Assembly (NCBI GenBank): GCA_039024635.1 | Contig: JBCCQA010000017.1 | Location: 23,624-87,623, forward strand | Direction: 5' to 3' | Length of the DNA stretch: 64,000 nucleotides | Source: Myxococcota bacterium | Lineage (GTDB): Bacteria > Myxococcota > Kuafuiibacteriia > Kuafuiibacteriales > Kuafuiibacteriaceae | Shown here: positions 1 through 64,000 of the stretch, in pieces | Position numbering within the stretch: position 1 is the stretch's first letter | Layout: the number at the start of each line of letters is the position of its first letter | Translations under genes and position numbers: made by a program | The notes under the pieces: model-generated | What the model saw: the letters and a program-made list of their open reading frames with translations, nothing else | What the model was told of the DNA's origin: nothing | Databases searched by the model: none

Positions 1-1578
1 TGACCAAAGTATTTGGGAGTCACTGGTCGGAAGCCTACATGCAGAGCTTTCTCTTCCCTCGACGGACGCGACCGACCAGCGATCACTAGCTTCCACGGAG
101 GCTTCAGATGAATCAATGATGGGCTGAGCTCGCTCGAGGAGGTCCGCGAGAGCGGCTCGTGCGGTCGTCGTCACCTGACTCCAGCTCTCAAAGCGGTCGC
201 TCTGAGACGCCTCCATTAGCCTTCGTATGAATTGCTTCATCGCGGAGGGAAGGACGGGCGTCGTGTGGCTACGCTGGGATCTCTCGAGTCCTGGACTTGA
301 GATCACCAAAGTCCAAGCGTCTTCGGGTGCCTTACCTGTCAGCGCGTAGAGCAGGGTTGCGCCGAGTGAGTACATGTCCGAGCGCTCATTCGATCTCTGA
401 GGGGCCGACGTTGTCTCGGGTGCCTGATAGCCAGCGTCGTTGGCATCAGCGGACGTGGAGATAGAGCCCAACGCGAAATCCGTCACCTGGCTGCGCCCGT
501 CTTTCCGAACCATCACGGTGTGAGGACACAGAGCTCGATGGATGACACCCTTCTCACAGGCGGCAGCTAGGCCGTTTGCCACATCCAGGGCGAGTTCGAG
601 AGCACGACGCACCGGCAGCGGACCACTCGCTTCGACCAGCTCGGCAAGCGATAGGATAGCGACGTGCTCGAAAACGAGCATGGAAGGCTTGCTGTCGGCA
701 TCCAGGACACGAACGATGTTGGGATGATCAAGCGACGCTAGTCGTCTCATCTCCTCCAAGCACCGAGACGGGGTCTCATCAATTCCCTTGAAGATCTTCA
801 CCGCTACCGTCATCGCCAGCGACTCGTGGAAAGAGCGAAAGGTCACAGAGGCGGCGGTCTCGCGCATTAGCTCCTGGAGCGTAAAGCGACCTATCCGCTC
901 ACCTGGGCCAAAACGACGTAAGGTGGACTCTTCCCTTGAACGATTCGCTTCTAGGGAAAAATCAGCCTGCATCCTCTCGCCAGAAAGCCTATTGCCAGCA
1001 GCGGTCTTTGAGGAAGAAACCACCGCGTAGTTCGTATCCGCGTCCGATATCATAGTCGACCAACGCTGGGCCCGGGACTTCGCCTTCTTGATAGGTCGAG
1101 GCTTCAGTTCGCCCTTTCGCTCTGCCTCTTCCAACTGGCGGAGTCTTGTTCGTGTAATGAGTCTTCCTTTCTCGACAAGGATCCCTCCTGTCACTGGATG
1201 TAGAATATCGCGAGTGGTGCGCTTCCCGACCAGTGGCTCAATATCCAGGACCTTGTCGATGAACTCCCCTTCCTTTAAGCCGACAACGACGTCCGGTCCA
1301 AAAACGACGACTTGACACGCGAGTCGAGAATCTGACGAAACATGCGCCAAAGTGGCTAGGGTTAGCTCCTCTCGCTTGGTCTTCGGAGAGACTGAGGTTG
1401 CTGGACCTGACAAGCGAACGTGGCAGGTAGCACACAGACCGTTTCCTCCGCAGGCCGCCAGCATTCTGCTTCCGTGGGACTGAAGGGCGTCGAGCAATCG
1501 CGACTCGGGCCCAACGTCAAGGAAGGTTGTTCGACCAGAGCCTCTTCGCAGTTCTACCGTATGTTTGACAGACGACAT
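1..1578 (-). CDS. 2Fe-2S ferredoxin-like module fused to a degenerate Hanks-type kinase (pseudokinase); 3' end outside the window
   Basis: Absent from the ORF track because it has no stop in the window. My reverse-strand translation from ATG 1578-1576 stays open to position 1 (about 526 codons). N-terminus MSSVKHTVELRRGSGRTTFLDV..AACGGNGLCATCHV..LACQ gives C-x5-C-x2-C-x35-C (adrenodoxin-type ligand spacing). The kinase-like part keeps VAVKI, YQAPE and SDMYSLG. It reads HRALCPHT instead of HRDxKxxN, DFA instead of DFG, and has no G-x-G-x-x-G loop. Confidence 0.8.
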   Translation of the reverse strand, partial: MSSVKHTVELRRGSGRTTFLDVGPESRLLDALQSHGSRMLAACGGNGLCATCHVRLSGPATSVSPKTKREELTLATLAHVSSDSRLACQVVVFGPDVVVGLKEGEFIDKVLDIEPLVGKRTTRDILHPVTGGILVEKGRLITRTRLRQLEEAERKGELKPRPIKKAKSRAQRWSTMISDADTNYAVVSSSKTAAGNRLSGERMQADFSLEANRSREESTLRRFGPGERIGRFTLQELMRETAASVTFRSFHESLAMTVAVKIFKGIDETPSRCLEEMRRLASLDHPNIVRVLDADSKPSMLVFEHVAILSLAELVEASGPLPVRRALELALDVANGLAAACEKGVIHRALCPHTVMVRKDGRSQVTDFALGSISTSADANDAGYQAPETTSAPQRSNERSDMYSLGATLLYALTGKAPEDAWTLVISSPGLERSQRSHTTPVLPSAMKQFIRRLMEASQSDRFESWSQVTTTARAALADLLERAQPIIDSSEASVEASDRWSVASVEGRESSACRLPTSDSQILWS

Positions 1579-1593
1579 GGATCCGAACTCTCG

Positions 1594-2577
1594 CTAGCCA
1601 AGGTCCGCCAGCTCATCCAAACGGAGCATTTCTTCCCTCGCCCAACGAGAGCCATGTACTTTCTTCAGTGCAAGCAACTCGTCCCGGGCTTCGGCGCAGT
1701 CTCGGAACCTGTCCCTTGGGTTCTTTGCGAGACCTCGAAGTATGAACGTCGAGAGATCAGCCAGACAAGGACGACCCGGATGAGCGGCTTCGAGTGAGGA
1801 GCAGACTCCGTTCATATGGCCAACGAGAAGTTCACTACCTTGACCTCCAAAGGGCATGACGCCGGTGGCGGCCTCGTAGAGGAGGACGCAAACTGCGTAG
1901 AGATCCGATTGAGGCGTGGCTCCGCTGCCCGCGATCTGTTCCGGCGGCATATACGCTGGCGTACCAAGAACCCAACCTGTCCGAGTGGCTCGTTCTGAGT
2001 GGACAACGCTGTCCCGACCGCGAACTCCCAGAGCCAGGCCGAAGTCGAACAGGACGACCTTGAGCCGGGGCACCATACGAATGGAGATATTGGCCGGCTT
2101 GATGTCGCGATGAACCCACCCGCTCTGATGAACCGCGGTGCACGCGGACAGGAGTTGAAGACCGATCGTGACGAGATCCTGGATGGCAAGACTACCCATC
2201 CTGAGAAGAACATCCTCCAGTGTGAGCTCCGCTAGTCGCTCAAGCACAAGAACCTTTCGACCGTCTACCAGGTCAAGTTCGTCCAGGAGCTGCACGACGT
2301 GAGGGTGCTCTATGGAGCTCAGCGCCTCTACTTCTCTTTCGAACCTGAAGGTACCCGAGATTGAGCTCCCTTGTTCCACGGGTAGCTGGATCTTAAGAAC
2401 AACGGGTCTTCCGGAGACCCGATCAAAGGCCTCGATCGCGTCTGAAGAACCGCCACAACCGATAACCCTCTTGACGTCAAACCGGCGAGAAAGCTGTCTT
2501 GGTAGCCCTGCTCCGGAGGAGTCCCGCCTTCTAGGAGCTCGCGGCCAGAGCGACTCGGGGACCTGCTGATTTACCAT
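1594..2577 (-). CDS. Ser/Thr protein kinase (Hanks-type), catalytic motifs intact
   Basis: ORF 1594..2655. Motifs IGCGGSSDAIEAF, VVLKI, HRDIKPANI, DFGLA, GTPAYMPPE. ATG at 2577 (MVNQQ..) preferred over GTG at 2655, which would overlap the upstream gene by 125 nt. Confidence 0.85.
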   Translation of the reverse strand: MVNQQVPESLWPRAPRRRDSSGAGLPRQLSRRFDVKRVIGCGGSSDAIEAFDRVSGRPVVLKIQLPVEQGSSISGTFRFEREVEALSSIEHPHVVQLLDELDLVDGRKVLVLERLAELTLEDVLLRMGSLAIQDLVTIGLQLLSACTAVHQSGWVHRDIKPANISIRMVPRLKVVLFDFGLALGVRGRDSVVHSERATRTGWVLGTPAYMPPEQIAGSGATPQSDLYAVCVLLYEAATGVMPFGGQGSELLVGHMNGVCSSLEAAHPGRPCLADLSTFILRGLAKNPRDRFRDCAEARDELLALKKVHGSRWAREEMLRLDELADLG

Positions 2578-3166
2578 GGGCTTCAAGCTCCTCAAAAATC
2601 GAACGGCTGTGAACAAACGACTTGTTTGCCTCACGAATAAGCTTGTCTTCGACACTCTCCAGCTCCGGCCGATTTAACCAGTCCGAAAGCCTACCGCGGA
2701 TCTTCTTCGAGCTTCCTATCTCCCCGAAGTCGAAGAAGCTCCAGGTCTTCTTTTCAGACCAGCCGGCCTGCGCTCGCCGTAGAATGACCGCGCCCCCGGT
2801 CACATCTCCGAAGTAGCGGACGTAGGCGTGGCCAAGAACGAAGAGAGGGCTGCGCTCTGCGGCCGATTCGATAGCTGTCGCGTACTCCAGGGAGGCCTCA
2901 CCAATCTTCAATCGCCTGCCTTTGAGGTCTTGCCGAAGTCGGGATGCTCGATGGAGACGCCAATCGCTGAACGGGCCGAATAAGCCGCTTGATAGAACGC
3001 TCTCCATGGCATCGTATACCGGCAGAAGCTGAGCCATGTAGTGGCTAAACTCGTCCAGTGAGACTTCACTTGCGAGAAGCCGCCGGGCAAATCGAGTGCC
3101 CTCGATGCTTCGGTGAGCGTCATCGGTTGAGTCTCGAAGACTAGCTGTCAGGAATGGCTGTTTCAT
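2531..3166 (-). CDS. Haem oxygenase (HO-1/HmuO/BphO family)
   Basis: 211 aa. LRDSTDDAHRSIE matches the proximal-His helix signature (L-x-x-A/S-T-x-x-x-H-x-x-x-E). GHAYVRYFGDVTGG matches the distal-helix signature AHAYTRYLGDLSGG. Confidence 0.8.
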   Translation of the reverse strand: MKQPFLTASLRDSTDDAHRSIEGTRFARRLLASEVSLDEFSHYMAQLLPVYDAMESVLSSGLFGPFSDWRLHRASRLRQDLKGRRLKIGEASLEYATAIESAAERSPLFVLGHAYVRYFGDVTGGAVILRRAQAGWSEKKTWSFFDFGEIGSSKKIRGRLSDWLNRPELESVEDKLIREANKSFVHSRSIFEELEAHGKSAGPRVALAASS

Positions 3167-3821
3167 TCAGTTGATCCTCCTTAGTAATGTTCGAGTCTAG
3201 CTTTGAGAAGACTCCGTCGAGATCAGCAACCAGGTCGGAAGTCCCTGCCGCGAATAGGTCGGATACAGGAGCTACATTCGAGGTCTGGAGACCGGCTAAG
3301 GAGCGCTGCAGATGCCGCACGGCCGCTACGGCTGCTCGGCGATTTCGCACCTCCGCCCAGAGAGCCTCTTTCAGGCGTCGACTGGCCTCTCGAAGGTCGT
3401 TGCTGCCCGACTCGGTCGAGAGCGCTTCGAGGGCTCGCTTCTGACTCAGCATCTCCGCTCGAAGCTCGATGATGGTCTGTTCCTTGATCTGCAGAGCGGC
3501 CATCAACTTCTCAATGCTCGGGCTCTCGGTATCTCTTGGTTCCCCTCTAGCATCGGACTCAACGGGCTTGGGTGGCGCGAGCTGCAGAGCGCCGCTGTGG
3601 GCCAAGATATCGCCGACTGAGTCTTTGAGGTAGCCTCGTGCTACCGCCTTGAGACGATTGCACGTTGCAGAGTCAAAGATGCCGCTTTCAGTAATGGAGC
3701 GGTCGGGATCGTCTACGTACTTCTGGCAGGCTAGCTCGATCGTCTTAGAGAGCTCAGGATGACCTCCTTCGTTGTCAGAGAGGTGGGCTTTGAGCATCCG
3801 ATAGACAACATCAGATTTCAT
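3141..3821 (-). CDS. Hypothetical protein, N-terminal globular part plus long coiled-coil-like region
   Basis: 226-aa ORF. ATG at 3821 lies 3 nt after the stop of the upstream gene. Heptad-like stretch IEKLMAALQIKEQTIIELRAEMLSQKRALEAL. No family recognised. Confidence 0.6.
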   Translation of the reverse strand: MKSDVVYRMLKAHLSDNEGGHPELSKTIELACQKYVDDPDRSITESGIFDSATCNRLKAVARGYLKDSVGDILAHSGALQLAPPKPVESDARGEPRDTESPSIEKLMAALQIKEQTIIELRAEMLSQKRALEALSTESGSNDLREASRRLKEALWAEVRNRRAAVAAVRHLQRSLAGLQTSNVAPVSDLFAAGTSDLVADLDGVFSKLDSNITKEDQLNETAIPDS

Positions 3822-3824
3822 TTC

Positions 3825-4742
3825 TCAGACTCCGAATGCGAATAGGATGCCCGCGATGGCTAGCGCAGCACTTGCTAGCCCGAGAACCACCGCATGCCGA
3901 TTCCTACGCGGCTCAATTGGTACTTCTGTCGCCTCCACAGTCAGAGACTGAGGCGAAACCGGGGAGTCACTGATGACATGATTCACTCGCATCTGCTCTC
4001 GTGTCGCCGTCTCCCACTGAACATCGACGCGGAGACCCTTCATAGAAGGTCGATGCACTGGTTGAGGGACTACCGGAATAGGAGGAGAAACGGTCAGCGA
4101 AGGAGGCGGCACCACCGGAACGCCGTACTTCGAAGCCTGGGTTTCTTGAAATGAGCAAAGTCCTTGCCATCTCTGATAGACCTCGACGCAAGCAGTCTGG
4201 AGGGTCTTTTGTGACGTGCTTTCCGACAAAGCGCCGATCGGTTCACATGCAAGAAGCGACTCAATGAAGAGTCGCATCGCGTCGAAGGTCGGGTCCTCAT
4301 GATTCGCGTCTACGAGCATGAAGCCAAGCCTCACTAGTTCCGGGTGGTGTTCGTAGAGCTCAGCCAGGCGGGGTGCCATTTTGATGAAAGACTCCAGGTG
4401 CAGCATGGAGATCAGTACTAGAATTGAAGCTTGAGGTGATGATGCAATAGCCCTGAGCTTTCCAAGATCATCACAGGGGACGATCCGCACCTCACGATCG
4501 TCTTGTGCCATGAACTCGAGGCTTCCGCTCTCGTAGGACAGGTCCGGTTCCGATTGGTACTGACTCCGCAGGGGATCATCCTTGATGGAGCTTGCAGCCA
4601 TTAGATGCGTGAGGCCGCTTTGCGAGCACAAATCAAGCAGCCGAACCCGCTTGCCGGTATCTCGAGCTACGCGAGAAAGGGCAAAGGCTACAGTTCCGAC
4701 TGCAGCTGGCGCCCCTACATGGGCTATGACTATCGTGCTCAT
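3825..4742 (-). CDS. ParA/MinD-fold protein with degenerate Walker A, Pro-rich linker and C-terminal TM anchor
   Basis: MSTIVIAHVGAPAAVGTVAFALSRVARDTGKRVRLLDL resembles the deviant Walker A region (KGGxGKT) but lacks both lysines. C-terminus HAVVLGLASAALAIAGILFAFGV is hydrophobic. ATG 4742 overlaps the upstream stop (ATGA). Confidence 0.5.
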   Translation of the reverse strand: MSTIVIAHVGAPAAVGTVAFALSRVARDTGKRVRLLDLCSQSGLTHLMAASSIKDDPLRSQYQSEPDLSYESGSLEFMAQDDREVRIVPCDDLGKLRAIASSPQASILVLISMLHLESFIKMAPRLAELYEHHPELVRLGFMLVDANHEDPTFDAMRLFIESLLACEPIGALSESTSQKTLQTACVEVYQRWQGLCSFQETQASKYGVPVVPPPSLTVSPPIPVVPQPVHRPSMKGLRVDVQWETATREQMRVNHVISDSPVSPQSLTVEATEVPIEPRRNRHAVVLGLASAALAIAGILFAFGV

Positions 4743-4939
4743 GGTCCATCCCACTTGAACGTGTCGAATACAGCAAGCTTCTCCACCTCCGCCGAAGGTG
4801 AGGATGCCTGGCTCGCCACCGATTCGGTGTCCGGACCCTCGTGGCCAAGCTCGCGAACAAGCTCTGCCGGATCAGGGCGCTTGGCATCCATGAGATCGTG
4901 CATCCAGTTGACACACTCTATGATCGAACCGGAGCTCAT
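4739..4939 (-). CDS. Small hypothetical protein (66 aa)
   Basis: ORF whose ATG (4939) overlaps the kinase stop and whose TGA overlaps the next ATG, both as ATGA. Supported only by this coupling. No family recognised. Confidence 0.4.
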   Translation of the reverse strand: MSSGSIIECVNWMHDLMDAKRPDPAELVRELGHEGPDTESVASQASSPSAEVEKLAVFDTFKWDGP

Positions 4940-6345
4940 AGCTCTTGGTCTCCAATAGGAACGGCCGGGAAGCTGAGTATCTCGAGCTCACCGTTTGCGT
5001 CGGCTCTGAGCTCGATTCCATCTGGAGGGATGGGCAGGACCCTTGGGAAGCCATCCGCACCGGCGAGCCATCGAACGACAGAAACGACTTCGCTGAACTC
5101 TCCCCCATCGAGAACTAGTTGGCCGAATTCGACAGCGAACAAAGGGAGTCGAGTCTCCCGCACGGCCGTCTCGACGCGGCCGCCTTCATGGAGCCTCATG
5201 GCTACGTGCCTGGTTCCAAGTGGTTCCCATAAAAGAAGCTCTCGAGCAGAGAGCCAGCTCGAGCGCAGCGGAAGGTCGAGGAGGCTCGTAAACTCGTGTA
5301 TTGGCGAGGAGCCTTCAAAGTTCTGTACAGAGCAGCTTTGAACCCAGCCAATCTCTGCTCCGTGGGTCGCGACAATAGCGCTTCGATCGGGAGAAACAGC
5401 GAGGTAGCGCAGGTTCCTGTCGTCGGCTCGTAGCGTTTCTCTGTGGCATGAGCCAAGACGCCGAACCCGTCGACGCTCGCTTATGACGACCTCATCTCTG
5501 CATACATCCAACAAACGAAGTGGTTGAGCGGAGAGCCTCCAGCTAGCTTGGTCTGCGCCCAGCCATTGGACGCCGTCTCGATGCATGAACCAAGCCCAAT
5601 CCGCGCCGAACGAGAAGTCCTCAGCATCGAGCATCGAAGCCACCCAGTCTAGATCTGGGAGACGACGGCTCGGGGCTCCACTGAGAAGGCAAGCGAGCAA
5701 ACCGTCGAGTCCCGAAGACCAACGATGGTGTCGTGCGAACCTGCTACGCTCGGAGGGCAGGGGGAAGGAGCCGTTGCGCGCTTCTAATCCTACCACACCC
5801 AGCGAGTAGGCGTCGGACTGACGGAGGCCGCAGTGCCACAGCCGTTCTGGTGCCAGGTACTCGAGTGAGCCCTCGAACCGACGATGCACGGATGTGTACT
5901 CGCTTGAAGCGGCTGATCCGAGATCGGCGAGCCGCCAGTCGAGCCCCACATCTCTTCGAAAAACAAGGATGTTCTCGGGCTTCACATCTCGATGAAGCCA
6001 ACCCCATTGGTGAATGCGACCAAGCGCCAATGCAATGCCCCGGACAAGTGAATCAAGGTCCGAGTCCGCGAGCCGCCTTTGGAGAAGGACGCGCCTCAAT
6101 GATCCGTCCGACGCGATTGGCATTGCGAAGTACCAGCATTGCGAAGACTGGTCGAAGCCCACGTCGAGGACCCGTGGGGTTCCGTCTCCATCCAAGGCAA
6201 GCAGAGCATTGACCTCGCTCCACCACTTTGGTCCTGTGCACATCTTGACGGCGACGGGGTCTTCGTTCCAACCCCTCCTGGCAGCTACGACTGTTCCTTG
6301 CGCGCCGCTGCCCAGGCTACGCTCGAAGTGTGCGTATCGGTCCAT
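4936..6345 (-). CDS. Ser/Thr protein kinase with about 200-aa C-terminal domain of unknown function
   Basis: ORF 4936..6480. LGSGAQGTVVAA, VAVKM, HRDVKPENILV, DLGSA (DFG variant), LEYLAPE. ATG at 6345 (MDRYAHFERSLGSG) sits 2 nt after the upstream stop and is preferred. Confidence 0.85.
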   Translation of the reverse strand: MDRYAHFERSLGSGAQGTVVAARRGWNEDPVAVKMCTGPKWWSEVNALLALDGDGTPRVLDVGFDQSSQCWYFAMPIASDGSLRRVLLQRRLADSDLDSLVRGIALALGRIHQWGWLHRDVKPENILVFRRDVGLDWRLADLGSAASSEYTSVHRRFEGSLEYLAPERLWHCGLRQSDAYSLGVVGLEARNGSFPLPSERSRFARHHRWSSGLDGLLACLLSGAPSRRLPDLDWVASMLDAEDFSFGADWAWFMHRDGVQWLGADQASWRLSAQPLRLLDVCRDEVVISERRRVRRLGSCHRETLRADDRNLRYLAVSPDRSAIVATHGAEIGWVQSCSVQNFEGSSPIHEFTSLLDLPLRSSWLSARELLLWEPLGTRHVAMRLHEGGRVETAVRETRLPLFAVEFGQLVLDGGEFSEVVSVVRWLAGADGFPRVLPIPPDGIELRADANGELEILSFPAVPIGDQEL

Positions 6346-6347
6346 TT

Positions 6348-6965
6348 CTAGTTGAGGAGCTCCGCGAGGATCTCGGCGTGAGAGCGGCTTGCTTCCCTCG
6401 AACGGCGAACGCCCTCTAGCACTTGCTCCGAGCCGCAGATGAACTTGCCCTTCCCGCATCCAGGAGCGGTCTGCAAACACCCAAGCCCTCCGACGGCAAA
6501 CTGCCCGAGAAAGCCCTCTAGCATGCCTTCGGCGAGAGGATCGAGGTCACTCATCTCGGAAGCATAGGCTTCGCCAATTCCGTCTGAGAGTTGGACTTCG
6601 AAAAAGCCGGAGGATGCGTGTTCCCATCGGAACACGAGTTCTCCTAGTCCGCTTCCTTTCCAAAGGTCCCGTATGAGTGCGTCCAGCTCTGCCATGGTTC
6701 GCTCTCTGATTCCAACCGAGTCGGCAGTGCCGAGCTCGTCCTCGAACCGTCGAGCAAGACGACTGCCGTATCGTACGCCGCACTGTCTGAGCACAGATGC
6801 TGAGGCATCGCCGAGTTCAAAGCGCAGGGCAGAGACGAATCCGATTAGCCATGAAGAATCAACTGCGATTAGACGCGTATTTCCAGCGCTTCTGAGAACA
6901 CCGCGAGCGGCTTCGAATCGAAGATAGGATGATCGCGAGAAGTGATTGAGGTCCACACGCGTCAT
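6348..6965 (-). CDS. V4R-like (4-vinyl reductase/BchJ-type) small-molecule-binding domain protein, divergent
   Basis: RLIAVDSSWLIGFVSALRFELGDASASVLRQCGVRYGSRLARRF mirrors the N-terminal V4R pattern seen in the paralogue at 7687-8349. C-terminal GCLQTAPGCGKGKFICGS is Cys-rich but departs from E-x-x-C-x3-G-x3-C-x-F. ATG 6965 overlaps the upstream stop (ATGA). Confidence 0.55.
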   Translation of the reverse strand: MTRVDLNHFSRSSYLRFEAARGVLRSAGNTRLIAVDSSWLIGFVSALRFELGDASASVLRQCGVRYGSRLARRFEDELGTADSVGIRERTMAELDALIRDLWKGSGLGELVFRWEHASSGFFEVQLSDGIGEAYASEMSDLDPLAEGMLEGFLGQFAVGGLGCLQTAPGCGKGKFICGSEQVLEGVRRSREASRSHAEILAELLN

Positions 6966-7447
6966 GCTGCGCGCTCCCGCTCCCCCAAGACCTCGACACA
7001 ATCCTTGAGGTATGGTTCCAGGAGGCCAAAGGCTTCTGCCGAGAGCTGCTTTTCACAGGTCGTGAGCAGACTCGAGTAGGAATCCTTCACGAATTCCTGC
7101 GACAGACCGATTCCTTCGAGAATCGTCTTTAGCCAAAGGAGAAGGTTGTCCCTAAGGAAGAGCCGATCGTCCTTCACCATGGCGAGCACGCAGTATCGAA
7201 GAACAAGGCTGAGGTCTCTCTGCGCCTTCCTCTCCCCTTCCTTGTACCTCTGGGAAATGTCTGAGTATCTGGAGAGGACACTTTCCAGTACCTCGTCGAC
7301 GATCAAACCTTCACGTTGTTCGACTTCCGCGCTGGCTTTGAGCCGACCGGGAAGGCCGTCGCTGTACTGCGTCAACGACGCTGTCTCCTTAGAGGTCAGG
7401 TAGCGTCCCTCGGCTGACTGCAGCATGTTCTCAATTTGTCCGTTCAT
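6962..7447 (-). CDS. Phycobiliprotein-fold globin (allophycocyanin/phycocyanin-like), attachment Cys absent
   Basis: 161 aa, the length of an APC subunit. QSAEGRYLTSKETASLTQY..GRLKASAEVEQREGLIVDEVLESV aligns with ADAEARYLSPGELDRIKSF..RRLRIAQTLTENRERIVKQAGDQL. ERKAQRDLSLVLRYCVLAMVKDD aligns with [23 protein letters not shown]. The R-D pair is kept and the Cys position is Ala. Confidence 0.75.
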   Translation of the reverse strand: MNGQIENMLQSAEGRYLTSKETASLTQYSDGLPGRLKASAEVEQREGLIVDEVLESVLSRYSDISQRYKEGERKAQRDLSLVLRYCVLAMVKDDRLFLRDNLLLWLKTILEGIGLSQEFVKDSYSSLLTTCEKQLSAEAFGLLEPYLKDCVEVLGERERAA

Positions 7448-7453
7448 CTCTTC

Positions 7454-7687
7454 TCACTCCCAGTTGAAATCGCCAAAGATGGCTATGGTTTCGATGGATT
7501 CGCCACACGACTTGGATGGCCTTACACTTTGATTCTGACGCCTGAGTCCTACGGCGAAGAACTCCTCGACTCGATATGAACGCCAGCTCTCCGCTTCGAA
7601 CGACTCGGCCGAAGCGCTCGCTTGAGCCAGGTCACCGAACCACTGGCGCACTTCGGTTTGAGGCCAAGGCATCGCTAGCGCAGACAC
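7454..7687 (-). CDS. Small hypothetical protein (up to 77 aa)
   Basis: GTG at 7687 overlaps the stop of the upstream V4R gene. An internal ATG near 7670 is an alternative start. No family recognised. Confidence 0.4.
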   Translation of the reverse strand: MSALAMPWPQTEVRQWFGDLAQASASAESFEAESWRSYRVEEFFAVGLRRQNQSVRPSKSCGESIETIAIFGDFNWE

Positions 7688-8349
7688 TACAAACGCTCCA
7701 TGATCTCATTCGCTGAAGCACCTTCTTGAACCCAGAACTGAGCTGCGTTGATCCGCTTTGATGAGCCAACTAGGAACTTGCAGAATCCCTCGCCCATTGA
7801 ATAGCACTGGATCTCAATGGCGCTGAGCTCTCTCTTGGCGAGTCGACCGAACACGGCGGCGAACATTCCGGCATAGTAGTGACAGACGACTTCACCGACG
7901 TTTCCGATGCTCTTCGCCACGGCGGAGTCATAGAGGTCGACGAAGATAAGTCCTTCGGACCGGTGGCTCAGGTCGTACTTCCACACGCCCCACCCCGAGG
8001 CCTGCAGCGGCCACCACCATGACTCGAGGAGGAACCCGAGGGCTGCGCCATCTGGCTGATATCCGAACTGGGTTTCGAATCGGCCCATGAAATCATCAAT
8101 GTCTTTTTCGCCCCATTTAAACCCGCACTGATACATGACTTCGCCCGCGGCATCTCCAAGCTCGGTTTCGAGCGCCGCTTGAAATGAAACAACGAAGTCT
8201 TCGGTGGCTAGCATCAGTCGGCTGCCGAAAGTATTCAGCAACTTCGTTCCCGAAGCGCTTGGCGCAAAGAACCGGCGTGCGCTGAAACGGTTGTGCAGGA
8301 CGAGTCTTCCTTGCGCAGAGCTCTCTGAGACGTGCATTTCTGAAACCAT
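7687..8349 (-). CDS. V4R domain protein
   Basis: ORF 7687..8436 (TTG). ATG at 8349 (MVSEMHV..) preferred. FVVSFQAALETELGDAAGEVMYQCGFKWGEKD, and the canonical C-terminal AIEIQCYSMGEGFCKFLVGS (E-x-x-C-x3-G-x3-C-x-F-x-V). Confidence 0.7.
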   Translation of the reverse strand: MVSEMHVSESSAQGRLVLHNRFSARRFFAPSASGTKLLNTFGSRLMLATEDFVVSFQAALETELGDAAGEVMYQCGFKWGEKDIDDFMGRFETQFGYQPDGAALGFLLESWWWPLQASGWGVWKYDLSHRSEGLIFVDLYDSAVAKSIGNVGEVVCHYYAGMFAAVFGRLAKRELSAIEIQCYSMGEGFCKFLVGSSKRINAAQFWVQEGASANEIMERL

Positions 8350-8463
8350 CGTGCTGCGACTGTAGGCAGGCTTGGGCGGATTGCAAGGTGTGGGTGTCAC
8401 TTTTTTGACCGAAATCGACCAGCCTCTTGTCGTCAAGTGTAGGCGTAGAGGGCAGGGGAGCTT

Positions 8464-8495
8464 CCTTCAGCTTAATGGATGCTACCTTCAGTTTA
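8464..8495. promoter_or_regulatory. Direct repeat CCTTCAG(C/T)TTA x2, 21-nt register, in the divergent promoter region
   Basis: ccttcagctta at 8464-8474 and ccttcagttta at 8485-8495, between the V4R operon start and the ferredoxin gene start. A possible transcription-factor site. No known consensus matched. Confidence 0.2.
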
Positions 8496-8561
8496 GATTG
8501 AGAAGCGGTGCGGTCGAGTCTGCTTGCAATCATCTTAGTTGTCCGTCCTTAGTGTTGGAGG

Positions 8562-9041
8562 ATGAAAGACGTCACCATTGAGGGTCTTGGTCAGCCCGTT
8601 TGTGTGAAGACAAACAAGAGGATCATCGATGCCCTCCTTCAAGGCGGTAAGCCGCCTCTGATGGCCTGCGGCGGGAAGGGGCTTTGCGCGACCTGCCACG
8701 TGTTCGTAGATGCCGAAGCTGATGCGCTCTCGCCGCAAACGCCTCGAGAGCGAGCATCTTTGGCTGCCCTTCGTGGCCGGACGAATGCCAGCCGTCTTGC
8801 TTGCCAGGCAAAGGTCCGTGGACCTGTTCGTGTTCGACGCCCGGACGGTCGCTTTATTGAAGCAGCCATGGACGTAGAGTCCTTCGTGGGAAAACGAGCG
8901 ACCGACGATATTCTCCATCCCGTCGATGGGCGCCTTCTGATTGAGCGCGGGAAGCTGATCACGCGCTCGCGAATTGTTCAGCTCAAGACAGTGGATGTGG
9001 ACGTCGGTGAACTGAAGAAGCGCTGCCTCACTGTCGTCTAG
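8562..9041 (+). CDS. 2Fe-2S ferredoxin (adrenodoxin-type Cys spacing) with about 60-aa C-terminal extension
   Basis: MACGGKGLCATCHV..LACQ gives C-x5-C-x2-C-x35-C. The extension FVGKRATDDILHPVDGRLLIERGKLITRSRIVQL is paralogous to LVGKRTTRDILHPVTGGILVEKGRLITRTRLRQL in the gene at 1-1578. Confidence 0.8.
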   Translation: MKDVTIEGLGQPVCVKTNKRIIDALLQGGKPPLMACGGKGLCATCHVFVDAEADALSPQTPRERASLAALRGRTNASRLACQAKVRGPVRVRRPDGRFIEAAMDVESFVGKRATDDILHPVDGRLLIERGKLITRSRIVQLKTVDVDVGELKKRCLTVV

Positions 9042-9134
9042 TAGTGGCCCTTATGACGCTCGCTAAGTCTGGATGTGGCGCCGTGTTGTTCCGGTGATTC
9101 GGATCGGGGCGATGTCCGAAGGTCACCGCGCCTT

Positions 9135-12100
9135 CTAGGGCTCGGGAATGAGCTGGCCCGGGGTCCATGGACCGCCTGCATCTCGGAGGCGTCGTTCGAA
9201 GGCGGGAAGCTTGTCGCTCAGGAAGGCGTTGAGCTGGGCACGCAGCGCAGCGAACGCGGTCTCGGCGATCTCTACTTGCGCACGGTGGGTCTGGGTCGGC
9301 CCGTAGGTTGAATACGATGTGCCGGCTCGGAGGTTGTCGAGCCGCATCGCGATGGTATGCCGGGGACGCTCACCGCCTTCCTGATAAGCGGGGGACCCGA
9401 GCACTTGGACGACCATGGTGTCTAGCTCCAGTCGCAGGCGTCGATACTCCTGATCCAGCGCGTCGGGGGCCGAAGGCGTGTGCTCGAGGGCCTTGGCCAA
9501 GAAAGAGAATCGCTTGCCGAGCCGCTTGGTACTGCGAGCAAAAGCGCTCACGCCCCGTTGAAGCTCGGCCACCCGCCGCTGAAAGGCCATCGCCTCCTCG
9601 GGCGATGCGCCCTGCAGGCTACCTTTTCGTAGCTGAACCACGTCGAACTCCACCGGGCCGTCCAGCACCTTGGCAGCGCCGTCGATCTTCTCGAGCAGGG
9701 TGACGCTGTAGCGACCTGGAGCAGCCAGTGGGCCGACTGGGTCGTCCTGCTCACCGTAGTAGGATGGCTCTTTGACGTCCACGGCGTCCGGCGCCGGATG
9801 GCGCAGGTCCCACGCCACTCGATGCATTCCCGCCTTGGTCTCGCCGCGGACGCGACGCACGGTGCTACCCGCCCCGTCTCTCACCAAGAGGATGATCTCG
9901 GGATCCCTTTGTCGACGTTCTCGCTCCACCGCTTCGAAGCCTTCGAAGGGCGTATCCTTGCCGGCCTTGATGAGCTTCTTCTCTCGGGCCTGCCGGGCTT
10001 TGGCCAATGAGCGCAGCGGCTCACGAAGGTAGTAGGTGAAGACAGCCCCAAAGGGCGGGTTGGGCGCCACGTAGTAGTTGTGGCCTTGGTAGGCCTTTTC
10101 CTTGCGCCCTAGAGTCCCTCTCGGCAGGTACCAGTGCGCCTTTCGAACCGAGAACAGCTTGGCCGGGGTCCCTGCCATCAGCTCGGCGCTCACCTCTCGC
10201 AGGGCCGAGTAGTCGTCCAGGATCCAGAAACCACGTCCAAAGGTAGCGCCCACCAGATCATTCTCCCGCCGCTGAATGGCCAAGTCGCGGAAAGAGATCG
10301 TCGGGGCCTTCTTGCCTCCGAGCTTTAGCCAGTTCTTTCCGCCGTCGACGGTAAAAAAGACGCCGAACTCGGTCCCGGCAAAGAGCAAGCCAGGCTTCAC
10401 ATGGTCCTGGACCATCCGCCACACGAGGTGTCGATCGGGTAGATTCCCTACGATGCTGCGCCAACTCCGTCCTCGGTCCGTGCTCTTTACGAGGTAGGGC
10501 TGAAAGTCGCCGTTCTTGTGATCGTCAAGAGCGACGTAGACGGTGTCGACGTCGAACAAATCGGCCTTGATGTCGTTGATGAAGGCCTGCTCGGGGACGC
10601 CGGGCAGCGAAGACACCGGGATCCTCCGCCAACTTCCGCCACCGTCTTCGGTCACCTGGAGAAGTCCGTCGTCGGTGCCGGCGTAAATCAAACCGTCCTG
10701 CTGGGGAGATTCGGCCAGCGAGGTGACGGTGCCGAAAGTGGACATCGCGTACATGTCCCAAGGCGAGTCCCAGCTCCACAGTCGCTCCATCATGGGCTCG
10801 CCGAGCCGCTGGATGCTTCGGGTCAGGTCGCCGGAGATGGCGGTCCAAGAATTGCCTCTGTCCTCCGAGCGCCACACCCGCTGGGACGCGAAGTAGAGCC
10901 GCTTCGGGTCATGGGGGCTGACCAAAATGGGCGCGTCCCAGTTGAAGCGTTCAGGTGGGTCGTCCGCGTCGGGCTGAGGCTGGATGTGAACGATCTCCCC
11001 CGTCCGACGGTCGACCCTGACCAGGTTTCCGCCCTGCCACTCGGAGTACATGATGTCCGGGTTGCCGGGCTCGGTCGCCGGTTGATGGCCGTCTCCACCC
11101 AAGGTGATGAACCAGTCCGCGTTCCGAATGCCGTTCGAGCTGTCGGTTCGGGACGGGGCGCCCTGAGTGTTGTTGTCCTGCGTGCCTCCGTAGACGTTAT
11201 AGAAGGGCTCGGCATCGTCGACCGCCACCTTGTAGAACTGGGTGACGGGCAGGTTGGCGAAGAAACGCCAGGTCTCGCCGTGGTCGAAGGACTCGTAGAT
11301 TCCTCCGTCCGTGCCGGCGAGGAGGTAGTCTGGATCGTCCTTGCGGAAGTTCAAAGAGTGGTTGTCCGAATGCTTGAACTTCTCCGACATATTCTTGAAG
11401 CTCTTCCCGCCGTCGTCCGAAATCTGAAAGCGCACGTCGACGAGGTAGATCCGATCGAACACGTGAGGGCTGGCTTCGAGCTCTTGGTAGTAGTGGGGCC
11501 CGGTGGCGCGAGAGACGGTGTCGGAACGACGGGTCCAAGAGCTTCCCCGGTCAGTGGAGCGATAGACCCCGCCCTTTCGTCGGTTTTCTTCGATCGCCGC
11601 GTAGAGAACGTCAGGCTTCATGGGAGAGATGGCGAGGCCGATCTTGCCCATGTTGCCTTTCGGTAGGCCCTTCTTCAGCCGCTCCCAGGTCTCGCCCCCA
11701 TCGACTGAGCGATAGATGCCCGACTCTGGGCCGCCGCCCATGTAGGCGGCCACGGTTCGTTGTCGCTGCCAGGTTGCTGCATACAGTAGGTCCGGATCTC
11801 GGGGGTCGATCTCCAGGTCAGTGGCCCCAGTCCACTCGCCCACCCGGAGGACGTTCTTCCACGTCCGGCCTCCGTCAGTGCTCTTGTACACGCCTCGGTC
11901 TCCACCCTTGGACCACAAGGGTCCCTCGGCCGCGACCCAAAGCGTGTTCGAGTCGCTCGGGTGAATGATGATCTTGCCGATGTGTTCGGAGGCCTTCAGG
12001 CCCATGTGTGTCCAGCTGTGGCCTCCATCCCCCGAGCGATGAAGGCCGTCGCCGTAGGCGACGTGTCGGCCGCCCACGTTCTCTCCCGTCCCCACCCAGA

Positions 12101-12476
12101 CCGTATGGGGGTTACTGGGATCGATGGCGATGTCACCGACCGAGTAGGCGCCACGCCCGTCGAAGATCGGGCGCCAGGTGGTGCCGGCATTCACGGTCTT
12201 CCATACGCCGCCCGAACCGACCCCCACGTACCAGGTGTTGGGGTCATCGGGCCGGACGGCGATGTCGGCGATGCGTCCCGACATGAGAGCGGGCCCGATG
12301 GAGCGAAGCTTGAGTCCGCCGAAAGTCTGGCTGGACCAAGGCTTGGCGTCCTCATCTTCGCCGGCGCCCGCGCGGGAGGACAAACCGGCGGCGCACGCGC
12401 TGATGCCGATGAAGAAGAAACCAATGAGGCGAAGGGTCAGGGCCCCCGAAGTTCGATGGGAATGATGACTCAACAC
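9135..12476 (-). CDS. VPS10/sortilin-type BNR (Asp-box) repeat protein, probable lipoprotein
   Basis: ORF 9135..12605. At least ten Asp-boxes (SGDGGHSW, STDGGRTW, SVDGGETW, STDRGSSW, SEDRGNSW, TEDGGGSW, STDRGRSW, TVDGGKNW and others). GTG at 12476 gives VLSHHSHRTSGALTLRLIGFFFIGISAC (lipobox-like) and is preferred over 12605. Confidence 0.8.
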   Translation of the reverse strand: MLSHHSHRTSGALTLRLIGFFFIGISACAAGLSSRAGAGEDEDAKPWSSQTFGGLKLRSIGPALMSGRIADIAVRPDDPNTWYVGVGSGGVWKTVNAGTTWRPIFDGRGAYSVGDIAIDPSNPHTVWVGTGENVGGRHVAYGDGLHRSGDGGHSWTHMGLKASEHIGKIIIHPSDSNTLWVAAEGPLWSKGGDRGVYKSTDGGRTWKNVLRVGEWTGATDLEIDPRDPDLLYAATWQRQRTVAAYMGGGPESGIYRSVDGGETWERLKKGLPKGNMGKIGLAISPMKPDVLYAAIEENRRKGGVYRSTDRGSSWTRRSDTVSRATGPHYYQELEASPHVFDRIYLVDVRFQISDDGGKSFKNMSEKFKHSDNHSLNFRKDDPDYLLAGTDGGIYESFDHGETWRFFANLPVTQFYKVAVDDAEPFYNVYGGTQDNNTQGAPSRTDSSNGIRNADWFITLGGDGHQPATEPGNPDIMYSEWQGGNLVRVDRRTGEIVHIQPQPDADDPPERFNWDAPILVSPHDPKRLYFASQRVWRSEDRGNSWTAISGDLTRSIQRLGEPMMERLWSWDSPWDMYAMSTFGTVTSLAESPQQDGLIYAGTDDGLLQVTEDGGGSWRRIPVSSLPGVPEQAFINDIKADLFDVDTVYVALDDHKNGDFQPYLVKSTDRGRSWRSIVGNLPDRHLVWRMVQDHVKPGLLFAGTEFGVFFTVDGGKNWLKLGGKKAPTISFRDLAIQRRENDLVGATFGRGFWILDDYSALREVSAELMAGTPAKLFSVRKAHWYLPRGTLGRKEKAYQGHNYYVAPNPPFGAVFTYYLREPLRSLAKARQAREKKLIKAGKDTPFEGFEAVERERRQRDPEIILLVRDGAGSTVRRVRGETKAGMHRVAWDLRHPAPDAVDVKEPSYYGEQDDPVGPLAAPGRYSVTLLEKIDGAAKVLDGPVEFDVVQLRKGSLQGASPEEAMAFQRRVAELQRGVSAFARSTKRLGKRFSFLAKALEHTPSAPDALDQEYRRLRLELDTMVVQVLGSPAYQEGGERPRHTIAMRLDNLRAGTSYSTYGPTQTHRAQVEIAETAFAALRAQLNAFLSDKLPAFERRLRDAGGPWTPGQLIPEP

Positions 12477-12644
12477 GATCGCTCCTCGCCGAGTGCGGCA
12501 AAACCGAAGCCTCGGCGTACCCGCGGCTACACCGGACGTAGGGCACCGGCAACACCGCATGCGTTGGTAGGGCAGGATGCCACGGCTAAGGTGACCTACG
12601 CCCACCTAAGGCGTTTTCCAAGCGACGCTTTCCTCAGTTCGATG

Positions 12645-12679
12645 GAGCTGTCTCGGCGGGGGGGACGCCGAGACAGCTC
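12645..12679 (-). terminator. Perfect 14-bp stem / 7-nt loop hairpin downstream of the OMP gene
   Basis: GAGCTGTCTCGGCG (12645-12658), loop ggggggA, CGCCGAGACAGCTC (12666-12679). It lies 24 nt after the OMP stop. No U-tract, so intrinsic termination is only plausible. Confidence 0.45.
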
Positions 12680-12702
12680 GGCTCGTTCCGAAAGGCTCCA
12701 AC

Positions 12703-13356
12703 CTAGAGGTAGAAGATGAAGCCAAAGCCCCCAAATGCACCAGAGCTCGTCGTGCCAGCGCCAACCACCGTCGAGCGGCCGACCGAGTTGTTCTCCAACG
12801 CGACGTCCACCCCGAGACCGACCTGGGCATTGACGGCGAAGTGGTCGCTGAAAAAGTACTCGCCGCGGAGTGGGACTTCGAAGCCGAGATTGATGTTGGG
12901 GTCGACGTTCTCAGCCCCACTCGAAGCTACATCACCGAGGAGACGAAGGCCCACTTGTAGATTGGCCTGCTCCCAGCGTGCGATGTTGAACAGTGCGCCG
13001 AACCCACCTCGAAATCGAACCGCAGTGTCGCCGCCATCCGGAGCCTGGATCTGGTAGCCGATTCGCCCTTCGAGACCGATACGCGGGGTGAGCCAATACA
13101 GGGCGTCGACGGTCGCCAATGGAAAAATGGAGTTGTCCGACGCTGGCACCGTCCCGGACCCAGCGTTGATTGAGCCGCCGAAGCCAAACCGACCTCCCAC
13201 ATCCTTCGCGAGTGCGGCCGACGGTACCGCGGCGAGGAACAGCGAGATCGCGAAGGCCGCGAGAGTATTATTAGACTTCTCTGCAACCCATCGAGACCGG
13301 GTTGGGTGGCTGGTGGGCCGGTTTGTGTTGTCGTCGTTCTGTCTGGTGTCTTGCAT
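12703..13356 (-). CDS. Outer-membrane beta-barrel protein (small porin/OmpA-beta-like)
   Basis: ORF 12703..13443. ATG 13356 is preceded by GAAGGAAG. Signal peptide ..AAFAISLFLAAVPSAALA, alternating beta-strand pattern, C-terminal GFGFIFYL. Confidence 0.7.
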   Translation of the reverse strand: MQDTRQNDDNTNRPTSHPTRSRWVAEKSNNTLAAFAISLFLAAVPSAALAKDVGGRFGFGGSINAGSGTVPASDNSIFPLATVDALYWLTPRIGLEGRIGYQIQAPDGGDTAVRFRGGFGALFNIARWEQANLQVGLRLLGDVASSGAENVDPNINLGFEVPLRGEYFFSDHFAVNAQVGLGVDVALENNSVGRSTVVGAGTTSSGAFGGFGFIFYL

Positions 13357-13721
13357 GTTGTTTCTTCCTTCTCGAGATGGACAGGCGCTTCTCCGCGCGC
13401 CCTTCATATTGGCCTTTCGGGCCGGTGCGTGGATTGGATGCATCCTGACCGATCGACCGAGGAGAAGTGAAAAACACTAGCGAATCCCCGAGCCATAGAA
13501 CAAGCAGTCGACAGATTCCGATCACGTGCAGGCATCAAGTCTCGCGAGTTCACATCTGCCTTCTGCAGAGTCGTAGAGAGCGCAAGAATGTACACCTCGA
13601 AGATACGCTAACTACGTGCAATCGAGGGCCATCGAATCCGCACTAGAAAGTTGGGGTGGCAAGGACGCCTTCCTATGCGCTCAACGCGCAGAAATGCTCA
13701 GGTTCACGAATCTTCGAACGC

Positions 13722-14222
13722 ATGGCGGACGGAGACATGACCGCCTTCAAAGAGTGTATTGAGACATATGGTTCAATGGTATGGGCTCTTGCACTTCGAG
13801 GCTGTTCTAGCCGGACCGACGCCGAGGACTTCGTCCAAGACGTCTACCTCGAGCTTTGGAAGTCTAGTTGGACCTATTCATCAGAGAAAGGCTCGGGAGC
13901 GACCTATGTCGGTGTCGTCACTCGACGACGCTTGATTGATCGTCTTCGAAAGCGAGAGTGTCGCCCACAGTACGACTCGTCTGACAGAGCTCAGGCTGTC
14001 CTCGGGGCTTGGTCGCACTGCGAACATCCATCGAATCTAATCCTAGCTCGGCGTGCGTTGGCTGTTCTCTCACCAGTGCGGCGGAGGATCATAGTTATGT
14101 CTGTAGTCGCTGGCATGTCGCATGGCGAGATTTCTGCCTCCACTTCTATCCCGATTGGGACTGTGAAATCTCATATCAGACGAGGGCTTATGGCTGCTCG
14201 GAGGTTTCTTGGCATCGAATAA
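13722..14222 (+). CDS. ECF-type RNA polymerase sigma factor
   Basis: ORF 13656..14222 (GTG). ATG 13722 (MADGDMTAF..) preferred. Region 2 DAEDFVQDVYLELWK, region 4 MSHGEISASTSIPIGTVKSHIRRG. Confidence 0.8.
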   Translation: MADGDMTAFKECIETYGSMVWALALRGCSSRTDAEDFVQDVYLELWKSSWTYSSEKGSGATYVGVVTRRRLIDRLRKRECRPQYDSSDRAQAVLGAWSHCEHPSNLILARRALAVLSPVRRRIIVMSVVAGMSHGEISASTSIPIGTVKSHIRRGLMAARRFLGIE

Positions 14223-14341
14223 AATTGCAAGAAAATAGATGGCTAAAGATATATTTTTTTCATAAATTGACGTGGCAACTACTCGAGATTCTTGCTTGGA
14301 GAGAGGGCGTGGAATATGAACTCTGGATCCGTGTAAGTGAG

Positions 14342-14524
14342 ATGGCGATGGAACTCTCCGAGCTCCTCGGTCAAACGAGGCTCCTGACGAACCAGGACCT
14401 ACAGGAGACACGCGATTTTGTGGCTGAGGTGGGATCGGTCATCGTCGAGGGTCTGTCAGAGGAGGAAGCTGGCTCGGAAGTCGGTCGGAGGTTTCGGCGA
14501 ATGGTGGAGGCCTGCTCATCTTGA
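14342..14524 (+). CDS. Possible small ORF (60 aa) downstream of the sigma gene
   Basis: MAMELSELLGQTRLLTNQDLQETRDFVAEV.. follows an AT-rich spacer. No anti-sigma motifs and no family recognised. May be non-coding. Confidence 0.2.
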   Translation: MAMELSELLGQTRLLTNQDLQETRDFVAEVGSVIVEGLSEEEAGSEVGRRFRRMVEACSS

Positions 14525-14596
14525 GTCTCGCTGGGGTGAGTCTTGATTGTGCGGGGCCGGGCCAACGGAGGCGACAGTGGACCTCAGTCGGTAGGC

Positions 14597-16225
14597 TCAG
14601 GAGTCGTCTAGTCGGACTGCTTTCCAGATGGTCGAGATGACGACGGATCCCTCGCCCACTGCCGAAGCCACCCGTTTGACCGAGCCGGCTCGAACGTCGC
14701 CAACGGCATAGACTCCAGATGTCGACGTCTCGAACTCGCTCTTCTTTCCGGCCCCAGTACCCGTGAGCACGAAGCCTCGGTCGTCCAACTCGACCAAGTC
14801 GCCGAGCCAACCGGTGTTGGGCGCGGCGCCGATCATGATGAACAGGGCACAATCATCGAGGCGCTGCGTACGGCCGTCGCGATGCTCGATGGTGACGCGT
14901 TCCAGCCTGTCGTCACCCCACAGGTCACTAACCTCGGTTTCGAAGTGGATTGTAATTCCTTGCTCATCTTCGAGCCTTGTCGAAAGGTAGTCCGACATAG
15001 ATTGGGAGAGGCTGACTCCTCGGACTACCAAGTGGACGTGCTTGGCTACGCGGCACAGGTACATCGCTGCCTGACCTGCCGAGTTGCCACCGCCAATGAT
15101 GACCACGGTTCGACCCTCGCAAACCCGTCCTTCGCTTCGGGTAGCGGCGTAGTAGATGCCGGCTCCTTCGAAGTCTTGCAGCCGGTCCAATGGTAGTCGT
15201 CGGTATTGGACTCCAGTAGCGATGAGAATGGCTCTTCCATGAACCGTCGCCCGGTCCCCGGTTCCGTCCCCCAGTTCAAGTGAGAATGCACCAAGGCCCT
15301 TCTCTATGGATCGAACGGTGCGAGGAACGGCGAACTGTGTACCGAACTTCAGGGCCTGAATCTCGCCTCGCCAAACTAGGTCCGAGCCTGAGATTCCGGT
15401 CGGGAAACCCAAGTAGTTCTCGATTCGAGACGAGGTTCCCGCCTGCCCGCCGACCGCGAGTTCATCAATGACCAAGGCCTTGAGACCTTCGGCGCCAGCA
15501 TAGACGGCAGCTGCAACGCCGGCCGGACCGGCACCGACGATTATGAGCTCATACCGGCTTCCGTCCTGAGCGCTCCGATCCAGACCGAGGAGTCGAGCCA
15601 GCGATGAGGGCGTTGGTTCGTTCAGGAGCTGGTCCTTACCAAAGGTCACCATAGGCCCGGCCTTAGTGCCGCAACGCTTTGCGAGCTCTTCGGCTTCAGG
15701 CGTGTCGACCTGAAGCTCTCGAAAGGGTATCTTGTTGCGCTCAGCGAAATTGGCGATGTGGGCTATTCTGCGGTCAATTCGGGCGCCAACGATCGTAAGC
15801 GCAGAGTCGCCCTCCTCGAGCTGTCGACGTCGCCGTGCCGCGAACACGGTCATTATGATGTCGCTCATCTCCGGTATGCGAGCCATGAGTCGGAGCAGGT
15901 CGTCTCTGGCTACGGCAAGAACTCGCGTCATGGCGAAAGCCCGCATCGTGAATCGCTGGACCCCCCCCTGAAGAAAAGAGATCTCTCCCGTGAACTGTTT
16001 GGGCCCCAAGCCGATCGAGAGGTAGGGCTCGAGGGTAGAGTCGTCCACGAGTCGGAGGTCTCCTTCGAGCACGTAGTGAAAAGTGTCGATTGGGTCGCCA
16101 GGCCTTATGACGACCTCTCCTTCCTCGAAGACGATCTCCCTACCAACGGTGCGCAGAGCCTCCACGTGGCTGTCGTGGAGCGGCGTACGTCGCATCTGGG
16201 ACAAGTCGGGGGCCAGAGACTCCAT
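14597..16225 (-). CDS. Cyclic-nucleotide-binding domain fused to a thioredoxin-reductase-like flavoprotein lacking the CxxC
   Basis: The N-terminal cNMP-binding fold contains GEISFLQGG. Two dinucleotide folds, IIVGAGPAGVAAAVYA and VVIIGGGNSAGQAAMYL. Where TrxB has SACATCDG, this protein reads YYAATRSEG. The ATG lies 5 nt after the RND gene stop. Confidence 0.8.
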   Translation of the reverse strand: MESLAPDLSQMRRTPLHDSHVEALRTVGREIVFEEGEVVIRPGDPIDTFHYVLEGDLRLVDDSTLEPYLSIGLGPKQFTGEISFLQGGVQRFTMRAFAMTRVLAVARDDLLRLMARIPEMSDIIMTVFAARRRRQLEEGDSALTIVGARIDRRIAHIANFAERNKIPFRELQVDTPEAEELAKRCGTKAGPMVTFGKDQLLNEPTPSSLARLLGLDRSAQDGSRYELIIVGAGPAGVAAAVYAGAEGLKALVIDELAVGGQAGTSSRIENYLGFPTGISGSDLVWRGEIQALKFGTQFAVPRTVRSIEKGLGAFSLELGDGTGDRATVHGRAILIATGVQYRRLPLDRLQDFEGAGIYYAATRSEGRVCEGRTVVIIGGGNSAGQAAMYLCRVAKHVHLVVRGVSLSQSMSDYLSTRLEDEQGITIHFETEVSDLWGDDRLERVTIEHRDGRTQRLDDCALFIMIGAAPNTGWLGDLVELDDRGFVLTGTGAGKKSEFETSTSGVYAVGDVRAGSVKRVASAVGEGSVVISTIWKAVRLDDS

Positions 16226-16230
16226 GGTGT

Positions 16231-19200
16231 CTAGCTTTCTCTTGGGTCAAGCTCTGGAGGAGGAGCGAAGCGAGCGACCAAGACATAGAACAGCGGGACG
16301 AAGACCATGTTGACGAGTGTGGAGAGTAGCATGCCGCCAAAGACAGCCGTTCCCAAGGATTGCCGACTGAACTTGGATGCGCCGTCCGCCAGGACCAAGG
16401 GTAGCACACCAAGTATGAACGCAAAGGAGGTCATCAGAATCGGCCGAAGGCGGATGGACGCCGCCGATACGGCGGCCGACAGCGGATCCAGCCCCTTCTC
16501 TCGTCGCTCTTGCTGGGCGAATTCGACAATCAGAATGGCGTTCTTGCTGGCCAGCCCAATGAGCATCAAGAGTCCAACCTGGCAAAAGACATCGTTCTGA
16601 AGTCCGCGCAGCCACTGAGCCCCCAGGGCTCCGAGCAGGGCCATGGGGACCGAGGTCAGGATGATGACGGGGAGGACGTAGCTCTCGTACTGGGCCGAAA
16701 GGACTAGGTAGACCAAGATAAGGCCGAATAAGAACAGGATCGTGGTCTGGTTTCCTGATTGGACCTCTTCCAACGCGAGCCCCGACCACGAGTAGTCGAA
16801 GCCCAAGGGAAGGTCGGAGGCCACACCGCTCATGGCCTCAATGGAGTCGCCAGAAGAGAAGCCTGGGGCAGGACTCCCAGTCAGAGTGGCCGACCGGAAC
16901 AAGTTGAAGTGCTTGATGATCTGCGGGGCGGCTCTCTCCTCCGTAGTGACAAGAGCCTCGAGTGGGATCATGCGTCCAGAACTGGAGCGGACATACAGGG
17001 TCTGGAGGCTATCCGGCTCGTCGCGGTATACGGGCTCAGCTTGGGCGTATACTCGGTAGGACCGCTGGGCGAGATCGAAGTCGTTGACGTAGGCCGAGCC
17101 CAACATGACCTGGATGGCCCCGAAGGCCTCGTCCACGGAGACCCCCAGAGATCGGGAGCGCTCCCGATCCAGCTGGATGTGGAGCTGAGGGTCACCGGAG
17201 CTGTAGGTCGTGAAGACAAGCCCAATCTGACTCTGCTCTCCTGCAGCTCCAATCAGTTCCTGCGCCGCTTCGTCCAGGGCTGTCGCACCTATCCCGGCCC
17301 TGTCTTGGAGCTCAAACGTGAAACCACCCAAGTTACCTACACCTCGAATCGGGGGAGGCTCGAAGGGAAGGACGATGGCGTCTGGAACCATCATCATGGG
17401 TCCGAAGACTCTTTGCACGACCGCCTTCGCCTCGTGCTCGGGACCAGGGCGTTCTTCGCGGGGAGTAAAGGTCGAGAAGATCGTGGCTCGATTCGAGGCT
17501 GTGCCTTCGAATGAGAAGCCCAGAATGGCGAACGTATTAGCCACATCCTCGTCTGCTTGAAGGATGTCTTCGACTTTCGCCATGATCCGGCTTGTCTCGT
17601 CGAGAGAAGTACCGGGAGGCGCTTGGATGACGGTGATGAAGTAGCCCTGGTCTTCGGCCGGGACGAAGCTGGCTGGAAGAAGGGTATTCAGGCCATAGGT
17701 CAGGCCGACCAGCCCCAGGAAAATGAGGATTGCGATGCTCTTCCCACGGCGAAGAACGGCTTTGAGCACGATCTCGAATCGGCGCGTACCGGCGTCCAGG
17801 ATCCGGTTGAAGAGCGCGAACGGCCCCCGCTGCGGAGGAGGCTGAACGTCCAATAGGAGGCCCGCAAGGGCCGGCGCGAGCGTCAGAGCGGTCAAGGAAG
17901 ACAATGCAATGGAGAAGGCAATGGTCAGCGCGAACTGCTGGTACATGACCCCCGTCGTTCCAGGAAAGAAGGCAACGGGCGCGAAGACTGCGATCAGAAC
18001 AAGGGATGTAGCGATGACCGCTCCGAACACTTCGGACGTGCCCGACAGAGCGGCCGCTCTCTTCTTCAGTCCTTGCTCCCGTGCGTGCCGCTCAATGTTC
18101 TCGATCACAACGATGGCGTCGTCGACAACGAGTCCTGTGGCCAGGGTTAGGCCGAAAAGAGTGAGTGTATTGATCGAGAAGCCGAAGGCGCCAACGAAGA
18201 TGAACGTCCCGACTAGCGAAACAGGGATGGTGACGGCGGGAATCAGTGTCGACTGCCATCGCTGAAGGAAGGCGAAGATCACGAGTATGACGAGTAGGAT
18301 CGTACCAACCAGCGTGTAGAGAACCTCCTCGATGCTCTCGCTCACGATCTCCGTCGGGTTGAAGGCGATGACGTACTCGAGACCCGGCGGAAACTGGACG
18401 CTGAGCTCTTCCAGCCTCTTCTTCACCGCTTGCTCGATCTCCAGTGCGTTCGAGTTTGGAAGCTGGAAGATTCCTAGCCCCACAGCCTCTCGGCGGTTGA
18501 AGCGCAAGGCCGAACTGTAGCTTTCAGCCCCAAGCTCGGCACGCCCAACATCCTCGAGCCGAACCAGGCCTCCTGCTTCGTCTGAGCGAAGCACCAGCTT
18601 CTCGAACTCTTCCGCTGAATCGAAACGACCGTTCACGCTCAGAGCGACCTGGAGGATCGTGGTGTCAGGGACGGGAGGCTGGCCGATTTGGCCGGCTGCG
18701 ACTTGGATGTTCTGTTCCTCCAAGGCCCGGACGATCTCGTTTGCGCTGAGTTGGTTGGCGGCAAGGCGGATTGGGTCCACCCAGATGCGCATGGCATACT
18801 TTCGTTCTCCAAAGATCCGAGCCTCGCCAACGCCCTTGATTCGCCTGAGTTCGTCTCGGATGTAGCGATCGACATAGTTGGAGATAAAGACGGAGTCATA
18901 CTCGTCGTTCTCAGCGTACATTCCGATGCCAAGGATGATGGCCTGGGTTGCTCGACGAACGTCCACGCCGATGGCTCGGACCTCTGGAGGGAGTCTTCCT
19001 TGAACAGAGGCGACCCTGTTCTGAACGTCCACCGACGCGATGTCCAAGTCTCGGGAGCGTTCGAAGGTGACAGTGATGGTGGAGACGCCATCGTTTGAGC
19101 TCGTCGACTCGACGTAGCGCATGCCCTCGACACCATTGATGGCCTCTTCCAAGACCGACGTGACCGTTGATTCGACGGTCTCACTCGTCGCTCCGGTGTA

Positions 19201-19344
19201 GACACTGGTGACGACGACTTGTGGAAGAGCTAGATCCGGATACCACTCAATCGGGAGAGTCCGAGATGTCGCCGCTCCGGCCAGGGTGATAACGATGGCG
19301 ACGACAGAGGCGAAGACCGGGCGACGGATAAAGAAGGCGTACAC
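16231..19344 (-). CDS. RND efflux transporter permease (AcrB/HAE-1 type)
   Basis: 1037 aa. MYAFFIRRPVFASVVAIVITLAG.. start, 12-TM architecture with two large periplasmic loops, conserved GLVVDDAIVVIENIER. Confidence 0.9.
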   Translation of the reverse strand: MYAFFIRRPVFASVVAIVITLAGAATSRTLPIEWYPDLALPQVVVTSVYTGATSETVESTVTSVLEEAINGVEGMRYVESTSSNDGVSTITVTFERSRDLDIASVDVQNRVASVQGRLPPEVRAIGVDVRRATQAIILGIGMYAENDEYDSVFISNYVDRYIRDELRRIKGVGEARIFGERKYAMRIWVDPIRLAANQLSANEIVRALEEQNIQVAAGQIGQPPVPDTTILQVALSVNGRFDSAEEFEKLVLRSDEAGGLVRLEDVGRAELGAESYSSALRFNRREAVGLGIFQLPNSNALEIEQAVKKRLEELSVQFPPGLEYVIAFNPTEIVSESIEEVLYTLVGTILLVILVIFAFLQRWQSTLIPAVTIPVSLVGTFIFVGAFGFSINTLTLFGLTLATGLVVDDAIVVIENIERHAREQGLKKRAAALSGTSEVFGAVIATSLVLIAVFAPVAFFPGTTGVMYQQFALTIAFSIALSSLTALTLAPALAGLLLDVQPPPQRGPFALFNRILDAGTRRFEIVLKAVLRRGKSIAILIFLGLVGLTYGLNTLLPASFVPAEDQGYFITVIQAPPGTSLDETSRIMAKVEDILQADEDVANTFAILGFSFEGTASNRATIFSTFTPREERPGPEHEAKAVVQRVFGPMMMVPDAIVLPFEPPPIRGVGNLGGFTFELQDRAGIGATALDEAAQELIGAAGEQSQIGLVFTTYSSGDPQLHIQLDRERSRSLGVSVDEAFGAIQVMLGSAYVNDFDLAQRSYRVYAQAEPVYRDEPDSLQTLYVRSSSGRMIPLEALVTTEERAAPQIIKHFNLFRSATLTGSPAPGFSSGDSIEAMSGVASDLPLGFDYSWSGLALEEVQSGNQTTILFLFGLILVYLVLSAQYESYVLPVIILTSVPMALLGALGAQWLRGLQNDVFCQVGLLMLIGLASKNAILIVEFAQQERREKGLDPLSAAVSAASIRLRPILMTSFAFILGVLPLVLADGASKFSRQSLGTAVFGGMLLSTLVNMVFVPLFYVLVARFAPPPELDPRES

Positions 19345-19353
19345 GCTAGGACC

Positions 19354-20613
19354 TCAGTTGCCACCGCCGACTTCGGCGTCCTCTGCCGACTTGTCGGTAG
19401 GTGACGACTCTGATCCCTGCGATTGTGTTTCGGCAGGAAGTGGCGTGATGGGCCGGCCATCGGCGAGGCGCTGAATGCCTTTGAGCACAATCTTGTCACC
19501 GACCGCAACGCCATCCTCGACGAGGTACCTACCGTCCTGGAGAGGTCCGAGCCTAACCGGGACTTGCGCTACCGTCGGGGGCTGACCGTCTTTGACCTTG
19601 AAGATGAACGGCTGAGTGTTGAGCCGGAGTACGGCTGTGGCAGGGATTGCAGGTCCTGTGGTTCGATCCCAGATGACGACCGCGCGTACGAACTGGCCGA
19701 CGACAACGTTGTCCTCTTCGGGGATGTTGGCTTTGACGAGGATTGTTTGGGTGATTGGATCGACGGAGGGTGAAATGAAGTCGATGATCAGGGTGTCAAG
19801 CAGTTCGTTCTTGGAGCTTCGCGCTTCGACTTCCAACCCAGGTCGAAGGCGAGGGAGTTGTTCGACGGGGACCTGGATCAGGAGCTCGCGGGTCGTGGCG
19901 CCCTCGATGGTCGTCAAGAGAGTTGAGGGATCGACGAGGTCGCCGACACGGACCGGTATATCGCCCAACGTACCTTCGATGCCGGCCGCAACGTTATAGT
20001 AGTCCAGTTCGGCTTCGCCTTCATCGACCTGTGAACTGGAACGCTGAACGGAAGAGCGTATGCCCCGGATCGCAGCCTCTTGGGCTTGGATCTGAGCGTC
20101 GATAGCCTGAAGACGTGCTTCCGAGGATCCGAGAGTAGCAGTGGCCCGGTCGAACTCTTCTCTACTTGCGTTGTCGGCTGCGAAGAGCTCTCGAATTCGA
20201 TCTCGCTGCTTGCGGTTGTAGTTGACGTCCGTCGCCTGGGCCTGGCGCTCGGCCCGTAGACCCGCCAAGTCGGCCCGCGCTCTCTGGAGGGATGCGTTGG
20301 CTTCCGCCGTCGCCGCCATGGCCTGGTTGACCGCCGCCCGCTGTCGGGACTGGTCGATACGCATCAGAACTTGTCCGGCATCTACACGTTGGCCCGACCG
20401 GACCCGGATTTGTGTGATCCGACCTGTGACCTGGGGACGGATGTCGGCTGAGTCCCTGGACCGTACTGTGGCCACGTATTCCGAACCGTTCACGATCTCC
20501 TCTGCTGGTACGGGCCCGGTTTCCGCCGGGGGAGGTGGCATTTGGCCCGGGCCGGAGCCCGATGAGCACGCAAGCAGTATGCCCGGCAGTGCGGCGAGTT
20601 GATGAGTCTTCAT
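19354..20613 (-). CDS. RND efflux periplasmic adaptor (membrane fusion protein)
   Basis: 419 aa. Lipoprotein-like N-terminus (ILLACSSG), RPQVTGRITQIRVRSGQRVDAGQVLMRID lipoyl-like motif, coiled-coil hairpin, beta-barrel region. Confidence 0.85.
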   Translation of the reverse strand: MKTHQLAALPGILLACSSGSGPGQMPPPPAETGPVPAEEIVNGSEYVATVRSRDSADIRPQVTGRITQIRVRSGQRVDAGQVLMRIDQSRQRAAVNQAMAATAEANASLQRARADLAGLRAERQAQATDVNYNRKQRDRIRELFAADNASREEFDRATATLGSSEARLQAIDAQIQAQEAAIRGIRSSVQRSSSQVDEGEAELDYYNVAAGIEGTLGDIPVRVGDLVDPSTLLTTIEGATTRELLIQVPVEQLPRLRPGLEVEARSSKNELLDTLIIDFISPSVDPITQTILVKANIPEEDNVVVGQFVRAVVIWDRTTGPAIPATAVLRLNTQPFIFKVKDGQPPTVAQVPVRLGPLQDGRYLVEDGVAVGDKIVLKGIQRLADGRPITPLPAETQSQGSESSPTDKSAEDAEVGGGN

Positions 20614-22937
20614 GGTTGGGTCTCCAATCCTCTGTCGGCCTCGAATGCGCGAAGGCTCTCAAAGAACTGCTCGTTCGAGTAAGGCTCAGGTCCGAACGAA
20701 AAATGTGAAAGGGCCCGCTCCACCTCGACAAAGTCGATCAGGAAATCGTAGCGCGCGTCGGTCGCATCTAGCCTCGTTGTGAGGTACTGGATCTGGGCGT
20801 CGACGAGGCGGATGATATCGACCTGACCAGTTCTGTAGGCGTCCCGAACCAGGTCGAGGGTATCTTCGGCCGCTCGAGCAGCTTCGGCGCTTAGACGAAC
20901 GCCAGGCCGAGAAGCGCCCGCGGCGTGTAGGGCGGAACGAACCCGGCCTGCCACGCTGAGCTCGACCTCGCGCTGGGCGGCCACCGCACTCGCAACTCGG
21001 GCTTTACTCTGGTCAATGGCGACGTAGCGAGAGAGTCCTTCGAAAAGAGGGAGCTCGGCCGTAGCTCCAAGGGCCCAATCGTACTGGTCAGGTATGACGA
21101 ACCCCACGCCGTCCGGTGCCGATGCCGAGCCTTCCCCGTCCGCAGCAAACCGGTGAGTCATCGAAGCGTTGAGGTCGAAGCGAGGGATAATGAGGGACTG
21201 GATCCGACCCTTGACGTCCCGTTCGGCGGCTTTCACGCTCCACTCAATGGCTTTCATCTCCGGTGAGAAGCGAATGGCCTCTCTTTCGGCAAACTCGCGA
21301 AACACTTTGAAGGTGACGGGGTCGTCTAGGCGACTTTGAAGGCGACGATCTAGCCCGAGGAGGCTCTCTTCTTGCTCGGAGGCCGGTCGAAAAGATCTCT
21401 CGGGCTTCTCGTTGACGAAGATGTTGAAGGCGATCTCGGCCTGGTTACGGTTCGCAACAGCTTCGATGACTGCCCGCTTGCCTTGGGCGACCTCGACCTC
21501 GAAGCGAGAAACCTCGTCCCGGCTGGCGGCGCCGATGCGCTTTCGGACCCGGGCCAAAGAAAGATTGAGTCGGAGGCGGCCCAAGTTCTCTCGTTGGATG
21601 TTTTCAGCTGCGACGGCTCGTAGGACCTCCAAGAAGAGGACAGCGGCCCGTGCTTGGACGTCTAGGCTTGCCGCTTCGAACTCCGCCTCTCGGGCCTGTT
21701 GCTGCTGCTGCTCGGTCTTGAAGATGCGCCATGCGTCGGCCGAGAAGACCGATTGGCGAGCTTGGCCCGCCCAAGAGAGCTGTCTTTCGGCGGGAGGGAA
21801 GGGCCCGGCTCCCCGATCTTCGTCGATCCAGTCCGCCGATAGGGAAGCGGACAGGGCCGGAAGCAGGGACCCTCGGGACCGAAGGACGCCCTGACGGTTG
21901 GCCTCGAGCTCCTGCCGCGCGGCTTCGAGGCCCGGATTGCTTGCGATGGCTTGGGATGAGGCTTCACCCAAGCGAACCACGGGATCGTCCGCGTCCTCCT
22001 GAGATTCCAGTGTCGTGGCTTCGCTGAGAATCTCGAAGGGAATCGACGTTCCTAGTTCTCTTGCTACGTCAACGTTGATGGCGAGCTGCTGCGGTATTGG
22101 GGCGAATCCGCGCAGTTCCTCTTCCTGAACGATCGCCTGGATCTCGAGTGCTACTCGACGGGCTCGCAGACGGGTGATGTCTTGGGGCAGCGCGGTGAGC
22201 AGGGCACCTTGCTCAACGCCTGCGTAGAGAACTGCGTCCATGGTCGGCACACCGGCCGCTGCAGCGGCTTGGAAGGCTTGTGTACGGTCTAGGTCGGTCG
22301 GGCGTAGGACGAGACTCCAGATCAAACCATCCAGATCGTTCAGCGGTCCGGTGTTCGCGTTGGGATCCACCGCGACCGGGACCAGAGTGAGACCAAGGTC
22401 CTCCTGAGCCTTGGACAGGAAGGGCTGCCATCCGACTAAAGCACCAAGGGCGTATGTGTCGACCGCCACACCGAGTCGGCGGATCTGACTCCTGCCGGAC
22501 ACCTCAATGAACAGAGGTACGTCCCTTGATAGCTCCGCCAGCGAAGCCAAGGTGACTGCCCCTTCGACATCGCTTGGCGCGAGCGTCAACGCGGAGACTA
22601 CGTGTGGACTCGGGAGCCGGGAGGCGCGCTCGGAGGCTACAGGCCCCAATGCCAGGAGGACATTCGGCGAATGGCCAAGGGCGCGCTGCAGGGCCTGCTC
22701 GACGGACTTCGCGGTCCAAGCCCCCATCTCACTCTCAACTTGAAAGCGAGCGTCCAAGGCTTCGAGTTCGGACACGAGCGCTCTAGTCATGTCGTCGACG
22801 ATTGGCGAAGGGCCATCGGCTACGACCGCTACTGTCCAGGCGGGCGAACTCGATTGGTTTGAGATGTCCTGCGCGAGGACGAGGCTTGCCCCTGCGCCCA
22901 GGATGAATAGCGATGTCGCAACTTCAAAGGACTTCAT
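20610..22937 (-). CDS. TolC-like outer membrane factor with about 330-aa N-terminal periplasmic-binding-protein-like extension
   Basis: ORF 20610..23024. ATG 22937 gives MKSFEVATSLFILGAGASLVLAQD (signal peptide). The C-terminal about 440 aa has the duplicated OEP/TolC pattern. The N-terminal domain ends PQQLAINVDVARELGTSIPFEILSEAT, like the C-terminus of ABC_sub_bind-type binding proteins. The stop overlaps the MFP ATG (ATGA). Confidence 0.7.
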   Translation of the reverse strand: MKSFEVATSLFILGAGASLVLAQDISNQSSSPAWTVAVVADGPSPIVDDMTRALVSELEALDARFQVESEMGAWTAKSVEQALQRALGHSPNVLLALGPVASERASRLPSPHVVSALTLAPSDVEGAVTLASLAELSRDVPLFIEVSGRSQIRRLGVAVDTYALGALVGWQPFLSKAQEDLGLTLVPVAVDPNANTGPLNDLDGLIWSLVLRPTDLDRTQAFQAAAAAGVPTMDAVLYAGVEQGALLTALPQDITRLRARRVALEIQAIVQEEELRGFAPIPQQLAINVDVARELGTSIPFEILSEATTLESQEDADDPVVRLGEASSQAIASNPGLEAARQELEANRQGVLRSRGSLLPALSASLSADWIDEDRGAGPFPPAERQLSWAGQARQSVFSADAWRIFKTEQQQQQAREAEFEAASLDVQARAAVLFLEVLRAVAAENIQRENLGRLRLNLSLARVRKRIGAASRDEVSRFEVEVAQGKRAVIEAVANRNQAEIAFNIFVNEKPERSFRPASEQEESLLGLDRRLQSRLDDPVTFKVFREFAEREAIRFSPEMKAIEWSVKAAERDVKGRIQSLIIPRFDLNASMTHRFAADGEGSASAPDGVGFVIPDQYDWALGATAELPLFEGLSRYVAIDQSKARVASAVAAQREVELSVAGRVRSALHAAGASRPGVRLSAEAARAAEDTLDLVRDAYRTGQVDIIRLVDAQIQYLTTRLDATDARYDFLIDFVEVERALSHFSFGPEPYSNEQFFESLRAFEADRGLETQP

Positions 22938-23430
22938 ATGCGGGTGAGAGGGCGGGTCGCCAAGCTCATCGAAAATGACGGAAATCACGGCGGCACACCG
23001 CGAGCCTTTCGCAATCGAGTTCAATTATTGTGTCTTCGTGCGCCACCAGTGGCTTGTTCAGACGTGGAAGAGAAAAAAGCCGCGTCCTGGCACTTCAAGA
23101 CCGTCCGGCCCGACGACAGGCCCCGTCCAAGGGTATTCGAGGTTCATCAAGTGATCTGGCCGACTGTTCGAAGTCTGTCGGGTCGATCCAGCGGAGGCGG
23201 CACCGAGACCTCTCAGCGTCTGGGTCAGTAGGTGGAACTGAGCGAGCAGGATTTCCCGGACACCGAGGATCTTGGGTCCCAGGTTGGCGAAGCGGTCTTG
23301 GACCAACTTCCAGCAGAGGCCACGTGCTCGCGCCAACGCACGGCGATTCGTTCGAACCGTCCGGCAGGCGCAAGATTATACATCGCTTTCGTAAGCGCAA
23401 GTCTCAGCTCGGCCGACGATACTACGAGAC

Positions 23431-24258
23431 ATGGAGTCGATCGGCCCGGTTTCCAGCGAGGAGGCTCAACCTGGGACTGCGCCACCACAGTCGCGCCTGC
23501 AACCTGTCGATGTCAGTTGCCGAGACTTCAAAGCGGGCGACGTCTGGCAAGTAGCAGCGCCCACGCAAGTCGTAGCCGTTCTATTGAAGGGCTCAGCAAG
23601 AATTGAAGAGTCAAAGCATGACCATCGGGTCCATCTAAGGAAGGGCGCTCTCTATTTCAGCGCAGTAGGCTCGAGCACGATTTGGTGCTTCGACCAACCA
23701 AGCCGGTTGATACGCATTCAGGGGCGTTTCCGCTCGACGCCCGCTTTGGGACCATCGAGAGCTCTTCGTGACCCTCTAGCGGCCCTTACCGCGGGGCTGC
23801 TTGAGGATGCTATGGATCCTGGTCGCCAGTTTGAGTGGCCGGCAGCCGTTGACGGTATGTGTTTGACGATTCTTAGCTCACTGCTTCTTCGGTCTCGAGC
23901 AAGGTCTCCGAGCTCCGTACGACCTCTAGCGCCCGAAGTCTTGGAGAGAGTCACCCTCTACATCTCGAAGAACCTCGGTTCTCGCCTGACTGTCCGAGGG
24001 CTGGCTTCCATCGCTCGCTTCTCGCCAAGTCACTTTTCAAGAGCATTCAAGGCGGGCACAGGCCTGTCGCCTCATCGGTTCATCATCGAACAGCGCGTAG
24101 AACGGGCCAAAGCTCTTCTGAAGGACAGCTCGATCCCATTGGTCGATGTGGCGTACTCGGCTGGTTTCGCATCTCAGAGCCATATGACGCAGCTCTTTCG
24201 AAAGCACGTTGGTGTCGCACCGGGTCAGTGGCAGGCTGCCATCGTCAACAGGCCTTAG
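23431..24258 (+). CDS. AraC family transcriptional regulator (cupin-like N-terminus)
   Basis: C-terminal HTH LASIARFSPSHFSRAFKAGTGLSPHRF..AGFASQSHMTQLFRKHVGVAPGQW. Divergent from the efflux operon. Confidence 0.85.
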   Translation: MESIGPVSSEEAQPGTAPPQSRLQPVDVSCRDFKAGDVWQVAAPTQVVAVLLKGSARIEESKHDHRVHLRKGALYFSAVGSSTIWCFDQPSRLIRIQGRFRSTPALGPSRALRDPLAALTAGLLEDAMDPGRQFEWPAAVDGMCLTILSSLLLRSRARSPSSVRPLAPEVLERVTLYISKNLGSRLTVRGLASIARFSPSHFSRAFKAGTGLSPHRFIIEQRVERAKALLKDSSIPLVDVAYSAGFASQSHMTQLFRKHVGVAPGQWQAAIVNRP

Positions 24259-24359
24259 CCAACCGTGTAAGCCGTTGAGACATGGGTGGGATACTCGTCT
24301 AGAGCTGTCACGTGCACAGGGCTGCTCGTTCCGCAGAGCCAAGAGCAAGTACACTTGCT

Positions 24360-25316
24360 TTAGGGCTGCAGGTTGCGAAGAAACGCTCCGGGCGTGATGC
24401 CGATGGTCCGCTTGAAGTGCCTTGTGAGATGGCTCTGGTCATAGAAGCCGCACTCTGCGGCAACGAAGGGAAGCGAAGCCTGGTCCTTGAGCCGAATCAA
24501 CAGCTCTGCAGCCCGTTCAACTCGAAGAGACAGAAAGTAACTCCACGGAGCTTGGCCCATCGTCGCTTTGAAGCTCCTAGCGAGCTCGAATCGTCCTATC
24601 CCTGCAGCGGCGGCCAAATCGTCAAGACCGATCGGTCGACTTAGGTGCGCTTGCATGTAGTCGAAAAGCCGTCCCAGAGCCCTGGGGCGGAGGCCTCGGG
24701 ATCGGTTAGGAAAGCTCGTCCTGCACCCGGAGCGACGCAGCAGACACCTCACCAGGGAGTGGACCAGATGGTCCTGGTACAGAGCTCCACAAGGAGCCCC
24801 ATGCAGCGACTCGTGAAGAAGACGCCGTAGGAGCAAGAACGCCCACGGATCCATGAAGGCGGATGCGTGGAGGGGCCCCAAGTCGGTCGAAGAGTCGCCC
24901 GTCAGCTCTTCTCGAACGCTCGATACCAGGGCTTCGGGCAAAACCGCCAGGCCGATCAGGGGAGGAGATTCCGCCTGAAAGTGGGCATACGTATCTGCCG
25001 GAGAAAGGGTCATGGCGCCCACGAGTCTCGGAAGCTCGAAGACGCCAGCGCCATAGTCGACCTGGCACGCCTCTCTGGGGCCTAGAGGGTCTCCGCTGTC
25101 CAGAAATGCGCCGACTACCAAGTAGTCTGACGCAGGGTCCGGAAGGGCCCTTCGGACATGGGCCCGGCCGATTGTCGTACCGGTGGTGCCGGCTGAAGCA
25201 ACGAGCACCCTCGCGACATCTTCACCCGCCCGTCGAACATGCTGCCAGAAGGGGACCACTGGAGGATTTTCGAGTGCGTCGTCCACTTGATACGACCCTG
25301 CCAGAATAATGGCCAT
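24360..25316 (-). CDS. AraC family transcriptional regulator
   Basis: 318 aa. LAAAAGIGRFELARSFKATMGQAPWSY..CGFYDQSHLTRHFKRTIGITPGAF. Confidence 0.85.
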   Translation of the reverse strand: MAIILAGSYQVDDALENPPVVPFWQHVRRAGEDVARVLVASAGTTGTTIGRAHVRRALPDPASDYLVVGAFLDSGDPLGPREACQVDYGAGVFELPRLVGAMTLSPADTYAHFQAESPPLIGLAVLPEALVSSVREELTGDSSTDLGPLHASAFMDPWAFLLLRRLLHESLHGAPCGALYQDHLVHSLVRCLLRRSGCRTSFPNRSRGLRPRALGRLFDYMQAHLSRPIGLDDLAAAAGIGRFELARSFKATMGQAPWSYFLSLRVERAAELLIRLKDQASLPFVAAECGFYDQSHLTRHFKRTIGITPGAFLRNLQP

Positions 25317-25452
25317 GCCTCCGCGATTGTCCAGGCTCTGATCCGCGTTTCAGGAATACTGCTTCGAGGGAGGCAGCTTTCAAAAGCAGCAATGAGCCAT
25401 CGAATGGCCGGCATCTGAAGGCGACTCGAGTCTTCAGACGTAGCCTCATCTC

Positions 25453-26190
25453 ATGTCGATCCCCATAGCCTACGAGTCACCCGTAGGTCGGGACGCCGCA
25501 GTCCATGGCCGACCAATCGTGGAAGCACTGACCAATCATCGATTGGAGCGACTCCACATTCACTCCAGGAAGGAGATCTTGCTCGTCGGACGTTCGTCCC
25601 AGGTCCGCCTGGCAACGCCACGAGGCCAGAAAGATGGTGGGAGCCCGCGAACGCTCCTGTTTCGTCCGGGAACTCGACACGTTCTGCGAGGTATCCAGAG
25701 CACGGTTGTTCGAAGGCTTCACAGATGCCGTGGACTGGTCTTCTTTCGGCGAGAAGGTTGCCATGCTTGGGGTTACTAGCACGTCTAGTCTCTACGGCGA
25801 GAGCTTGGTCTCAACACCCGATGAAGCACCCATGTCCGCTGGGGCTATGAGCTCTTGCGGCGCACTCGACATGCTCGCCTGCAAGCGGAGGCAGCCGTCT
25901 TGGCTGGCAGCCTCGAGAAGCGAATGGGCTTGGCCGAGCACGCGAGCACTAGTGGTCTGAGCAAGTATTACGTCTGCCCAGGTTCAAGGACGAGATGGAT
26001 GTACCCCCTGGCGGATTTCACAGCGATATCCGGCTCGAAGAGGGCCACCGTCGAGTCTCGTTGGGTCAAGCGGGGATCGAATTGCGCAGAAGCTCGCCTT
26101 TTTGGATCAGAGCCACTTCATCCGCTCTTTCGATGGAGTCTTCGGAGTGACCCCTAGCAGGTTATCGCGAACTCGCAGTCCCTACGCCTG
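25453..26190 (+). pseudogene. AraC-family regulator pseudogene with multiple frameshifts
   Basis: The AraC C-terminal signature is split across frames: LAEHASTSGLSKYYVCP (frame of 25855), RFKDEMDVPPGGFHSDIRLEE (my translation of another frame), LDQSHFIRSFDGVFGVTPSRL (frame of 26102). No single frame is open across the region. Confidence 0.55.
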
Positions 26191-26262
26191 GCGTGATTGG
26201 GATACTCGATGCTCCTCCGAGGGTAGAACGAGCAAGAGTTTGGCAGTACTCCTGACTAAAGA

Positions 26263-27525
26263 CTACGGCACCTCACGACGAATGGACAAGCATGCGGTCA
26301 CCCCTTGGCCCTGACCTAGACTGTTCAGTTTCAGCGAACCTCCATGGTCTTCGGCGATGCGAGCCGCGATGGGAAGGCCCAGTCGAAGGCGTTTCGCTCC
26401 CGCTTTTTCCACGATCGTGGGATGAAAGAGCGCTTCTATGGCCTCGGGAGCAATGCCGTCTCCGTCGTCCCTCACCACGATGGCGACTGAGTCTCGAGCC
26501 GACTCCAAGCGGATGTCGACACCGCTTCCCTGGTTGCGCTCCACCGCATCTAGCGCGTTCGTGAACAGAGTGAGGAGGGCCTGTTGGATCTCGACTGGTC
26601 GACATCGGACCCGATCGTCGAAGTCGGCTGGTTGAAAGCGGACCTCGATGCCCGGTCGAGGGGGAAGGATGGCCAAGACGGTCTCGATGCATTCGGTGAC
26701 CTCGACTCTCTCCCACTCGGCTCGATCGGGTCTCGAGAAACGCCGTAGGGTGGAAAGGCTGCTCTCCAGTCGCTCCGAGGCTTGGGATAGGCTCGACAAG
26801 GACTGCTGAATGACCCGGCACTCTCGAGCCATCTCTGTCGGAAGCTCGGCGGAGATTCGGCCAACGGCAATCTCGAGAGTCTTGGTCGAACTAACCAAGC
26901 TGCCCAAAGGAGAGTTGAGCTCGTGCAGCACGCCTGACACGAGCTGGATCAGGTCGGCGCGCCTTTCACTCAGAGCCGAACGGGCCTTCGACTCTTCGAG
27001 GACTGACATCAAGCGTTCGCGCTCAACTTCCGCCTCCATGCGCGCGGTGACATCGATGGTTATCCCAGTGATGAGCCTTTGATGTCGAGGGCCTCGGAGT
27101 CTTTCCGCCCGGGCATGGATCCAGCGAATGCCTTCGGATGCTGCTATCCGGTAGGTCTTTTCGTAGCGACCCCCGGCCAGCGTATCGGCGATGGCCGACT
27201 GAACGCTCGGCCGATCCCCCGGATGGACCTTCTCCAGGAAGTCATCCAAGCTAAGAGCCGACTTGGGCGCCATATCGAAGATCCGGAACATCGTCGGCTC
27301 CCAGGTCAGCTGACCCGTGTCGACGTCGAACAGCCAGGCCCCGACCTGGGCGGCTTCGAGAGCATCAGCCAATCGTGTCTCCCGTTCGGTCACCGCCTGG
27401 CATCTTCCCATAGGAAGCCTCATCTGGATACTTCGGGGCTCCGTTAGAGGCACGCCTTCGCGGGGGCCGGGGAGTATCTCTCTTCCAGCTTGCCGAGTCT
27501 TTGAAACTTGTGAGCTACGCGTCAC
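26263..27525 (-). CDS. PAS-domain sensor histidine kinase
   Basis: PAS (AQVGAWLFDVDTGQLTWEP..), H-box VLHELNSPLGSL, HATPase (NALDAV.., VRDDGDGI.., RLGLPIAARI). GTG 27525 is the longest start. ATG 27423 (MRLPMGR..) is an equally plausible start. Confidence 0.8.
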   Translation of the reverse strand: MTRSSQVSKTRQAGREILPGPREGVPLTEPRSIQMRLPMGRCQAVTERETRLADALEAAQVGAWLFDVDTGQLTWEPTMFRIFDMAPKSALSLDDFLEKVHPGDRPSVQSAIADTLAGGRYEKTYRIAASEGIRWIHARAERLRGPRHQRLITGITIDVTARMEAEVERERLMSVLEESKARSALSERRADLIQLVSGVLHELNSPLGSLVSSTKTLEIAVGRISAELPTEMARECRVIQQSLSSLSQASERLESSLSTLRRFSRPDRAEWERVEVTECIETVLAILPPRPGIEVRFQPADFDDRVRCRPVEIQQALLTLFTNALDAVERNQGSGVDIRLESARDSVAIVVRDDGDGIAPEAIEALFHPTIVEKAGAKRLRLGLPIAARIAEDHGGSLKLNSLGQGQGVTACLSIRREVP

Positions 27526-28268
27526 TGTCGGTGCTGAAGAAGTCCACGAAGGAACGAACCGTTGGAGAGAGGTGGCGAGTAGGAAGGTAGAGGGCGGTTA
27601 TGGGTCCTCCGCCAGTGCCGTCCCTTTCCAAGGGAAGGGCGAAGACTCGTTGTCGGTCCGGAAACATGTAGCGAACGCAAGGAAGCTCAGTGAGCGCTTC
27701 GGGTGCATTCGGAGTCTCGACTTCGGCTAGGAGCCCCGGGGCTGCAGCGGTGACCATTCGCGTGTCCATCAGATTGCGTGAGATCAGAGATCGATCGTCG
27801 AGGCGCCCGGTGCGAACGAGGACGTCGAAACCGCCTTCGACGAGATCGCTGAGGCCGTCGGTGGATACCAACACGAGATCGATCTCCGGATACCTGCGTC
27901 GAAACTCACCGAGTCGGGGTGCAATCAAGCGGTGGGCGAATACGACAGGTGCCGAGACCCGAAGTCGACCCCGTGGGGTCGAGCCCCGGTCCCGTAGGAA
28001 TGCTTCTGCAGCCGTGATTTCGGCCAGGCCGGCGCGCGCGCTCGAAGAAGGCAGCGCCGTCGTCGGTCAACGTGATGGATCTGGTGGTCCGGGCAAACAG
28101 GGCCACGCCCAGCCTCTCTTCAAGTGGGGATACGGCTTTGCTGACCGCCGAAGGTGGGCAGCCCTCCCGCCGAGCCGCTCGCGCAAAGCTGCCCGCCTCG
28201 GCCGCGGCCGCGAAGAGCTCGATATTGTGCAGGCGGTCCTCGGGAGCAGGCTGCTCGACTCGCCACAC
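27515..28268 (-). pseudogene. LysR-family regulator, frameshifted and internally shortened
   Basis: The HTH part (..DRLHNIELFAAAAEAGSFARAARREGCPPSAVSKAVSPLEERLGVALFARTTRSITLTDDGAAFFERAR) is in the frame of 27906..28349. The continuation AGLAEITAAEAFLRDRGSTPRGRLRVSAPVVFAHRLIAPRLGEFRRRYPEIDL is in the frame of 27515..27928. The switch lies inside the gcgcgcgcgc run near 28031-28041. The effector domain is also about 60 aa shorter than usual. Confidence 0.6.
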
Positions 28269-28406
28269 TTTGTCATGAATGAAGTGCTCTGGGTGTCGTA
28301 GATGAGGTCTGAGGAACTGGCTACTGTCTGGCCATGACCTACACGACAAGCATCCAAACCCATGGAACCCCTTTCATGACAGGGGCCCGTCTGGGTCGAA
28401 CGGAGG

Positions 28407-28694
28407 ATGTACATGGAGGACTTTCATCCTGGGGGTTGGGCAACCGAAGACGGTCTGGCCATGGCGGCAGCAGCGGTCGAAGCGGGTGTCGATCTTCTGG
28501 ACCCCATGTCTTTTGAGGAGATCGCACCAGGGGCAACGGTTCCATGGTCGGAGGATTTCACGAAGGCGCATGTGGGAAAGCTCAAGGAGACGCTGCCGAG
28601 TGTTCCTTTGGCGGCGAGCGCACGAACCGCTCCGGACTTCGACACGTCGCCGGCCGAGGGGCGAATTCGACGGGTCCGCAGCGACGACGGCTGA
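28407..28694 (+). pseudogene. Possible remnant of an Old-Yellow-Enzyme-type NADH:flavin oxidoreductase
   Basis: HPGGWATEDGLAMAAAAVEAGVDLLD resembles the GGW..ED....A..L.EAGVDLIDVS segment of OYE family proteins. The roughly 200-aa N-terminal part is missing and the rest is degenerate. Divergent from the decayed LysR gene. Confidence 0.3.
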
Positions 28695-28806
28695 GGCTGA
28701 ATCGGGAAGCCGTTCGAGGCCCGAATCCGCCTTGCAGTCTTCATGACCCTGGCGAGGACCAAGCGGTTGTCGTCTCGGCTCCAGCCTGTTTCCCGAACTG
28801 AGCTGC

Positions 28807-30624
28807 CTACGTAGCGCCCGGTCGAAGCACGACGGACCTGCTTTGGTCGACGTGGGGTCGCAACAAGTACGTGCCGATGAGCAAGAGCTGAAGGATGAAG
28901 GCGGGTGCCGCGTCGGCCATTCCGGTGTGCATGTGAGAAGCAGTGGCGCCGATGAGACTGATGAACAGTCCGCTCCAGGCCCACTCCTGAAGAAAGGGGA
29001 TCCAAGGTTGATGGATGGCGATGACCGCAAGCAGATAGGCGACGCCAAGGATCGTGGTCAGGTAGGGAGGAAAGCCCAGGATCTGCAAGGCGTTGCTCAT
29101 CCCACCGCTCAGGTTTGCAACACCAGCTGCAATGAACACTAGAGACAGCAAGCCCTGCATGGCCAACTGCAAGTACCGGAGTCTGGTAGGTCCTCTTTCT
29201 CTACTTCGGCGCTGCAGGACCAGATGGCCGACGATGAGCAAGCTGAGCAGGCACAGTTCGAGCATCGCATGTAGAAGGGGCCCAGGTACGAGCGGATACT
29301 TGGCCCCGAGACTGGCCGCATATAGAGAGTTTCCGTAGAACAGCTTTGTCCGACCGAGTCCGTCTTCGGCTGGACGAAGTCGACGCATCGTCGTTGGGTG
29401 CATGGCTCGCTGCTCTTCCGGAGGACCCACGTGCCGACCGAGGACGAAGCCCCGCGGCCCCAGGATTTTCTCAGCGAAGTTCTTACTCTCCTCATCCGTG
29501 ATGACGGCGGTGACCTGCATGTAGGTCGAGAGCACCCCGATGACGGATGCGATGCCGATGAGGTGCTGCACCTCTTCGCGGCTGTAGTTTCGGGTTAGCG
29601 CCTCCCGGTGCCCCTGCGTGACCCGGGACGGAATGGGCACTGCAGCCTGCAGGAAATTGAATCGCGCCTTCCGACGGGCATCGACTTCCGTGCTCCCGTC
29701 GTAGTCGTAGGCGGCAACGATTCGCTCTGGAGAGGCGTACTCCAAGTGCATGCCGAAGGCGCCGTGCGTGACGCAGTGCTTACAGTCAGCGGCCTTCTGT
29801 GCGATCACGAACATCTCCCAGACTTCATCTAGGCCAAAGGAATGGGGCTCCTCGAGCATGACGGTGTCGAGAAGCAGCATGGGCATGGAGAGGTCCAGAA
29901 CGAGAGCGGCTGACTCGAAGTAGTGTCGGTCTGACCAAGAAGCCGAGTCCTCGTCTTTGGTCTGCTGCAGGGCTTCTAGATTCGGCTCTAAGCCTGGATG
30001 AGCGAGTGTGCTGTCCTGGTCCACGAACCCCGTTCCGTACAGAACCAAGAACATGTTGAAGTAGGCGTTGAGCGTGGCCAGCTCGGCCACTTCCTGGTGG
30101 CTGTAGTAGCGGCGCAACGTGTCGACGTCGTTGGCGTTGACTCTGGTCGGTAGGACGGCCGACCTCTGGACGTAGACCATCGTCGCTCTCTGCTTCGGGT
30201 CGAGCGCCCCATCATCCAGTCGGTACAGAGCATCGATTTCGGGACCCGTCATTCCGAGGCGAACGAGCTCCTTCTGAGCAATCGCCTCCAGCTGCTGGCA
30301 CTGCGCCGCCAGCGCACTGTGGAGCAGCATCTGCCAAACTTCCAGCTCCGAAAAAGACGTCGAGCTCCAGAGGATATCGTCCAGCGCGTCGATGTGCACC
30401 AGATAGTTCGCGTAGTCCGGCAAGACCTGGTGATAAGCCTCTCGAACGGGGCTGGCGTGAGCCTTTGGGGACGAGGCGAGGATGTGGACTGCAAGTAGAA
30501 CTGCGCCCGTCTTTCCACGGCCGCTGCGTATGGCTCGTAAGTTCACCCTGGCACGATCTCGTTCGCTCGAAGGCGAGGTCAAGCGTACGCCAGAGCGCGG
30601 AGCTTCGACCATGAACCTCTCCAT
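28807..30624 (-). CDS. Tandem AhpD/carboxymuconolactone-decarboxylase-like domains fused to a C-terminal DoxX-like membrane domain
   Basis: ORF 28807..30777. ATG 30624 (MERFMVEAP..) preferred. Two CMD-like repeats, the second carrying CKHCVTH (C-x-x-C-x-x-H). The C-terminal about 130 aa has 3-4 TM helices (LSLVFIAAGVANL.., ILGVAYLLAVIAI.., GLFISLIGATASHMH) like DoxX. Confidence 0.6.
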   Translation of the reverse strand: MERFMVEAPRSGVRLTSPSSERDRARVNLRAIRSGRGKTGAVLLAVHILASSPKAHASPVREAYHQVLPDYANYLVHIDALDDILWSSTSFSELEVWQMLLHSALAAQCQQLEAIAQKELVRLGMTGPEIDALYRLDDGALDPKQRATMVYVQRSAVLPTRVNANDVDTLRRYYSHQEVAELATLNAYFNMFLVLYGTGFVDQDSTLAHPGLEPNLEALQQTKDEDSASWSDRHYFESAALVLDLSMPMLLLDTVMLEEPHSFGLDEVWEMFVIAQKAADCKHCVTHGAFGMHLEYASPERIVAAYDYDGSTEVDARRKARFNFLQAAVPIPSRVTQGHREALTRNYSREEVQHLIGIASVIGVLSTYMQVTAVITDEESKNFAEKILGPRGFVLGRHVGPPEEQRAMHPTTMRRLRPAEDGLGRTKLFYGNSLYAASLGAKYPLVPGPLLHAMLELCLLSLLIVGHLVLQRRSRERGPTRLRYLQLAMQGLLSLVFIAAGVANLSGGMSNALQILGFPPYLTTILGVAYLLAVIAIHQPWIPFLQEWAWSGLFISLIGATASHMHTGMADAAPAFILQLLLIGTYLLRPHVDQSRSVVLRPGAT

Positions 30625-30795
30625 GAGTCTGGACCGTCCGAACGAGCGGACCGGACACTTGACGTCACCGATAGTCGCGAATGGGTATGGACTCGGATGT
30701 TGGATTGGGTTCCGACGTGCTGCAGTCCGTGAGTGCGGACGCGCAGAGGAAGCGGTGGTTTTCGAGCGGAGGCCCACTGGAGGTGGGGCGATGCT

Positions 30796-31407
30796 TCAGT
30801 CGTTCATGTCGATCACGGCCAGCCACCGCTTGGTGGTGCTCTGGGGCCCAGACTGGATCTGCCATTCAAGTCTTCGGGCCAGCTGTTCGACTTGGGACAG
30901 GCCAAGGCCAGGGCTCCGCAAGGGCCGGCTGTCGGGAAGCGGATTTGTAATGGTGAGCGTCTGACGATCGCACTTCGCCACCACGGCGCCCTGGCAGGCT
31001 CTGACCTTGGCTTCGTGGGCGTTCGCGGTGAGGTTCGTCAGGAGGACGACCGCTTCCGACCCCACGTTGCGGCAGCCGGGGCATTCGGGGTCGCAGTGCA
31101 GTCGGTCCACTTGACGGCTGAGAACCTTGTCCAGTCGGGACGTGCCTCGGATGAGAGTCTGACCGCCAACGCGAATGTTGCTCGCCAGTTCGGCCAGCTC
31201 AGGATCGACGTCGCCCAATCGGGAAAGGCGCGTTTGCAGGGAGGCCACGTCCAAGAGGAGAGACAGGGCTCGGTTGTTCCAATCGTGCTGCTCGGCTCGA
31301 CGGAGTTGCTGAAGGCGCCCTCGATCCCGGCGCCACAAGACCAGGCTTGCCACGACGCAGGTCCCCGCTCCACAGCTCAGCAGCGCCAGGAGCAGAAGGG
31401 AACCCAT
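30796..31407 (-). CDS. Minimal membrane-anchored histidine-kinase-like protein (LytS/His_kinase-type H-box plus short HATPase)
   Basis: N-terminal TM MGSLLLLALLSCGAGTCVVASLVLW. AEQHDWNNRALSLLLDV resembles the PHFLFNxLN H-box. GLGLSQVEQLARRLEW resembles the G2 box. Confidence 0.4.
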   Translation of the reverse strand: MGSLLLLALLSCGAGTCVVASLVLWRRDRGRLQQLRRAEQHDWNNRALSLLLDVASLQTRLSRLGDVDPELAELASNIRVGGQTLIRGTSRLDKVLSRQVDRLHCDPECPGCRNVGSEAVVLLTNLTANAHEAKVRACQGAVVAKCDRQTLTITNPLPDSRPLRSPGLGLSQVEQLARRLEWQIQSGPQSTTKRWLAVIDMND

Positions 31408-31555
31408 GCTAGCTGCATGCGTCGTCGACCTCAGCTGCGCAAGTGGTCCCTCCTAAAACCGAGAACACGACCCAAGAAAGCTCATGAGGGGCCCCTCAGG
31501 AGTGTTCAAAGTCTGTCCTCGGGGCTAGGAAACGAAGGAGGACGGGTAGGCTTGG

Positions 31556-34303
31556 TTGCTTTGCTGGACTCGGTCGACTGTTTCGATGGGGGGCCCCGGA
31601 TTGATCTCTGACGAAGAGCATCGGCTGCTTGGTCTCTACCTGCGCGGTGAGCTGTCCCCTACTGCGGAACGGCGCTTCGCGGAGAGAGTCGCCAGCAGCG
31701 AGGAGCTTCAATCGCTCCTCTCCGATCTAGCGGTGCTCGAGGCGTATAGATCTGATCGCTCGGGGGGCGCCATCGGGGGAAGGGGTGGTCTCCGGCCCTG
31801 GCATGTCTTCGCGGCGGCCAGTCTGGTCTTCGTCACTGCTGCTCTCTTCGTGGTGCTGCGTTTGGCGTCGGCCCCACCGCCCGATGCAGGCTTGGACGGA
31901 CGACTCGCCCTCGGACTCGGCTTCGGGACGGAGCCTCTGCCGTCGCCGGCTCGGCCTCAGCCTGAAGCCGCCTGGCTCGATACGGCTTCCGAGCCCGTTC
32001 TGGCCTTGAGAGCGCTCATGGCCACTGGGCAACGAGGGAAGGCCCACCGTCGGGCGCTCGCCGAGGCAAGAGACGAGCGCGCTCTCAACATCTGGAACTT
32101 GGCCGTGGTGCAAGAAGCGCTCAGTCTGGAGGCCGTAGCAGCCCAAAGCTTCGAGAAGGCCGCCGCGACCGAAGCAGACGCAGAGTACGCTCGCCAGGCT
32201 CGGTCCAGGGCCCGCTGGTTGGAGGATGGCGTCGAAGCGTCTCGCGTAGCCCATGAGCGGGCGCGCCTGGCCGGACGAGCGCTCATCGTCGATGGGACAC
32301 CTTTTCCTCCGGCCTTGGGTCGGAGTCTTCCTGGACTCCTTCGGCTCTACCTCTACGATGCGCTTCGCGCCGCACGAACGCCTCTCGAAGTCGAAGGCCT
32401 GGAGGTCAGCATCGACCTGCTGCCCCCCGAGCAAGTCGAGACCCTTCGTCGAGAACGGGACGCCACCCTGATGCTCCTGCGGAAGCCGGATTACCTCCTG
32501 CTCGCGGAGCGCTATCGCGCGAGCTTCGAATCATCTTCGGCCGAGGCTCTCATGGCCCTCTCGAAGAAGGCCGAGGCTCTTGGCGCCTACAGCATGGCCC
32601 TTGGTGCCCTGGTTCGTTCTCGTCAGGCGGCTCCCTTGCCCGATGCGGTGGCTCGCTACACCCGGGAACGTGAAGACCGTTGGCTCGAGGTCCTGGGCTG
32701 GAAGGTCGCGCTGAAGCGGGACTTTTTCGATGGAGAGCTCGAGAATCACTGGGACGAGTACTTCGCGATCGTCGACCGAGCACAGTCGCTTTTTCGGAGA
32801 GCTGACCTCGGTTTGTGGGTGGCCTACTACGCCCTCCGACTACGTCGACTGGACCTGGCCCGGGAGCTCGTTCAGCGGCTCGCCGATGACTCGAGTCGGA
32901 TGTCTCTAACTCGTCTTAGGCTGTATCTGCAGCTGCAGGCCAAGGTAAGCCTGGCCGACGGACGCTTCCCAGAAACCAGGGACTTCGCACAAGAGGCGAT
33001 CGAGCGCTCGGACTCTTGCGCTACGAAGATGGTCGCTCGCGACGCCATCGCAAGTACCGCCGTCTTTCAAGGAGACTTGTCCGGGATGTTCGAAGTCCTG
33101 CAGCAGGCCGCATCAGAGGGCTGTGAGCAGCCTTTGAGCTTCGAGCTTCTGTCCGAAGTGAGGAGGCGCGCGCCCAAGCCCTCGTCGCCGGAGCTGAGGG
33201 CGTGGTGGACAGAGGCCCTAAGGCAGCGGATGACGGAGTCCGGCCTGTCGGTCGCCGAGCGGGCGGGCTTCGAACTCGAGGAGAAGCTATTCGGCCTACA
33301 GGGAGGTGAAAGCGACCCTGACGAGGTCTTGAAGGCGATTCTGTCCTTTCCCGAGGGAGTGGACCGACAGCTCGATCGAGAAGCCCGACTGGAAACGGCG
33401 CGTGTGTTGCTGGTGAATGCGCTCCAAGAGAACGAGCCGACCCGGGGCGCATCGATGGCGGCCGCGGCTCTTCGCATCGAACTCGAGCCCTGCTTGGTGT
33501 TCGTGGATCCGAGTCTGTCGGTGAAGGTGGCCATGGGACGAAAGCTCGTGCCCAAGCTGTTCGAGACCTGGAAAGAGGTCGGGACCGCGCTCGAAGGCTG
33601 CGAAGAGCTTCGCGTCGTTCCACTATCCGATGCGCTCGACCTCCCGCCGGACGCCTTTAGGCTGGCCTGGAGCATCCTGGCTCTTCGGGGCCAGCCCCCA
33701 AAGAAGGTTGGGATGCGAGGCCTTCGGCTGTCCATCGTCAATCCGGCCCCTCCTTTGAACGCCCGCCTGGCGGCCTTGCCTCCCTTCGTGACGCCAGGCG
33801 GAGAGCGGGCGGTCGTTCTGTCGGGGGTGAGTGCGACGCCAAGCTCCGCTCTCGTCAAGTTGCCCGAGGCGTCGGTGATCGAGGTCTTTGCCCACGGCGT
33901 AGACGACGGCTCGGGCATGGACCGGACCAGCATCGCCCTCTCACCCGATCCGGGCGGAGACTATCGACTGGACGCGTCTGAGCTCCTTCAGAAGAGGCTT
34001 CGAGGAGATGCCGCCGTTTTCCTGGCCGTTTGTCAGAGCGCGCGGGTAGGCGCACCGGGCGTGCAGAATGTGGCCTTGCCCCAGGCTTTCGCATGGGCCG
34101 GTGCGCAGCACGTCGTGGCAGCACTGGGTCCGATACCGGTGAACGAGGGCGCCGAGCTCTTTCGTGAATTGACGGACGCAGTGGAGAGCGGCCAGTCACC
34201 CAGCCGGGCTCTGCATCGCATCAAGTCGGCGGAAGGTGGGCCCACCCCTCGCTGGCTTCAGGATGTCGTGGTCTTCTCGACCCAGGACGCCGGCCTGCCT
34301 TGA
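31556..34303 (+). CDS. CHAT-domain protein with anti-sigma-like N-terminus, one TM segment and helical-repeat middle region
   Basis: C-terminal CHAT signature: VIEVFAHGVDD (His) .. AAVFLAVCQSARVG (Cys) .. AFAWAGAQHVVAALGPIPVNEGAELF. N-terminus SDEEHRLLGLYLRGELSPTAERRFAERV resembles the start of anti-sigma factors but has no zinc Cys. TM WHVFAAASLVFVTAALFVVL. TTG 31556 follows GAAGGAGGA. ATG 31586 is an alternative start. Confidence 0.75.
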   Translation: MLCWTRSTVSMGGPGLISDEEHRLLGLYLRGELSPTAERRFAERVASSEELQSLLSDLAVLEAYRSDRSGGAIGGRGGLRPWHVFAAASLVFVTAALFVVLRLASAPPPDAGLDGRLALGLGFGTEPLPSPARPQPEAAWLDTASEPVLALRALMATGQRGKAHRRALAEARDERALNIWNLAVVQEALSLEAVAAQSFEKAAATEADAEYARQARSRARWLEDGVEASRVAHERARLAGRALIVDGTPFPPALGRSLPGLLRLYLYDALRAARTPLEVEGLEVSIDLLPPEQVETLRRERDATLMLLRKPDYLLLAERYRASFESSSAEALMALSKKAEALGAYSMALGALVRSRQAAPLPDAVARYTREREDRWLEVLGWKVALKRDFFDGELENHWDEYFAIVDRAQSLFRRADLGLWVAYYALRLRRLDLARELVQRLADDSSRMSLTRLRLYLQLQAKVSLADGRFPETRDFAQEAIERSDSCATKMVARDAIASTAVFQGDLSGMFEVLQQAASEGCEQPLSFELLSEVRRRAPKPSSPELRAWWTEALRQRMTESGLSVAERAGFELEEKLFGLQGGESDPDEVLKAILSFPEGVDRQLDREARLETARVLLVNALQENEPTRGASMAAAALRIELEPCLVFVDPSLSVKVAMGRKLVPKLFETWKEVGTALEGCEELRVVPLSDALDLPPDAFRLAWSILALRGQPPKKVGMRGLRLSIVNPAPPLNARLAALPPFVTPGGERAVVLSGVSATPSSALVKLPEASVIEVFAHGVDDGSGMDRTSIALSPDPGGDYRLDASELLQKRLRGDAAVFLAVCQSARVGAPGVQNVALPQAFAWAGAQHVVAALGPIPVNEGAELFRELTDAVESGQSPSRALHRIKSAEGGPTPRWLQDVVVFSTQDAGLP

Positions 34304-34324
34304 AGTAGGACGGCGGAGAGGGAC

Positions 34325-35287
34325 TCAGACCACCTGACGGGGGCGAGCGCTTTCGGTGATGCGCGCTTCGAGGTAGGCCACGACGCGGTCGAAGGGGTCG
34401 AAGCCGAAGGACTGAGCGATGGCCGGGCGCAGATTCGAGTTCGCGTTCATGTCGTAGAACACCGGCCGGCCGTCGACCTCGGCGTACTCGATACCCGCTA
34501 CGTCCAGTCCCCCGGCCTCGGCGAGGCTCAGGGCGTCCCGAACCGCCCCTTGGGGAACCTCGGGATAGGGGTAGAATTCGACCTTGGGGCCCTGGGTGAT
34601 GCTGCAGGCGCCCGCTTCTCCGTCGCTGGGGTTACAGACCTCGGCCGGGCAGAGGTTGAAGGCGCCGTGGCTGACGACCCGCATGGCGTAGAGCAGCTGC
34701 CCCCCCAAGAGCTCTAGGCGAACGATGCCCTGGGCGGGATCGTAGTCGAGTTTCTCCTGGAGGAGGAGCACCGGGTCCGGCGTCCAGAGCGCCGGGTCCT
34801 CAACCGCCTCCTCGAGTGCGTCGATGCCGTCGACCTCGACCATCCGAGCGCCGCTCCCCCCCTGGTCGGGCTTGAGCAAGGCAGGGAAGGGGAAAGACTC
34901 GGACTGCAGTCGCTGGATGAGGGCGCCCACCTCGTCGAACACCAGCGTCCGCGGAGCGGCCACGCCCAGGCGGGTCATCAGGGCTATCTGTGCCGACTTC
35001 GAAAGCTCCAGCGAGAAGGCCTGGTGACCGTTCACGACCGGAACGCCCGCGGCTTCATAGGTGCGCAGGAGCGTCGCCGCGAAGGGAACGGCTCGGTCGT
35101 GACCGCGCACGTAGGCGCTGGGGCTGGCTTGGTTGAACACCAAGCGGGCGTCGGGCAGTTCCCGAGGGTCGAAGGCCCCCTGGCTCAGGTCCAAGGCATC
35201 GTAGGATAGGCCCCCTCGTTCCAGGGCCGAGAACAGGGGTTTTTGCCATTCCGGGTGCTCGAAGAGCACCAGCACGTCCACGGCCAC
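34325..35287 (-). CDS. ATP-grasp domain protein (RimK/glutathione-synthetase-like ligase)
   Basis: 320 aa. FPFPALLKPDQGGSGARMVEV, ..LLLQEKLDY.., ..DVAGIEYAEVDGRPVFYDMNANS, typical of the ATP-grasp fold. Confidence 0.7.
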   Translation of the reverse strand: MAVDVLVLFEHPEWQKPLFSALERGGLSYDALDLSQGAFDPRELPDARLVFNQASPSAYVRGHDRAVPFAATLLRTYEAAGVPVVNGHQAFSLELSKSAQIALMTRLGVAAPRTLVFDEVGALIQRLQSESFPFPALLKPDQGGSGARMVEVDGIDALEEAVEDPALWTPDPVLLLQEKLDYDPAQGIVRLELLGGQLLYAMRVVSHGAFNLCPAEVCNPSDGEAGACSITQGPKVEFYPYPEVPQGAVRDALSLAEAGGLDVAGIEYAEVDGRPVFYDMNANSNLRPAIAQSFGFDPFDRVVAYLEARITESARPRQVV

Positions 35288-35470
35288 GAGCTAGGGACTC
35301 ACGGACCGAACGCGCGTGCAACGATTACCGTTCGGACGGGCGGGCAGGCGGTGTGTCCCTCCGTTCGGCCTGGTGCAGGGATGTGACGCTTCTCGGCCAG
35401 CGGCCCCTTGGACTAAGGCTGAAACAGGGACCGGGATGACGGATCTCAGGATCTACATGCGCATGACCGA

Positions 35471-36604
35471 GTGGAGCGCCGAGACGCTTCCGGCCGAGTT
35501 CGCTGCCCTCGTCGTTCGAAAACCGGAGCCCAGAGATTGACGACGGGTTCCATCGGCTTGGCCCGGCGGGCTCCGCGCTGGGGCACCGTCCTCGCTCCAG
35601 CGCTGCTGGGCACGATGATCGTGGGCGTTTGGCTGCGATGGGTCCTGGCAGGGTCGATGGCCCTTCCGATCCGGTTCGGCCATCTTCGTCATGCCCACTC
35701 GCATCTCGGCTACTTTGGACTGCTCTTCCCGCTCGCGTGGATGGGGTGGCGGGCGGCGGGGGCCCCTGCACCGGGCCGGCGTGCCCTCATGGCCTACGCT
35801 CTATGTACGGCTCTCGCATGCATCGGCTTCGTCCGGAGCGGTTACGGGCCCATCGCCATCGTCGGCAGCACCGCCGTGGCCGCCTTTTGGCTTTGGAGCA
35901 CCCGGCCCCTCCTCGGGCGACTTCAAGACCTCCAAGACCCGCTCGGCACGGTGCCCTTTGGCCTCGTGGCCTCTCTGGCCTGCGTGCCGCCCATTGCCCT
36001 GTACCTGCGCAGCGACCCCGAGCTGGCCCACGGATTCGTGTCGACCTTCCTTTCAGGTTTGCTACTGGTCGTGATCATTCCGTCGACGCTGGCCGCCCGC
36101 CGCGTCTCGGCCGGTCCTTGGCCCCTCTTCCTCGTCGGTGGAAGCCTAGGCTCACTCTATCTCGGCGTGGCCCCCTTCCCCCTGACCCGAGTCGGCTTGC
36201 TGGCCTACGCGGGCCTGATGGCCGCACCGGTCTTGTCCCCGCGTATGGAGCTGCACGTCCGCGGGACTTGGGCGCTCGTGGGCCTCGGCCTAGGGGCGAT
36301 GGCCGTGGGACTGCTCCCCAACCTTCGCCCTGTCGCCCTGGGCGCCATTCACTTTTTGATCCTCGGGCCGGTTCTTGGCTCTCTCGCGCCCCTGTGGCTC
36401 CATTGGTCCCCGCCTGGGTGGCTATGGTGCTTGGGCCACGCCAGCTGGGGCACGATGTCCGTCGCCCTCGTCCTTCAGGCCTTCGTAGCATCTCCTTGGA
36501 CGTGGACCATCGCTGCTCTCGGCGGGACGGCGACCCTTGTATGGTGGGCGCTGGTGCTGGTCTTCTCATCCGCACGGCACCGACGGGTTCTGCAGACTTC
36601 ATGA
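35471..36604 (+). CDS. Polytopic membrane protein (10-12 TM), possibly NnrS-like
   Basis: Hydrophobic throughout. HLRHAHSHLGYFGLLFPLAW and GAIHFLILGPV carry conserved-looking His residues. Its stop overlaps the ATG of the DUF438-like gene (ATGA). The start is uncertain (GTG 35471 or later). The NnrS assignment is tentative. Confidence 0.55.
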   Translation: MERRDASGRVRCPRRSKTGAQRLTTGSIGLARRAPRWGTVLAPALLGTMIVGVWLRWVLAGSMALPIRFGHLRHAHSHLGYFGLLFPLAWMGWRAAGAPAPGRRALMAYALCTALACIGFVRSGYGPIAIVGSTAVAAFWLWSTRPLLGRLQDLQDPLGTVPFGLVASLACVPPIALYLRSDPELAHGFVSTFLSGLLLVVIIPSTLAARRVSAGPWPLFLVGGSLGSLYLGVAPFPLTRVGLLAYAGLMAAPVLSPRMELHVRGTWALVGLGLGAMAVGLLPNLRPVALGAIHFLILGPVLGSLAPLWLHWSPPGWLWCLGHASWGTMSVALVLQAFVASPWTWTIAALGGTATLVWWALVLVFSSARHRRVLQTS

Positions 36605-37282
36605 GTGAGCTCATCGACAACCGCGCCCATCGGATTCGGGAGATGAAACGGATCATCCGAGGTCTTTACGAGGGCCAAGGGGTCGAGGACGTGAGGGAGG
36701 CCTTCAAGGCTGTCATCCGGAGCGCCGACGCGGGTGAAGTGGCGGCCATGGAGCAGGAGCTCCTGGCCGAAGGTCTTCCGGTACACGAGCTCATGATGAC
36801 CTGCGATCTGCACTCGGAAGTCGTGGGTGATCTTCTGGTCGAGCGGCCTCACGCCGACATTCAGCCTGGCCACCCCGTCGACGTCTTTCGGCGTGAAAAC
36901 CTTGCTCTCACCGAGCAGGTCGAGGCCTTGCAAATTGCTCTCGCCGCAGTCTTCGAGGGCCCCGGCGAGGAGCTCGTGACCGACGAAGCCTTGGGGCCGG
37001 CTCGTAGAGCCTTCAGCGGCTTGATGGACGTAGAAAAGCACTACGCCCTGTAAAGAGAACCTGCTCTTTCCCGTTCTCGAACGTCACGGGATCACGGGCC
37101 CCTCGACCGTCATGTGGGGCGAGGACGAGTTTTGGATCCAGCTGCACGAGCGATTCGTGCACATTCGCTATTTTGCGGTGCGGGACGAAGACGGCACCTA
37201 CCAGGGCACCTTGGAGGTGACCCAGGATCTGACCCATCAGCGTCAGCTCAGCGGGGAGCGGAGGCTGCTCGCCTATGACTGA
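36601..37282 (+). pseudogene. DUF438-family (DUF438/hemerythrin/PAS) gene, frameshifted and internally deleted
   Basis: MSELIDNRAHRIREMKRIIRGLYEG..MDVEKHYAL stops at 37051-37053. The +1 frame continues KENLLFPVLERHGITGPSTVMWGEDE.. and then jumps straight to ..VHIRYFAVRDEDGTYQGTLEVTQDLTHQRQLSGERRLLAYD (PAS tail). One extra T at about 37050 breaks the frame, and the hemerythrin-like centre is missing. Confidence 0.55.
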
Positions 37283-37844
37283 TCATGAGCCGACCCGACC
37301 GGACATCACGCCCCTTACGAAGATTGCCGATCTGCTCGAGGCCTACCCCGAGCTGGAAACGGTGCTCATCGAGACCGCGCCAGTTTTTGCGAGGCTCAGG
37401 AACCCAGTGCTGCGCGGGACGGTCGCAAAGGTCGCGACCATCGAGAGGGCCGCCGGCATCGTCGGGATTTCTGTGCGAGACCTCGTCCTCAGTCTGCGAC
37501 GGGCGTCGGGTCTCAGCCCGGTCGACGCGCTTCCATCGGGTCCTAGGCTCGAAGGCGCCGCATCGTTCTTGGCCCCGCCCTCCTGGGTGAAGACGGGCGC
37601 GGTCGTGGAGGTCTTCGATGTCGACGCCATGCTCGACGCCGGCCAAGTGCCTCTTGGGCCGGTGTTTCGTCGAGCTCGCAAGCTTCGACCGGGCGAGCTG
37701 GTTCGTGTCCTGTCGTCCTTCCTACCCACGCCCCTGTCGGAGAAGCTGGGCGAGCTCGGCCATCCGGTTCATTCGGTTCGGACGGGTCCTGAGGGCAGCG
37801 GGGGCTTCCATACGCACATCGGCCCTAGACCCGATCCGTCTTAA
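37275..37844 (+). CDS. DUF1858 plus DUF2249-like two-domain protein
   Basis: ITPLTKIADLLEAYPELETVLIETAPVFARLRNPVLRGTVAKVATIERAA matches the Cys-less DUF1858 pattern. The C-terminal FDVDAMLDAGQVPLGPVFRRARKLRPGELVRVLSSFLPTPL resembles DUF2249/TusA-like domains. Confidence 0.65.
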   Translation: MTDHEPTRPDITPLTKIADLLEAYPELETVLIETAPVFARLRNPVLRGTVAKVATIERAAGIVGISVRDLVLSLRRASGLSPVDALPSGPRLEGAASFLAPPSWVKTGAVVEVFDVDAMLDAGQVPLGPVFRRARKLRPGELVRVLSSFLPTPLSEKLGELGHPVHSVRTGPEGSGGFHTHIGPRPDPS

Positions 37845-37990
37845 GCCCCCCTGCTCGGCCCCTGCGGGCCGTCCCCTCTCCGAGGCGGTCCTGATGGGGT
37901 CCCAAACGGACATCACGCGCCAAACCCGGCCACGATTGGCATCCGTTGGTCCTCGACAGCACTGGTGCCGTTCGCGAATTTCCTCGCGTG

Positions 37991-38677
37991 ATGAACCGAA
38001 GCTGCATCGAAGCTGCGACCCTCGAAGACGCGCGCAGACGCTTCGCCCGTCGACCTCTTCCCGAGCGGCTTCGCATCCATCAGCCCGAGAAGAGCCACGT
38101 TCACCACCGGTTCGAGATATTGGAGATCGCGGACGGCCGCTTGGAGATTGACTGCGCCCAGGGCCGACTGCGCTTCGAGGAGCCCGGCGCCGTCATCGTC
38201 CGCCCAGGAACACCCCACGCCATAGTCGCCAGCGAGGGGCGGATCCTCCGCAGCTTCTCCGAAGACTACGCCGCCCCTTCGCCCTTCTCGGAGATCTTGC
38301 GGGCCGTCATCCATCCTGCAGTTCGGCGAGCCATGGCCTTCATCGTCAGCAATCTGCACCGGAAGGTCGTGCTCGATGAGCTCTCGGCCAAAGTCGGCTT
38401 GAGCAAATTTCATCTTTGTCGGCGCTTTACGTCGGAGCTGGGGCGCTCGCCGTCCAACTTCCATCGGGACATGCGTCTCGACACCTCCTACCGCCTCATC
38501 CAGGAAGGTCGAGGCCTGTCGCAGCCAACCACCATCCTCCTGTTCTGCGATCAGAGCCACTTCATCCGCAGCTTTCGACGGAACTTCGGCCGCACCCCGG
38601 GGCGACTGCGGGCCGCCCATCCCGAGTGGTCCGCTGCGCGCTGGCAGCCTGAAGGCCCCCTCCGACAGGTCGTCTAG
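37991..38677 (+). CDS. AraC family transcriptional regulator (cupin N-terminus)
   Basis: ORF 37946..38677 (TTG). ATG 37991 preferred. LSAKVGLSKFHLCRRFTSELGRSPSNF..CDQSHFIRSFRRNFGRTPGRL. Confidence 0.8.
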   Translation: MNRSCIEAATLEDARRRFARRPLPERLRIHQPEKSHVHHRFEILEIADGRLEIDCAQGRLRFEEPGAVIVRPGTPHAIVASEGRILRSFSEDYAAPSPFSEILRAVIHPAVRRAMAFIVSNLHRKVVLDELSAKVGLSKFHLCRRFTSELGRSPSNFHRDMRLDTSYRLIQEGRGLSQPTTILLFCDQSHFIRSFRRNFGRTPGRLRAAHPEWSAARWQPEGPLRQVV

Positions 38678-38872
38678 CCCGGCGCTACATCGGGCTTGTG
38701 CTTCGGATTCACCCTTAGCATCTCACCCTCCGGGGGACATTTTGCGCCACATCGAGGCGCATCCCGGCGTCGTCAAGTCCTCGACACCTCGAACGCCACT
38801 GCGCGAATTTCTCCCTCGATGGCGGCTGCGGCGCAGGACTGGCGGGAGGATCCTCTGGGCGAAGGGCCCTCG

Positions 38873-39877
38873 ATGCACGCCGGCCATTCGGAGTCTGGGA
38901 TCATCGCCGCATCAACCGCCGCCTTCGCGATCGACCTCGGCATTCCGATCCTAGACCTGCAGAGGGCCTCGGGCTTGGACCTAGCCCGCCTGATGGACAC
39001 TTTCGCGCGAAAGCCCGACGACACGACGGCTCGGCTCTGGCAACTCATCTCGAAGGAGCGGCCGGACCTGTGTCCGCTGGAAAAGGCCCGGACCGCCGCT
39101 CTAACGACGCTCCCCGTGGCCGAAGCTCTTCCCTTCGCCTCGACACTCTCGGAGATCTTGGAGTTCCTGGTCGATGCGGCCCCGGCCATCTCCGATCGCC
39201 TGGACATGTCTTTGCACTACGCCGAATCCGAGGTTCGTCTGGTGTTCTCGCATCCGAGTGAGGAGCTCGACGATGGCCGAACCTCGGAGGTCGGCGCCGG
39301 CATCTTCTATCGCTCGATCAGGGCCTCCCTGGAGCAGCTCGTTCCCCTCAAGAGAGTCCAGCTTCGGAATCGGCCCCACGGGCGGCTCGAGGGCTACCAG
39401 GCGACCTTCGACACCGAGATGCAGTTCAACGCGCCTGAGACCGCACTCTGCTTCGACCTGGAGTCCCTGCTGCAGACGACCCGGCTCGGAAACGCCGAGG
39501 TCTTCGCCCACGTCAAGAAGGCCTTTCTGGACCGCAAGAGCACCCAGTTTGGCGCTCGAGATGATCGTTTCTCGCGGCTTTGCGCCGCCGTTTCGGAGAA
39601 CGCCCAGAAGGGAGAGTTCCGTGCCGTCGCGGGCGCGCGCAAAGCCCACATGAGCCTTCGGACCGCCCAGAGAGTTGCGGCGGAACACGACGTGGCCCTA
39701 TCCAGCTTGGTCGCCAATGTCCGCATGGAGCAGGGAGCGCGCCTCCTTCGACAACCTCAGCTGTCGACGATGGACGTCGCCGTAGCTTTGGGCTACTCAG
39801 ACGACCGCGCTTTTCGGCGGGCCTTCAAGAAGTGGTGTGGTCGAACACCGATGGCCTACCGCAAGGAGAATCGCTGA
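38873..39877 (+). CDS. AraC family regulator with Arabinose_bd-type N-terminal domain
   Basis: ORF 38696..39877. ATG 38873 (MHAGHSESGIIAASTAAFAIDLGIPILDL..) chosen by analogy with the paralogue. ATG 38819 is also possible. The C-terminus is VAVALGYSDDRAFRRAFKKWCGRTPMAYR. Confidence 0.75.
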   Translation: MHAGHSESGIIAASTAAFAIDLGIPILDLQRASGLDLARLMDTFARKPDDTTARLWQLISKERPDLCPLEKARTAALTTLPVAEALPFASTLSEILEFLVDAAPAISDRLDMSLHYAESEVRLVFSHPSEELDDGRTSEVGAGIFYRSIRASLEQLVPLKRVQLRNRPHGRLEGYQATFDTEMQFNAPETALCFDLESLLQTTRLGNAEVFAHVKKAFLDRKSTQFGARDDRFSRLCAAVSENAQKGEFRAVAGARKAHMSLRTAQRVAAEHDVALSSLVANVRMEQGARLLRQPQLSTMDVAVALGYSDDRAFRRAFKKWCGRTPMAYRKENR

Positions 39878-40264
39878 GGCGCTGGCTAGACTTCACAGCA
39901 CCCGTCGCGTGTCGAGGCAGACGAGGATTCTATGGGCACCAAGTGAAGCTTGATGAAGCTTGGGGGGGGGAGGGCGCTCAGGTCCGTCTCCTGACGTCAG
40001 TACGTGAGCAGGACCAGCTTGCCCCCGCCTGCATAAGACCTGGGTAACTTACCCTAGTTACTAGCCGACATAGGTCGCGAGTCGACGTTATTGGCACAAC
40101 CGGTCCCATTCAAACGAACGTTCGAGGCTGCGCCGTCGAGTCGTTTCCGCCACGCTGACACCGTGGCAAAGCCGTTTGAGCTACAGAGCACGGCCCTCGG
40201 GCTTGGCTCTGAGCGCTCGCTAAGCCACAGCCTTGTTCGCCAAGCGCTCGGGCGCCGGGCCACC

Positions 40265-41296
40265 ATGACCTCCGAAGCCCTGGCAGGAATGTCTGCCTTT
40301 GCGTTGTCGCGGGGCATGTCGGAGGGGAGCCTGCAGCGGATTACGGGGATGGACCTGGCTGACGTCGTGCTTCCAAAGGGGGACAGAGTCCCCGACCACT
40401 TGCCCAATTCTATCTTGGCTCAGTTGATCAAGGACAATCCAGGCATCATCCATCTCGATGCAGAGCGGACCATTCCAACGACGCACCTTGCAAGCTTTGT
40501 TGACGGCATGCGGGTGGCGAGCAGCGTAAGGGATGGCTTTCGCTTGTTCGTCGAGAATACCGCCCTAATCGCGGGTCGTTTGGAGATGGACCTCGAGGAA
40601 TCGGACGGTGAAGTTCGCCTTCGGACATGGCATCCATCCCGCCTTCTCGACAATGGGCTGTTGGGTGAAGTGTCCATGTTGGTCCTCAAACGTGTCTTTG
40701 TTGAATACTTGGGACTTCGCGGAAGCATCAAGCGGGTCGATCTGCGTTACGGTCGAAAAGACGTCCGCTCAGACTATGCCGCGAGCTTTGAGGCTCCGAT
40801 TCGGATGGGGCAGGCTTGCGACGCGCTCGTTTTCTATCCAGAGGCCTTGGATGTAGTTCCGGTCAACGCCGATGCTCTGGCGTTCGAAGTGTTTCGAGAG
40901 TCTCTCCACGAAGCCCAGGTCCGCCAGCTGGTGGCCGGAGACCCAAATCACTCTCGGCTCATCCAGCTTTGCCAGGCGATCGCGGCCAATGCCGTTCATG
41001 GTGAGTTCTCGGTCGATGCGGCAGTGGCCCGTGCCCACATGAGTCTTCGGACCGCCCAGCGCTTGATGTCCAGCGTCGGCCTCAGTCTGGGCACCGCCAT
41101 CGAAGCTGTTCGAAGCGAGATGTCAATCAAGCTGCTTTCGGACCCCGCGCTGACCTACGAAGAGATTGCGATCCATTTAGGGTACTCTGACCTTCGCTCC
41201 TTTCGTAGAGCTTTTTCGAGGTGGACCAACACGACGCCTGCTCGTTTCCGGTCGAGTCAGGTCAACACCTCGGCCAAGAACGCATCCATGGTTTGA
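40265..41296 (+). CDS. AraC family regulator with Arabinose_bd-type N-terminal domain (paralogue of 38873-39877)
   Basis: ORF 40091..41296. ATG 40265 (MTSEALAGMSAFALSRGMSEGSLQRITGMDL..) preferred. The C-terminus is IAIHLGYSDLRSFRRAFSRWTNTTPARFR. It shares ARAHMSLRTAQR with the upstream paralogue (AR-K-AHMSLRTAQR). Confidence 0.75.
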   Translation: MTSEALAGMSAFALSRGMSEGSLQRITGMDLADVVLPKGDRVPDHLPNSILAQLIKDNPGIIHLDAERTIPTTHLASFVDGMRVASSVRDGFRLFVENTALIAGRLEMDLEESDGEVRLRTWHPSRLLDNGLLGEVSMLVLKRVFVEYLGLRGSIKRVDLRYGRKDVRSDYAASFEAPIRMGQACDALVFYPEALDVVPVNADALAFEVFRESLHEAQVRQLVAGDPNHSRLIQLCQAIAANAVHGEFSVDAAVARAHMSLRTAQRLMSSVGLSLGTAIEAVRSEMSIKLLSDPALTYEEIAIHLGYSDLRSFRRAFSRWTNTTPARFRSSQVNTSAKNASMV

Positions 41297-41964
41297 TAGG
41301 CCCGCTTTGACGCCACTTTTGAGTACTGGACACCGAGTTCCGGACTGTTGGCGCTGGGCAAAGTGAACGCGTGCTGTGTGTGGCCGAAAGCGTGTATCTG
41401 CCAATCGGCCCCGGCATTTGTCATCTCTTCGGCAAAAGTCAGCATGGCTTCCGGCGGTGCCATCCGATCCTCGTAGCCGTGAAGGGCCAAGACTTTGGCT
41501 TTGATTTCCTGGTTCATGGTTGGTCGGGGGCTTAGCAGGCCGTGAATACTGCAGACGCCCTGAAGCTCGAGGCCTTCTCTAGCCATGTCGAGGACTGTGA
41601 GGCCTCCGAAACAGTATCCGATTGCAGCCACCCTGGACTGATCGACCCTAGGGTGCGCCTTGACGGCATCCAGGCCCGCGCGGACTCGCCTCATCAGTGC
41701 GGGTCGGTCTTGGACGAGCGGCTCCATGAGGGCCCTACACTCCTCCGGCGTCTCGCCTAGGATACCCTTGCCGTACACGTCGAGCGCAAACCCGGCATAG
41801 CCTAAGCCCGTTAGGCGGTGAGCTTGTTCTCGTTCGAAATCGGTCTGTCCGAACCAAGCATGGGCAACGATGACCAACGGTCGGGGATCGTCGCCCCCTG
41901 GAAGCTGGAGATGTCCCTCGAAATCAACGCCTCCTTCCGAATAGGAGAGTCTTGCGGTCGCCAT
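41257..41964 (-). CDS. Dienelactone hydrolase family protein
   Basis: ORF 41257..41994. ATG 41964. RPLVIVAHAWFGQTDFEREQAHRLTGLGYAGFALDVYGKG, nucleophile region IGYCFGG, C-terminal HAFGHTQHAF. Confidence 0.8.
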   Translation of the reverse strand: MATARLSYSEGGVDFEGHLQLPGGDDPRPLVIVAHAWFGQTDFEREQAHRLTGLGYAGFALDVYGKGILGETPEECRALMEPLVQDRPALMRRVRAGLDAVKAHPRVDQSRVAAIGYCFGGLTVLDMAREGLELQGVCSIHGLLSPRPTMNQEIKAKVLALHGYEDRMAPPEAMLTFAEEMTNAGADWQIHAFGHTQHAFTLPSANSPELGVQYSKVASKRAYQTMDAFLAEVLT

Positions 41965-42111
41965 GGCGGGCCAATAACAACTGGTTGAGATCATGCCCAG
42001 ATGGGAGCCCGAGAAAGCTCATTCGGGGACCTTCTTCATAACCTCAGGAGATCAGCTCACTGCCGTTCGGTCTGAGGGGTCGGTGCGCGCCACGACTGAA
42101 GACGCTCCTCG

Positions 42112-42930
42112 TCACCAGGTGACCCGGACCATTTGACGCATTCGAGTGGGCCGGCCGTTGACGTCGAGACCGGGCTCCCAGTTCTTTCCCGCCGCGCAGC
42201 GTCGCGCCTCGCGTCCGAAGCCAAAGCCTGGCTCTTCTTTGATCCGGACCCGGAGCATGCGGCCCCTTTCGTCGACTTCGACCTCCAAAATCACGGCCGC
42301 TTTGGTCACCCCGGCCGCCCGAGCGTCGGGGGGTAGAGGACAGTCCCAGCGGGAGCCTCCGGCCAGTCGAGGGGGCCGGGACAGATCGGCGCCCAGGGTG
42401 CTGCCGGTGCCGCCTTCAACGCCGCCGGCTCGTGCCCGCGTGTCTCGAACCGCCTTCTCCGAGGTCCCGCCTGCTTCGGTCACCCCGCCAGCGTAGCTCT
42501 TGGCCGTCCCCACGACGAAGGCGTCCCCGAAGTCCACGATCTCCTCTTCGGAGGTCATGACCTTGCCCGCTTGGGCCGCGGCGGGGGGCGGAGCCGCTTC
42601 GGGAGGCGGGGTTTCGGAGGCGGGCTTCGGAGGCGGCGGCGGGGCCTTCACGGCTTTGGGCGGAGTCGTGGGTTTGGGTGGGGGAGGGGGCTCGGCCTCC
42701 GCCTCGGCCTTTGGCTCTGGCTTCGGCTCCGGCGTTTCGATCTCGATGAGTTCGCTGACCTTCATCGAGACCCGCGACTCCCGTTCGGACCCAGCATCGA
42801 GGTTCACGGCGGCCCAGCCCGCGACGGTATGGCAGAACAAGGCGATCGCCAGCGACACCGCCAGCGGCTTGGAGGACTTGGGCGGTGGGCGATCGAAGAG
42901 CCCGCAGCGGTGGACCTCACTCACCGCCAC
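42112..42930 (-). CDS. tonB: Energy transducer TonB
   Basis: N-terminal anchor LAVSLAIALFCHTVAGWAAV, Pro-rich spacer PEPKPEPKAEAEAEPPPPPKPTTPPKAVKAPPPPPKP, TonB_C-like end GVTKAAVILEVEVDERGRMLRVRI..GRPTRMRQMVRVTW. Confidence 0.85.
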   Translation of the reverse strand: MAVSEVHRCGLFDRPPPKSSKPLAVSLAIALFCHTVAGWAAVNLDAGSERESRVSMKVSELIEIETPEPKPEPKAEAEAEPPPPPKPTTPPKAVKAPPPPPKPASETPPPEAAPPPAAAQAGKVMTSEEEIVDFGDAFVVGTAKSYAGGVTEAGGTSEKAVRDTRARAGGVEGGTGSTLGADLSRPPRLAGGSRWDCPLPPDARAAGVTKAAVILEVEVDERGRMLRVRIKEEPGFGFGREARRCAAGKNWEPGLDVNGRPTRMRQMVRVTW

Positions 42931-43345
42931 CCTCTATTGGCGGGGCAGGGTCCACGCCAAAGGCGATCCGGGCCAAACCGGCCTGACGTAGGGCGTCGAC
43001 CGCCGCCATGACCCTTCGGTGCGGGACTTCTCCATCGGCCTGGACGACGGCCCGCACCTCGGCCGAGCGTTCGAGCGCGGCCTTCGCACTTTTAAAGATG
43101 GCCTGGACGTCCTCGACCGTTTCGCCATCGACCAAGGTGCTGCCGTCCGCGGCCAGGCTCACGCTGAAGACCTGCTGGACCTCGCCACCGGTCGCGGCCT
43201 TGGGCAGGTCCATGGGGATCGCGTTGGAGACGACCAGCTTGGCCGTGACCATGAAGATGATGAGCAGCACCAGCACGATATCGACTAGGGGCGTGACGTT
43301 GATGCCGGTGATGGGGACACCGCGCCGATGTGATGAGCCCGCCAT
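42917..43345 (-). CDS. exbD: Biopolymer transport protein ExbD/TolR
   Basis: 142 aa. INVTPLVDIVLVLLIIFMVT is the family signature. Confidence 0.85.
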   Translation of the reverse strand: MAGSSHRRGVPITGINVTPLVDIVLVLLIIFMVTAKLVVSNAIPMDLPKAATGGEVQQVFSVSLAADGSTLVDGETVEDVQAIFKSAKAALERSAEVRAVVQADGEVPHRRVMAAVDALRQAGLARIAFGVDPAPPIEGGGE

Positions 43346-43348
43346 GCC

Positions 43349-44050
43349 TCAGTCCCCGGCCGACGGACGTCCCTCGAGGTGGGAGAGGAGCAGGTGGCCC
43401 AAGGTCTCACCGTCGTCGAGGATCCCGTTGATGCGGTTCTGGAAGTAGTTGTAGCTCGCCACGGCGGGTATGGCGACGATGAGCCCGACCGCGGTCGCCA
43501 CCAGGGCCTCGGCAATCGTGCTCATGACCCGTTCAGGTGCGAGAGAGGTGGCAGCCTTCATCGCGTCGCTCATCGCGGCGGGCTTGCCGAGCTCATCGAA
43601 TGCGCCGACGACGCCGATCACCGTACCCAACAGCCCCACGAAAGGGGCGTTGTTGCCGACCGTCCCCAGGATGATGAGGCGCTTCTCAAGGCGTCGGCGC
43701 TCGAGTCCGCTGGCGGCGGCTAGGGCCTCCTTGGCTGCTGCAGGGCCACCCTCCGCTTCGGCGAGCCCGGCGGCGACGATGCGCGCGGCCACCGAGCCTC
43801 GACCATTGAGCAAGTCCTCTGCGCCAGACAGGTCTTGCTCTCGAAGCAGGGTGCGAAGGGCTGGCAAGACCGCCCCCATGTCCTCTTCTGCGCTTCGAAG
43901 GACCCAGACTCTCTCCAAAGCGACAGCCACGCAGAGGACGCTCAGGGCAATGAGGAGCCACAGCACCCAGGCGGCGCCAGACTGGACCATGATTTCGGTA
44001 AGTGATTCGATCATCGTGACTATCGGGTCTTTCTTGGCTCGGGCCTTCAT
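43349..44050 (-). CDS. exbB: MotA/TolQ/ExbB proton channel protein
   Basis: ORF 43349..44215. ATG 44050 preferred (MKARAKKDPIVTMIESL..). LGTVGNNAPFVGLLGTVIGVVGAF..ALVATAVGLIVAIPAVASYNYF. Confidence 0.85.
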   Translation of the reverse strand: MKARAKKDPIVTMIESLTEIMVQSGAAWVLWLLIALSVLCVAVALERVWVLRSAEEDMGAVLPALRTLLREQDLSGAEDLLNGRGSVAARIVAAGLAEAEGGPAAAKEALAAASGLERRRLEKRLIILGTVGNNAPFVGLLGTVIGVVGAFDELGKPAAMSDAMKAATSLAPERVMSTIAEALVATAVGLIVAIPAVASYNYFQNRINGILDDGETLGHLLLSHLEGRPSAGD

Positions 44051-44266
44051 CACGCTTCGGCGCGCGAAGGCCGGGCCCCCCCGTTCCAGAACCCCCGTCG
44101 CCTTGCGCGCCCTAAGCGCCCAGCGAGACGGAAGCGCCTCTATCGTCATCCAACAAGAGCGCCGTATCCGGGGTGTTCGTGGACGTCCAGAACGCTCGCC
44201 GCCCGAAGCCGCCATGCGCGCTTCTTCGCGAGTTGGGGGCGCACCCCCTCTTCTCTAGGCGAGCCC

Positions 44267-44971
44267 TCATCGGACGAGGACCGAGTATTCGGTGCCCGAC
44301 TTGAAGGGGAGAAGGGTGGAGGCGAAGCCGTTCGATGGGTCCCGCATGTGGTTCACGTACGCACGGTAGTTGGCCGGGAAGGTGCCGACGTTGTCGGTCA
44401 GGACGATGGAGCCCAGCCGAAGCGCGGGGCGAAGAAGGTGGACGATCTCCAGCGCCAGCCCGGGAAATCCGTCGTTCAGCAAGAAGTCGACGGGTCCCTC
44501 GAGCGCCTCGAGCGTGGAGCGAGCGTCCCCAACCCGCATGTCGACGTAGTCGTCCAGTCCTGCCTCGGCCAGGTAGGCCATGGCCCGTTCCGCCTTGGAC
44601 GGGACGAGCTCGGTCCCGATGACCTGGCCTTCACTTCCGCCATCTCGAAGCGCGGCCGCCAACCAGATGGTGGATACGCCGAAGGAAGAGCCGAACTCGA
44701 CGACGCGTCGGGCTTGGATGGCCCGTACGGTCTGGTAGCAGAAGGCTCCTTGGGCGGGTTCGAGGGCGATGAACTTGTCGGCGTAGAAGCCGCTGGCGTC
44801 CTCGTCTCGAAACTCGATCGGCTTTCCGAGCCATAGTCCAGGCAGACTCGGAAGGTAGTGAGCTAGCAGTCTTGGTAGCTGTCGCGACGCTTCCTGGTGC
44901 AGCCGTCGCAGGACCTCGACCACCTTCGGGTCGTCGAGCACGGAGAAGGGGTCCGGCGAGCGCACCTTCAC
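44267..44971 (-). CDS. Class I SAM-dependent O-methyltransferase (catechol-OMT-like)
   Basis: RRVVEFGSSFGVSTIWLAAAL (SAM motif I), ..FLLNDGFP... Same strand as, and directly upstream of, exbB. Confidence 0.7.
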   Translation of the reverse strand: MKVRSPDPFSVLDDPKVVEVLRRLHQEASRQLPRLLAHYLPSLPGLWLGKPIEFRDEDASGFYADKFIALEPAQGAFCYQTVRAIQARRVVEFGSSFGVSTIWLAAALRDGGSEGQVIGTELVPSKAERAMAYLAEAGLDDYVDMRVGDARSTLEALEGPVDFLLNDGFPGLALEIVHLLRPALRLGSIVLTDNVGTFPANYRAYVNHMRDPSNGFASTLLPFKSGTEYSVLVR

Positions 44972-45132
44972 GGCCGGGCTCCCCGCGAGGATCGACGATG
45001 CTCAATGGCAAGCACCAGGGAAGCGGACAGGTCGATGGGCTCGCCCCTGCCAAAGCAAACGAAGTCGTGTCGGCTCGGGGTCCCCGCGGACGAGGGTGCC
45101 TGTCCTGATGAATTCACACCTACATTCCTCCC

Positions 45133-45160
45133 AAGTCAATTGACTTAAGTCAAATGACTT
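45133..45160. promoter_or_regulatory. Two abutting 14-bp palindromic operator candidates upstream of (or overlapping) the TetR gene start
   Basis: AAGTCAATTGACTT (45133-45146) is a perfect palindrome. It is immediately followed by AAGTCAAATGACTT (45147-45160), which has one central mismatch. Located in the OMT/TetR divergent region. Confidence 0.5.
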
Positions 45161-45192
45161 GGAGAGGAGTAGGGAATAGGGGGCGTCCTGGG

Positions 45193-45825
45193 ATGAAGCC
45201 AGCTATGACGGGCGGGGTGAGTGGCGCGGGCGCACCGGACACTGAAGCAAGCACACGAAAACGAGTCCTGGAGGCCGCTTTGACCCTGTTTTCGGAGCGC
45301 GGCCTGCAGGCGCCCAGCCTGAGAGAGGTCGCGCGAACGGCCGGGGTCTCCTTGGGCGCGCTGCAGCACTACTTTCCGACCCGCGAGGACCTCCACCAGG
45401 CCATCATGGCCCACGCGGTCTCGACTTTTCCGGGCATCGAGCTCCTTCGCCAGCTCGGCGAAGTGGAGATGGAGGCTCTGCTTCGGGCTGGCTTGCACAC
45501 CAACGTCAGCTGGGCCCGTGCCCACCCTCGCGTTCGAAAGCTGGGCACCCACCTCGCACTGGAGCAGCCGGAGCATGAATGGCCAGGCGAAGCCGAAACC
45601 AACGCCGAGCTCGTGCGGAGGATACGCAGGGCTCAAGAGAACGGGGAGCTACGTGCCTTCGATCCTGCCTGCCTTCTCGTTCTTGTGGAGATCTTGATGA
45701 ACGGCTGGTCGAGCTTTCAGCCGCACTACGCGCGGCACCTCAGCCACGTGGAAGCGGAGAAGGTCGATGCCGTCTTCTTGGATTTCGTCGTGGACGTGGT
45801 CATGCATGGTCTCAAGCGACGCTAG
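45193..45825 (+). CDS. TetR family transcriptional regulator
   Basis: ORF 45154..45825. ATG 45193 preferred because 45154 lies inside the operator-like palindrome. HTH RKRVLEAALTLFSERGLQAPSLREVARTAGVSLGALQHYFPTREDL. Confidence 0.85.
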   Translation: MKPAMTGGVSGAGAPDTEASTRKRVLEAALTLFSERGLQAPSLREVARTAGVSLGALQHYFPTREDLHQAIMAHAVSTFPGIELLRQLGEVEMEALLRAGLHTNVSWARAHPRVRKLGTHLALEQPEHEWPGEAETNAELVRRIRRAQENGELRAFDPACLLVLVEILMNGWSSFQPHYARHLSHVEAEKVDAVFLDFVVDVVMHGLKRR

Positions 45826-46120
45826 AACGGTCTGGGCTCGGGAGAGACGAAGAAGACGGCCTGGCGGTGCCAAGGAAAGCCGAGTGGCTGGAAGCTGGTG
45901 ACTTCGACCGTAAACTGGCTTCGGCGTCGGCTTCGGTCGACGCGCGGGGCCGATGTGCCAGGCTACGGACGGGCTTCGCGCCATGCCGTCCATGAAGAGG
46001 CGAGACGGGCCCTCGGGATGGCGATGAATGAAGCGCGCCATCTCCTTCGGCACGCACTCCATGGCCGCGGTGACCTTCCATCTTGGGTCGAAGGAAAAGA
46101 GGACCTCGAAATGCCTGAGC

Positions 46121-46633
46121 TCAGGGGTGGAGGACTGGGGCGAAGGCGTTCGGAAGCTTCCGCGCGGCCACCAGGATCCCATCACGGTCGGCGTAAGCGA
46201 AGTGTCCAGGTTGGAAGGCCACGTCGGCGAATCGTACCGGCACCTGTCGCAGACCTTGGCCTCGCTTGACCGTCTTCATGGGGTGGGTTGCCAAGGCCCA
46301 AACGCCGAGGTCGATCCCGCGAATCTGCTCTGCGTCCCGGATGCAGCCGTGGACGATCACCGCGGACCACCCGTTGTCGTGGGCCAGCGTCGCTAGAGCG
46401 TCGCCGAACATGGCCCACTGAAGGGCGCCGCCGCCGTCGACCACCAGGACCGCGCCGTCGCCCGATTCGCTCAAAGCCTCTCGCACCAGGCTGTTGTCGC
46501 CATAGGCCCGGACGGTCTGAATGGGGCCGCAGGCACGGTCCCGTCCTCCGAACGAACGAAACAGAGGCGTAGCCACCTGCACCTCTTCGGAAAAGGCATC
46601 ACACAGGTCTGCGGTGAAGAAGGGGTCAGTCAT
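46121..46633 (-). CDS. rraA: RraA family protein (RNase E regulator / HMG-CHA aldolase fold)
   Basis: 170 aa. FFTADLCDAF..IQTVRAYGDNSLVREAL..GAVLVVDGGG..AMFGDALATLAHDNGWSAVIVHGCIRD. Confidence 0.8.
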   Translation of the reverse strand: MTDPFFTADLCDAFSEEVQVATPLFRSFGGRDRACGPIQTVRAYGDNSLVREALSESGDGAVLVVDGGGALQWAMFGDALATLAHDNGWSAVIVHGCIRDAEQIRGIDLGVWALATHPMKTVKRGQGLRQVPVRFADVAFQPGHFAYADRDGILVAARKLPNAFAPVLHP

Positions 46634-46750
46634 GATCCAGACGCCCCTTAGGTGGTGTACGCGGGCAGGGTTCGAACCGGATCGAAGGTCGGCGAATAAA
46701 GCAAGGTCTTGCTCCTAAGCGAATCGCAGCACTTCCGCCACCCTCCGGGC

Positions 46751-47299
46751 TCAAGAGGCGCAAGCAGCGTGAGGCAAGACGAAGGGCTTGTCGTCTTCGG
46801 GCGGACGGTTGACCCGGATCTTGCAGCCATAGACTGCGGACAGCACCTCATCCTGCAGGACCTTGCTAGGGCTTCCCGAAGCGAAGACCCGGCCTTCTTG
46901 CAGGAGCGTGACGCGGTCGCCGAAGTCGATATAGAGCTTCGCCTTGGGGTGCTTGGCCAAATAACGGGCGCGCACCCGCGCTCGGTCCTCGTTCTTCATC
47001 TGCTGTGCGGTTCCGTGCAGTGTGATCCGGGGATGGGCCAGCGGGTCCCCACGACCAGGCTCGCCGATCAGCATCGAGATCCGTGCGTCCTTGGCCATGG
47101 CCTGAACGCGGCCGGAGAGGGTCGACATCGGGAAGACGGGTCCGCCCCCCAGGTCGGTGCTCAAGCCGACTCGGGCAACGCTGGGGGCCTGGTCTTCAAC
47201 CCGCAGGAGTGCGAGCGCGCCGTGGCGAGCCTCTCTCAGAAGCCTCTTGGCGGCGGCCCGCACGGCCTCGTCCACGGGCTGGAGAACCTTCGGGTCCAT
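46751..47299 (-). CDS. Chimeric ORF: HugZ/PNPOx-like N-terminus fused in frame to the C-terminal tail of an ABC ATPase (HmuV/FecE-like)
   Basis: Residues 1-128 (..AKRLLREARHGALALL..GDPLAHPRITLHGTAQ..RARYLAKHPKAKLYIDFGD) fit the pyridoxamine-5'-phosphate-oxidase-like/haem-utilisation family up to its DFGDF motif. Residues 129-182 (RVTLLQEGRVFASGSPSKVLQDEVLSAVYGCKIRV..) fit the last about 50 aa of iron/haem ABC ATPases. The junction is near 46915. Confidence 0.6.
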   Translation of the reverse strand: MDPKVLQPVDEAVRAAAKRLLREARHGALALLRVEDQAPSVARVGLSTDLGGGPVFPMSTLSGRVQAMAKDARISMLIGEPGRGDPLAHPRITLHGTAQQMKNEDRARVRARYLAKHPKAKLYIDFGDRVTLLQEGRVFASGSPSKVLQDEVLSAVYGCKIRVNRPPEDDKPFVLPHAACAS

Positions 47300-47345
47300 G
47301 GCTGAAGACTCCGGCTTACCACCTTCGTAGCGAGCCGCTTGCTTC

Positions 47346-48221
47346 CTACAGCCTTGCCGCCAGGAGGTCGATGCGGGCCGCGGTGCCGTAGAGCTCGTCG
47401 GCCGCCGTCTTCAGCTCGTCGGGCGGCACGAGGCCGGGCCACATCTTACCCAGTACCTCGTCGAGCATCTCGGACGCCTTCGACTTGGCTTCGCCGTCAG
47501 GAAGTTCGGACACGATCCCGCGCGCGACCGTGGTGAAGCCCAGCGCATCCTGATACTCGTGAGCGTTCTTCATCTTTCCATCGACCACGGCGATGGCGTA
47601 CTCTTCGCCCGCTACTCGGACCAAGGCCGCCGCCAACTCTAGGCGCTCCTTGGGCGCGCCCGTTTCGGCCGCCTTCTCGTTCTTGGTGATGGCGGCGGTC
47701 AGACCGTCATACGCCGCCTCCACCTCTTTGGCTGGCTTGCCTTCCTCGACGCCGACCGCGAGGGCCTGAAGCTCCTTCGAGAATCCGCTGGCTTTCCGGG
47801 CCTGGAAGGCGGGGACCAGGTCGGCGTAGAGCTCATGCTCCGGATGCTTCATGTGGGTCTTGGCTGCTTCGGCGTGTCCCGCCTTGAACAACTCGTAGCC
47901 GACGTGGAGGTGGCCACGAATGAGGCCGAGCTGGGTCAGGTAGGCGAGGTTGTCCGTGGCCAGATCGGCAGCGCCTTCTCCTTCTCCTTCTCCCTCGGAA
48001 CCCATGGCGGCCTTGCCCTCGCCCTTGGCGCCGCCCGTCGTCTCCATCGCCACCTCGGCCTCAGCTTCGCCCTCACCCTCCTTGGAGGCCTTGTCCTTGG
48101 CTTCGTCGGCGACGGGCGCCCGTGCGGCGCCCCCCTCGCCGGCTGTGCAGCTGGCCAGACCGGATGCACCCGCGATGCTGAGGTTCTTGAGACTTACCCA
48201 AACTTTCTTGCGCTTTTTCAT
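47346..48221 (-). CDS. Lipoprotein with acidic low-complexity linker and helical C-terminal domain (iron-island associated)
   Basis: Signal/lipobox MKKRKKVWVSLKNLSIAGASGLASC. Linker rich in E/G/K/A (EGEGEAEAE.., SEGEGEGEGA). No family securely recognised. Confidence 0.65.
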   Translation of the reverse strand: MKKRKKVWVSLKNLSIAGASGLASCTAGEGGAARAPVADEAKDKASKEGEGEAEAEVAMETTGGAKGEGKAAMGSEGEGEGEGAADLATDNLAYLTQLGLIRGHLHVGYELFKAGHAEAAKTHMKHPEHELYADLVPAFQARKASGFSKELQALAVGVEEGKPAKEVEAAYDGLTAAITKNEKAAETGAPKERLELAAALVRVAGEEYAIAVVDGKMKNAHEYQDALGFTTVARGIVSELPDGEAKSKASEMLDEVLGKMWPGLVPPDELKTAADELYGTAARIDLLAARL

Positions 48222-48277
48222 ATGTGACCTTCTTCGACGAATTTGGGTCCCTGCCCGTTGGCGCGAAGACGAACCTA

Positions 48278-48296
48278 GTTGAAACTCATTCTCAAC
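48278..48296. promoter_or_regulatory. Weak Fur-box-like inverted repeat in the lipoprotein/piuC divergent region
   Basis: GTTGAAACTCATTCTCAAC. Its reverse complement starts GAGAATGAGTTTCAAC, which gives about 10/19 matches to GATAATGATAATCATTATC by hand alignment. It shares GAGAATGA with the site upstream of the flavodoxin gene. Confidence 0.25.
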
Positions 48297-48308
48297 CGAA
48301 GAAGACGG

Positions 48309-48971
48309 ATGGCCTACTTTATCGAAGACGTACTGGACCTTCCAACCGTGGAGGCCTTAACCGAGGCGCTGGCCGACGAGGCGCTGTACGAGGACGGCGC
48401 CAAAACGGCTGCCGGCTCCGCCAGGGCGGTCAAGAGCAACCTTCAGGCCCGACCCAGCGAGGGCGTCGTTCGGCGAGCCAAACAGATGGTCGAGCGGGCG
48501 CTCGACGCGAATGCCGACTTTCAGGCGGCGGCCCTTCCCGCGAGGCTCTCCCGCCTCGCCTTCAGCAGATACACGCCCGGCATGCGCTATGGTCCTCACG
48601 TTGACGATGCTTTCATCGCAGGAGTCCGGACCGACCTCTCCTTCACGCTCTTTCTCTCGGACCCCGACGGCTATGAAGGGGGTGAGCTCGTCGTGCAACG
48701 CCACGACGGCGACGAGGCGGTGAAGCTTCCCCCAGGCTCGCTGTACCTTTATCCATCTCACAGTCTGCACCACGTGGCTCCGGTAGAGCGAGGCGTCCGA
48801 CTGGCCGCGGTGGGTTGGGTACAGAGCCGAGTTCGGGCCGAAGAGCAGCGGGCCGTTCTCTTCGATCTGCTGCGCGTGCTCCGGCAGCTGCCCCAAAGCG
48901 ATGAGAGTCGCGAGACTCGTCTGACGCTGCTTCGCGCCCGAAACAGCCTCCTTCGACTCTGGGCCGATTGA
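48309..48971 (+). CDS. piuC: Fe(II)/2-oxoglutarate-dependent hydroxylase, PiuC/YbiX (PKHD-type)
   Basis: ORF 48279..48971 (TTG). ATG 48309 (MAYFIEDVLD..) preferred. YTPGMRYGPHVDDAF..RTDLSFTLFLSDPDGYEGGELVV..LYPSHSLHHVAPVERGVRLAAVGWVQS. Confidence 0.8.
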   Translation: MAYFIEDVLDLPTVEALTEALADEALYEDGAKTAAGSARAVKSNLQARPSEGVVRRAKQMVERALDANADFQAAALPARLSRLAFSRYTPGMRYGPHVDDAFIAGVRTDLSFTLFLSDPDGYEGGELVVQRHDGDEAVKLPPGSLYLYPSHSLHHVAPVERGVRLAAVGWVQSRVRAEEQRAVLFDLLRVLRQLPQSDESRETRLTLLRARNSLLRLWAD

Positions 48972-48988
48972 GCCCTGCCTCGACGGAG

Positions 48989-50014
48989 CTATCGCCAGCC
49001 AGCGCGGTCGAAGATACGCACCGCCGACGATTGGTGCTTCCCGAGCAAGCTTGCGCTGATGTCGTCTTCTTTGAAGCTTCCGAACTTTTTCAGGACTTCG
49101 GTCATGGCGGCTGAGGCGACCACAGGGTACTCGTTGTTGCCGGCCACGAAGAGCGACTGGGAGCGTGCCTCGGTCAAGTACTCCAGGAAGCGGATGGCGT
49201 TCTTCCGGTTCGGTGCATGGGTCAGCACGCCGGCTCCGCTGATGTTGACGTGGGTCCCGGTGGAGTCTTGGTTGGGATGAATGATGCCCAGCTTCTCGGC
49301 TTCCGTCCCGCCGGCCTCGATGAAGCGTGCGATGTAGTAGGAGTTGACGATGGAGATTCGACATTGTCCGGCGGCGACGGCCTTGATGTTCGACGTGTCG
49401 TTTCCGCTTGGCCTCTTCCGGAGATTGGCCACCACACCCTTCGCCCAGGCTTCGGCCGCTTCCTGGCCTTCGTGTCCCACCATCGAGGCCAGCAAAGAGA
49501 TGTTGTAGATGTTGGAAGACGAGCGAACGCAGATCTGAGCCCTGAATCGAGGATCCGCCAGATCGGCGTAGCTTTGGAGGCCCTCCGGCCGGCCGCGGGC
49601 TCGGTTGAAGATGATAACGCGGGCTCGCTTCGACAGCCCGAACCAGAGCCCTTGGGGGTGACGAAGGTGGGCAGGGATGCGTTCCTCCAGGATCGTCGAG
49701 TGGACGGGTGAGAAGACGCCTCGTTGCTCGGCTCGGTAGAGGCGGCCTGCGTCGACGGTGATGAGGACGTCGGCGGGGCTGTAGCTGCCCTCGTTGACGA
49801 TGCGCTCGATCAAGGTGTCGCTCGACGCCTCGATGAGGTTCACTCGAATGCCGGTTGCTTTGGTGAAGGACTGGTAGAGGGCGAGGTCGGTGTCGTAGTG
49901 CCGTGCGCTATAGACGTTGACGGCTTCGGCCGCTCGAGCGGCGCCCCCGTGATTCGTCGCCGCGACGAAGACAGAGGACAGAAAGAAGACGAGTAGACTG
50001 TTGCGTCTGCTCAT
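48989..50014 (-). CDS. fbpA: Fe(3+) ABC transporter substrate-binding protein
   Basis: ORF 48989..50131. ATG 50014 (MSRRNSLLVFFLSSVFVAA..) overlaps the upstream stop (ATGA). VNVYSARHYDTDLALYQSFTKATGIRVNLIE is typical of the FbpA/AfuA family. Confidence 0.8.
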   Translation of the reverse strand: MSRRNSLLVFFLSSVFVAATNHGGAARAAEAVNVYSARHYDTDLALYQSFTKATGIRVNLIEASSDTLIERIVNEGSYSPADVLITVDAGRLYRAEQRGVFSPVHSTILEERIPAHLRHPQGLWFGLSKRARVIIFNRARGRPEGLQSYADLADPRFRAQICVRSSSNIYNISLLASMVGHEGQEAAEAWAKGVVANLRKRPSGNDTSNIKAVAAGQCRISIVNSYYIARFIEAGGTEAEKLGIIHPNQDSTGTHVNISGAGVLTHAPNRKNAIRFLEYLTEARSQSLFVAGNNEYPVVASAAMTEVLKKFGSFKEDDISASLLGKHQSSAVRIFDRAGWR

Positions 50015-51108
50015 GCTGGCTCCTTGGCTCCGCTCGGAACTTCGAGAAGCGACCTCTTTCCGCTCGAAGCATCGAAGACGAAGAGCCCGCCGCGACCACG
50101 ACGCAGAGCCACCCGATCGTTCACGTGCCAAGATTGGGGCTCACCGATCGAGATCCGAAGGGGCACCGTGACCAGGTCCTCCGACGTCGGGGTGAGGAAG
50201 GCGAGCCACTTTTCACCCAGGAAGCGGATTTCCGCGATCCGCGCTTCGCCTTCCGGATCCGGGTCCATGAGGAGGCCGTCAGGACGCACAACCACGTCGT
50301 ACACATCCTCTGTCCCCGAGCTGGGAGCGCAGTCTGCGATCAGTCCAAAGTCGCTTTGAAGGCCTTCCCTCGTTCGCGTTGCTCTCAGGCGATGCGCCTC
50401 GCCGAACAGGGCCGCGACCGTGGCCGAGGCGGGCTCGTGATAGAGCCGCTCGGGCCCGTCCACCTGCACGATGCGTCCTCCATCCAGGACGGCGATGCAG
50501 TCGGCCATCTCCATGGCTTCCGAAGGATCGTGGGTCACCATGAGCGTCGTGGCCTGGGCACTCTTGAGCGTGCGTCGGGCTGCCTCACGGAGCGCTCTTC
50601 GCAGCGAGATGTCGACGCTGGCGTAGGGCTCGTCCATCAACATGACGCTCGGTCCGGGGGCTAGCGAGCGGATGAGGGCTACTCTTTGCTGTTGGCCCCC
50701 TGACAGCTGGTGGGGAAGGCGCCCGGCCAAGTCTCGACAGCCGACCATGTCGAGCAGCGTCACAACGTGCGCCTCCCGCTGGGCTCTAGGCCATCCATCC
50801 AGTCCGAATGCCACGTTCTCGGCTACGCTCATGTGGGGAAACAGGGCGTGGTCCTGAAACATCATCCCCACCGGTCGCTCTTCGGGTGGAACGCAGCGCC
50901 CCGGGATGGCGACCTGTCGTTCGTCAATTTCGATGCGGCCCGACTGAAGTGGTTCCAGCCCCGCTGCGAGCCGAAGGAGGGTGCTCTTGCCGCCACCTGA
51001 AGGTCCGAGGAGGCACGTGATCTCCCCTTTCTTGACCTCCAAGTCCAAGTCCGAAAGGACCGAGACCAAGCCGTAGGCGTGAGAGATGTCGTCGAAACGC
51101 AGTGACAC
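50011..51108 (-). CDS. fbpC: Fe(3+) ABC transporter ATP-binding protein
   Basis: ORF 50011..51351. Walker A GPSGGGKST, signature LSGGQQQRV, Walker B VMLMDEP, C-terminal TOBE-like region. GTG 51108 (VSLRFDDISHAYG) fits the usual N-terminus. ATG 51198 is an alternative. Either start overlaps the divergent fbpB 5' end. Confidence 0.8.
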   Translation of the reverse strand: MSLRFDDISHAYGLVSVLSDLDLEVKKGEITCLLGPSGGGKSTLLRLAAGLEPLQSGRIEIDERQVAIPGRCVPPEERPVGMMFQDHALFPHMSVAENVAFGLDGWPRAQREAHVVTLLDMVGCRDLAGRLPHQLSGGQQQRVALIRSLAPGPSVMLMDEPYASVDISLRRALREAARRTLKSAQATTLMVTHDPSEAMEMADCIAVLDGGRIVQVDGPERLYHEPASATVAALFGEAHRLRATRTREGLQSDFGLIADCAPSSGTEDVYDVVVRPDGLLMDPDPEGEARIAEIRFLGEKWLAFLTPTSEDLVTVPLRISIGEPQSWHVNDRVALRRGRGGLFVFDASSGKRSLLEVPSGAKEPA

Positions 51109-52798
51109 AGGCTCCGCTTCCGTTCCCGTCGACGAGGGCTCGCTTCCTTCGCTCGGGGCCTCAACCCGTCGTGCGACAGGTGGAGCTGGAGCCCGCATAG
51201 CGGGCCGAGTCGCCAGCCTCGTGGTTTGTAGCGCCGTCGCCGTGCCCATCATGGCCGTCCTCGCATCGCTGGGGACGCCTGGCGATACGGAATGGCAACA
51301 CATCCGTACGGTCGTTCTCCCCGAGGTGGTGGTCAACACTTTATGGCTCATGGTTCAGGTCGCGCTTTATTGCCTGATCATCGGCGTGAGCACGGCGTGG
51401 CTGACCACGGCTACGTCTTTTCCTGGCCACCGCTTCTTGGCCGCCACTCTGGCCCTGCCCCTGGCCATGCCGGCCTACATCATGGCTTATGTCTACACGG
51501 ACCTGCTGGACTACTCGGGGCCAATTCAAACGGGTCTGCGCGCCTTCTTCGAGCTCGGACCGGACGCCGCCCTCCCCGAGATCCGATCTCTCCCCGGCGC
51601 GGCCTTCGTGATGAGCCTCTCCCTGTATCCCTACGTGTATCTGCTGGCTCGGGTCGCCTTTCTTCAGCGCTCCATGCGCCTATTCGACGCGGCCCGAACG
51701 CTGGGCGCCCGCCCGAGGCGCGCCTTCTTCCGGGTGGCCCTTCCTTCTGCTCGGGCTTCGATCGCGGGCGGTGTTTCCTTGGTCCTGATGGAGACCTTGG
51801 CAGACTTTGGCGTGGTCGAGTACTTCGGAGTCCCGACCTTTTCTACAGCGATCTTCCGTATATGGTTCGCCAGCGGCGAGAGGCTGGCGGCAATGAAGCT
51901 AGCTGCCGTGCTCTTCGTGTTCGTCGTGGTCTTGGTGGTCCTCGAAAAGTGGACGCGGAGCGGGGGGCAAGCCCAAGGTCTGGACGTCGAAGGCAGCTTT
52001 CAGCCGGCGCCACTTCGTGGGTGGAAAGCGCTCGTGGCCATGGCGACCTGTGGAGCACCGGTGCTCTTCGGCTGTGTGCTGCCCATCGCCATGCTCGCCA
52101 AGATGGCCGTCACCGAGGGGGATCCGCTCCTCGGGTCCGAGTTCCTGGGCTTCGCCGGTAATAGCGTTTGGGTGGCGGTCTGCGCCTGCGTGGTCACGGT
52201 GCTTGCGGCCCTGATCCTGAGCTTTGCCCGCTCCCACGGCACCCACTGGACCACCATCATTGCGATTCAGGTCTCCACACTCGGCTACGCCCTGCCCGGG
52301 ACGCTGCTGGCCGTGGGATTGCTTCCCCCAGTCTTGGCCCTGGATCGATGGCTGGCCGGCGGTCTCGAGGCGCAGTTTGGCATGCGGACGGGGCTCATCC
52401 TCACCGGCACCGTCTTCGTCTTGGTCTATGCCTACCTAACCCGCTTCCTCACCGTCGCTTTCAACACGACGAGCAGTGCTCTCGAGCGGATCCCTCCGGC
52501 CTACGGCCATGCTGCGCGAAGCTTGGGCGCGACCCCGAGCAAAGTCCTGCGCCGCATTCAGATGCCTCTGATGGGCAGCGCCGTCTGGACGGCGATGCTC
52601 CTCGTCTTCGTGGATACGATGCGGGAGCTGCCGGCCACCTTGCTTCTTCGACCTTTCAACTTCGAAACTCTCGCTACACGGGTCTACCGCCTGGCGGCTG
52701 ATGAGCGTCTCGCCGAAGCGTCGTCGGCGGCGCTCACGATCGTTCTCATCGGGCTGATTCCGGTCTTCTTGCTCAACCGTAGACCCAAGGCCCGTTGA
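51086..52798 (+). CDS. fbpB: Fe(3+) ABC transporter permease (duplicated BPD_transp_1 type)
   Basis: 570 aa, two permease halves, each with the EAA-type loop (..FDAARTLGARPRRAFFRVALP.. and ..GHAARSLGATPSKVLRRIQMP..). ATG 51086 is the only in-frame canonical start I found before the first TM segment. Confidence 0.8.
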   Translation: MSSKRSDTGSASVPVDEGSLPSLGASTRRATGGAGARIAGRVASLVVCSAVAVPIMAVLASLGTPGDTEWQHIRTVVLPEVVVNTLWLMVQVALYCLIIGVSTAWLTTATSFPGHRFLAATLALPLAMPAYIMAYVYTDLLDYSGPIQTGLRAFFELGPDAALPEIRSLPGAAFVMSLSLYPYVYLLARVAFLQRSMRLFDAARTLGARPRRAFFRVALPSARASIAGGVSLVLMETLADFGVVEYFGVPTFSTAIFRIWFASGERLAAMKLAAVLFVFVVVLVVLEKWTRSGGQAQGLDVEGSFQPAPLRGWKALVAMATCGAPVLFGCVLPIAMLAKMAVTEGDPLLGSEFLGFAGNSVWVAVCACVVTVLAALILSFARSHGTHWTTIIAIQVSTLGYALPGTLLAVGLLPPVLALDRWLAGGLEAQFGMRTGLILTGTVFVLVYAYLTRFLTVAFNTTSSALERIPPAYGHAARSLGATPSKVLRRIQMPLMGSAVWTAMLLVFVDTMRELPATLLLRPFNFETLATRVYRLAADERLAEASSAALTIVLIGLIPVFLLNRRPKAR

Positions 52799-52811
52799 TT
52801 CGGACCCAGAC

Positions 52812-53624
52812 TCAGCTGGTTCCGAGGCGGCAGAACGCTATTCCAGGCGCTCGGTCGCGCAGCCCGGGAATCGCCATGAATGCGCCGAAGACCAGGCGTT
52901 GAAACCCACGCGGAAAGCTAAAAGGCAGGGACTCGTAGTCCGAGACCGTGCCAGCCCAGCTTCGAAGGAGCGGCTGAAGCTCGGGCCTATCGACCCCCCA
53001 CGGCATGGGGGGCGTCGTGTAGTGCTTGGTCTTCTGCCATCCCGTCTTGGACGTCGTACGCCGAGACAGCCAGCGGGGAATGTGGTCGAACATCAAGGCG
53101 ACGCCTGGCCATCGCTTCGCGAGGTCTCTCACCAGCGCCGCCACGTCCTGCTCTTCGAAGTACATGAAGAGGCCTTGCGCAGTGACGAAGATCGGCCGGC
53201 CGCTAGGAAGCTCGTCGAACCAGCTCCGGTCCAGGGCACTCTTGGCGAGGTGGAGGTGGCGCCCATCGGCTTCGATGAAGCGCTCCCTCACCTCGATGGC
53301 CTCCGGCACGTCGATGGCCATCCATAGCGTGTCTTCTCGATCCCGGACCCGAAAGCGCTGGGTCTCCAGACCTTCCCCGAGATTGACGATGACCGCATCG
53401 GGATTCGCATCGATGAAAGCTTGGACCCGCGTGTCGAAGACCTGCGAGCGCACGCCGTGGGAGGGCTCTGGCGGGCCAAAGGAGGCCTCATAGTCGTAGG
53501 AAATCGCCTCGTATATCTCGATGCACTTTGGGTCGCGAATGACGCCGCGGGGATGCATAGCTTCGCTGGCCCGATTGTGGAGGGTCCACAGCATGGTCTC
53601 GGGGATGCCGCTGAGATGGGTCAT
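52812..53624 (-). CDS. Class I SAM-dependent methyltransferase (TcmP/leucine-carboxyl-methyltransferase-like)
   Basis: 270 aa. IPETMLWTLHNRASEA..IRDPKCIEIY..AVIVNLGEGLETQRFRV is typical of this family. Confidence 0.7.
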   Translation of the reverse strand: MTHLSGIPETMLWTLHNRASEAMHPRGVIRDPKCIEIYEAISYDYEASFGPPEPSHGVRSQVFDTRVQAFIDANPDAVIVNLGEGLETQRFRVRDREDTLWMAIDVPEAIEVRERFIEADGRHLHLAKSALDRSWFDELPSGRPIFVTAQGLFMYFEEQDVAALVRDLAKRWPGVALMFDHIPRWLSRRTTSKTGWQKTKHYTTPPMPWGVDRPELQPLLRSWAGTVSDYESLPFSFPRGFQRLVFGAFMAIPGLRDRAPGIAFCRLGTS

Positions 53625-53660
53625 GGTAGATGGCTTGCCACTGCCGTGGGTGAGGCAAGC

Positions 53661-54212
53661 TTAGGGCGAGGCGGGCTTCTCTACCTGGGGCGAATTCCCG
53701 ATGGACCTCAGTTCGCCCTGAAGTTTCTCCGCCCATGCGCGAATGCGCTCGTTGGTCTTCTCGGGCTCGTTGTCGTCGTCTAAGGGCAGCCCGATGAAGG
53801 ACTTCCTGTCTTCCGTGAGCGAAGCGGAGTCGGAGAAGGTGTAGTCTTCTGTCGGCCAGAGGCCGAGCAGGTTCGCACCGCGCGGCTCCAACTTTTCCCA
53901 AATCAGTCCGAAGGCGTCGACGAAGGTGTCATCATAGCCGATTGCGTCGCCGGTTCCAAAGAAGGCCACGTGCTTGTTGGACCATTCCTTGTCTTCCAGC
54001 TGGAAGATGCGTGTCTCCCAATCGTACTGGATCTGGCCGATGTCCCAGGTCGAGACACCGATGATGATCACGTCATAATTCATGATCTCGCCGGGTCCGA
54101 TGTTCGAGACGTCGACACAGACCTCCACCAGTGGGTCGAGGTGCTTCTTGAGTGTTTTGGCCGCGATTTCCGTTTGGCCTGTGCTGCTTCCGAAGATGAT
54201 GGCGGTCCGCAT
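53661..54212 (-). CDS. fldA: Long-chain flavodoxin
   Basis: MRTAIIFGSSTGQTEIAAKTL (FMN phosphate loop), YDVIIIGVSTWDIGQIQYDWE, VAFFGTGDAIGYDDTFVDAFG. Confidence 0.85.
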   Translation of the reverse strand: MRTAIIFGSSTGQTEIAAKTLKKHLDPLVEVCVDVSNIGPGEIMNYDVIIIGVSTWDIGQIQYDWETRIFQLEDKEWSNKHVAFFGTGDAIGYDDTFVDAFGLIWEKLEPRGANLLGLWPTEDYTFSDSASLTEDRKSFIGLPLDDDNEPEKTNERIRAWAEKLQGELRSIGNSPQVEKPASP

Positions 54213-54246
54213 GGGTTGCTCCGTTCTCGTGCGGGTGGGACTTTAT

Positions 54247-54265
54247 GAGAATGATTCGCAAAGTC
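54247..54265. promoter_or_regulatory. Fur-box-like site upstream of the flavodoxin gene
   Basis: GAGAATGATTCGCAAAGTC gives 12/19 matches to GATAATGATAATCATTATC by hand alignment. It lies 35 nt upstream of the fldA ATG. The element is AT-rich in a GC-rich genome. Confidence 0.35.
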
Positions 54266-54389
54266 AATGACAGGTCGCCAAGCGGAGTGATCGGCTTTGG
54301 TGGCCTCGCGGAACGAGTCGAGGCGGTGAAATTGGGCGGTTTGCGCGAATCAAGATGATGGTGCGGAGAGCCTCTTCGCCCCGGTCGGC

Positions 54390-54914
54390 TCAGGCGCCAA
54401 GACGTCGGTAGGGTGCCTCGAAGACGAGGGGCGCGGACAGTCGTCTTCCCGTCATTCGGACATGAAGCGTGAGCTCCTCGCCCGACTCGCTCAGTCGGAA
54501 GGTGGTGGTTCGTTGGCCCTGGTCGCCTTCGCTCACCAAGATCAGCGCGTCCTTTTCCCGCCGAATCGAGAGCAGGCCGTTCCGGCCCTTCTCGCTGACC
54601 CGCACCGGTTCGCCGCCCAGGACGAGCGAGACGCTCTTTTCTCCTCGTACGAGCACGACCTCCTTGCCTTCGACGCTCAGCTTCATCGTGTGTTCGGGAA
54701 CGGCTTGATTCCCAAGTCGACTGCGGGCCTTCCCACGCATCATTCGGTTCATCGAGGCCGTGGCCTTGTCTACGGCGGCTCGCCGCGTCTTCGCCTCCTC
54801 CTCGCTACCTGCGTACTCCCAGGTTCCGGAGAACCGCTGGGCGTCGGCCGCACCAGCCGACGCGGTCACCAAGCAGAGCCCAAGGCCCAGGATCCACCTC
54901 GCCTTTTTCGCCAT
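54390..54914 (-). CDS. Secreted hypothetical protein
   Basis: ORF 54390..55133. ATG 54914 gives MAKKARWILGLGLCLVTASAGAADA (signal peptide). The longer versions overlap the response-regulator gene on the other strand. Confidence 0.55.
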   Translation of the reverse strand: MAKKARWILGLGLCLVTASAGAADAQRFSGTWEYAGSEEEAKTRRAAVDKATASMNRMMRGKARSRLGNQAVPEHTMKLSVEGKEVVLVRGEKSVSLVLGGEPVRVSEKGRNGLLSIRREKDALILVSEGDQGQRTTTFRLSESGEELTLHVRMTGRRLSAPLVFEAPYRRLGA

Positions 54915-55050
54915 CGTCTCGTCTCCTTTCGATCGACGCTTGTTCATCGTCTCCCTTTCAACCACGAGCGAGGAAGAGAGTTGCCGACGAATTTGCTGCG
55001 AAGTGTTGCGGTCCTTGCCCACGGAGACGGAGAGGGCAAGGCTGGCCATC

Positions 55051-55752
55051 GTGGAGGCGGGCCATGGCGGGCACATACTCTTGGTCGAAGACGACCTCGG
55101 CCTCGCCGACCTCCTAACCGAGTACCTCAGCACCCACGGATTCCGCTTGTCTCACGCCAACACGGGTCCAGCAGGCGCGGAGCGCATTCTCGCTGAAAGG
55201 CCCGACTTGGTCCTGCTCGACCTGATGCTTCCCGGCGACAGCGGCCTGGACGTTTGTCGTCGCGTCCGCTCGGCCTACCGAGGCGCCATCGTGATGCTCA
55301 CGGCGAGTCAGAGCGAAGCCGATCACATCGCCGGCCTCGAACTGGGCGCCGACGATTTCGTGATCAAGCCCATCGAGCCTCGCGTGCTGCTCGCCCGCAT
55401 TCGCGCTCAACTGAGACGCCTGGGCGGGTCGGATCTCACCAAGGCCCATGCGTCCATCGAGCTGGGCGAGCTTCGCCTGGATGTGGCCGCTCGCAGCGTT
55501 CAGCTCGGCGACGAGCCGGTCGGCTTGACCCATACCGAGTTCGAGATCTTGCGTATTCTGCTCGTGGAGGCGGGCACGGTCGTCGGGCGAGAGGAGCTCT
55601 ATCAGCGCGTCCTGAGAACGGAGTACGATGGAATCGATCGGGGCATGGATGTCCACGTCAGCCGCATCCGACGCAAGCTAGAGCGTGCGGGCTTCGATCC
55701 CTCTCGGCTCAAATCGGTTCGAGGCCTGGGCTACCTGCTCACACAACGATGA
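55051..55752 (+). CDS. OmpR-family response regulator
   Basis: In the frame of ORF 54760..55752. GTG 55051 gives VEAGHGGHILLVEDDLGLADLL... Receiver (DLVLLDLMLPG..), winged helix (LTHTEFEILRILL..VHVSRIRRKLE..SVRGLGYLL). Confidence 0.85.
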   Translation: MEAGHGGHILLVEDDLGLADLLTEYLSTHGFRLSHANTGPAGAERILAERPDLVLLDLMLPGDSGLDVCRRVRSAYRGAIVMLTASQSEADHIAGLELGADDFVIKPIEPRVLLARIRAQLRRLGGSDLTKAHASIELGELRLDVAARSVQLGDEPVGLTHTEFEILRILLVEAGTVVGREELYQRVLRTEYDGIDRGMDVHVSRIRRKLERAGFDPSRLKSVRGLGYLLTQR

Positions 55753-57011
55753 GACCGTCCTTCATTCGACTGGTGGTCACCACCGTACTTCTGAGCTGGG
55801 TTCTGGGGGCAGGGAGCGTCGTTCTCTACGCGCGCCAACTGCCCTGGACTGGAGAGCAGGCCCGGGCCCGGGGCGCACCGGCCGTATTTCGGCTCTTGGA
55901 CGGGGTCGCCGCGCCGGAGCGACCGGAGCTCATGGCCGCTCTCGCCCACGAATTCGACACGGATCTCCGGATCCTGCCCCGAGCGGAGGCGCTGCGGACC
56001 GGCGATCCAGTGCCGGAACCGGGAGGCTCGGTTCACCTGAAGAAGTCCCTGTCCAAGGCTGTTTCGATCTTCGCCTTCCAAGACGGTTCTGAGGTTCTCA
56101 TCTTTGGGCCCGTCAACCCGAGCGTCCCGCCGGGCGCCTTTCCCATCGGCATCCTGCTCATGGCCATCGGGCTGCCGCTGGTGGCGAGCGGGGTCGCGCT
56201 CTTGGTGGAGCGGCAGCTAAGTCGAGTGGAACGCGCCAGCCATGCCTTGGCCCAAGGCGAGCTGAGTGCCCGCGTCTCAGGCCCGACCAACGAGCTGGCG
56301 ACTCGGTTCAACGCCATGGCGGAGAGGATCGAGCGACTCGTTAGAAGCCGGGACGAGCTCATTCAGGCGGTGTCCCATGAATTGGGCTCTCCGCTTTCTC
56401 GCCTTCGCTTTCGCCTCGAGCTGGTCGCCTCATCGACGGACTTGGAAGCAGCCCACCACATCGCCGGCATGACCTGGGAGCTGGACGTTCTCGACGAGCT
56501 GGTCGGAGAGCTTCTGGGCTACGTGCAGGCTGATGATGGAGCCCTCGTCTTGAAGCGTTTCGACGTCCGGCCGGTCCTGGACGACCTCGCCGAGCTGGCG
56601 CGTCTGGAGGCGAGCCCGGACGACGGAGTGTCCTTGGAGCTGAAGGCTGACGACGACACGATCATGGAAGCCGATCCTCGTGGTCTTCAGCGGGCCATCG
56701 AGAATCTCCTCAGGAACGCGGTCCGCCATGCCGCCAGCCGGGTTCGAGTGGAGCTCCGTTCGGATACCCAAAACACCCTCATCTCCGTCCACGACGATGG
56801 TGCTGGAATTCCACCCGAGCTCCGAGAGAGGGTCACGGCACCCTTCGTCCGCCTCGAACCCGACCGGCCGCGCAAGACGGGCGGCGCGGGCCTGGGCTTG
56901 GCTATCGTTCGGCGCATTCTCGAGCGACACGGCGGCCAGCTCTCCATCCAAGACTCGCCTCTGGGTGGGGCGGCCGTGATCACGGCCTGGCCTCGGAGAT
57001 CCGGACGCTAG
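55749..57011 (+). CDS. Sensor histidine kinase (two TM, HAMP, HisKA, HATPase; EnvZ/RstB-like)
   Basis: ATG 55749 overlaps the RR stop (ATGA). MRPSFIRLVVTTVLLSWVLGA.., HAMP ..ALAQGELSARVSGPTNELATRFNAMAERI, H-box AVSHELGSPLSRLRF, NLLRNAVRHA, HDDGAGIPPE, GGAGLGLAIV. The first 165 codons of track ORF 55254..57011 are an out-of-frame shadow of the RR gene. Confidence 0.85.
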   Translation: MRPSFIRLVVTTVLLSWVLGAGSVVLYARQLPWTGEQARARGAPAVFRLLDGVAAPERPELMAALAHEFDTDLRILPRAEALRTGDPVPEPGGSVHLKKSLSKAVSIFAFQDGSEVLIFGPVNPSVPPGAFPIGILLMAIGLPLVASGVALLVERQLSRVERASHALAQGELSARVSGPTNELATRFNAMAERIERLVRSRDELIQAVSHELGSPLSRLRFRLELVASSTDLEAAHHIAGMTWELDVLDELVGELLGYVQADDGALVLKRFDVRPVLDDLAELARLEASPDDGVSLELKADDDTIMEADPRGLQRAIENLLRNAVRHAASRVRVELRSDTQNTLISVHDDGAGIPPELRERVTAPFVRLEPDRPRKTGGAGLGLAIVRRILERHGGQLSIQDSPLGGAAVITAWPRRSGR

Positions 57012-57255
57012 AAGAGGGGCATCGTGCCCATGCCCGATTCATCCCTTCTTCGACCGGCCCTAGAAGAGAGAGCCTGACGGGCACTAGGCTCATCCGAGAC
57101 TTGGGCTTCGTGTAGCCCAGCTGCAAAGGAGGGAAGGGGCAGCCTCTCCCCGAGAGCGCGGCTCATCAAAGCCCCCCGGCTATGGGGCCAGGTCTCGTTC
57201 AAGCGGTGCGAACAAAAGCCGCCACCTTGCTGGCGAAGGGAGTAGACCGCGGCCT

Positions 57256-58473
57256 TCAGCGGTAGAGGACAGAGCGTTCAAGGAGTTCATCCACCCCCGT
57301 CGACCAGGCCGGCCTCTCTTCGACCGTGGCCCAGCCTTGGGCCGAGTCCCACCACTCGTCCACCCATCCCATGGCGAGGACGTCTTCGTCGATCTCCACC
57401 TGTCCACCCGGTCGGGGCGCTACGATCTTCGCTCCACTTTCGAGGGCCGCTCGACGGATGCGCTGAATGGGCTCCACCCAAGGGTGGAGCGCCAGGTCGA
57501 AGGTCCCCCAGTGGGCGGGCAGGAGCAGCTTCGCCTCCAGCATGGCGTGGGCGATCAGCGCTTGCTCGGGACCCAGATGTACGTCGGACCACATCGGGCT
57601 GTAGGCCCCCGTTTCGATGATGGAGAGGTCGAAGGGACCAAGCTGCTCCGAGATGTCTTCGAAGGCTGGATGCAGAGCGGTGTCCCCGCTGTAGAACACG
57701 CGATGCTCGGGCCCAGCCAGGGCCCAACCCGACCACAGGGTCGCGTTCATGGAGGTCAAGGACCGCCCAGAAAAGTGTCGAGCTGGGGCGCAGGTGATGG
57801 TCAGGGGACCAAGCTCTCTGGACTCCCACCAGTCCAGCTCCTCGATACGGGAAGGGTCGATGCCCCAGTATTCCAGGTGGGCGCCGACGCCGAGAGGTAC
57901 CAGCCAGCGGGTGTCGAAGCGCTGCATTTGGGAGATGGTGGGATGATCCAGGTGGTCGTAGTGGTCGTGAGAGATGACGACGGCATCGATGGGCGGGAGC
58001 TCATTCAGGGGAAGAGGCGGCTCGTGAAACCGCTTCGGACCGGCCCAGCTGAGAGGCGAGGCTCGCTCACCCCAAACCGGATCGATGAGGACGCGGGACC
58101 CGTCTATCTCGATGATGAAGGTCGAGTGGCCCAGCCAGGTCACCCGAAGACCGCTCGGGGGAGGCACTGAGAAGTCCTCGCGGCGGCGTCGCTCGATTTC
58201 GATGGGGGCTGCAGGCGAGCGGCCCGGGTTGTCTTCCAGGAAGCGAGACAGCATCTGGTCGAGCCCGCCGTCCACCCGGGCCAGTTCGTTGTCGAAGCGG
58301 TCGCCCTTCCATTGGGGAGAGCGCTTGATCCGCTCAAGTCGCTGGCCTTCTGCTTTCTGGCCACTTGCCGTCCAGGTCGCCGCGACGAGAAAAGAGGGCA
58401 CACCCAACACGATGAGGACCACGGCCAAGCCCGTGCGCCAGACCCACTTCAATGCTCCGTCGGGGTACTGCAT
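57256..58473 (-). CDS. MBL-fold metallo-hydrolase (NAPE-PLD/Lactamase_B_2-like) with N-terminal TM anchor
   Basis: VVISHDHYDHLD (H-x-H-x-D-H), N-terminal TGLAVVLIVLGVPSFLVAATW. Confidence 0.75.
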   Translation of the reverse strand: MQYPDGALKWVWRTGLAVVLIVLGVPSFLVAATWTASGQKAEGQRLERIKRSPQWKGDRFDNELARVDGGLDQMLSRFLEDNPGRSPAAPIEIERRRREDFSVPPPSGLRVTWLGHSTFIIEIDGSRVLIDPVWGERASPLSWAGPKRFHEPPLPLNELPPIDAVVISHDHYDHLDHPTISQMQRFDTRWLVPLGVGAHLEYWGIDPSRIEELDWWESRELGPLTITCAPARHFSGRSLTSMNATLWSGWALAGPEHRVFYSGDTALHPAFEDISEQLGPFDLSIIETGAYSPMWSDVHLGPEQALIAHAMLEAKLLLPAHWGTFDLALHPWVEPIQRIRRAALESGAKIVAPRPGGQVEIDEDVLAMGWVDEWWDSAQGWATVEERPAWSTGVDELLERSVLYR

Positions 58474-58629
58474 TCATATCGCTTAGCTCAAGGCCTGTCC
58501 TTTCGCGGATCGCCCAGATGCTGCGCCTCCGAGCTTGCGATTGTTCTAGGCGGCCCATTTGGGCGTCTGCTGGCCGGCAGGATACACTTCCGCGGTCCAA
58601 GACGGCTTGCTGCGCCGTATGAGGTCAGC

Positions 58630-59493
58630 ATGCTGGCTTCGATCGCAACCTTGAGTTGGGTCCTCGCCGCCACCGACCCCCATCCTTGCTCCAGCGAGGA
58701 CTTTGAGGCGGTTCAGGCTCGTTTGGGCCAGGACGGCCGGCTCGAAGTGCAGTCGGTGGGCTCTGGACTTCGGATTGAAGTGTGGGATGCCGGACGAGTC
58801 CTTTGGTCGGGTCGCATTCAGGAGAGCGACTGCCTGCTCGTGGCCGAGGTCGTCGACATCCACGTTCGCCGTCGACTGGCCCCGGAGCGAATTCAGCCCT
58901 TGGGCGAGCTTCCTGCCCTCTCCACCCCGGTCCTGTCGGGCCCCGCCAAGGAGGCTACGCCAGACCGGGGTCTATCCTGGAAAGCCGAGCTGGGCGCAGG
59001 GGTTCTTTGGGAGCTCGGCGGCGAGGGCCTGGGTCGAGTCGGTGGCCAGGTGGACGGCGCCCTTGGACGGGGACCCTGGAGTGGTCGCCTCGAGCTGGGG
59101 CTGATGGCACCGGACGGGGCCGACGTCGTCGGAGCGGGTGAGGTCTTGGGGCGGGGGCGGCTCAGCAGTCTTCATCTTCTGGTCTTTGCTCGCGGATGCC
59201 GCATGGTCGGGCCCACCCGGCTCTGTGCCCACCTGGGCGGAGGAGCGGAGCACGTCTGGGCGCGGGCCGATGGCGTAGGCGTTTTTCAAGAGGCGCCCGG
59301 TTCGGCGTGGCTGGCCCGGGGCGAGGGGGTGCTTTCTTTGGGCCTGGGTCGGGCGCCAGGGGTCGAACTGTTGGTGCGAGGAACCGTTCGCAGCCGTCGG
59401 CTCAGTCTGGGCATCGAGTCTGCGGGGCTCGAGCTCGGTCTTCCGCCCTGGTCGGCCCAGCTGGGTCTCCGAACATTCCTCGAGATTCTTTGA
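58630..59493 (+). CDS. Hypothetical secreted, Gly/Leu-rich beta-type protein
   Basis: In the frame of ORF 58312..59493. ATG 58630 gives MLASIATLSWVLAATDPHPC. The upstream extension runs antisense into the MBL gene. No family recognised. Confidence 0.45.
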   Translation: MLASIATLSWVLAATDPHPCSSEDFEAVQARLGQDGRLEVQSVGSGLRIEVWDAGRVLWSGRIQESDCLLVAEVVDIHVRRRLAPERIQPLGELPALSTPVLSGPAKEATPDRGLSWKAELGAGVLWELGGEGLGRVGGQVDGALGRGPWSGRLELGLMAPDGADVVGAGEVLGRGRLSSLHLLVFARGCRMVGPTRLCAHLGGGAEHVWARADGVGVFQEAPGSAWLARGEGVLSLGLGRAPGVELLVRGTVRSRRLSLGIESAGLELGLPPWSAQLGLRTFLEIL

Positions 59494-59531
59494 AGGTGCT
59501 CGGCTCCTTTCGACATTCACGTCCGAGGCTC

Positions 59532-60140
59532 ATGGGGAGCCCAGGACGCATGGAGCTGGTCGCCGACGCCACCGAATCGGCCGAGGCAGACCCTGAACTC
59601 GCTTTGGTCCGGCGCTGTCGGGCCGCGGACCGGTCCGCCTGGCGGTCTCTCTATGAGGCCCACCAGCCCTTCGTTCATCGTGTCGCCCGGCGTTTGGGAA
59701 CGCCAAGCGACGAGGTCGAGGACGTAGTGCACGAGGTCTTCATGGTCGTGATGGCGAAGCTAGAGCACTTTCAAGGCGGACGGTTCACGACCTGGCTCTA
59801 CCGAATCACGGCCAACGTATCCGCTCACCACCACCGAAAGCGGCGGCGCCGGCGCGTCCTGCAGAGCTGGTCGGAGCGCATGGGATTCGGGTCGGCAGAG
59901 AGTCCTGAAGCTATTTCCTCTGCCGCCAGTGACGCCCGGGCCGTGGACGCCATCTTGGAGCGGATGAGCCCGAAGAAGCGGGAGGTCTTCGCGCTCTTCG
60001 AGCTAGAGGGTTTGTCGGGAGAAGAGATCGCCGAGCACGTCGGCTGTCCCGTCAATACCGTTTGGAGTCGGCTCCGCCACGGGCGTCAGGACTTCTTGCG
60101 CATTGGCCGTCGACTCGGCGTCCTGGAGGACGGGGCGTGA
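59532..60140 (+). CDS. ECF-type RNA polymerase sigma factor
   Basis: In the frame of ORF 59196..60140. ATG 59532 (MGSPGRMELV..) or 59550. DEVEDVVHEVFMVVMAKL, TWLYRITANV, LSGEEIAEHVGCPVNTVWSRLRHGR. Confidence 0.8.
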   Translation: MGSPGRMELVADATESAEADPELALVRRCRAADRSAWRSLYEAHQPFVHRVARRLGTPSDEVEDVVHEVFMVVMAKLEHFQGGRFTTWLYRITANVSAHHHRKRRRRRVLQSWSERMGFGSAESPEAISSAASDARAVDAILERMSPKKREVFALFELEGLSGEEIAEHVGCPVNTVWSRLRHGRQDFLRIGRRLGVLEDGA

Positions 60141-61576
60141 AGCGTTGGACCGAGGAGGAGGCGCCACCCGGCGTGGCGGAGCTCCTGAAAGCTCATCAGG
60201 CCAGGGCCGAGGCCGACGTCGCCAGCACCGAGCGGGTCTGGCGTCGTCTTCAGTCGCCCGAGCCCAATCGGGACGCCCGCTGGCCGTGGGCGGTCGTACC
60301 CCTGATGTCCGCGCTCGTGTTGGTGCTGCTCTTGATGCGAGCGGATGGGCCGCCTGGGGTCAGAGTGCGAGCGGTGGAGGGGCCGGCCTGGTCCGGAGAC
60401 CAGGCGCTGGAAGTGGGACGAAGCCTACGTCCTCCGCTGGAGGTTCGGACCTCCATCGACGGTATGGTCGAGCTCGAGAGCCAAGGCGAAGATCGTCTCC
60501 GATTGGAGTCGGCGGGACGGCTTCGAGGCTCCGCTCTCGAGCAGTGGTCCTTGCTCCGGGGACAGGTCGAAGTTTGGGCCAGGGCCGAATCGTCCGAACT
60601 CCCCCTCGAAGTTCGAGCCGAGCCTTGGTCTCTCACCGCCCTCACCAGTCGCTTCCGGGTCGAGCGATTCGAAGACGGTCGCGTGCGCGTGACCGTGGTG
60701 GAGGGTCAGGTGGGACTCAGAGGTCCTTCCAAGACCGCCGTCCTTCGGGCGGGAGAAGTCTTCGACGAGCGCGCGCCGGCGAAGGCCTTAGTCGAAGAGC
60801 CCGTGACCGACGCGCTCGTTCCAGGGTCCGCGTCCGACGCGCCGGTCGTCGACGAGCCCGTTCCACCCAGACCTCGTCGCCCCCGGCGGGTCGAGGCCCA
60901 AGAGATCGAGGCGCCGTCCCCGGAACCACCTCCATCGCCTCCCGAAAGCTCGGCCGAGACCCTGTCCCGAGCCAAAGCCGCGAGCGACTTGGAGAGGGCG
61001 CTGGCCCTGTTCGACCGGGTTGCCGAGGCTGGGCCGCCGCTCGACGAGATTGCCGCCTTTCGGGCCGCCCAGCGCCTGAGGGCGGCGGGGCGACGGGACG
61101 AAGCCTTGGCCAGGCTCCGGGCGCACCTGACCCGATGGCCGAGTGGCGAGTTGACGGAGCTGGCTTGGCGCGACCTTGCGCGCATACATCTCCAGGATGG
61201 TCTGGCTGATCAGGCGCAGGAGGTCCTTCAGGAGTATGTACGAGCTTATCCTGCGTCGAGGGCTCAGCCGGAGGTGAGCTTCCTGGAGGGTGAAGTCCTT
61301 CGAACCCTTGGTGAGTACGAACGCGCCGCCGTCGCCTACGAAGGGGCAGGTCGTGCGCCCCGCTTCGCCGAGCGAGCCGGCTTCTTGCGCGGGCTCTGCT
61401 TGGCTCGAGCGGGACAGGAGGAGGCGGCTCGACGGGTCCTGGAGGCTTTCCTGGAGCGCCATCCCGGTTCGTCCCAGGCTCGATCGGCCCGTCAGATTCT
61501 GGGTGAGGAAAAAAAGAGTGAAGGCGAAGGGGGCTCCGAGTCATTCACCGCCACCCAGAAGGAGGGTTTGAAATGA
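60137..61576 (+). CDS. Anti-sigma factor-like membrane protein with FecR-like and TPR-like periplasmic regions
   Basis: GTG 60137 overlaps the sigma stop (GTGA). TM WPWAVVPLMSALVLVLLLM, FecR-like beta region (..RLESAGRLRGSALEQWSLLRGQVEVWA..), Pro-rich linker, C-terminal helical repeats (..AAFRAAQRLRAAGRRDEALARLRAHL..). Confidence 0.65.
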   Translation: MKRWTEEEAPPGVAELLKAHQARAEADVASTERVWRRLQSPEPNRDARWPWAVVPLMSALVLVLLLMRADGPPGVRVRAVEGPAWSGDQALEVGRSLRPPLEVRTSIDGMVELESQGEDRLRLESAGRLRGSALEQWSLLRGQVEVWARAESSELPLEVRAEPWSLTALTSRFRVERFEDGRVRVTVVEGQVGLRGPSKTAVLRAGEVFDERAPAKALVEEPVTDALVPGSASDAPVVDEPVPPRPRRPRRVEAQEIEAPSPEPPPSPPESSAETLSRAKAASDLERALALFDRVAEAGPPLDEIAAFRAAQRLRAAGRRDEALARLRAHLTRWPSGELTELAWRDLARIHLQDGLADQAQEVLQEYVRAYPASRAQPEVSFLEGEVLRTLGEYERAAVAYEGAGRAPRFAERAGFLRGLCLARAGQEEAARRVLEAFLERHPGSSQARSARQILGEEKKSEGEGGSESFTATQKEGLK

Positions 61577-62661
61577 TGAACAGCAACAAGACAGCACTCG
61601 CTTCACTGGCCGTCCTCGGCGCCGTAGCTTGCGGGGGAGATAGTTCCATGCAGCTCGGCTCCCGCTTCTTGGCCTCGGCCAGCGTCGGTTCTGACGGTGG
61701 TGGATTCGACGTGGACGACGGCTCGGCCCTGGACGGACTGAGTCTCGAGGTCCCGGCAGGGGCGTTGGACGAGGAGGTCACCCTAGGCGTGACGCCTAGC
61801 GTGAACCTGCCGGTCGAACAGAATATCGACTGGATCGGACCCGCCGCCGACTTCGGGCCCGATGGTCAGCAATTCGCGGTGCCCGTCCGGATCACGATGC
61901 CGCTGAGCCAGAGCCTGTCAGACGGTGAGGCCGTGGTTCGAGTGATCAGCGCCGATGGCACCCAAGAGCTGCTGTCTGGGGCCTCGGTCCAGGTTTCAGC
62001 GGGCTCCGTGAGCTTCGAGATCGACCACTTTACCCGCTTTCAGCCGGGTCGGCAGCCCTCGGGCCAGTGTACGAGCGATGCTGATTGTCCCCAGGGCGAG
62101 GAGTGCTCCCCCAACCGAAGCTGCGTTCCCAGCCAGACGGGTTGCACCGTCAACGCCGACTGCGCCGCCAACGAGGTCTGCGCGCAAACCGCGACCGGAG
62201 GGGCGTGTGTCGTCGGAGAGTGCACGGCTGACGCCGACTGCGCCCAGGACGAAGAGTGTTCGCCCAACTACACGTGCGAGCTTGCGCCGGAGTGTCGAAC
62301 TGATGCCGACTGCCCACAGGGTGAAGAGTGCTCTACCGCTCAGACCTGCGTCCCCGTTCGGACCGGCTGCACCACCAACGGCGACTGCGCGATGAACGAA
62401 GTCTGCCTGCGCAACGCCCTCGGACCCGGGATGTGCATCGTGGGTGAATGCACGAGCGACGCCGAGTGTGCCGCGGGTGAAGAGTGTTCTCCCAACTACG
62501 TCTGCGTGACGGTGCCCCAGTGCCGAAGCAATGCCGACTGTGCTCCGGGTGAGGTCTGCCGGACCGACGGCACCTGCGGTCAGCCGCCTCAGTGCCAGAC
62601 TGACCAGGACTGCATACAGAGCCAGCTCGGCCGAACCTGTACCCGAGGCATCTGCATCTAG
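61573..62661 (+). CDS. Lipoprotein with Myxococcus-type Cys-rich repeats
   Basis: ATG overlaps the upstream stop (ATGA). MMNSNKTALASLAVLGAVAC lipobox. The C-terminal about 200 aa is built from C-x3-DADC-x2-GEEC-S-x-N-x2-C units (CTSDADCPQGEECSPNRSC, CTADADCAQDEECSPNYTC, CRTDADCPQGEECSTAQTC, CTSDAECAAGEECSPNYVC and others). Confidence 0.8.
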   Translation: MMNSNKTALASLAVLGAVACGGDSSMQLGSRFLASASVGSDGGGFDVDDGSALDGLSLEVPAGALDEEVTLGVTPSVNLPVEQNIDWIGPAADFGPDGQQFAVPVRITMPLSQSLSDGEAVVRVISADGTQELLSGASVQVSAGSVSFEIDHFTRFQPGRQPSGQCTSDADCPQGEECSPNRSCVPSQTGCTVNADCAANEVCAQTATGGACVVGECTADADCAQDEECSPNYTCELAPECRTDADCPQGEECSTAQTCVPVRTGCTTNGDCAMNEVCLRNALGPGMCIVGECTSDAECAAGEECSPNYVCVTVPQCRSNADCAPGEVCRTDGTCGQPPQCQTDQDCIQSQLGRTCTRGICI

Positions 62662-62667
62662 TCTGTC

Positions 62668-62713
62668 GGTCGGCCGCTGACGGCCGAGTGTGGGTCGGCC
62701 CCTGACGGCCGAG
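62668..62713. repeat. Tandem 21-bp direct repeat, each unit a short GC hairpin
   Basis: GGTCGGCCGCTGACGGCCGAG (62668-62688) and GGTCGGCCCCTGACGGCCGAG (62693-62713), with one mismatch and a 4-nt spacer. Each unit contains TCGGCC..GGCCGA arms. Confidence 0.6.
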
Positions 62714-62720
62714 AGGGTGC

Positions 62721-62752
62721 GCTCGGCTCGGGCTCAGTGGTCCGAGCCGGGC
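62721..62752. terminator. 11-bp-stem hairpin between convergent genes
   Basis: GCTCGGCTCGG / CCGAGCCGGGC with a 10-nt loop and one G-U pair. It lies between the stops at 62661 (+) and 62850 (-). No U-tract. Confidence 0.4.
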
Positions 62753-62849
62753 TTGCCCCGTTCGTCCCTGGGAAGAACGCCGATGCTCTGCTTGAGCTTG
62801 GGAGAGGACCTTCCGGCTCGGGTCGGGCCCGAAGCCGGAAGGCCATTGC

Positions 62850-64000
62850 TCAGCTTCCTGGGCTCGGCGCGCCGTTCACGTAGTCGGCGGAGCTCGAGTC
62901 GACGCCGGTGACGCCCCCGACCAGCTGCAGCGAGTCCCCGCCCGTAGCCTGAGGGGCGAAGTCGAAAACGCCCGGTGCGGTCTCGGACCAGATCCCGGCC
63001 GCGACGGCAACGTCGGCTCTGTCGCCCGCTCCGTCGCTCGACCCCCAGCGTACGTAGTCGACAATGGTATCTGGATTGGCAAAGGCGCCCCCCCGGTCGT
63101 ACAGGCCCAAGCCCGCGACGTCGGCAATGTCTCGAGGAGACTCCAGGGTCAGGACCTCACCGGGTTCCAAGACCAGATCACCCCCGCCGATGATGGTCGC
63201 CGAGGACAGCGCGTCGTAGGCGCCCACCGCGAAGCAGAACTGCCAGCTCGATACGTCAACCGTGCCGGGGCCCAGGTTGACCAGCTCGACGAAATCTTGG
63301 CCCTGTCCGCCGAGGTAGCTGACCTCGCTCAGAGCAACGTCCCGCGCCAGGCCGGGGCCGATCAGTCGGTCGCCGAGGTCGATCTGCGCTCGAAGCTCGC
63401 CCGGCCGATTGGTTTCGGTGTGGATGTTCACGTAGAACTGAGCTTCTTGCAGGGCCTGCACGAAGTCTTCCGGCGTCGACTCGGGAGCGAGCTCGCTGTC
63501 CTCCACCAGATTGAAGCGCCCGTAGAGCACGCTCGCCCGGTCTTCTGGACCCTGGGACGGGATGGTCAGCGGATAGGCGATGGGGCCTGTTGCTTCCTCG
63601 AAGCTCTGGGTCGCCTGTCGGAGTCCGCGGTGGACGTGACCGGGGCCAAAAGGCGGTGCGGGCTCGAAGAGCGGGCCGCTCAGACCTTCGAAACTTCCGG
63701 CGATGGCGAAGAGGCCGTTCCAGACAGCAAAGACGACCCGGCCTTCCGCTTGGCTGTCGACCTGGACCGGAGGGACCTCCACGTCCGGCGACAGGGCCGC
63801 GATGCCGGACAAGTCGGCAGCGGGGTTTGGGAAGCCGAATGAGAGGGCCTGGCTCTCGTAGTCGCTCGGGCTGCTGAGCAGGTTCTCCTCGCCGCGGAGT
63901 AGAGATAGGGACTCAGCTTCTCCCTCTGCGGAGGGGACGAAGTCGCCGGCCGTCCAGAGGCCGGCCTGGACCGCCTCATCGAGGCGGACATTTTCGATCG
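62850..64000 (-). CDS. CHRD domain plus lamin-tail-domain (LTD) protein; 5' end outside the window
   Basis: Track ORF 62850..63812 starts at an internal TTG. I translated upstream to 63998 in the same frame and found no stop. CHRD-like FVQALQEAQFYVNIHTETNRPGELRAQI. LTD-like VALSEVSYLGGQGQDFVELVNLGPGTVDVSSWQF. Confidence 0.7.
   Translation of the reverse strand, partial: IENVRLDEAVQAGLWTAGDFVPSAEGEAESLSLLRGEENLLSSPSDYESQALSFGFPNPAADLSGIAALSPDVEVPPVQVDSQAEGRVVFAVWNGLFAIAGSFEGLSGPLFEPAPPFGPGHVHRGLRQATQSFEEATGPIAYPLTIPSQGPEDRASVLYGRFNLVEDSELAPESTPEDFVQALQEAQFYVNIHTETNRPGELRAQIDLGDRLIGPGLARDVALSEVSYLGGQGQDFVELVNLGPGTVDVSSWQFCFAVGAYDALSSATIIGGGDLVLEPGEVLTLESPRDIADVAGLGLYDRGGAFANPDTIVDYVRWGSSDGAGDRADVAVAAGIWSETAPGVFDFAPQATGGDSLQLVGGVTGVDSSSADYVNGAPSPGS

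Follow-up and report, generated by a model that had tools for sequence, protein, structure and literature searches.

Gene content and layout of the cluster

The genes lie at the left end of the 64-kb stretch of DNA that was analysed, here called the window. Eleven genes run on the minus strand from position 8349 to the left window edge, and a ferredoxin gene (8562-9041) diverges from them; an earlier note, made from the letters alone, had described the same arrangement, and our reading of the ORF coordinates agrees with it. Neighbouring minus-strand genes overlap by 1, 4, 4, 4, 26 or 47 nt or are separated by gaps of 2-15 nt, with 4-nt overlaps or 2-3 nt spacing across the genes for V4R-B, K1 and the 66-aa and 305-aa proteins. 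Profile-HMM searches (Pfam) recovered from the parts list of that note the haem oxygenase, the Phycobilisome globin, one V4R protein, two Fer2 modules and three Pkinase domains. The features are the following.

1-89, plus strand: 3' end (last 29 codons and stop) of a ferredoxin-dependent bilin reductase (FDBR) gene of pre-PcyA type, the remainder lying left of the window
1-1578, minus strand: K3, 526 aa, a fusion of a 2Fe-2S ferredoxin module and a Hanks-type pseudokinase (Fer2 31.9 bits, Pkinase 80.6 bits)
1594-2577, minus strand: K2, a Ser/Thr kinase of the Hanks type, 327 aa counted from the called start (Pkinase 113 bits; ORF to 2655)
2531-3166, minus strand: canonical haem oxygenase, 211 aa (Pfam Heme_oxygenase 95.4 bits)
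3141-3821, minus strand: predicted coiled-coil protein, 226 aa, in the slot of a PP2C phosphatase in relatives
3825-4742, minus strand: tail-anchored membrane protein, 305 aa, with an N-terminal alpha/beta domain and a hydrophobic C-terminus read from the sequence
4739-4939, minus strand: 66-aa protein ending in FDTFKWDGP, of a small-protein family with a C-terminal FxxFxW[DE] tail
4936-6345, minus strand: K1, a Hanks Ser/Thr kinase, 469 aa (Pkinase 88.5 bits for ORF 4936-6480)
6348-6965, minus strand: V4R-B, the second V4R paralogue, 205 aa (no Pfam match; matches the V4R-A profile)
6962-7447, minus strand: BBAG, a phycobiliprotein-fold globin, 161 aa (Pfam Phycobilisome 55.4 bits)
7454-7687, minus strand: 77-aa small protein ending in FGDFNWE, between V4R-A and BBAG
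7687-8349, minus strand: V4R-A, 220 aa, with a three-Cys motif (Pfam V4R 57.6 bits)
8350-8561: divergent intergenic region with a 15-nt direct repeat (8460-8474 and 8481-8495, spaced 21 nt)
8562-9041, plus strand: free 2Fe-2S ferredoxin, 159 aa (Pfam Fer2 36.7 bits; CX5CX2C...C; conserved C-terminal extension)

No match to a sigma-70-like promoter was detected in the intergenic region 8350-8561. The larger ORFs that were scanned elsewhere in the window include no phytochrome, GAF or photosynthesis gene, in line with what the earlier note had stated.

The haem oxygenase aligned over its full length with human HO-1 (E = 3e-17), and both its proximal His and its GDxxGG motif, here GDVTGG, are in register; together with the Pfam score, this bears out its designation as canonical, and the enzyme should convert haem to biliverdin. 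The Fer2 modules of the free ferredoxin and of the N-terminal part of K3 share 50% identity over 141 aa, in agreement with the paralogy that had been proposed. The free ferredoxin is 54-61% identical to the Fe-S gene products of related clusters, and the 2Fe-2S ferredoxin probably supplies the electrons for both the haem oxygenase and the FDBR.

The end-to-end likeness of the globin to allophycocyanin and phycocyanin subunits, suggested previously, was evident from the Phycobilisome match, from comparison with ApcB in the PDB (E = 8e-5) and from an AF2 model (pLDDT 94.6), which Foldseek matched over its whole length, N-terminal helices included, to subunits of both proteins (TM 0.78-0.83). Sequence identity to the light-harvesting phycobiliproteins is only 16-24%, and the globin differs from them in that its CXRD motif reads AQRD, with the attachment cysteine replaced by Ala while the Arg-Asp pair is kept; moreover, no lyase, linker or photosynthesis genes accompany it among the window genes scanned. 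Tested members of the BBAG family bind bilins (PMC10151467). Because the cysteine is absent and the Arg of the motif is also replaced in four of its five closest relatives, bilin binding in the sub-lineage of the window globin is only putative. The tested BBAGs are weakly fluorescent and, since they are also photo-inert (PMC10151467), light sensing is not implied.

V4R-A is the most conserved protein of the cluster; 329 database proteins share 60-67% identity with it, and those with a named source are mostly from Myxococcota and Planctomycetota. V4R-B was recognized by comparison with the V4R-A profile (hhalign probability 95.4%, E = 1.9e-8; BLASTP E = 3e-12), and its positional counterparts in two related loci, L044 and L045, match Pfam V4R; the claim that two V4R proteins flank the globin therefore holds, for V4R-A by Pfam and for V4R-B by profile comparison. 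A conserved small protein always lies between V4R-A and BBAG; in about 25 loci, the globin gene is closely preceded by an ORF ending in FxxFxW[DE]. The counterparts of the 66-aa protein by position, in L004, L006, L008 and L044, have the C-terminal sequence F[DQE]W[D].

K1 and K2 have intact catalytic motifs (VxK, HRD..K..N and D[FL]G), as the earlier note had read them: K1 keeps VAVK, HRDVKPEN, DLG and APE, and K2 keeps VLK, HRDIKPAN, DFG and PAYMPPE. K1 starts 2 nt past the V4R-B stop and carries a C-terminal domain of about 215 aa that has no Pfam family and is common to the Myxococcota-type orthologues, the window copy being a marginal match (E = 0.003). In L004, L006 and L008, the K2 orthologue is encoded on the opposite strand and has a membrane anchor at its C-terminus, which the window K2 lacks. 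The catalytic loop of K3 reads HRALCPHT and its DFG position DFA; K3 is thus a pseudokinase, again as first described, whereas in L004, L006 and L008 its orthologues have HRDVKPxN/DFG intact and are without Fer2. Its stop codon lies just left of window position 1.

The 226-aa protein has no Pfam or NCBIfam family and no match in any related locus, and relatives carry at its slot a PP2C of 375-381 aa. In Planctomycetota loci, ParA/CbiA ATPases take the place of the 305-aa protein, and the same position and C-terminal anchor are found in L006, L008 and the true ParA of L044. The ParA fold with a dead Walker A that had been assigned to the 305-aa protein could not be confirmed: there was no significant sequence match to true ParA, and its single-sequence model reached a pLDDT of 45, with a best Foldseek match at E = 0.016.

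A bilin reductase gene at the window edge

The earlier note had reported no FDBR and regarded biliverdin as the end product. Contig L002, which is 100% identical to window positions 1-9035, reaches 2.5 kb further left and carries at 8947-9816, minus strand, a gene matching Fe_bilin_red (Pfam, 76.8 bits), the junction with the window being read directly. The seeming absence of an FDBR was therefore an artefact of the window edge, and both claims fail at this locus. The gene is convergent to K3, overlaps its 3' end and is split by the window edge; it was called at 289 aa, with a probable true start at Met57. At the positions of PcyA Glu76, His88 and Asp105, it has Thr, Asn and Glu, which are invariant in seven relatives. 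The Asn and Glu match the pre-1 signature, as in the published pre-1 enzyme MCC5789364, an assignment based on two residues rather than on phylogeny. Characterised pre-1 enzymes convert biliverdin to 3E-phytochromobilin.

The position of this gene bears on whether biliverdin itself might be the ligand of the globin or V4R proteins, in an operon devoid of bilin reductase and with output by Ser/Thr phosphorylation. The window holds no complete FDBR gene, none was found within 10 kb at L044 (Gemmataceae) or L045, and some BBAGs bind biliverdin (PMC10151467). However, an FDBR gene abuts the cluster here and is present in all five loci of the same reductase lineage; we consider this reading highly improbable, and for the window locus the extension of contig L002 rules it out.

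With an FDBR at its edge, the core is, judged by its sequences, the pre-PcyA/BBAG cluster already described by Rockwell et al. in 2023, defined by a haem oxygenase, an FDBR, an Fe-S protein, two V4R proteins and a BBAG (PMC10151467). Such clusters, of pre-1 and pre-3 types, were described from heterotrophic bacteria by Rockwell, Martin and Lagarias (PNAS 2023, PMC10151467; Protein Sci 2026, PMC13446030). The window locus shares with them the haem oxygenase, an FDBR of the pre-PcyA kind, the 2Fe-2S protein, the two V4R paralogues, the BBAG and a non-photosynthetic host. It differs from the published clusters in that three Hanks-type kinase genes, one of them the ferredoxin-fused pseudokinase, are interleaved with the core, in its two FxxFxW[DE]-tailed small proteins and tail-anchored protein, in an FDBR gene placed convergently at the far end instead of beside the Fe-S gene or the haem oxygenase gene, and in a BBAG without the CXRD cysteine. 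The earlier statement that the architecture matches no described system thus does not apply to the core but stands for the kinase, pseudokinase and phosphatase layer; the link of kinases to pre-PcyA/BBAG clusters is discussed neither in the 2023 paper (PMC10151467) nor in the 2026 follow-up (PMC13446030), and a full-text search of the literature brought up no discussion of it either.

Kinase genes in related loci

The gene arrangement recurs in dozens of independent contigs and is therefore not due to chance. Five loci, whose reductases are of the same lineage (49-65% identity), have the order Fer2, V4R, small protein, BBAG, V4R and K1, and the three that reach further continue with a small protein, an anchored protein, PP2C, K3 and haem oxygenase, with K2 opposite. 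Specific to the window locus are the ferredoxin-pseudokinase fusion, the absence of PP2C and the globin without the canonical bilin-attachment cysteine. A further 30 metagenome loci were retrieved with V4R-A. The neighbourhood comparison that the earlier note had called for revealed co-occurrence of haem oxygenase, globin, V4R and kinase genes in related loci, which often hold extra kinases, PP2C phosphatase or ParA ATPases as well. By tblastn, the gene next downstream of V4R-B encodes a kinase in 16 of 17 informative loci, window contig L002 included, and in the seventeenth, L017, the kinase ORF starts 140 nt downstream; L044 and L045 show the same adjacency. Counted together, all 18 informative loci, some of them from named Myxococcota and Planctomycetota, have a Hanks kinase gene immediately after V4R-B. 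Of the core genes, V4R-B and BBAG have the closest tie to the kinase gene, and the positions of the ferredoxin, haem oxygenase and FDBR genes vary among loci.

Myxococcota have very many Hanks kinases, which raises the background chance of adjacency but does not explain a conserved order across two phyla. Haem oxygenases, moreover, commonly serve iron acquisition, and this role, like the photo-inert and weakly fluorescent character of tested BBAGs noted above (PMC10151467), would suit a pigment-protein or haem-breakdown system without signalling, for photoprotection, an antioxidant bilin or iron recovery, to which the kinases have no direct functional link. The kinase adjacency in all 18 informative loci and across both phyla, with frames overlapping or abutting while other genes are rearranged, and the fusion of ferredoxin and pseudokinase in one gene argue against such a system, which appears improbable.

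Proposed mechanism and known systems

The locus shares features with several other bilin systems. Bacteriophytochrome operons (bphO with a PAS-GAF-PHY histidine kinase, signalling in non-photosynthetic bacteria) likewise place a haem oxygenase gene beside that of a bilin user; in contrast to them, the window cluster has no PAS-GAF-PHY or GAF protein, its candidate bilin binder is a globin and its kinases are of Ser/Thr type. The pre-2 clusters with photocobilins or photoglobins (BBAG-2 and a B12-binding protein) also hold a bilin-binding globin of the same superfamily beside bilin-synthesis genes in heterotrophs. Photoglobins, however, belong to a different globin lineage without the N-terminal helix pair, which the window globin keeps, and their partner is a B12-binding domain in the context of a histidine kinase or enzyme, as opposed to V4R, Fe-S and Hanks kinase proteins.

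The slr0144-slr0152 operon of Synechocystis sp. PCC 6803 is homologous, encoding V4R, the Fe-S protein Fd5 and BBAG and ending with the kinase SpkG (PMC11863333); as in the window, the genes for the V4R pair, the Fe-S protein and BBAG are followed by that of a Hanks-type kinase. Deletion of SpkG abolishes phosphorylation of Fd5 (PMC11863333), a ferredoxin-kinase link like that implied by the window fusion. Unlike the window cluster, the operon has no haem oxygenase or FDBR, a single kinase and no pseudokinase fusion, and it belongs to a photosynthetic host, with a proposed role in photosystem assembly. The 2023 paper dismissed the Synechocystis neighbour genes, kinase included, as not conserved (PMC10151467).

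Given the synteny in all 18 informative loci, output through Ser/Thr phosphorylation is plausible, and it is also consistent with the SpkG-Fd5 precedent. In the mechanism that we propose, the window globin would hold its bilin non-covalently, since Ala stands in place of the canonical Cys and the Arg-Asp pair remains, and would join both V4R proteins and a small FxxFxW[DE]-tailed protein in a complex. The state of this complex (bilin load, redox state or light) may be coupled to K1, the product of the gene next after V4R-B in every relative. K1 and K2 would then phosphorylate targets, possibly including ferredoxin, with the ferredoxin-pseudokinase fusion K3 serving as a docking scaffold that brings the Fe-S module to the kinases. 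Relatives may reset the system by the PP2C phosphatase, which the window copy appears to have lost.

The data fit equally well with the reverse direction, in which kinases control the ferredoxin or bilin synthesis. In a specific form, the kinases would act upstream: by phosphorylating the Fe-S protein, and possibly the haem oxygenase or FDBR as well, they would gate the electron supply and so adjust bilin synthesis, with the globin and V4R proteins as bilin carriers or buffers rather than sensors. The sole experimental precedent, the requirement of SpkG for Fd5 phosphorylation (PMC11863333), speaks for this form, as do the ferredoxin module fused to a kinase-like domain in the window and the PP2C in relatives, which fits reversible control of an enzyme pathway; on the other hand, the kinase gene is tightest to V4R-B and BBAG rather than to the ferredoxin, haem oxygenase and FDBR genes with their varying positions, and the Planctomycetota loci have kinases yet no FDBR within 10 kb. 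We judge it unlikely, though deserving serious consideration. We consider it somewhat probable that the locus is a pre-PcyA/BBAG bilin-biosynthesis cluster with a built-in, lineage-conserved Hanks-kinase module in a heterotroph that, judged from named relatives, is probably one of the Myxococcota, and that the globin complex is coupled to the kinases as proposed. The presence of Ser/Thr kinase genes in the window locus and in every relative found hints at a signalling role for these phycobiliprotein-like globins.

Gene content of the cluster

The locus is real and well conserved, and its core is very probably the pre-PcyA/BBAG bilin-biosynthesis cluster that has already been described. Clusters of this type in non-photosynthetic bacteria comprise a haem oxygenase (HO), a pre-PcyA ferredoxin-dependent bilin reductase (FDBR), an Fe-S protein, a pair of V4R proteins that belong to different clades, and either one or two phycobiliprotein paralogues, the BBAG globins (PMC10151467); HO, FDBR, a 2Fe-2S protein, two V4R proteins, and a BBAG are all present in or beside the window cluster. 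By ORF listing and translation, a minus-strand run of eleven genes extends from 8349 to the left edge, with a divergent gene at 8562-9041 beside it. Gene calls on L002, a public contig matching the window's left end, gave junctions with overlaps of 1, 4, 4, 4, 26, and 47 nt and otherwise gaps of 2-15 nt, bearing out the tight arrangement of eleven same-strand genes plus a divergent ferredoxin gene proposed in the earlier note. Pfam likewise agreed with the parts named there, i.e., the HO, a phycobiliprotein-type globin, one V4R protein, two 2Fe-2S ferredoxin (Fer2) domains, and three Pkinase domains.

Features of the cluster (window coordinates, strand, identity)
8562-9041, +, free ferredoxin; Pfam Fer2, 36.7 bits
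7687-8349, -, V4R-A; Pfam V4R, 57.6 bits
7454-7687, -, 77-aa protein
6962-7447, -, globin (BBAG); Pfam Phycobilisome, 55.4 bits
6348-6965, -, V4R-B; no Pfam match
4936-6480, -, kinase K1 ORF; Pfam Pkinase, 88.5 bits
4739-4939, -, 66-aa protein
2531-3166, -, haem oxygenase; Pfam Heme_oxygenase, 95.4 bits
1594-2655, -, kinase K2 ORF; Pfam Pkinase, 113 bits
1-1578, -, K3, one protein; Pfam Fer2 and Pkinase

Over its full length the HO could be aligned with human HO-1, the proximal His and the GDxxGG motif both matching. The free ferredoxin showed CX5CX2C...C spacing and 54-61% identity to the Fe-S gene of related clusters, and shared 50% identity, C-terminal extension included, with the ferredoxin module of K3. 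Despite the lack of a Pfam match, V4R-B proved homologous to V4R-A (BLASTP E 3e-12; hhalign against the V4R-A profile, probability 95.4%), as had been proposed; the two paralogues flank the globin, and both positions are kept in relatives. A search of the intergenic region separating the divergent V4R-A and ferredoxin genes gave no sigma-70-like promoter. This region does hold a 15-nt direct repeat at 8460-8495 (GCTTCCTTCAGCTTA / GCTACCTTCAGTTTA, 21-nt spacing), which may be an operator site, and a 9-nt inverted repeat with arms at 8379-8387 and 8523-8531.

The globin structure, modelled with 31 homologues, reached a pLDDT of 94.6 and superposed on allophycocyanin and phycocyanin subunits over approximately 161 columns with TM scores of 0.78-0.83, in keeping with the end-to-end alignment claimed earlier. 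Light-harvesting phycobiliproteins have a conserved CXRD cysteine, whereas the window globin reads AQRD, the attachment Cys being replaced by Ala. Of 31 related globins, 15 have Cys here, 10 have Gly, 3 Ala, 2 Ser, and 1 His, and the entire sub-lineage around the window's copy is without Cys; the motif is known to be present in only some BBAGs (PMC10151467). A first homologue search gave a single relative, and an exhaustive representative search 301. Four large proteins from the latter (P0008, P0013, P0051, and P0064; 835-974 aa) contain BBAG-like globin stretches repeated six or seven times in tandem.

Among the products of the window's other larger ORFs are an RND efflux system, an ECF sigma factor, AraC regulators, PAS histidine kinases, and a CHAT protein. 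Consistent with the earlier note, Pfam revealed no phytochrome, GAF, or photosynthesis gene among the cluster proteins and 20 larger ORFs elsewhere in the window. The cluster thus differs from bacteriophytochrome and cyanobacteriochrome systems, as no PAS-GAF-PHY or GAF domain was detected in this set, and from light-harvesting phycobiliprotein loci, as no linkers, lyases, or photosystems were found among the genes scanned. Also in the window are a 542-aa cyclic-nucleotide-binding and pyridine nucleotide-disulphide oxidoreductase protein (14597-16225, -), which adjoins the RND efflux operon at 16231-23024, and a 1,156-aa BNR/sortilin-Vps10 repeat protein (9135-12605, -), convergent to the ferredoxin gene. 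The latter was dropped as a cluster member, not being conserved beside related clusters.

The bilin reductase at the left edge

The globin lies on the 11.6-kb public assembly L002, which over its first 9,035 bases shows 100% identity to window positions 9035-1 and continues for 2.5 kb to the left of the window. In this extension, a gene of 289 aa, convergent to K3 (the Fer2-kinase gene) and overlapping the K3 3' end, matched Pfam Fe_bilin_red with 76.8 bits; its last 29 codons and stop occupy window 1-89 (+). The earlier note's statement that no bilin reductase is present was therefore incorrect, an edge artefact of a gene cut by the window's left end. Left of this FDBR, L002 carries a PilJ-domain gene (301 aa) and a HATPase_c-receiver gene (239 aa) at 9842-11442, overlapping by 25 nt on the same strand, which look like either one frameshift-split hybrid histidine kinase or two genes. 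Since neither is conserved beside related clusters, they were not counted as members.

In an alignment with PcyA structures, PcyA Glu76, His88, and Asp105 correspond to Thr, Asn, and Glu of the FDBR, and its seven closest relatives show no variation at these residues. The three published pre-PcyA lineages read Ala/Asn/Glu (pre-1), Val/Asn/Asp (pre-2), and Ala/Thr/Asp (pre-3) at these positions (PMC13446030). From this residue comparison, the Asn/Glu pair gives the window enzyme the pre-1 signature; pre-1 enzymes already characterised convert biliverdin to 3E-phytochromobilin. A profile scan of species-representative genome contigs with the FDBR alignment returned only one distant cyanobacterial FDBR, so the window's reductase lineage seems absent from species-representative genomes, and no cultured relative was identified.

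Kinases and gene order across related loci

K1 (VAVK, HRDVKPEN, DLG) and K2 (VLK, HRDIKPAN, DFG) have intact catalytic motifs (beta3 Lys, HRD..K..N loop, and DFG Asp), while the catalytic loop of K3 reads HRALCPHT and its DFG position DFA; motif reading thus confirmed the proposed two kinases with intact motifs and one pseudokinase. As the K3 orthologues in three related loci (L004, L006, and L008) read HRDVKPxN and DFG, K3 is a lineage-specific pseudokinase. A ferredoxin module stands in place of its N-terminal region, a fusion seen in no other fetched locus. The C-terminal domain of K1 matched no Pfam family, and jackhmmer from the window copy recovered itself alone.

FDBR homologues of 49-65% identity led to the loci L004, L006/L007, L008, and L010, where the FDBR is divergent from an operon of Fer2, V4R-A, small protein, BBAG, V4R-B, and kinase. 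The L010 contig stops within the kinase after V4R-B; in the three longer loci the operon goes on with a small protein, an anchored protein, a PP2C, a kinase, and HO, while the opposite strand encodes a third kinase. K1, K2, and K3 were paired with these three kinases by tblastn. Compared to its relatives, the window copy is rearranged, with an inverted gene for the free ferredoxin and an FDBR that has moved to the cluster's far end. In L004, on a 1.1-Mb ENA contig, the V4R-A gene lies in two frames at 8718-9369 (a 114-aa call and a second tblastn segment), probably owing to an assembly frameshift.

A scan of metagenomes with the V4R-A alignment added 30 further loci of 60-67% identity; named V4R-A homologues are mainly from Myxococcota (57-66% identity) and Planctomycetota (approximately 55%), and the named relatives suggest a Myxococcota host for the window. 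Among the 17 loci with sequence of at least 900 nt beyond V4R-B, the window's own contig L002 counted, tblastn placed a kinase match directly 3' of V4R-B on the same strand in 16, the exception being L017, where a kinase ORF with an N-terminal extension begins 140 nt downstream. Although other genes change position, the V4R-B/kinase adjacency was kept by all informative loci (18 of 18), and on this synteny chance adjacency of the kinases was rejected. An initial impression that the 30 metagenome loci mostly lack an FDBR, obtained by tblastn with the window FDBR, was discarded as a sensitivity artefact: HMM searches found distant FDBRs in L037, L043, L015, L041, and L013, and only in L044 and L045 was none found within 10 kb of the cluster.

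The co-occurrence of HO, globin, V4R, and kinase that a neighbourhood comparison was to check recurs in relatives including Myxococcota and Planctomycetota. L043, a Myxococcales MAG, has the order Fer2, V4R, 191-aa protein, BBAG, V4R-B, Pkinase, Pkinase, 77-aa protein, FDBR, and HO, the FDBR bearing the Thr/Asp of pre-3. L044 (Gemmataceae) reads Pkinase, HO, Fer2, V4R, small protein, BBAG, BBAG, V4R, Pkinase, small protein, ParA, and ParA, and L045, a JGI contig, differs from this order only in that the ParA pair follows the second Pkinase with no small protein in between. Tandem BBAGs, two kinases, and a pair of true ParA/CbiA ATPases thus occupy L044 7381-18398 and L045 7201-16284; L044 has a third kinase on the opposite strand. 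Between V4R-B and FDBR, some relatives carry a single tandem kinase of up to 880 aa in which the K1 and K3 domains are fused (L037 3631-6270, L034 4412-6190, and L041 2143-3933). The gap between accessions MBL9008304 (FDBR) and MBL9008307 (BBAG) would fit V4R-B plus such a fused kinase, a reading we infer only and which holds only if the published pre-3 cluster has the tandem-kinase order.

The 77-aa and 66-aa proteins end in ...FGDFNWE and ...FDTFKWDGP, respectively, and positional counterparts in ...FGEFNWD and ...LQGFDWD. These two small, apparently disordered families share the C-terminal motif [AFL]F..F.W[DE]-COOH, with counterparts in L003-L043; by eye, the L044 counterparts have similar ends, ...DAFEW and ...SSTWE. 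A regular-expression search of 3,894 stop-to-stop ORFs from all fetched loci gave 29 matches; among those listed, all but a clearly spurious one at L002 7556-7720 either directly precede the globin or follow closely on K1. The FxxFxW[DE]-type tail may be a docking peptide; it is not mentioned in either pre-PcyA paper (PMC10151467, PMC13446030).

The PP2C slot is taken in the window by a 226-aa coiled-coil protein unrelated to PP2C. The neighbouring 305-aa protein (3825-4742) had been described as a ParA fold with a dead Walker A. The deviant Walker A KGGxGK[ST] is absent, the sequence reading GAPAAVGT, and the fold found no support: comparison by BLASTP and hhalign with a true ParA from the equivalent cluster position was not significant, the single-sequence AlphaFold model had a pLDDT of 45, and Foldseek matches were only generic Rossmann-like, with E above 0.01. 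What the protein shares with its counterparts is limited to a hydrophobic anchor at the C-terminus and a strand-loop-helix-strand at the N-terminus. At its position the Planctomycetota loci carry true ParA/CbiA ATPases, one of which, in the L044/L045 loci, has a like tail anchor.

Relation to described systems and a proposed mechanism

The text of the 2023 paper on these clusters (PMC10151467) uses "kinase" only in one reference title and that of the 2026 follow-up (PMC13446030) nowhere, and a full-text literature search returned nothing tying them to Hanks kinases. The 2023 study set aside the Synechocystis neighbours slr0150-slr0152, the kinase SpkG among them, as not conserved (PMC10151467). 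New here are the ferredoxin-pseudokinase fusion, the conserved Ser/Thr-kinase layer, and the small proteins with their shared tail. In the Synechocystis slr0144-slr0152 type, a V4R pair, an Fe-S protein, and a BBAG are followed at the end by a Hanks kinase. This core and a kinase are also present in the window cluster, which differs in carrying HO and FDBR.

Statements on function past domain identity are inferred from sequence. By homology, HO would convert haem to biliverdin, which the pre-1-type FDBR would reduce, probably to 3E-phytochromobilin, with electrons from the 2Fe-2S protein; the globin belongs to a bilin-binding family. Recombinant BBAGs bind bilins and are photo-inert, their function being stated as unknown (Rockwell, Martin and Lagarias, PNAS 2023, PMC10151467). 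The Cys-less globin may hold its bilin non-covalently, complexed with the V4R proteins and a tailed small protein, and K1, whose gene abuts V4R-B across relatives, may be coupled to this complex. The ferredoxin-pseudokinase fusion could be the record of a physical ferredoxin-kinase contact. The sole experimental anchor for such a link is Synechocystis, where the homologous slr0144-slr0152 operon ends with the SpkG gene and Fd5, the ferredoxin of this cluster, is no longer phosphorylated once SpkG is deleted (PMC11863333). Alternatively, the kinases may be regulators of electron supply rather than the output of a sensor; we give the direction from sensor to kinase slightly less than an even chance. 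Tentative, and rather unlikely as a whole, is the fuller reading, in which globin, V4R, and Fe-S proteins would form the sensory head of a signalling system not recognised before, for bilin or for bilin and redox state, acting via Hanks kinases, a pseudokinase scaffold, and PP2C. Such a system would be shared by Myxococcota, Planctomycetota, and, in the form of the SpkG-Fd5 pair, cyanobacteria.

The kinase after V4R-B in every informative relative across two phyla and the ferredoxin-pseudokinase fusion make the function of the BBAG cluster testable, and connect these clusters of heterotrophs with the SpkG-dependent phosphorylation of Fd5 in Synechocystis, itself unexplained. Should this connection hold, a globin-based bilin sensor with Ser/Thr-kinase output would join the phytochrome and cyanobacteriochrome types. 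BBAGs have been proposed as ancestors of phycobiliproteins, and the cluster reductases as forerunners of PcyA; if the sensory-head reading is true, the ancestral job of phycobiliproteins would have been signalling, not light harvesting.

Follow-up and report, generated by a model that had tools for sequence, protein, structure and literature searches.

Ferredoxin-BBM2 modules in a bilin gene cluster of a Myxococcota bacterium, one of them fused to a predicted pseudokinase

In a 64,000-nucleotide DNA stretch from a Myxococcota bacterium (the whole of it is called here the window), a small ferredoxin with a conserved C-terminal tail occurs twice in the same locus, as a free-standing protein and as the N-terminal part of a Hanks-type kinase with degenerate motifs. 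A sequence-only reading had proposed that the two modules are paralogues sharing a peculiar tail, and both open reading frames were found as it described. The free gene (8562-9041, plus strand) encodes a 159-aa protein, in which the Fer2 match, an AF2 model and the family alignment delimit a ferredoxin domain at 8562-8846, the tail at 8847-9005 and, behind it, a C-terminal helix at 9006-9038. The fused gene (1-1578, minus strand) encodes 526 amino acids in a single, stop-free frame as assembled; it is complete, with its ATG at 1578 and the stop codon 1-3 nt beyond the window start (L010 10622-12202). Its product consists of a ferredoxin domain (residues 1-103, 1270-1578), the tail (residues 104-156, 1111-1269), a linker (residues 157-233, 880-1110) and the degenerate kinase domain (residues 234-473, 160-879).

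Comparison of the free protein with the N-terminal 159 residues of the fused one by BLASTP gave 70 identities in 139 positions (50%, E 3e-42), which confirms that the modules are paralogous. Both match the ligand pattern C-x5-C-x2-C-x35-C without deviation, with C36/C42/C45/C81 as the ligands of the free protein and C43/C49/C52/C88 as those of the fused one, and these residues are invariant across 33 aligned sequences. Both proteins score above the Pfam gathering threshold of 21 for Fer2 (PF00111), with 36.7 bits for the free and 31.9 bits for the fused copy. The best NCBIfam match of the module is the ISC ferredoxin (TIGR02007 fdx_isc, E 7.6e-10 for the fused copy), and the matches among PDB sequences were adrenodoxin, putidaredoxin and E. 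coli Fdx, so that a 2Fe-2S type is predicted, as had been proposed. The AF2 model of the 159-aa protein (pLDDT 87.8, pTM 0.79) retrieved with Foldseek 1i7h, 3ah7 and 9i2a as top matches (E 2e-7 to 5e-6, TMt 0.77-0.86).

The tail had been described as absent from ordinary ferredoxins, and this was borne out: Pfam and NCBIfam have no model for it, isolated tails gave no Pfam match even at an E-value of 10, and their only NCBIfam match was a weak one to a fused RNA polymerase model. In the fused copy it extends to about position 1111, slightly past the limit of 1150 set previously, and it was recognised there by the tail HMM (E 1.4e-19), the alignment, the PDB profile and Foldseek. Foldseek searches with the full 159-aa model returned only ferredoxins and nothing for the tail, and for this reason the tail was modelled by itself. 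All the top 50 Foldseek matches of this tail-only model (53 residues, pLDDT 72.5) were RNA polymerase beta or beta' subunits, with weak individual E-values of 0.06-0.5, and its superposition on 3e7h and 3lti, both crystal structures of beta-i4, gave a TMq of 0.64 and an rmsd of 1.8 A over 41 residues with 36% identity. The tail profile led to the same proteins among PDB sequences, 10 of 12 matches being RNA polymerase beta or beta', with residues 841-868 of 6wvj_D (beta', E 2e-6) and beta-i4 of 7xya_C (E 0.0025) scoring best. In the genome of the organism, the sole match of the tail HMM outside the family was RpoC (E 9e-4).

BBM2 (RNA-polymerase beta-beta' module 2) is a small beta-hairpin-plus-helix module otherwise known from the bacterial RNA polymerase subunits beta (in beta-i4) and beta', and it was reportedly predicted by Iyer et al. 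in 2004. The tail shares with the polymerase module the motif G-R-x-hydrophobic-x3-hydrophobic-x-P-x-x-G-x-hydrophobic-hydrophobic followed by a turn and a helix, although it is present as a single copy on a ferredoxin and not as an insert in RNA polymerase, and it has invariant residues of its own (H119, P120, I133, T134 and R135). Because the Foldseek matches are uniform and the sequence profile agrees with them, even if each structural E-value is weak, the tail is identified by its sequence, and more tentatively by its modelled fold, as a BBM2 domain. Each module thus combines a predicted [2Fe-2S] ferredoxin domain of the adrenodoxin/ISC type with one BBM2 domain behind it. This identity appears to be new; in the literature searched nothing relevant joined BBM2 with a ferredoxin, an earlier mention in Iyer et al. 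2004 being possible. The definition of BBM2 for the E. coli beta insert beta-i4 (PDB 3lti) is that of Opalka et al. 2010 (PMC2939025).

The protein family itself is not new. Both modules correspond to the "Fe-S protein" of the pre-PcyA/BBAG bilin clusters described by Rockwell, Martin and Lagarias in 2023, whose cyanobacterial counterpart is Fed5/Fdx5 (Slr0148) of the slr0144-slr0152 operon (PMC10151467). Fed5 is, like the modules of the window, an adrenodoxin-like 2Fe-2S ferredoxin, and it belongs to a 4VR/apc-like/pknG cluster (PMC4284462). A total of 249 homologues matched over the full length, tail included; tail-bearing homologues number in the hundreds, are 159-172 aa long with 36-60% identity, and are found in Myxococcota, Planctomycetota, Acidobacteriota, Sumerlaeota, Pseudomonadota and Cyanobacteriota. 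The cyanobacterial cluster ferredoxins (a set without Slr0148) share this tail, and in the ferredoxin tree they group as one clade inside the family. The tail is thus conserved in both copies, as was first noticed, and is not peculiar to them, since it is family-wide in at least six phyla; it is a common ferredoxin extension, one already contemplated in the sequence-only reading, which lacks the database annotation that was contemplated with it. For the same reason, the earlier argument that a duplicated tail points to a shared docking partner is unspecific. The publications found speak of an "Fe-S protein" or an "adrenodoxin-like ferredoxin" and describe neither a C-terminal domain nor kinase fusions.

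The neighbours of the two modules are those of the published cluster, with V4R-A, a BBAG globin, V4R-B, haem oxygenase, bilin reductase and Ser/Thr kinases. V4R-A (7687-8436, minus strand; PF02830, 57.3 bits) is transcribed divergently from the free ferredoxin gene and is followed by BBAG, a phycobiliprotein-like globin (6962-7447, minus strand; PF00502, 55.4 bits), the V4R-B-type protein (6348-7001, minus strand; phmmer match of 5e-32 to V4R-B of contig C40) and, directly after it, a Ser/Thr kinase of the lineage named here K1 (4936-6480, minus strand). The haem oxygenase/kinase locus that had been recognised earlier was confirmed by the haem oxygenase (2531-3166, minus strand; PF01126, 95.4 bits) and by a further Ser/Thr kinase of 353 aa (1594-2655, minus strand), predicted to be active from its HRDIKPAN and DFG motifs, the gene of which lies upstream of the fused gene and ends 15 nt before it. 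[quoted passage not shown] A 226-aa open reading frame (3141-3821) considered as a divergent FDBR was discarded, with no Pfam match and a coiled-coil appearance. The order ferredoxin, V4R-A, BBAG, V4R-B, Ser/Thr kinase is kept in loci of six phyla, nearly all of the 63 related loci compared share the gene order of the window, and a Ser/Thr kinase follows V4R-B in all 28 non-cyanobacterial loci that reach that far. The genome contains the complete cluster twice, the divergent copy being that of the window, and has a third ferredoxin paralogue elsewhere (G000:C40:13689-14162, 55% identity). It differs from the described clusters in having three ferredoxin genes, of which one is joined to a pseudokinase.

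The Pkinase fold of the fused protein was detected by Pfam at residues 244-464 with 80.6 bits, compared with 147-186 bits for its relatives. The sequence-only reading had called it a pseudokinase, and the alignment supports this call: MRETAAS stands where an active kinase has GxGxxG, HRALCPHT where it has HRDxKPxN and DFA where it has DFG, so that the G-loop, the Asp, Lys and Asn of the HRD motif and the Gly of DFG are lost, with VAVK, the alphaC Glu and APE being retained. Judged by these motifs, the domain is predicted to be catalytically dead. In the kinase tree it falls within the Myxococcota subclade (support 100/100) of a second lineage, K2 (99/99), the orthologues of which retain GEGS.., HRDVKPSN and DFG. 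The pseudokinase is thus a dead paralogue of the second kinase of the cluster.

The placement of an Fe-S module at the N-terminus of a Hanks-type kinase had been regarded as unusual. The fusion is real as assembled; its uniqueness was suggested by a word-index search with the N-terminal 240 residues, which retrieved only the protein itself, and was refuted by an exhaustive HMM search. The latter revealed about 14 clusters of ferredoxin-BBM2 proteins with a Ser/Thr kinase, mostly active by their motifs, in Gemmataceae (Fer2, tail and Pkinase in P0137-P0144, P0150-P0152, P0155 and P0161; sources Gemmataceae and Zavarzinella, with locus L051 from a Gemmata MAG), as well as fusions with PP2C and WD40 domains, also in Gemmataceae, and a cyanobacterial fusion with a receiver (REC) domain. 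The Gemmataceae kinase fusions show the same architecture as that of the window, with ferredoxin, BBM2 (residues 97-149), a disordered linker and a K2-lineage Hanks kinase, and examples such as MGF1583010.1, MEZ6140604.1 and CAN5350989.1 have no annotation beyond "protein kinase", "hypothetical" or "ferredoxin/Bud32". Most of them keep all catalytic motifs, in contrast to the kinase of the window, P0139 being a second degenerate case. The fused ferredoxin of the window groups with those of Myxococcota, the ferredoxins of the other fusions form a clade of Gemmataceae (99/95), and the Gemmataceae fused kinases group within the Planctomycetota K2 subclade (100/94). With the ferredoxin part and the kinase part both falling among sequences of their own phylum, the trees indicate that the fusion of the window arose independently inside Myxococcota, yet with a K2 partner as in Gemmataceae. 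The fusion with its K2 partner and the death of the kinase appear to be new.

The fusion itself could still be an artefact of a single wrong base in sequencing or assembly, or a very recent loss of a stop codon that has no consequence for function. There would then be two adjacent genes, one for a ferredoxin of about 172 aa whose TGA is now read as TGG (W173), and a kinase-like one of about 351 aa starting at the ATG of M176. The linker does read cgt tgg tcg act atg at this point, with the ATG 6 nt past a codon that is one transition from TGA, and a 172-aa product would fit the family length, although no obvious Shine-Dalgarno sequence precedes M176. The source genome is a 69-contig draft, and the fusion was absent from all 40 related genomes and from the independent contigs searched: a DNA pattern across the junction with the third base of codon 173 left free gave 0 matches in independent metagenome contigs, and a protein search with residues 94-293 in JGI metagenomes found no relatives. 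On the other hand, the assembled gene is stop-free over its 526 codons, a repeat-driven misassembly was rejected, as positions 1-9100 of the window contain no repeat of at least 18 nt that could drive a chimeric join, and the Gemmataceae provide a bona fide family with the same architecture and similar disordered linkers. An artefact or recent stop loss is consequently held to be quite improbable. Even a separate pseudokinase gene would still lie next to that of the ferredoxin paralogue and be translationally coupled to it, and the functional interpretation would be little altered.

A different objection accepts the gene and denies its role: the ferredoxin would only be the electron donor of the haem oxygenase and pre-PcyA, with BBM2 docking to these enzymes, the kinases would be unrelated regulators, and the fused copy would be a functionless, decaying duplicate. 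Haem oxygenase and FDBR, both ferredoxin-dependent (PMC10151467), do flank ferredoxin genes here, and the fused kinase is catalytically dead by its motifs. In their respective trees, no branches are longer than those of the fused ferredoxin and of its kinase (1.13 against a median of 0.24, and 1.29 against 0.54), a result that is also compatible with decay, and several near-invariant surface positions are changed in the fused copy (K39N, A83V, K84V, P94K and A113T). Decay is difficult to reconcile with the intact 526-codon frame, in which the four Cys ligands, all 30 invariant ferredoxin and tail positions of the family alignment and the VAVK, alphaC-Glu and APE elements of the kinase have been kept. 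A purely metabolic electron carrier is also hard to square with repeated fusions to Ser/Thr kinase, PP2C, WD40 and receiver domains, with the kinase that follows V4R-B in every non-cyanobacterial locus counted above, or with the cyanobacterial clusters that keep ferredoxin-BBM2 despite the loss of clustered haem oxygenase and FDBR (PMC10151467 and related loci). This explanation is thus considered unlikely.

The best explanation, with a probability of roughly 0.6, is that the Fed5-type module is a redox and electron-transfer element of the bilin system that is physically coupled to the kinases of its cluster. The electron-transfer role is proposed since the neighbouring haem oxygenase and bilin reductase need ferredoxin; cluster binding, redox potential and partners of the ferredoxin-BBM2 protein are all inferred. 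The ferredoxin would act in physical contact with the Hanks-type kinases of the cluster, and the BBM2 tail may be the surface by which it docks to other proteins. Fusion would tether the ferredoxin permanently to a pseudokinase scaffold, which most likely would pair with the adjacent active kinase, and this pairing could couple the Fe-S redox state or the electron demand to phospho-signalling. The partnership of ferredoxin and kinase is proposed because of the independent K2 fusion in Gemmataceae, the fusions with PP2C, WD40 and receiver domains, and the SpkG-dependent phosphorylation of Fd5, a finding said to come from Angeleri et al. 2018. In Synechocystis, phosphorylation of Fd5 is reported in two publications to depend on SpkG (Slr0152) (PMC11863333, PMC10651672), and the former states that SpkG activity lacks a direct in vitro demonstration. 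As proposed for the window, a Hanks kinase of the cluster acts there on the cluster ferredoxin, or is needed for its modification, with SpkG and Fd5 encoded by separate genes and not fused. The cyanobacterial cluster kinases compared, a set without SpkG itself, group with K1 and not with K2, and the precedent of SpkG and Fd5 therefore belongs to a lineage other than that of the fused kinase.

A more far-reaching version of the kinase partnership, put forward tentatively and at somewhat less than even odds, is that ferredoxin-BBM2 proteins are obligate redox-sensing partners or substrates of the ancient cluster-specific K1 and K2 kinases, in a BBAG/V4R signalling system that would predate phycobilisomes. 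The BBM2 tail would then serve for kinase docking or as phospho-acceptor, Thr134 in the conserved "ITR" motif being a candidate site, and the fusions would be a Rosetta-stone record of the association. If true, it would explain the link between SpkG and Fd5 in Synechocystis.

Phycobiliproteins have been proposed to descend from the BBAG/V4R/Fe-S cluster, which corresponds in Synechocystis to the enigmatic slr0144-slr0152 "photosystem assembly" operon. The identification of BBM2 provides a domain annotation for a conserved region of its ferredoxin that Pfam and NCBIfam leave uncovered. Two kinase lineages have been co-inherited with the cluster across phyla, and the ferredoxin appears to have been fused to one of them at least twice independently. 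These results lead to the testable hypothesis that a complex of ferredoxin and kinase may link Ser/Thr phosphorylation to the status of redox or of bilin synthesis.

The free copy of the ferredoxin appears in the ORF list as a 159-aa gene (8562-9041(+)), and the fused copy, with its ATG at 1578(-), encodes a complete protein of 526 aa whose stop codon was read directly outside the window in the flanking genome sequence. Alignment of the N-terminal 159-residue stretches revealed 50% identity over 139 residues (E 3e-42), and the spacing C-x5-C-x2-C-x35-C is found in both. Both copies were over the threshold of the Pfam Fer2 model and the 526-aa protein also contains a Pkinase domain (residues 244-464), in agreement with the sequence-only reading of two paralogous ferredoxin modules with this spacing, one of them joined to a kinase-like part. 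Every cysteine ligand and all 30 invariant positions of the family are kept in the fused ferredoxin. The top NCBIfam match was the ISC-system 2Fe-2S ferredoxin, and the PDB sequence matches were adrenodoxin homologues, putidaredoxin, terpredoxin and E. coli Fdx. An AlphaFold model obtained with 33 homologues (pLDDT 87.8, pTM 0.79) matched structures of these same proteins over about 100 residues, with E-values down to 2e-7 and TM-scores up to 0.86. Because of these sequence and model-structure matches, the protein is assigned to the vertebrate/ISC-type [2Fe-2S] ferredoxins; its predicted ferredoxin domain spans about 100 residues, after which come about 55 more.

The C-terminal tail is not peculiar to the two copies of the window: the homologue search recovered 249 full-length proteins (mostly 159-167 aa, mostly from Myxococcota MAGs) aligned from end to end and annotated only as 'ferredoxin' or '2Fe-2S-binding protein'. 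In a scan of the genome collection, tail carriers were found in Myxococcota, Gemmataceae, Blastocatellia, Sumerlaeota, Competibacteraceae and many cyanobacteria, including Pseudanabaena, Waterburya and Leptolyngbyaceae. In the tail alignment G, P, G and L are invariant, and an R and an I-T-R motif nearly so. Thus, the tail belongs to the ancestral make-up of the Fed5 family. Neither of the two libraries searched, Pfam and NCBIfam, has a model that covers it.

A tail profile of 53 columns, made from 36 tails, was searched against all PDB sequences, and 10 of the 12 matches were RNA polymerase beta' or beta subunits, among them beta' of B. subtilis (residues 841-868, E 2e-6) and of C. thermocellum (E 8e-5), the beta-i4 insert of the beta subunit (E 0.0025), and 3lti and 3e7h, the crystallised beta-i4 constructs. 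In the genome of the window, the sole match beyond the three ferredoxin paralogues was RpoC (E 9e-4). All top-50 Foldseek PDB matches of a tail-only AlphaFold model (pLDDT 72.5) were RNA polymerase beta or beta', with a TM-score of 0.64, an rmsd of 1.8 A and 36% identity against 3e7h and 3lti, the single structural E-values being weak because the domain is tiny. The beta-i4 insert has been defined as a tandem pair of beta-beta' module 2 (BBM2) motifs (Opalka et al. 2010; PMC2939025). From the significant profile result, together with the uniformity of the Foldseek matches, we conclude that the tail corresponds to a single BBM2 domain. No link between BBM2 and ferredoxins was found in the searchable literature, whose reach does not extend to the original BBM2 paper. 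The tail profile also matched many short proteins (P0167-P0217, 110-270 aa, E 1e-9 to 1e-3) with two BBM2-like stretches and no Pfam match; at least one of them, P0172, is an RpoB fragment, and others may be stand-alone tandem-BBM2 proteins.

On the minus strand of the window the gene order is V4R-A, a 77-aa ORF (7454-7687(-)), the phycobiliprotein-like globin BBAG (PF00502), a second V4R-like protein, a kinase (4936-6480), a ParA-like and a coiled-coil ORF, a haem oxygenase (HO), a 353-aa kinase predicted to be active, and the fused ferredoxin-pseudokinase gene. [quoted passage not shown] As both FDBR and HO are present, the cluster is complete, and it is the pre-PcyA/BBAG cluster described by Rockwell, Martin and Lagarias (2023; PMC10151467). 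The Fe-S protein of the Synechocystis cluster is Fed5/Fdx5 (Slr0148), termed adrenodoxin-like, which belongs to a conserved cluster with 4VR and allophycocyanin-like proteins, to which many cyanobacteria add a Ser/Thr kinase (PMC4284462). A second and more canonical copy of the entire cluster was found on contig C40 (G000:C40:12667-23088), in the order FDBR(-), Fdx-BBM2, V4R-A, small ORF, BBAG, V4R-B, K1 kinase, three ORFs, K2 kinase and HO, and thus two paralogous BBAG systems are present in one genome. The third ferredoxin paralogue of the genome sits in this C40 cluster. The ferredoxin module was detected in only 2 of 40 related genomes.

The 77-aa ORF between V4R-A and BBAG, without family assignment, has counterparts of similar size at the same place in other clusters (a 77-aa gene in loci L014 and L015, a weak match in C40). 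Upstream of FDBR and next to the bilin cluster (L010 8218-9818, G000:C17:21217-22817), an ORF for a PilJ-type sensor overlaps the ORF after it, which has HATPase_c and receiver domains; a frameshift may have split a single hybrid histidine kinase into these two.

Comparison of gene neighborhoods across 63 loci revealed the order Fdx, V4R-A, BBAG, V4R-B and kinase, with the kinase directly after V4R-B in all 28 non-cyanobacterial loci reaching that far and within the cluster in several cyanobacterial loci. An IQ-TREE analysis set the cluster kinases against a background of 24 kinases drawn at random from the same genome. One clade (K1, support 97/99) united the kinases located after V4R-B in Myxococcota, Acidobacteriota and Gemmataceae with the cyanobacterial cluster kinases, which occupy the SpkG position. 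The second kinases of the myxobacterial clusters and every Gemmataceae fused kinase formed another clade (K2, 99/99). K1 and K2, which are co-inherited with the cluster, can therefore be described, on the basis of this tree, as kinase lineages specific to BBAG clusters (loci L018-L056; window 4936-6480 and 160-879); kinases are not discussed in the 2023 cluster paper (PMC10151467). The pseudokinase of the window falls within the Myxococcota K2 subclade (100/100), and among its paralogues the active K2 encoded in the C40 cluster is the nearest (41% identity). Canonical K2 proteins (L009 13846-15516, L099 490-2400, L100 538-2430) begin with a conserved domain of about 80 aa (FLRPHL...GYV), without Pfam match, which 150-250 aa of linker rich in Pro and Ser join to the kinase; the protein of the window has ferredoxin-BBM2 and about 75 linker residues in place of this part.

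A word-index search with the N-terminal 240 residues of the fusion returned only itself, and none of the 40 related genomes carries the fusion. When 1.84 billion representative proteins were searched exhaustively with the HMM of the tail, 99 proteins were recovered, including 13 other Fer2-Pkinase proteins (484-614 aa) with the tail at residues 97-149, whose named members are from Gemmataceae and Zavarzinella (one locus, L051, is from a Gemmata MAG). One Fer2-PP2C fusion (637 aa) and one Fer2-WD40 propeller fusion (758-798 aa) belong to the Gemmataceae clade. A 334-aa protein, matched by Pfam to Fer2 alone, is receiver-like by eye in its N-terminal region and groups with a cyanobacterial Pseudanabaena ferredoxin. 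These non-kinase fusions are P0148, P0156 and P0153. In the ferredoxin-module tree the other kinase fusions form one Gemmataceae clade (99/95), and the fused copy of the window falls among Myxococcota, beside its two paralogues, on a branch of 1.13 (median 0.24). The fusion of the window is not unique, yet it is independent of those in Gemmataceae: with the ferredoxin modules in separate clades and the kinases in a shared K2 clade, ferredoxin-BBM2 has fused on two or more separate occasions with one and the same lineage of kinases. In non-fused Gemmataceae loci, as in L040, a K2 gene ends 2 nt upstream of the ferredoxin gene.

The fused gene starts 15 nt past the upstream kinase gene. Its linker reads cgt tgg tcg act atg (window 1050-1065(-), codons 172-176), that is, W173 (TGG) with M176 (ATG) 6 nt on, which is the footprint expected from a TGA-to-TGG stop loss at an operon junction of stop, 6 nt and ATG. 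This may be a record of the origin of the fusion or a one-base error in a draft MAG and, as no independent contig carrying the junction region was found, an artefact or accident was considered. We regard this as unlikely, since the frame is open across 526 codons and the first 9.1 kb of the window contain no repeat of 18 nt or longer able to drive a chimeric join; it would not, in any case, change the identity of the parts of the fusion.

Relative to active K2, the kinase-like domain has MRETAAS instead of LGEGSTA in the G-loop, HRALCPHT instead of HRDVKPSN in the catalytic loop and DFA instead of DFG, whereas VAVK, the alphaC Glu, APE and the C-lobe motifs are kept; its Pkinase score is 80.6 bits (147-186 in its relatives). 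Judged from these residues, phosphotransfer is very unlikely. The Gemmataceae proteins share the architecture, but their catalytic motifs are mostly intact, as all but one retain GxGxxG, VA[VI]K, HRDxKPxN and D[FL]G. The exception, P0139 (614 aa), with VAVT for VAVK, HREVRPAN for HRD and NLG for DFG, is a second pseudokinase among these fusions, degenerated independently and in a different way. Such catalytically degenerate kinases are usually considered to have a scaffold or allosteric role.

The ferredoxin would supply or sense electrons for the adjoining ferredoxin-dependent HO and FDBR, probably while associated with kinases of the cluster. The beta-i4 insert lies on the surface of RNA polymerase and serves for protein contacts, as in 7egs, a Foldseek match of the tail model whose title describes the lobe domain with the C-terminal domain of UvrD bound to it, and for this reason the BBM2 tail is proposed as a docking surface. 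The fused pseudokinase could anchor the ferredoxin on a kinase-like scaffold, itself paired with the neighboring active kinase. Phosphorylation of Fed5 is reported to depend on SpkG, the kinase of its operon (PMC11863333, PMC10651672), a precedent that supports a ferredoxin-kinase relationship, but through indirect evidence and for the K1 lineage, whereas the fused kinase of the window belongs to K2.

The ferredoxin family and the BBAG cluster were already known. Within the searchable literature, the identification of the tail as BBM2, the recognition that K1 and K2 are kinase lineages specific to the cluster and shared among phyla, and the recurrent fusions of the ferredoxin with kinase, phosphatase and receiver parts appear to be undescribed, and the protein of the window is a new degenerate variant of the ferredoxin-kinase architecture. 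Nothing is overturned by these results, which offer a starting point for testing what the cluster does.

Follow-up and report, generated by a model that had tools for sequence, protein, structure and literature searches.

The 161-aa open reading frame at 6962..7447 on the minus strand of the window, the 64,000-nucleotide stretch of DNA analysed here, encodes a bilin biosynthesis-associated globin (BBAG), a phycobiliprotein paralogue of non-photosynthetic bacteria. It belongs to a known family and does not represent a novel protein type: BBAGs of non-photosynthetic bacteria received their description and name from Rockwell, Martin and Lagarias (PNAS 2023, PMC10151467), and a first-pass annotation of this DNA had overrated the novelty of the gene. 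We establish below its fold and family, the composition of the surrounding cluster, the alanine at the column of the attachment cysteine, and the retention of Arg77 and Asp78. Taken as a whole, the locus is probably explained by a BBAG that is encoded in a bilin-biosynthesis cluster, holds its bilin non-covalently, and works in a complex with V4R and ferredoxin proteins to which kinases are linked.

Family membership was supported by profile, sequence and structure comparisons. The BBAG frame starts with ATG, with the purine-rich GAGAAGAG a short way upstream, and its TGA stop shares an ATGA with the start codon of the gene that follows. The Pfam Phycobilisome profile PF00502 matched the protein with E 8.9e-15 and 55.4 bits (cut-off 22.2), across residues 12-150 and profile positions 8-151 of 155, and an AF2 model built without ligand adopted the full phycobiliprotein fold (pLDDT 95.6, pTM 0.89), bearing out the earlier call of a phycobiliprotein homologue. 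Foldseek aligned this model to allophycocyanin and phycocyanin chains over ~161 columns (TM 0.75-0.83, probability 1.0), at sequence identities of 16-24%. Near the N-terminus, residues 12-18 read A-E-G-R-Y-L-T, of which R15 and Y16 were almost invariant in an alignment of 50 relatives. An exhaustive HMMER search with the BBAG returned 301 representative relatives (a word-indexed search gave just one), and 105 of them lay at E<1e-10, compared with E 8e-5 for the best allophycocyanin beta match in the PDB. All relatives with a readable gene context were of the cluster type. The highest identity to any relative found was 46%, and because the gene sits in the usual BBAG cluster of bilin-making genes, we regard it as a divergent member of the known family. 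NCBIfam held no BBAG model, a single-protein query found no match among species-representative genomes, and related loci were retrieved with a four-sequence alignment as query. Most of the ten closest BBAGs are known only from raw-read assemblies.

The cluster runs in the order 2Fe-2S ferredoxin/V4R-A, small ORF, BBAG, V4R-B, kinase, three ORFs, heme oxygenase, kinase, and ferredoxin-kinase fusion/bilin reductase. Following the canonical definition of a BBAG cluster (PMC10151467), a heme oxygenase lies in the same operon and a pre-PcyA-type reductase lies adjacent; as in clusters of the BBAG-1/BBAG-3 type, two V4R proteins and an Fe-S protein are co-clustered, in the same order in related loci. 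Syntenic clusters with the same reductase lineage were found at L045, L047 and L048, and the same architecture recurred in 40 further loci. The first-pass annotation had correctly placed a heme oxygenase near the globin gene; it had missed both V4R genes, the 2Fe-2S gene and the three kinases, and it could not see the reductase, which starts just outside the window.

Upstream of the BBAG gene, a small conserved ORF (7454..7687, minus strand; at most 77 aa, gene call on the source contig) ends in F-G-D-F-N-W-E. Homologous 93-aa ORFs occupy the same position in L045 (E 1e-8) and L047 (E 6e-5), and a C-terminal F-x-x-F-x-W-D/E stands there in 11 related loci (L004, L005, L008, L010, L013-L016, L045, L047 and L048). 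The first V4R protein, V4R-A (7687..8436, minus strand), matched Pfam V4R PF02830 with E 1.7e-15, and its C-terminus bears a weak likeness to the V4R domain of MsvR. The longest reading frame would give 249 aa. Translation probably begins further inside it, near 8337 or 8214, as the gene caller gives 175 aa and relatives align from residue 33 on. Divergent from this operon, at 8562..9041 on the plus strand, lies a 159-aa 2Fe-2S ferredoxin-type protein (Pfam Fer2, E 3.9e-9) that is 52-55% identical to the Fe-S genes of L002, L003, L004, L045 and L047 and 42% identical to that of L005. Downstream of the BBAG gene, V4R-B (6348..6965, minus strand, 205 aa) had no Pfam match and was recognized as a second V4R-type protein by BLASTP to V4R-A (E 4e-12 over ~200 aa); it is 34-43% identical to the gene at the same position in related clusters.

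Further downstream, also on the minus strand, the Ser/Thr protein kinase STK1 (4936..6345, 469 aa by gene call; Pfam Pkinase, E 6e-25) begins 2 nt after the end of V4R-B, and in each of the 18 closer loci whose sequence extends beyond V4R-B, the next gene is a kinase. Three ORFs come after it by gene call: a 66-aa ORF (4739..4939), a 305-aa protein with a hydrophobic C-terminus (3825..4742) and a 226-aa ORF (3141..3821). The first two had no significant match in Pfam or NCBIfam and no homologue in related clusters; the third gave sub-threshold Pfam matches only. The heme oxygenase follows (2531..3166, 211 aa; PF01126, E 5.3e-27, 95 bits), then the Ser/Thr protein kinase STK2 (1594..2577, 327 aa by gene call, with the longest ORF reaching to 2655; Pkinase, E 1.9e-32). 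Last in the row is STK3 (1..1578, 526 aa), a fusion of an N-terminal 2Fe-2S domain (Fer2, E 1.3e-7) to a Ser/Thr kinase (Pkinase, E 1.6e-22), of which only the stop codon falls beyond the window. The ferredoxins of related clusters share 41-47% identity with its N-terminal domain.

The ferredoxin-dependent bilin reductase (289 aa; PF05996 Fe_bilin_red, E 2.6e-21) starts just beyond the left edge of the window, at 8947..9816 of the source contig (L001); its last 28 codons and stop occupy 3..89 of the plus strand, where the translation equals the C-terminus of the L001 gene. In a numbered alignment, its active site reads T/N/E/E at Synechocystis PcyA positions E76/H88/D105/D220, and T/N/E at the first three of these was invariant in seven relatives. 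Asn at His88 and Glu at Asp105 agree with the pre-1 entries (Table 2 of PMC13446030), and the enzyme has the full pre-1 active-site pattern of Glu at Asp105, Asn or Thr at His88, and no Glu76. Seven related loci instead carry a pre-3 signature, A/T/D/R or, in L004, S/T/D/R. The active-site signature of the reductase is thus pre-1-like, and a pre-1 cluster type would make the globin a BBAG-1. A rough neighbour-joining tree, built without the reference sequences POZ53557 and MCC5789364, placed the lineage of this reductase apart from both the pre-3-signature group and PcyA. The reductases of related loci were found with a small profile of PcyA fragments; the cluster reductase as lone query had missed them. 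Of the pre-1 reductases, POZ53557 has been tested and showed little activity in co-expression (PMC13446030). By BBAG sequence, the nearest relatives of the globin include proteins from pre-3-signature clusters, while its own reductase has the pre-1-like Asn/Glu pair. The protein does not fit the BBAG-2/photoglobin type, which is marked by a B12-binding partner or domain and by an RGMC or C-x-Q-D motif: the cluster has no B12-binding domain, the motif reads A-Q-R-D, and RGMC is absent from the protein.

We then considered the pigment attachment site. Three independent phmmer alignments, to the allophycocyanin beta chains 4f0u_B, 8imk_G and 7eyd_B8, each placed K74-A75-Q76-R77-D78 on A-C-I/V-R-D, with a gapless spacing to L-R-Y identical to that in allophycocyanin beta chains. 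The canonical Cys column is therefore Ala75, with Arg77 and Asp78 kept, in agreement with the first reading of this site as a Cys-to-Ala change beside an intact Arg-Asp pair. On the significance of Cys loss, the first reading needed correction. Among 130 representative relatives, 39 have a Cys at the canonical column and 91 do not, and 14, including two of the closest (P0004 and P0006), contain no Cys at all. The C-x-R-D motif, which here reads A75-Q76-R77-D78, occurs in some family members only and does not define the family. By these comparative data, the absent attachment Cys is the majority state of the BBAG family and no peculiarity of the 6962..7447 protein, and the canonical thioether is unavailable to most of the family. 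The flanking pair is far better kept: the Arg77 column holds Arg in 112 of 130 relatives and the Asp78 column holds Asp in 126 of 130.

BBAGs bind bilins without lyases and fluoresce weakly (PMC10151467). What they share with the present locus is a ~160-aa phycobiliprotein-like globin in a non-photosynthetic host, clustered with two V4R proteins, a 2Fe-2S protein, a heme oxygenase and a pre-PcyA-type reductase, as well as the lack of lyase genes and the retained Arg-Asp pair; the two tested proteins carry C-x-R-D, in contrast to A-Q-R-D here. A structural precedent for non-covalent binding comes from the photocobilins, also phycobiliprotein-related globins: in the crystal structure of SasPcob, biliverdin is bound without a Cys link and one conserved Asp makes the key pyrrole contact (Zhang et al. 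2024, PMC10979010). Photocobilins differ in belonging to the BBAG-2/photoglobin lineage, in having a B12-binding domain, either by fusion or as a partner, of which we found none in this cluster, and in a bilin flipped by ~180 degrees. By analogy with the photocobilin globin, the most likely mechanism would be non-covalent bilin binding anchored on Asp78, within a V4R/Fe-S complex.

In such a mechanism, the heme oxygenase would convert heme to biliverdin, and the reductase with the pre-1-like signature would reduce biliverdin with electrons from the cluster ferredoxin, possibly to 3E-phytochromobilin, the product of tested pre-1 enzymes. The BBAG would keep the bilin in its phycobiliprotein pocket with no thioether link; hydrogen bonds would run from Asp78 to the pyrrole nitrogens and from Arg77 to a propionate. 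A guide to the rest of the assembly is the slr0144-slr0152 operon of Synechocystis sp. PCC 6803, which contains the same gene types: two V4R proteins, ferredoxin 5 (Slr0148), the BBAG Slr0149 and the kinase SpkG (Slr0152). Slr0144-Slr0149 interact physically and co-purify (PMC9880817), and SpkG is required for ferredoxin 5 phosphorylation (PMC11863333). By analogy with Slr0144-Slr0149, the BBAG probably acts in an assembly that also contains both V4R proteins, the small protein and the ferredoxin. The embedded Ser/Thr kinases would either regulate this complex or read its state. The two systems are not identical: in Synechocystis, the reductase and heme oxygenase genes have been split off from the cluster, which has a link to the assembly and repair of photosystems, whereas both enzymes are in the cluster here, and three kinases are present here, one of them a fusion with a ferredoxin domain. 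The only cyanobacterial relative that we retrieved (L006) is 27% identical to the BBAG.

Among the alternatives, the one that fares best is that the globin no longer binds bilin and acts within the V4R/ferredoxin complex as a subunit with a structural or regulatory task, or that it binds another ligand. The closest syntenic relatives, L045 and L047, read K-S-Q-E-D, so that Arg77 is replaced by Glu and is not conserved within its own sub-lineage, and a distant BBAG subgroup has lost Cys, Arg and Asp alike (S-x-K-H/N); some members of the family may thus not bind bilin. Biochemical precedents point the same way, as an Asp-to-His change lowers the biliverdin affinity of photocobilin (PMC10979010) and the tested BBAG-1 was poorly chromophorylated (PMC10151467). 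However, Arg77 and Asp78 are both kept in the present protein, the latter being nearly universal among relatives, and the gene lies in a heme oxygenase operon beside a bilin reductase, the very association that defines the bilin-binding members of the family. We consider loss of binding here unlikely.

Covalent attachment through another Cys, which the first-pass annotation had left as an option, appears very unlikely. The protein has three cysteines (86, 131 and 150), and the most plausible candidate would be Cys86 in L-R-Y-C, on the same helix as the canonical site and three helical turns after it. It is the second most common Cys column (37 of 130 relatives, 17 of the 40 closest). Related loci often read L-R-Y-C as well, and in BBAG-2 proteins the Cys lies in a non-canonical motif, RGMC (PMC10151467). 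Were Cys86 a substitute for the lost residue, its occurrence should follow that loss, and we rejected this compensatory hypothesis: Cys86 is present in 10 of 39 relatives with the canonical Cys and 27 of 91 without it (Fisher p = 0.68), and the remaining 64 of those 91 lack both. Conservation is poor at Cys131 (19 of 130) and Cys150 (10 of 130), and the 14 relatives devoid of cysteine, the close P0004 and P0006 among them, likewise count against a substitute. The comparison thus lent this option no support.

A true light-harvesting allophycocyanin subunit, as a cyanobacterial remnant or in a photosynthetic host, can practically be dismissed, even though ApcB matches the BBAG in length (161 aa for allophycocyanin beta), in overall fold with an N-terminal helical extension (TM ~0.8) and in the R-D and L-R-Y motifs, and allophycocyanin chains are its best PDB matches in sequence and structure: identity to phycobiliproteins is low (~22% to ApcB), the attachment Cys (Cys81/82) and an alpha partner are missing, the NCBIfam apcB equivalog TIGR01337 scored 21.9 bits against a cut-off of 228.15, and the closest relatives lie on metagenome-assembled genomes labelled Myxococcota, Polyangia, Bradymonadaceae and Bdellovibrionales. 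From its relatives, the host would be Myxococcota-like. A six-frame translation of the whole window contained no second phycobiliprotein-like ORF, and Pfam scans of all cluster genes and ~30 other larger ORFs returned no bilin lyase, linker, photosystem or chlorophyll-synthesis protein. The earlier statements that lyase and linker genes are absent nearby, for the ORFs scanned, and that the protein has no antenna role both stand, the latter also fitting the published BBAG work (PMC10151467).

Returning to the non-covalent BBAG within a V4R/ferredoxin complex, the kinases add a further dimension. Every close cluster contains embedded Ser/Thr kinases, a PP2C phosphatase also occurs in relatives, and a ferredoxin-kinase fusion is present here; together, these features suggest a signalling role, one not discussed in the BBAG papers cited. 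In a more specific and rather doubtful version, the sensory input of a dedicated Ser/Thr phospho-signalling module would be formed by the BBAG together with both V4R proteins, the ferredoxin and the small protein, and the module itself by the embedded kinases, PP2C (in relatives) and the ferredoxin-kinase fusion (here). The Cys-less BBAG would be the bilin receptor, binding its ligand reversibly and non-covalently. In this way the cluster would inform the cell of heme breakdown, redox state or light, and would not serve pigment storage or carriage.

Collectively, the locus adds a divergent, Cys-less BBAG with its Arg-Asp pair intact to a family regarded as the evolutionary source of light-harvesting phycobiliproteins. 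In its complete cluster, a reductase with the pre-1 signature is combined with a gene order that we otherwise saw in pre-3-signature clusters. The embedded kinases, joined by PP2C in some relatives, provide a testable lead to the function of BBAG clusters. If the proposed signalling module is real, it would mean bilin-dependent signalling in non-photosynthetic Myxococcota-like bacteria, and would likely represent the ancestral role of the cyanobacterial slr0144-slr0152 operon.

The 161-aa product of the minus-strand ORF at 6962..7447 matches the Pfam Phycobilisome family over almost the full profile (PF00502, E 8.9e-15; 55.4 bits, cut-off 22.2), and allophycocyanin beta chains rank first among PDB sequences (4f0u_B, E 8e-5). 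All three PDB alignments set the query k-A-q-R-D beneath A-C-I/V-R-D without gaps and with equal spacing to L-R-Y, which places Ala75 at the position of the attachment Cys and retains Arg77 and Asp78. An AlphaFold2 model made from 50 relatives (mean pLDDT 95.6, pTM 0.89) aligned in Foldseek over its whole length (~161 columns) with allophycocyanin and phycocyanin chains (TM 0.75-0.83, identity 16-24%). The first-pass annotation, which had called a phycobiliprotein homologue with Cys replaced by Ala and the Arg-Asp pair kept, and had proposed the Phycobilisome HMM and the attachment-Cys column as its check, thus correctly recognised a family already published in 2023. That work (Rockwell, Martin and Lagarias, PNAS 2023, PMC10151467) introduced the name bilin biosynthesis-associated globin (BBAG) and the underlying arrangement, in which "pre-PcyA" bilin reductases of heterotrophic bacteria sit beside one or two phycobiliprotein paralogues in clusters that also encode a heme oxygenase, an Fe-S protein and a pair of V4R proteins. 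The window protein has the genomic setting and fold of the BBAG family and is a new, divergent member of it, with 44% identity to its nearest HMMER relative.

The BBAG gene lies within a tight minus-strand operon, between a V4R gene (V4R-A, 7687..8436, PF02830) followed by a small ORF (7454..7687) and a second V4R gene (V4R-B, 6348..6965) whose ATG overlaps the BBAG stop; V4R-B was recognised by BLASTP to V4R-A (E 4e-12), its Pfam search returning no match. Then follow, on the same strand, a Ser/Thr kinase (4936..6345), three ORFs for which family searches gave no match, a heme oxygenase (2531..3166, PF01126, E 5e-27), a second Ser/Thr kinase (1594..2577) and a third kinase with an N-terminal 2Fe-2S ferredoxin domain (1..1578). 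A free-standing 2Fe-2S protein (8562..9041, plus strand) is divergent to the operon. The ferredoxin-dependent bilin reductase (plus strand, PF05996, E 2.6e-21) lies beyond the left edge, its last 28 codons being window 3..89, and was recovered on L001, an 11.5-kb contig of a public sequencing run that carries the exact window BBAG and reaches past that edge; two more genes lie beyond the reductase there, one with histidine-kinase ATPase and receiver domains and the other with a PilJ domain. The reductase and ferredoxin-kinase genes converge and, as annotated, share ~90 nt at their 3′ ends (window 1..89), one of which may be mis-called. The whole window holds a single phycobiliprotein-like ORF, alongside three kinases, two V4R ORFs, one heme oxygenase and two ferredoxin domains. 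A scan of the cluster genes plus ~30 of the other larger ORFs met no lyase, linker, photosystem or chlorophyll-synthesis domain, in agreement with the initial remark that lyase and linker genes are missing nearby. G+C is 57-58% in the cluster region (window 1..8000) versus 60-67% in the remaining window, compatible with lateral acquisition. The C-terminal V4R domain of V4R-A has a sub-threshold match to NCBIfam MsvR (E 9.5e-9), a redox-sensitive archaeal transcription factor carrying a V4R domain, a hint that cysteines of the cluster V4R proteins may serve in sensing a ligand or the redox state.

Absence of the attachment Cys is a common trait in the BBAG family. An exhaustive HMMER search with the window BBAG returned 105 representative relatives at E<1e-10 and 301 at the looser threshold of E<1e-3. 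Among the 130 single-domain representatives, aligned with MAFFT, the canonical column holds Cys in 39, Gly in 29, Thr in 19 and Ala in 14, while Arg77 is retained in 112 and Asp78 in 126. Fourteen relatives, two among the closest, have no Cys at any position; together with the column counts, this makes loss of Cys with Arg-Asp kept the majority state. Seven relatives (P0008, P0013, P0051, P0064, P0121, P0129 and P0145) are ~835-980-aa proteins of 3-7 tandem phycobiliprotein-like repeats, and in the three scanned (P0008, P0013, P0051) Phycobilisome was the sole Pfam family matched.

From these data we infer, as the most likely mechanism, a pathway in which the heme oxygenase would produce biliverdin, the cluster ferredoxin would feed the reductase that reduces it, and the BBAG would hold the resulting bilin non-covalently, with Asp78 as anchor. 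Representative BBAGs bind bilins without lyases and are photo-inert and weakly fluorescent (PMC10151467). As a structural precedent the photocobilin globin domain serves best: it binds biliverdin without a cysteinyl link through one key Asp, replacement of which by His lowers affinity (PMC10979010). Bilin binding may be absent from part of the family, since Arg77 is replaced by Glu in the nearest syntenic relatives and a distant subgroup lacks Cys, Arg and Asp alike; that the window BBAG, which keeps Arg77 and Asp78, is itself a bilin-free structural or regulatory subunit seems unlikely. Less probable still is covalent attachment through another Cys, as the first-pass annotation had allowed: Cys86, present in 37 of the 130 relatives, shows no association with the canonical Cys (Fisher p = 0.68), and Cys131 and Cys150 are little conserved, so the idea found no comparative support. 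A true light-harvesting subunit is hardly credible, its score of 21.9 bits on the ApcB equivalog model lying far below the cut-off of 228.

Across five genome loci (MAG labels Bdellovibrionales, Bradymonadaceae, Polyangia, Myxococcota and Leptolyngbyaceae) and 38 further metagenomic loci, annotated with profiles made from the window proteins, one order recurs: Fe-S, V4R, small ORF, BBAG, V4R and kinase (sometimes two), followed, in loci whose sequence extends far enough, by reductase and heme oxygenase. The small ORF (77-93 aa) keeps its position between V4R-A and BBAG in L004, L005, L008, L010, L013-L016, L045, L047 and L048; its conserved C-terminus reads F-x-x-F-x-W-D/E, often directly after S-C-G, and it contains several R/E-x-F-F motifs. 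Neither Pfam nor NCBIfam gave a family match for this ORF, which is probably an undescribed cluster component. In the distant BBAG subgroup (L020-L044) the chromophore motif reads S-x-K-H/N, and such a protein usually shares its cluster with a second BBAG reading K-W-R-x-D or K-C-R-G-D, which suggests a heterodimer of one degenerate and one competent subunit.

A profile from PcyA fragments detected reductases in seven loci, all with Thr, Asp and Arg at Synechocystis PcyA positions His88, Asp105 and Asp220, and with Ala at Glu76 in six (Ser in L004). This is the published pre-3 signature (Table 2, PMC13446030), and the accompanying BBAGs mostly read S-C-x-R-D, L004 being the lone exception with Gly. 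The window-contig reductase reads Thr/Asn/Glu/Glu at E76/H88/D105/D220; the published pre-1 signature combines Glu at Asp105 with Asn at His88 (PMC13446030), so by active-site signature the cluster appears pre-1-like. Tested pre-1 enzymes yield 3E-phytochromobilin (PMC13446030). Six relatives of this reductase (49-65% identity), one an NCBI protein from a "Myxococcota bacterium" MAG, have the identical signature, and two of them were traced to three loci (L045, L047, L048) syntenic with the window cluster. Besides three kinases and a PP2C phosphatase, these contain the conserved small ORF, here of 93 aa, and a 161-aa BBAG that is 43% identical to the window's and reads K-S-Q-E-D. The shared signature and synteny therefore place the window cluster in a coherent sub-lineage. 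L048 comes from the same run as the window source contig (SRR22824307) and represents a second, different organism in the sample, with a reductase of the same lineage (64% identity) and a BBAG at 43%.

Elsewhere in the window, 14597..16225 (minus strand) encodes a cyclic-nucleotide-binding domain fused to a thioredoxin-reductase-like pyridine nucleotide-disulphide oxidoreductase and adjoins an RND efflux operon (16231..23024). Five AraC-family regulator genes fall within 18 kb (23431..25316 and 37946..41296), and a 915-aa CHAT-domain protein lies at 31556..34303.

The clusters in the window and in L002-L019, L045, L047 and L048 contain Ser/Thr kinase genes as integral components. A kinase immediately follows V4R-B in 18 of 18 closer loci with sequence at that position, and in several loci it separates the BBAG and V4R genes from those for reductase and heme oxygenase. 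These kinases parallel SpkG of the Synechocystis slr0144-slr0152 operon, a Ser/Thr kinase on which phosphorylation of the cluster ferredoxin depends (PMC11863333). One Fe-S profile detects both the free-standing ferredoxin and the ferredoxin domain of the third kinase, and the latter shares 41-47% identity with the ferredoxins encoded in related clusters; given the role of SpkG, apparent substrate type and enzyme are fused in one protein. The homologous Slr0144-Slr0149 proteins co-purify (PMC9880817), and by analogy with them and with SpkG a BBAG/V4R/ferredoxin complex would be expected, under or upstream of Ser/Thr phosphorylation. Kinase position, PP2C in relatives and the ferredoxin-kinase fusion lend support to a signalling role, which we put forward tentatively and with low confidence. 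PMC10151467 does not discuss kinases, the word occurring once, in a reference title, and it is absent from PMC13446030; the kinase association thus goes beyond both accounts of these clusters.
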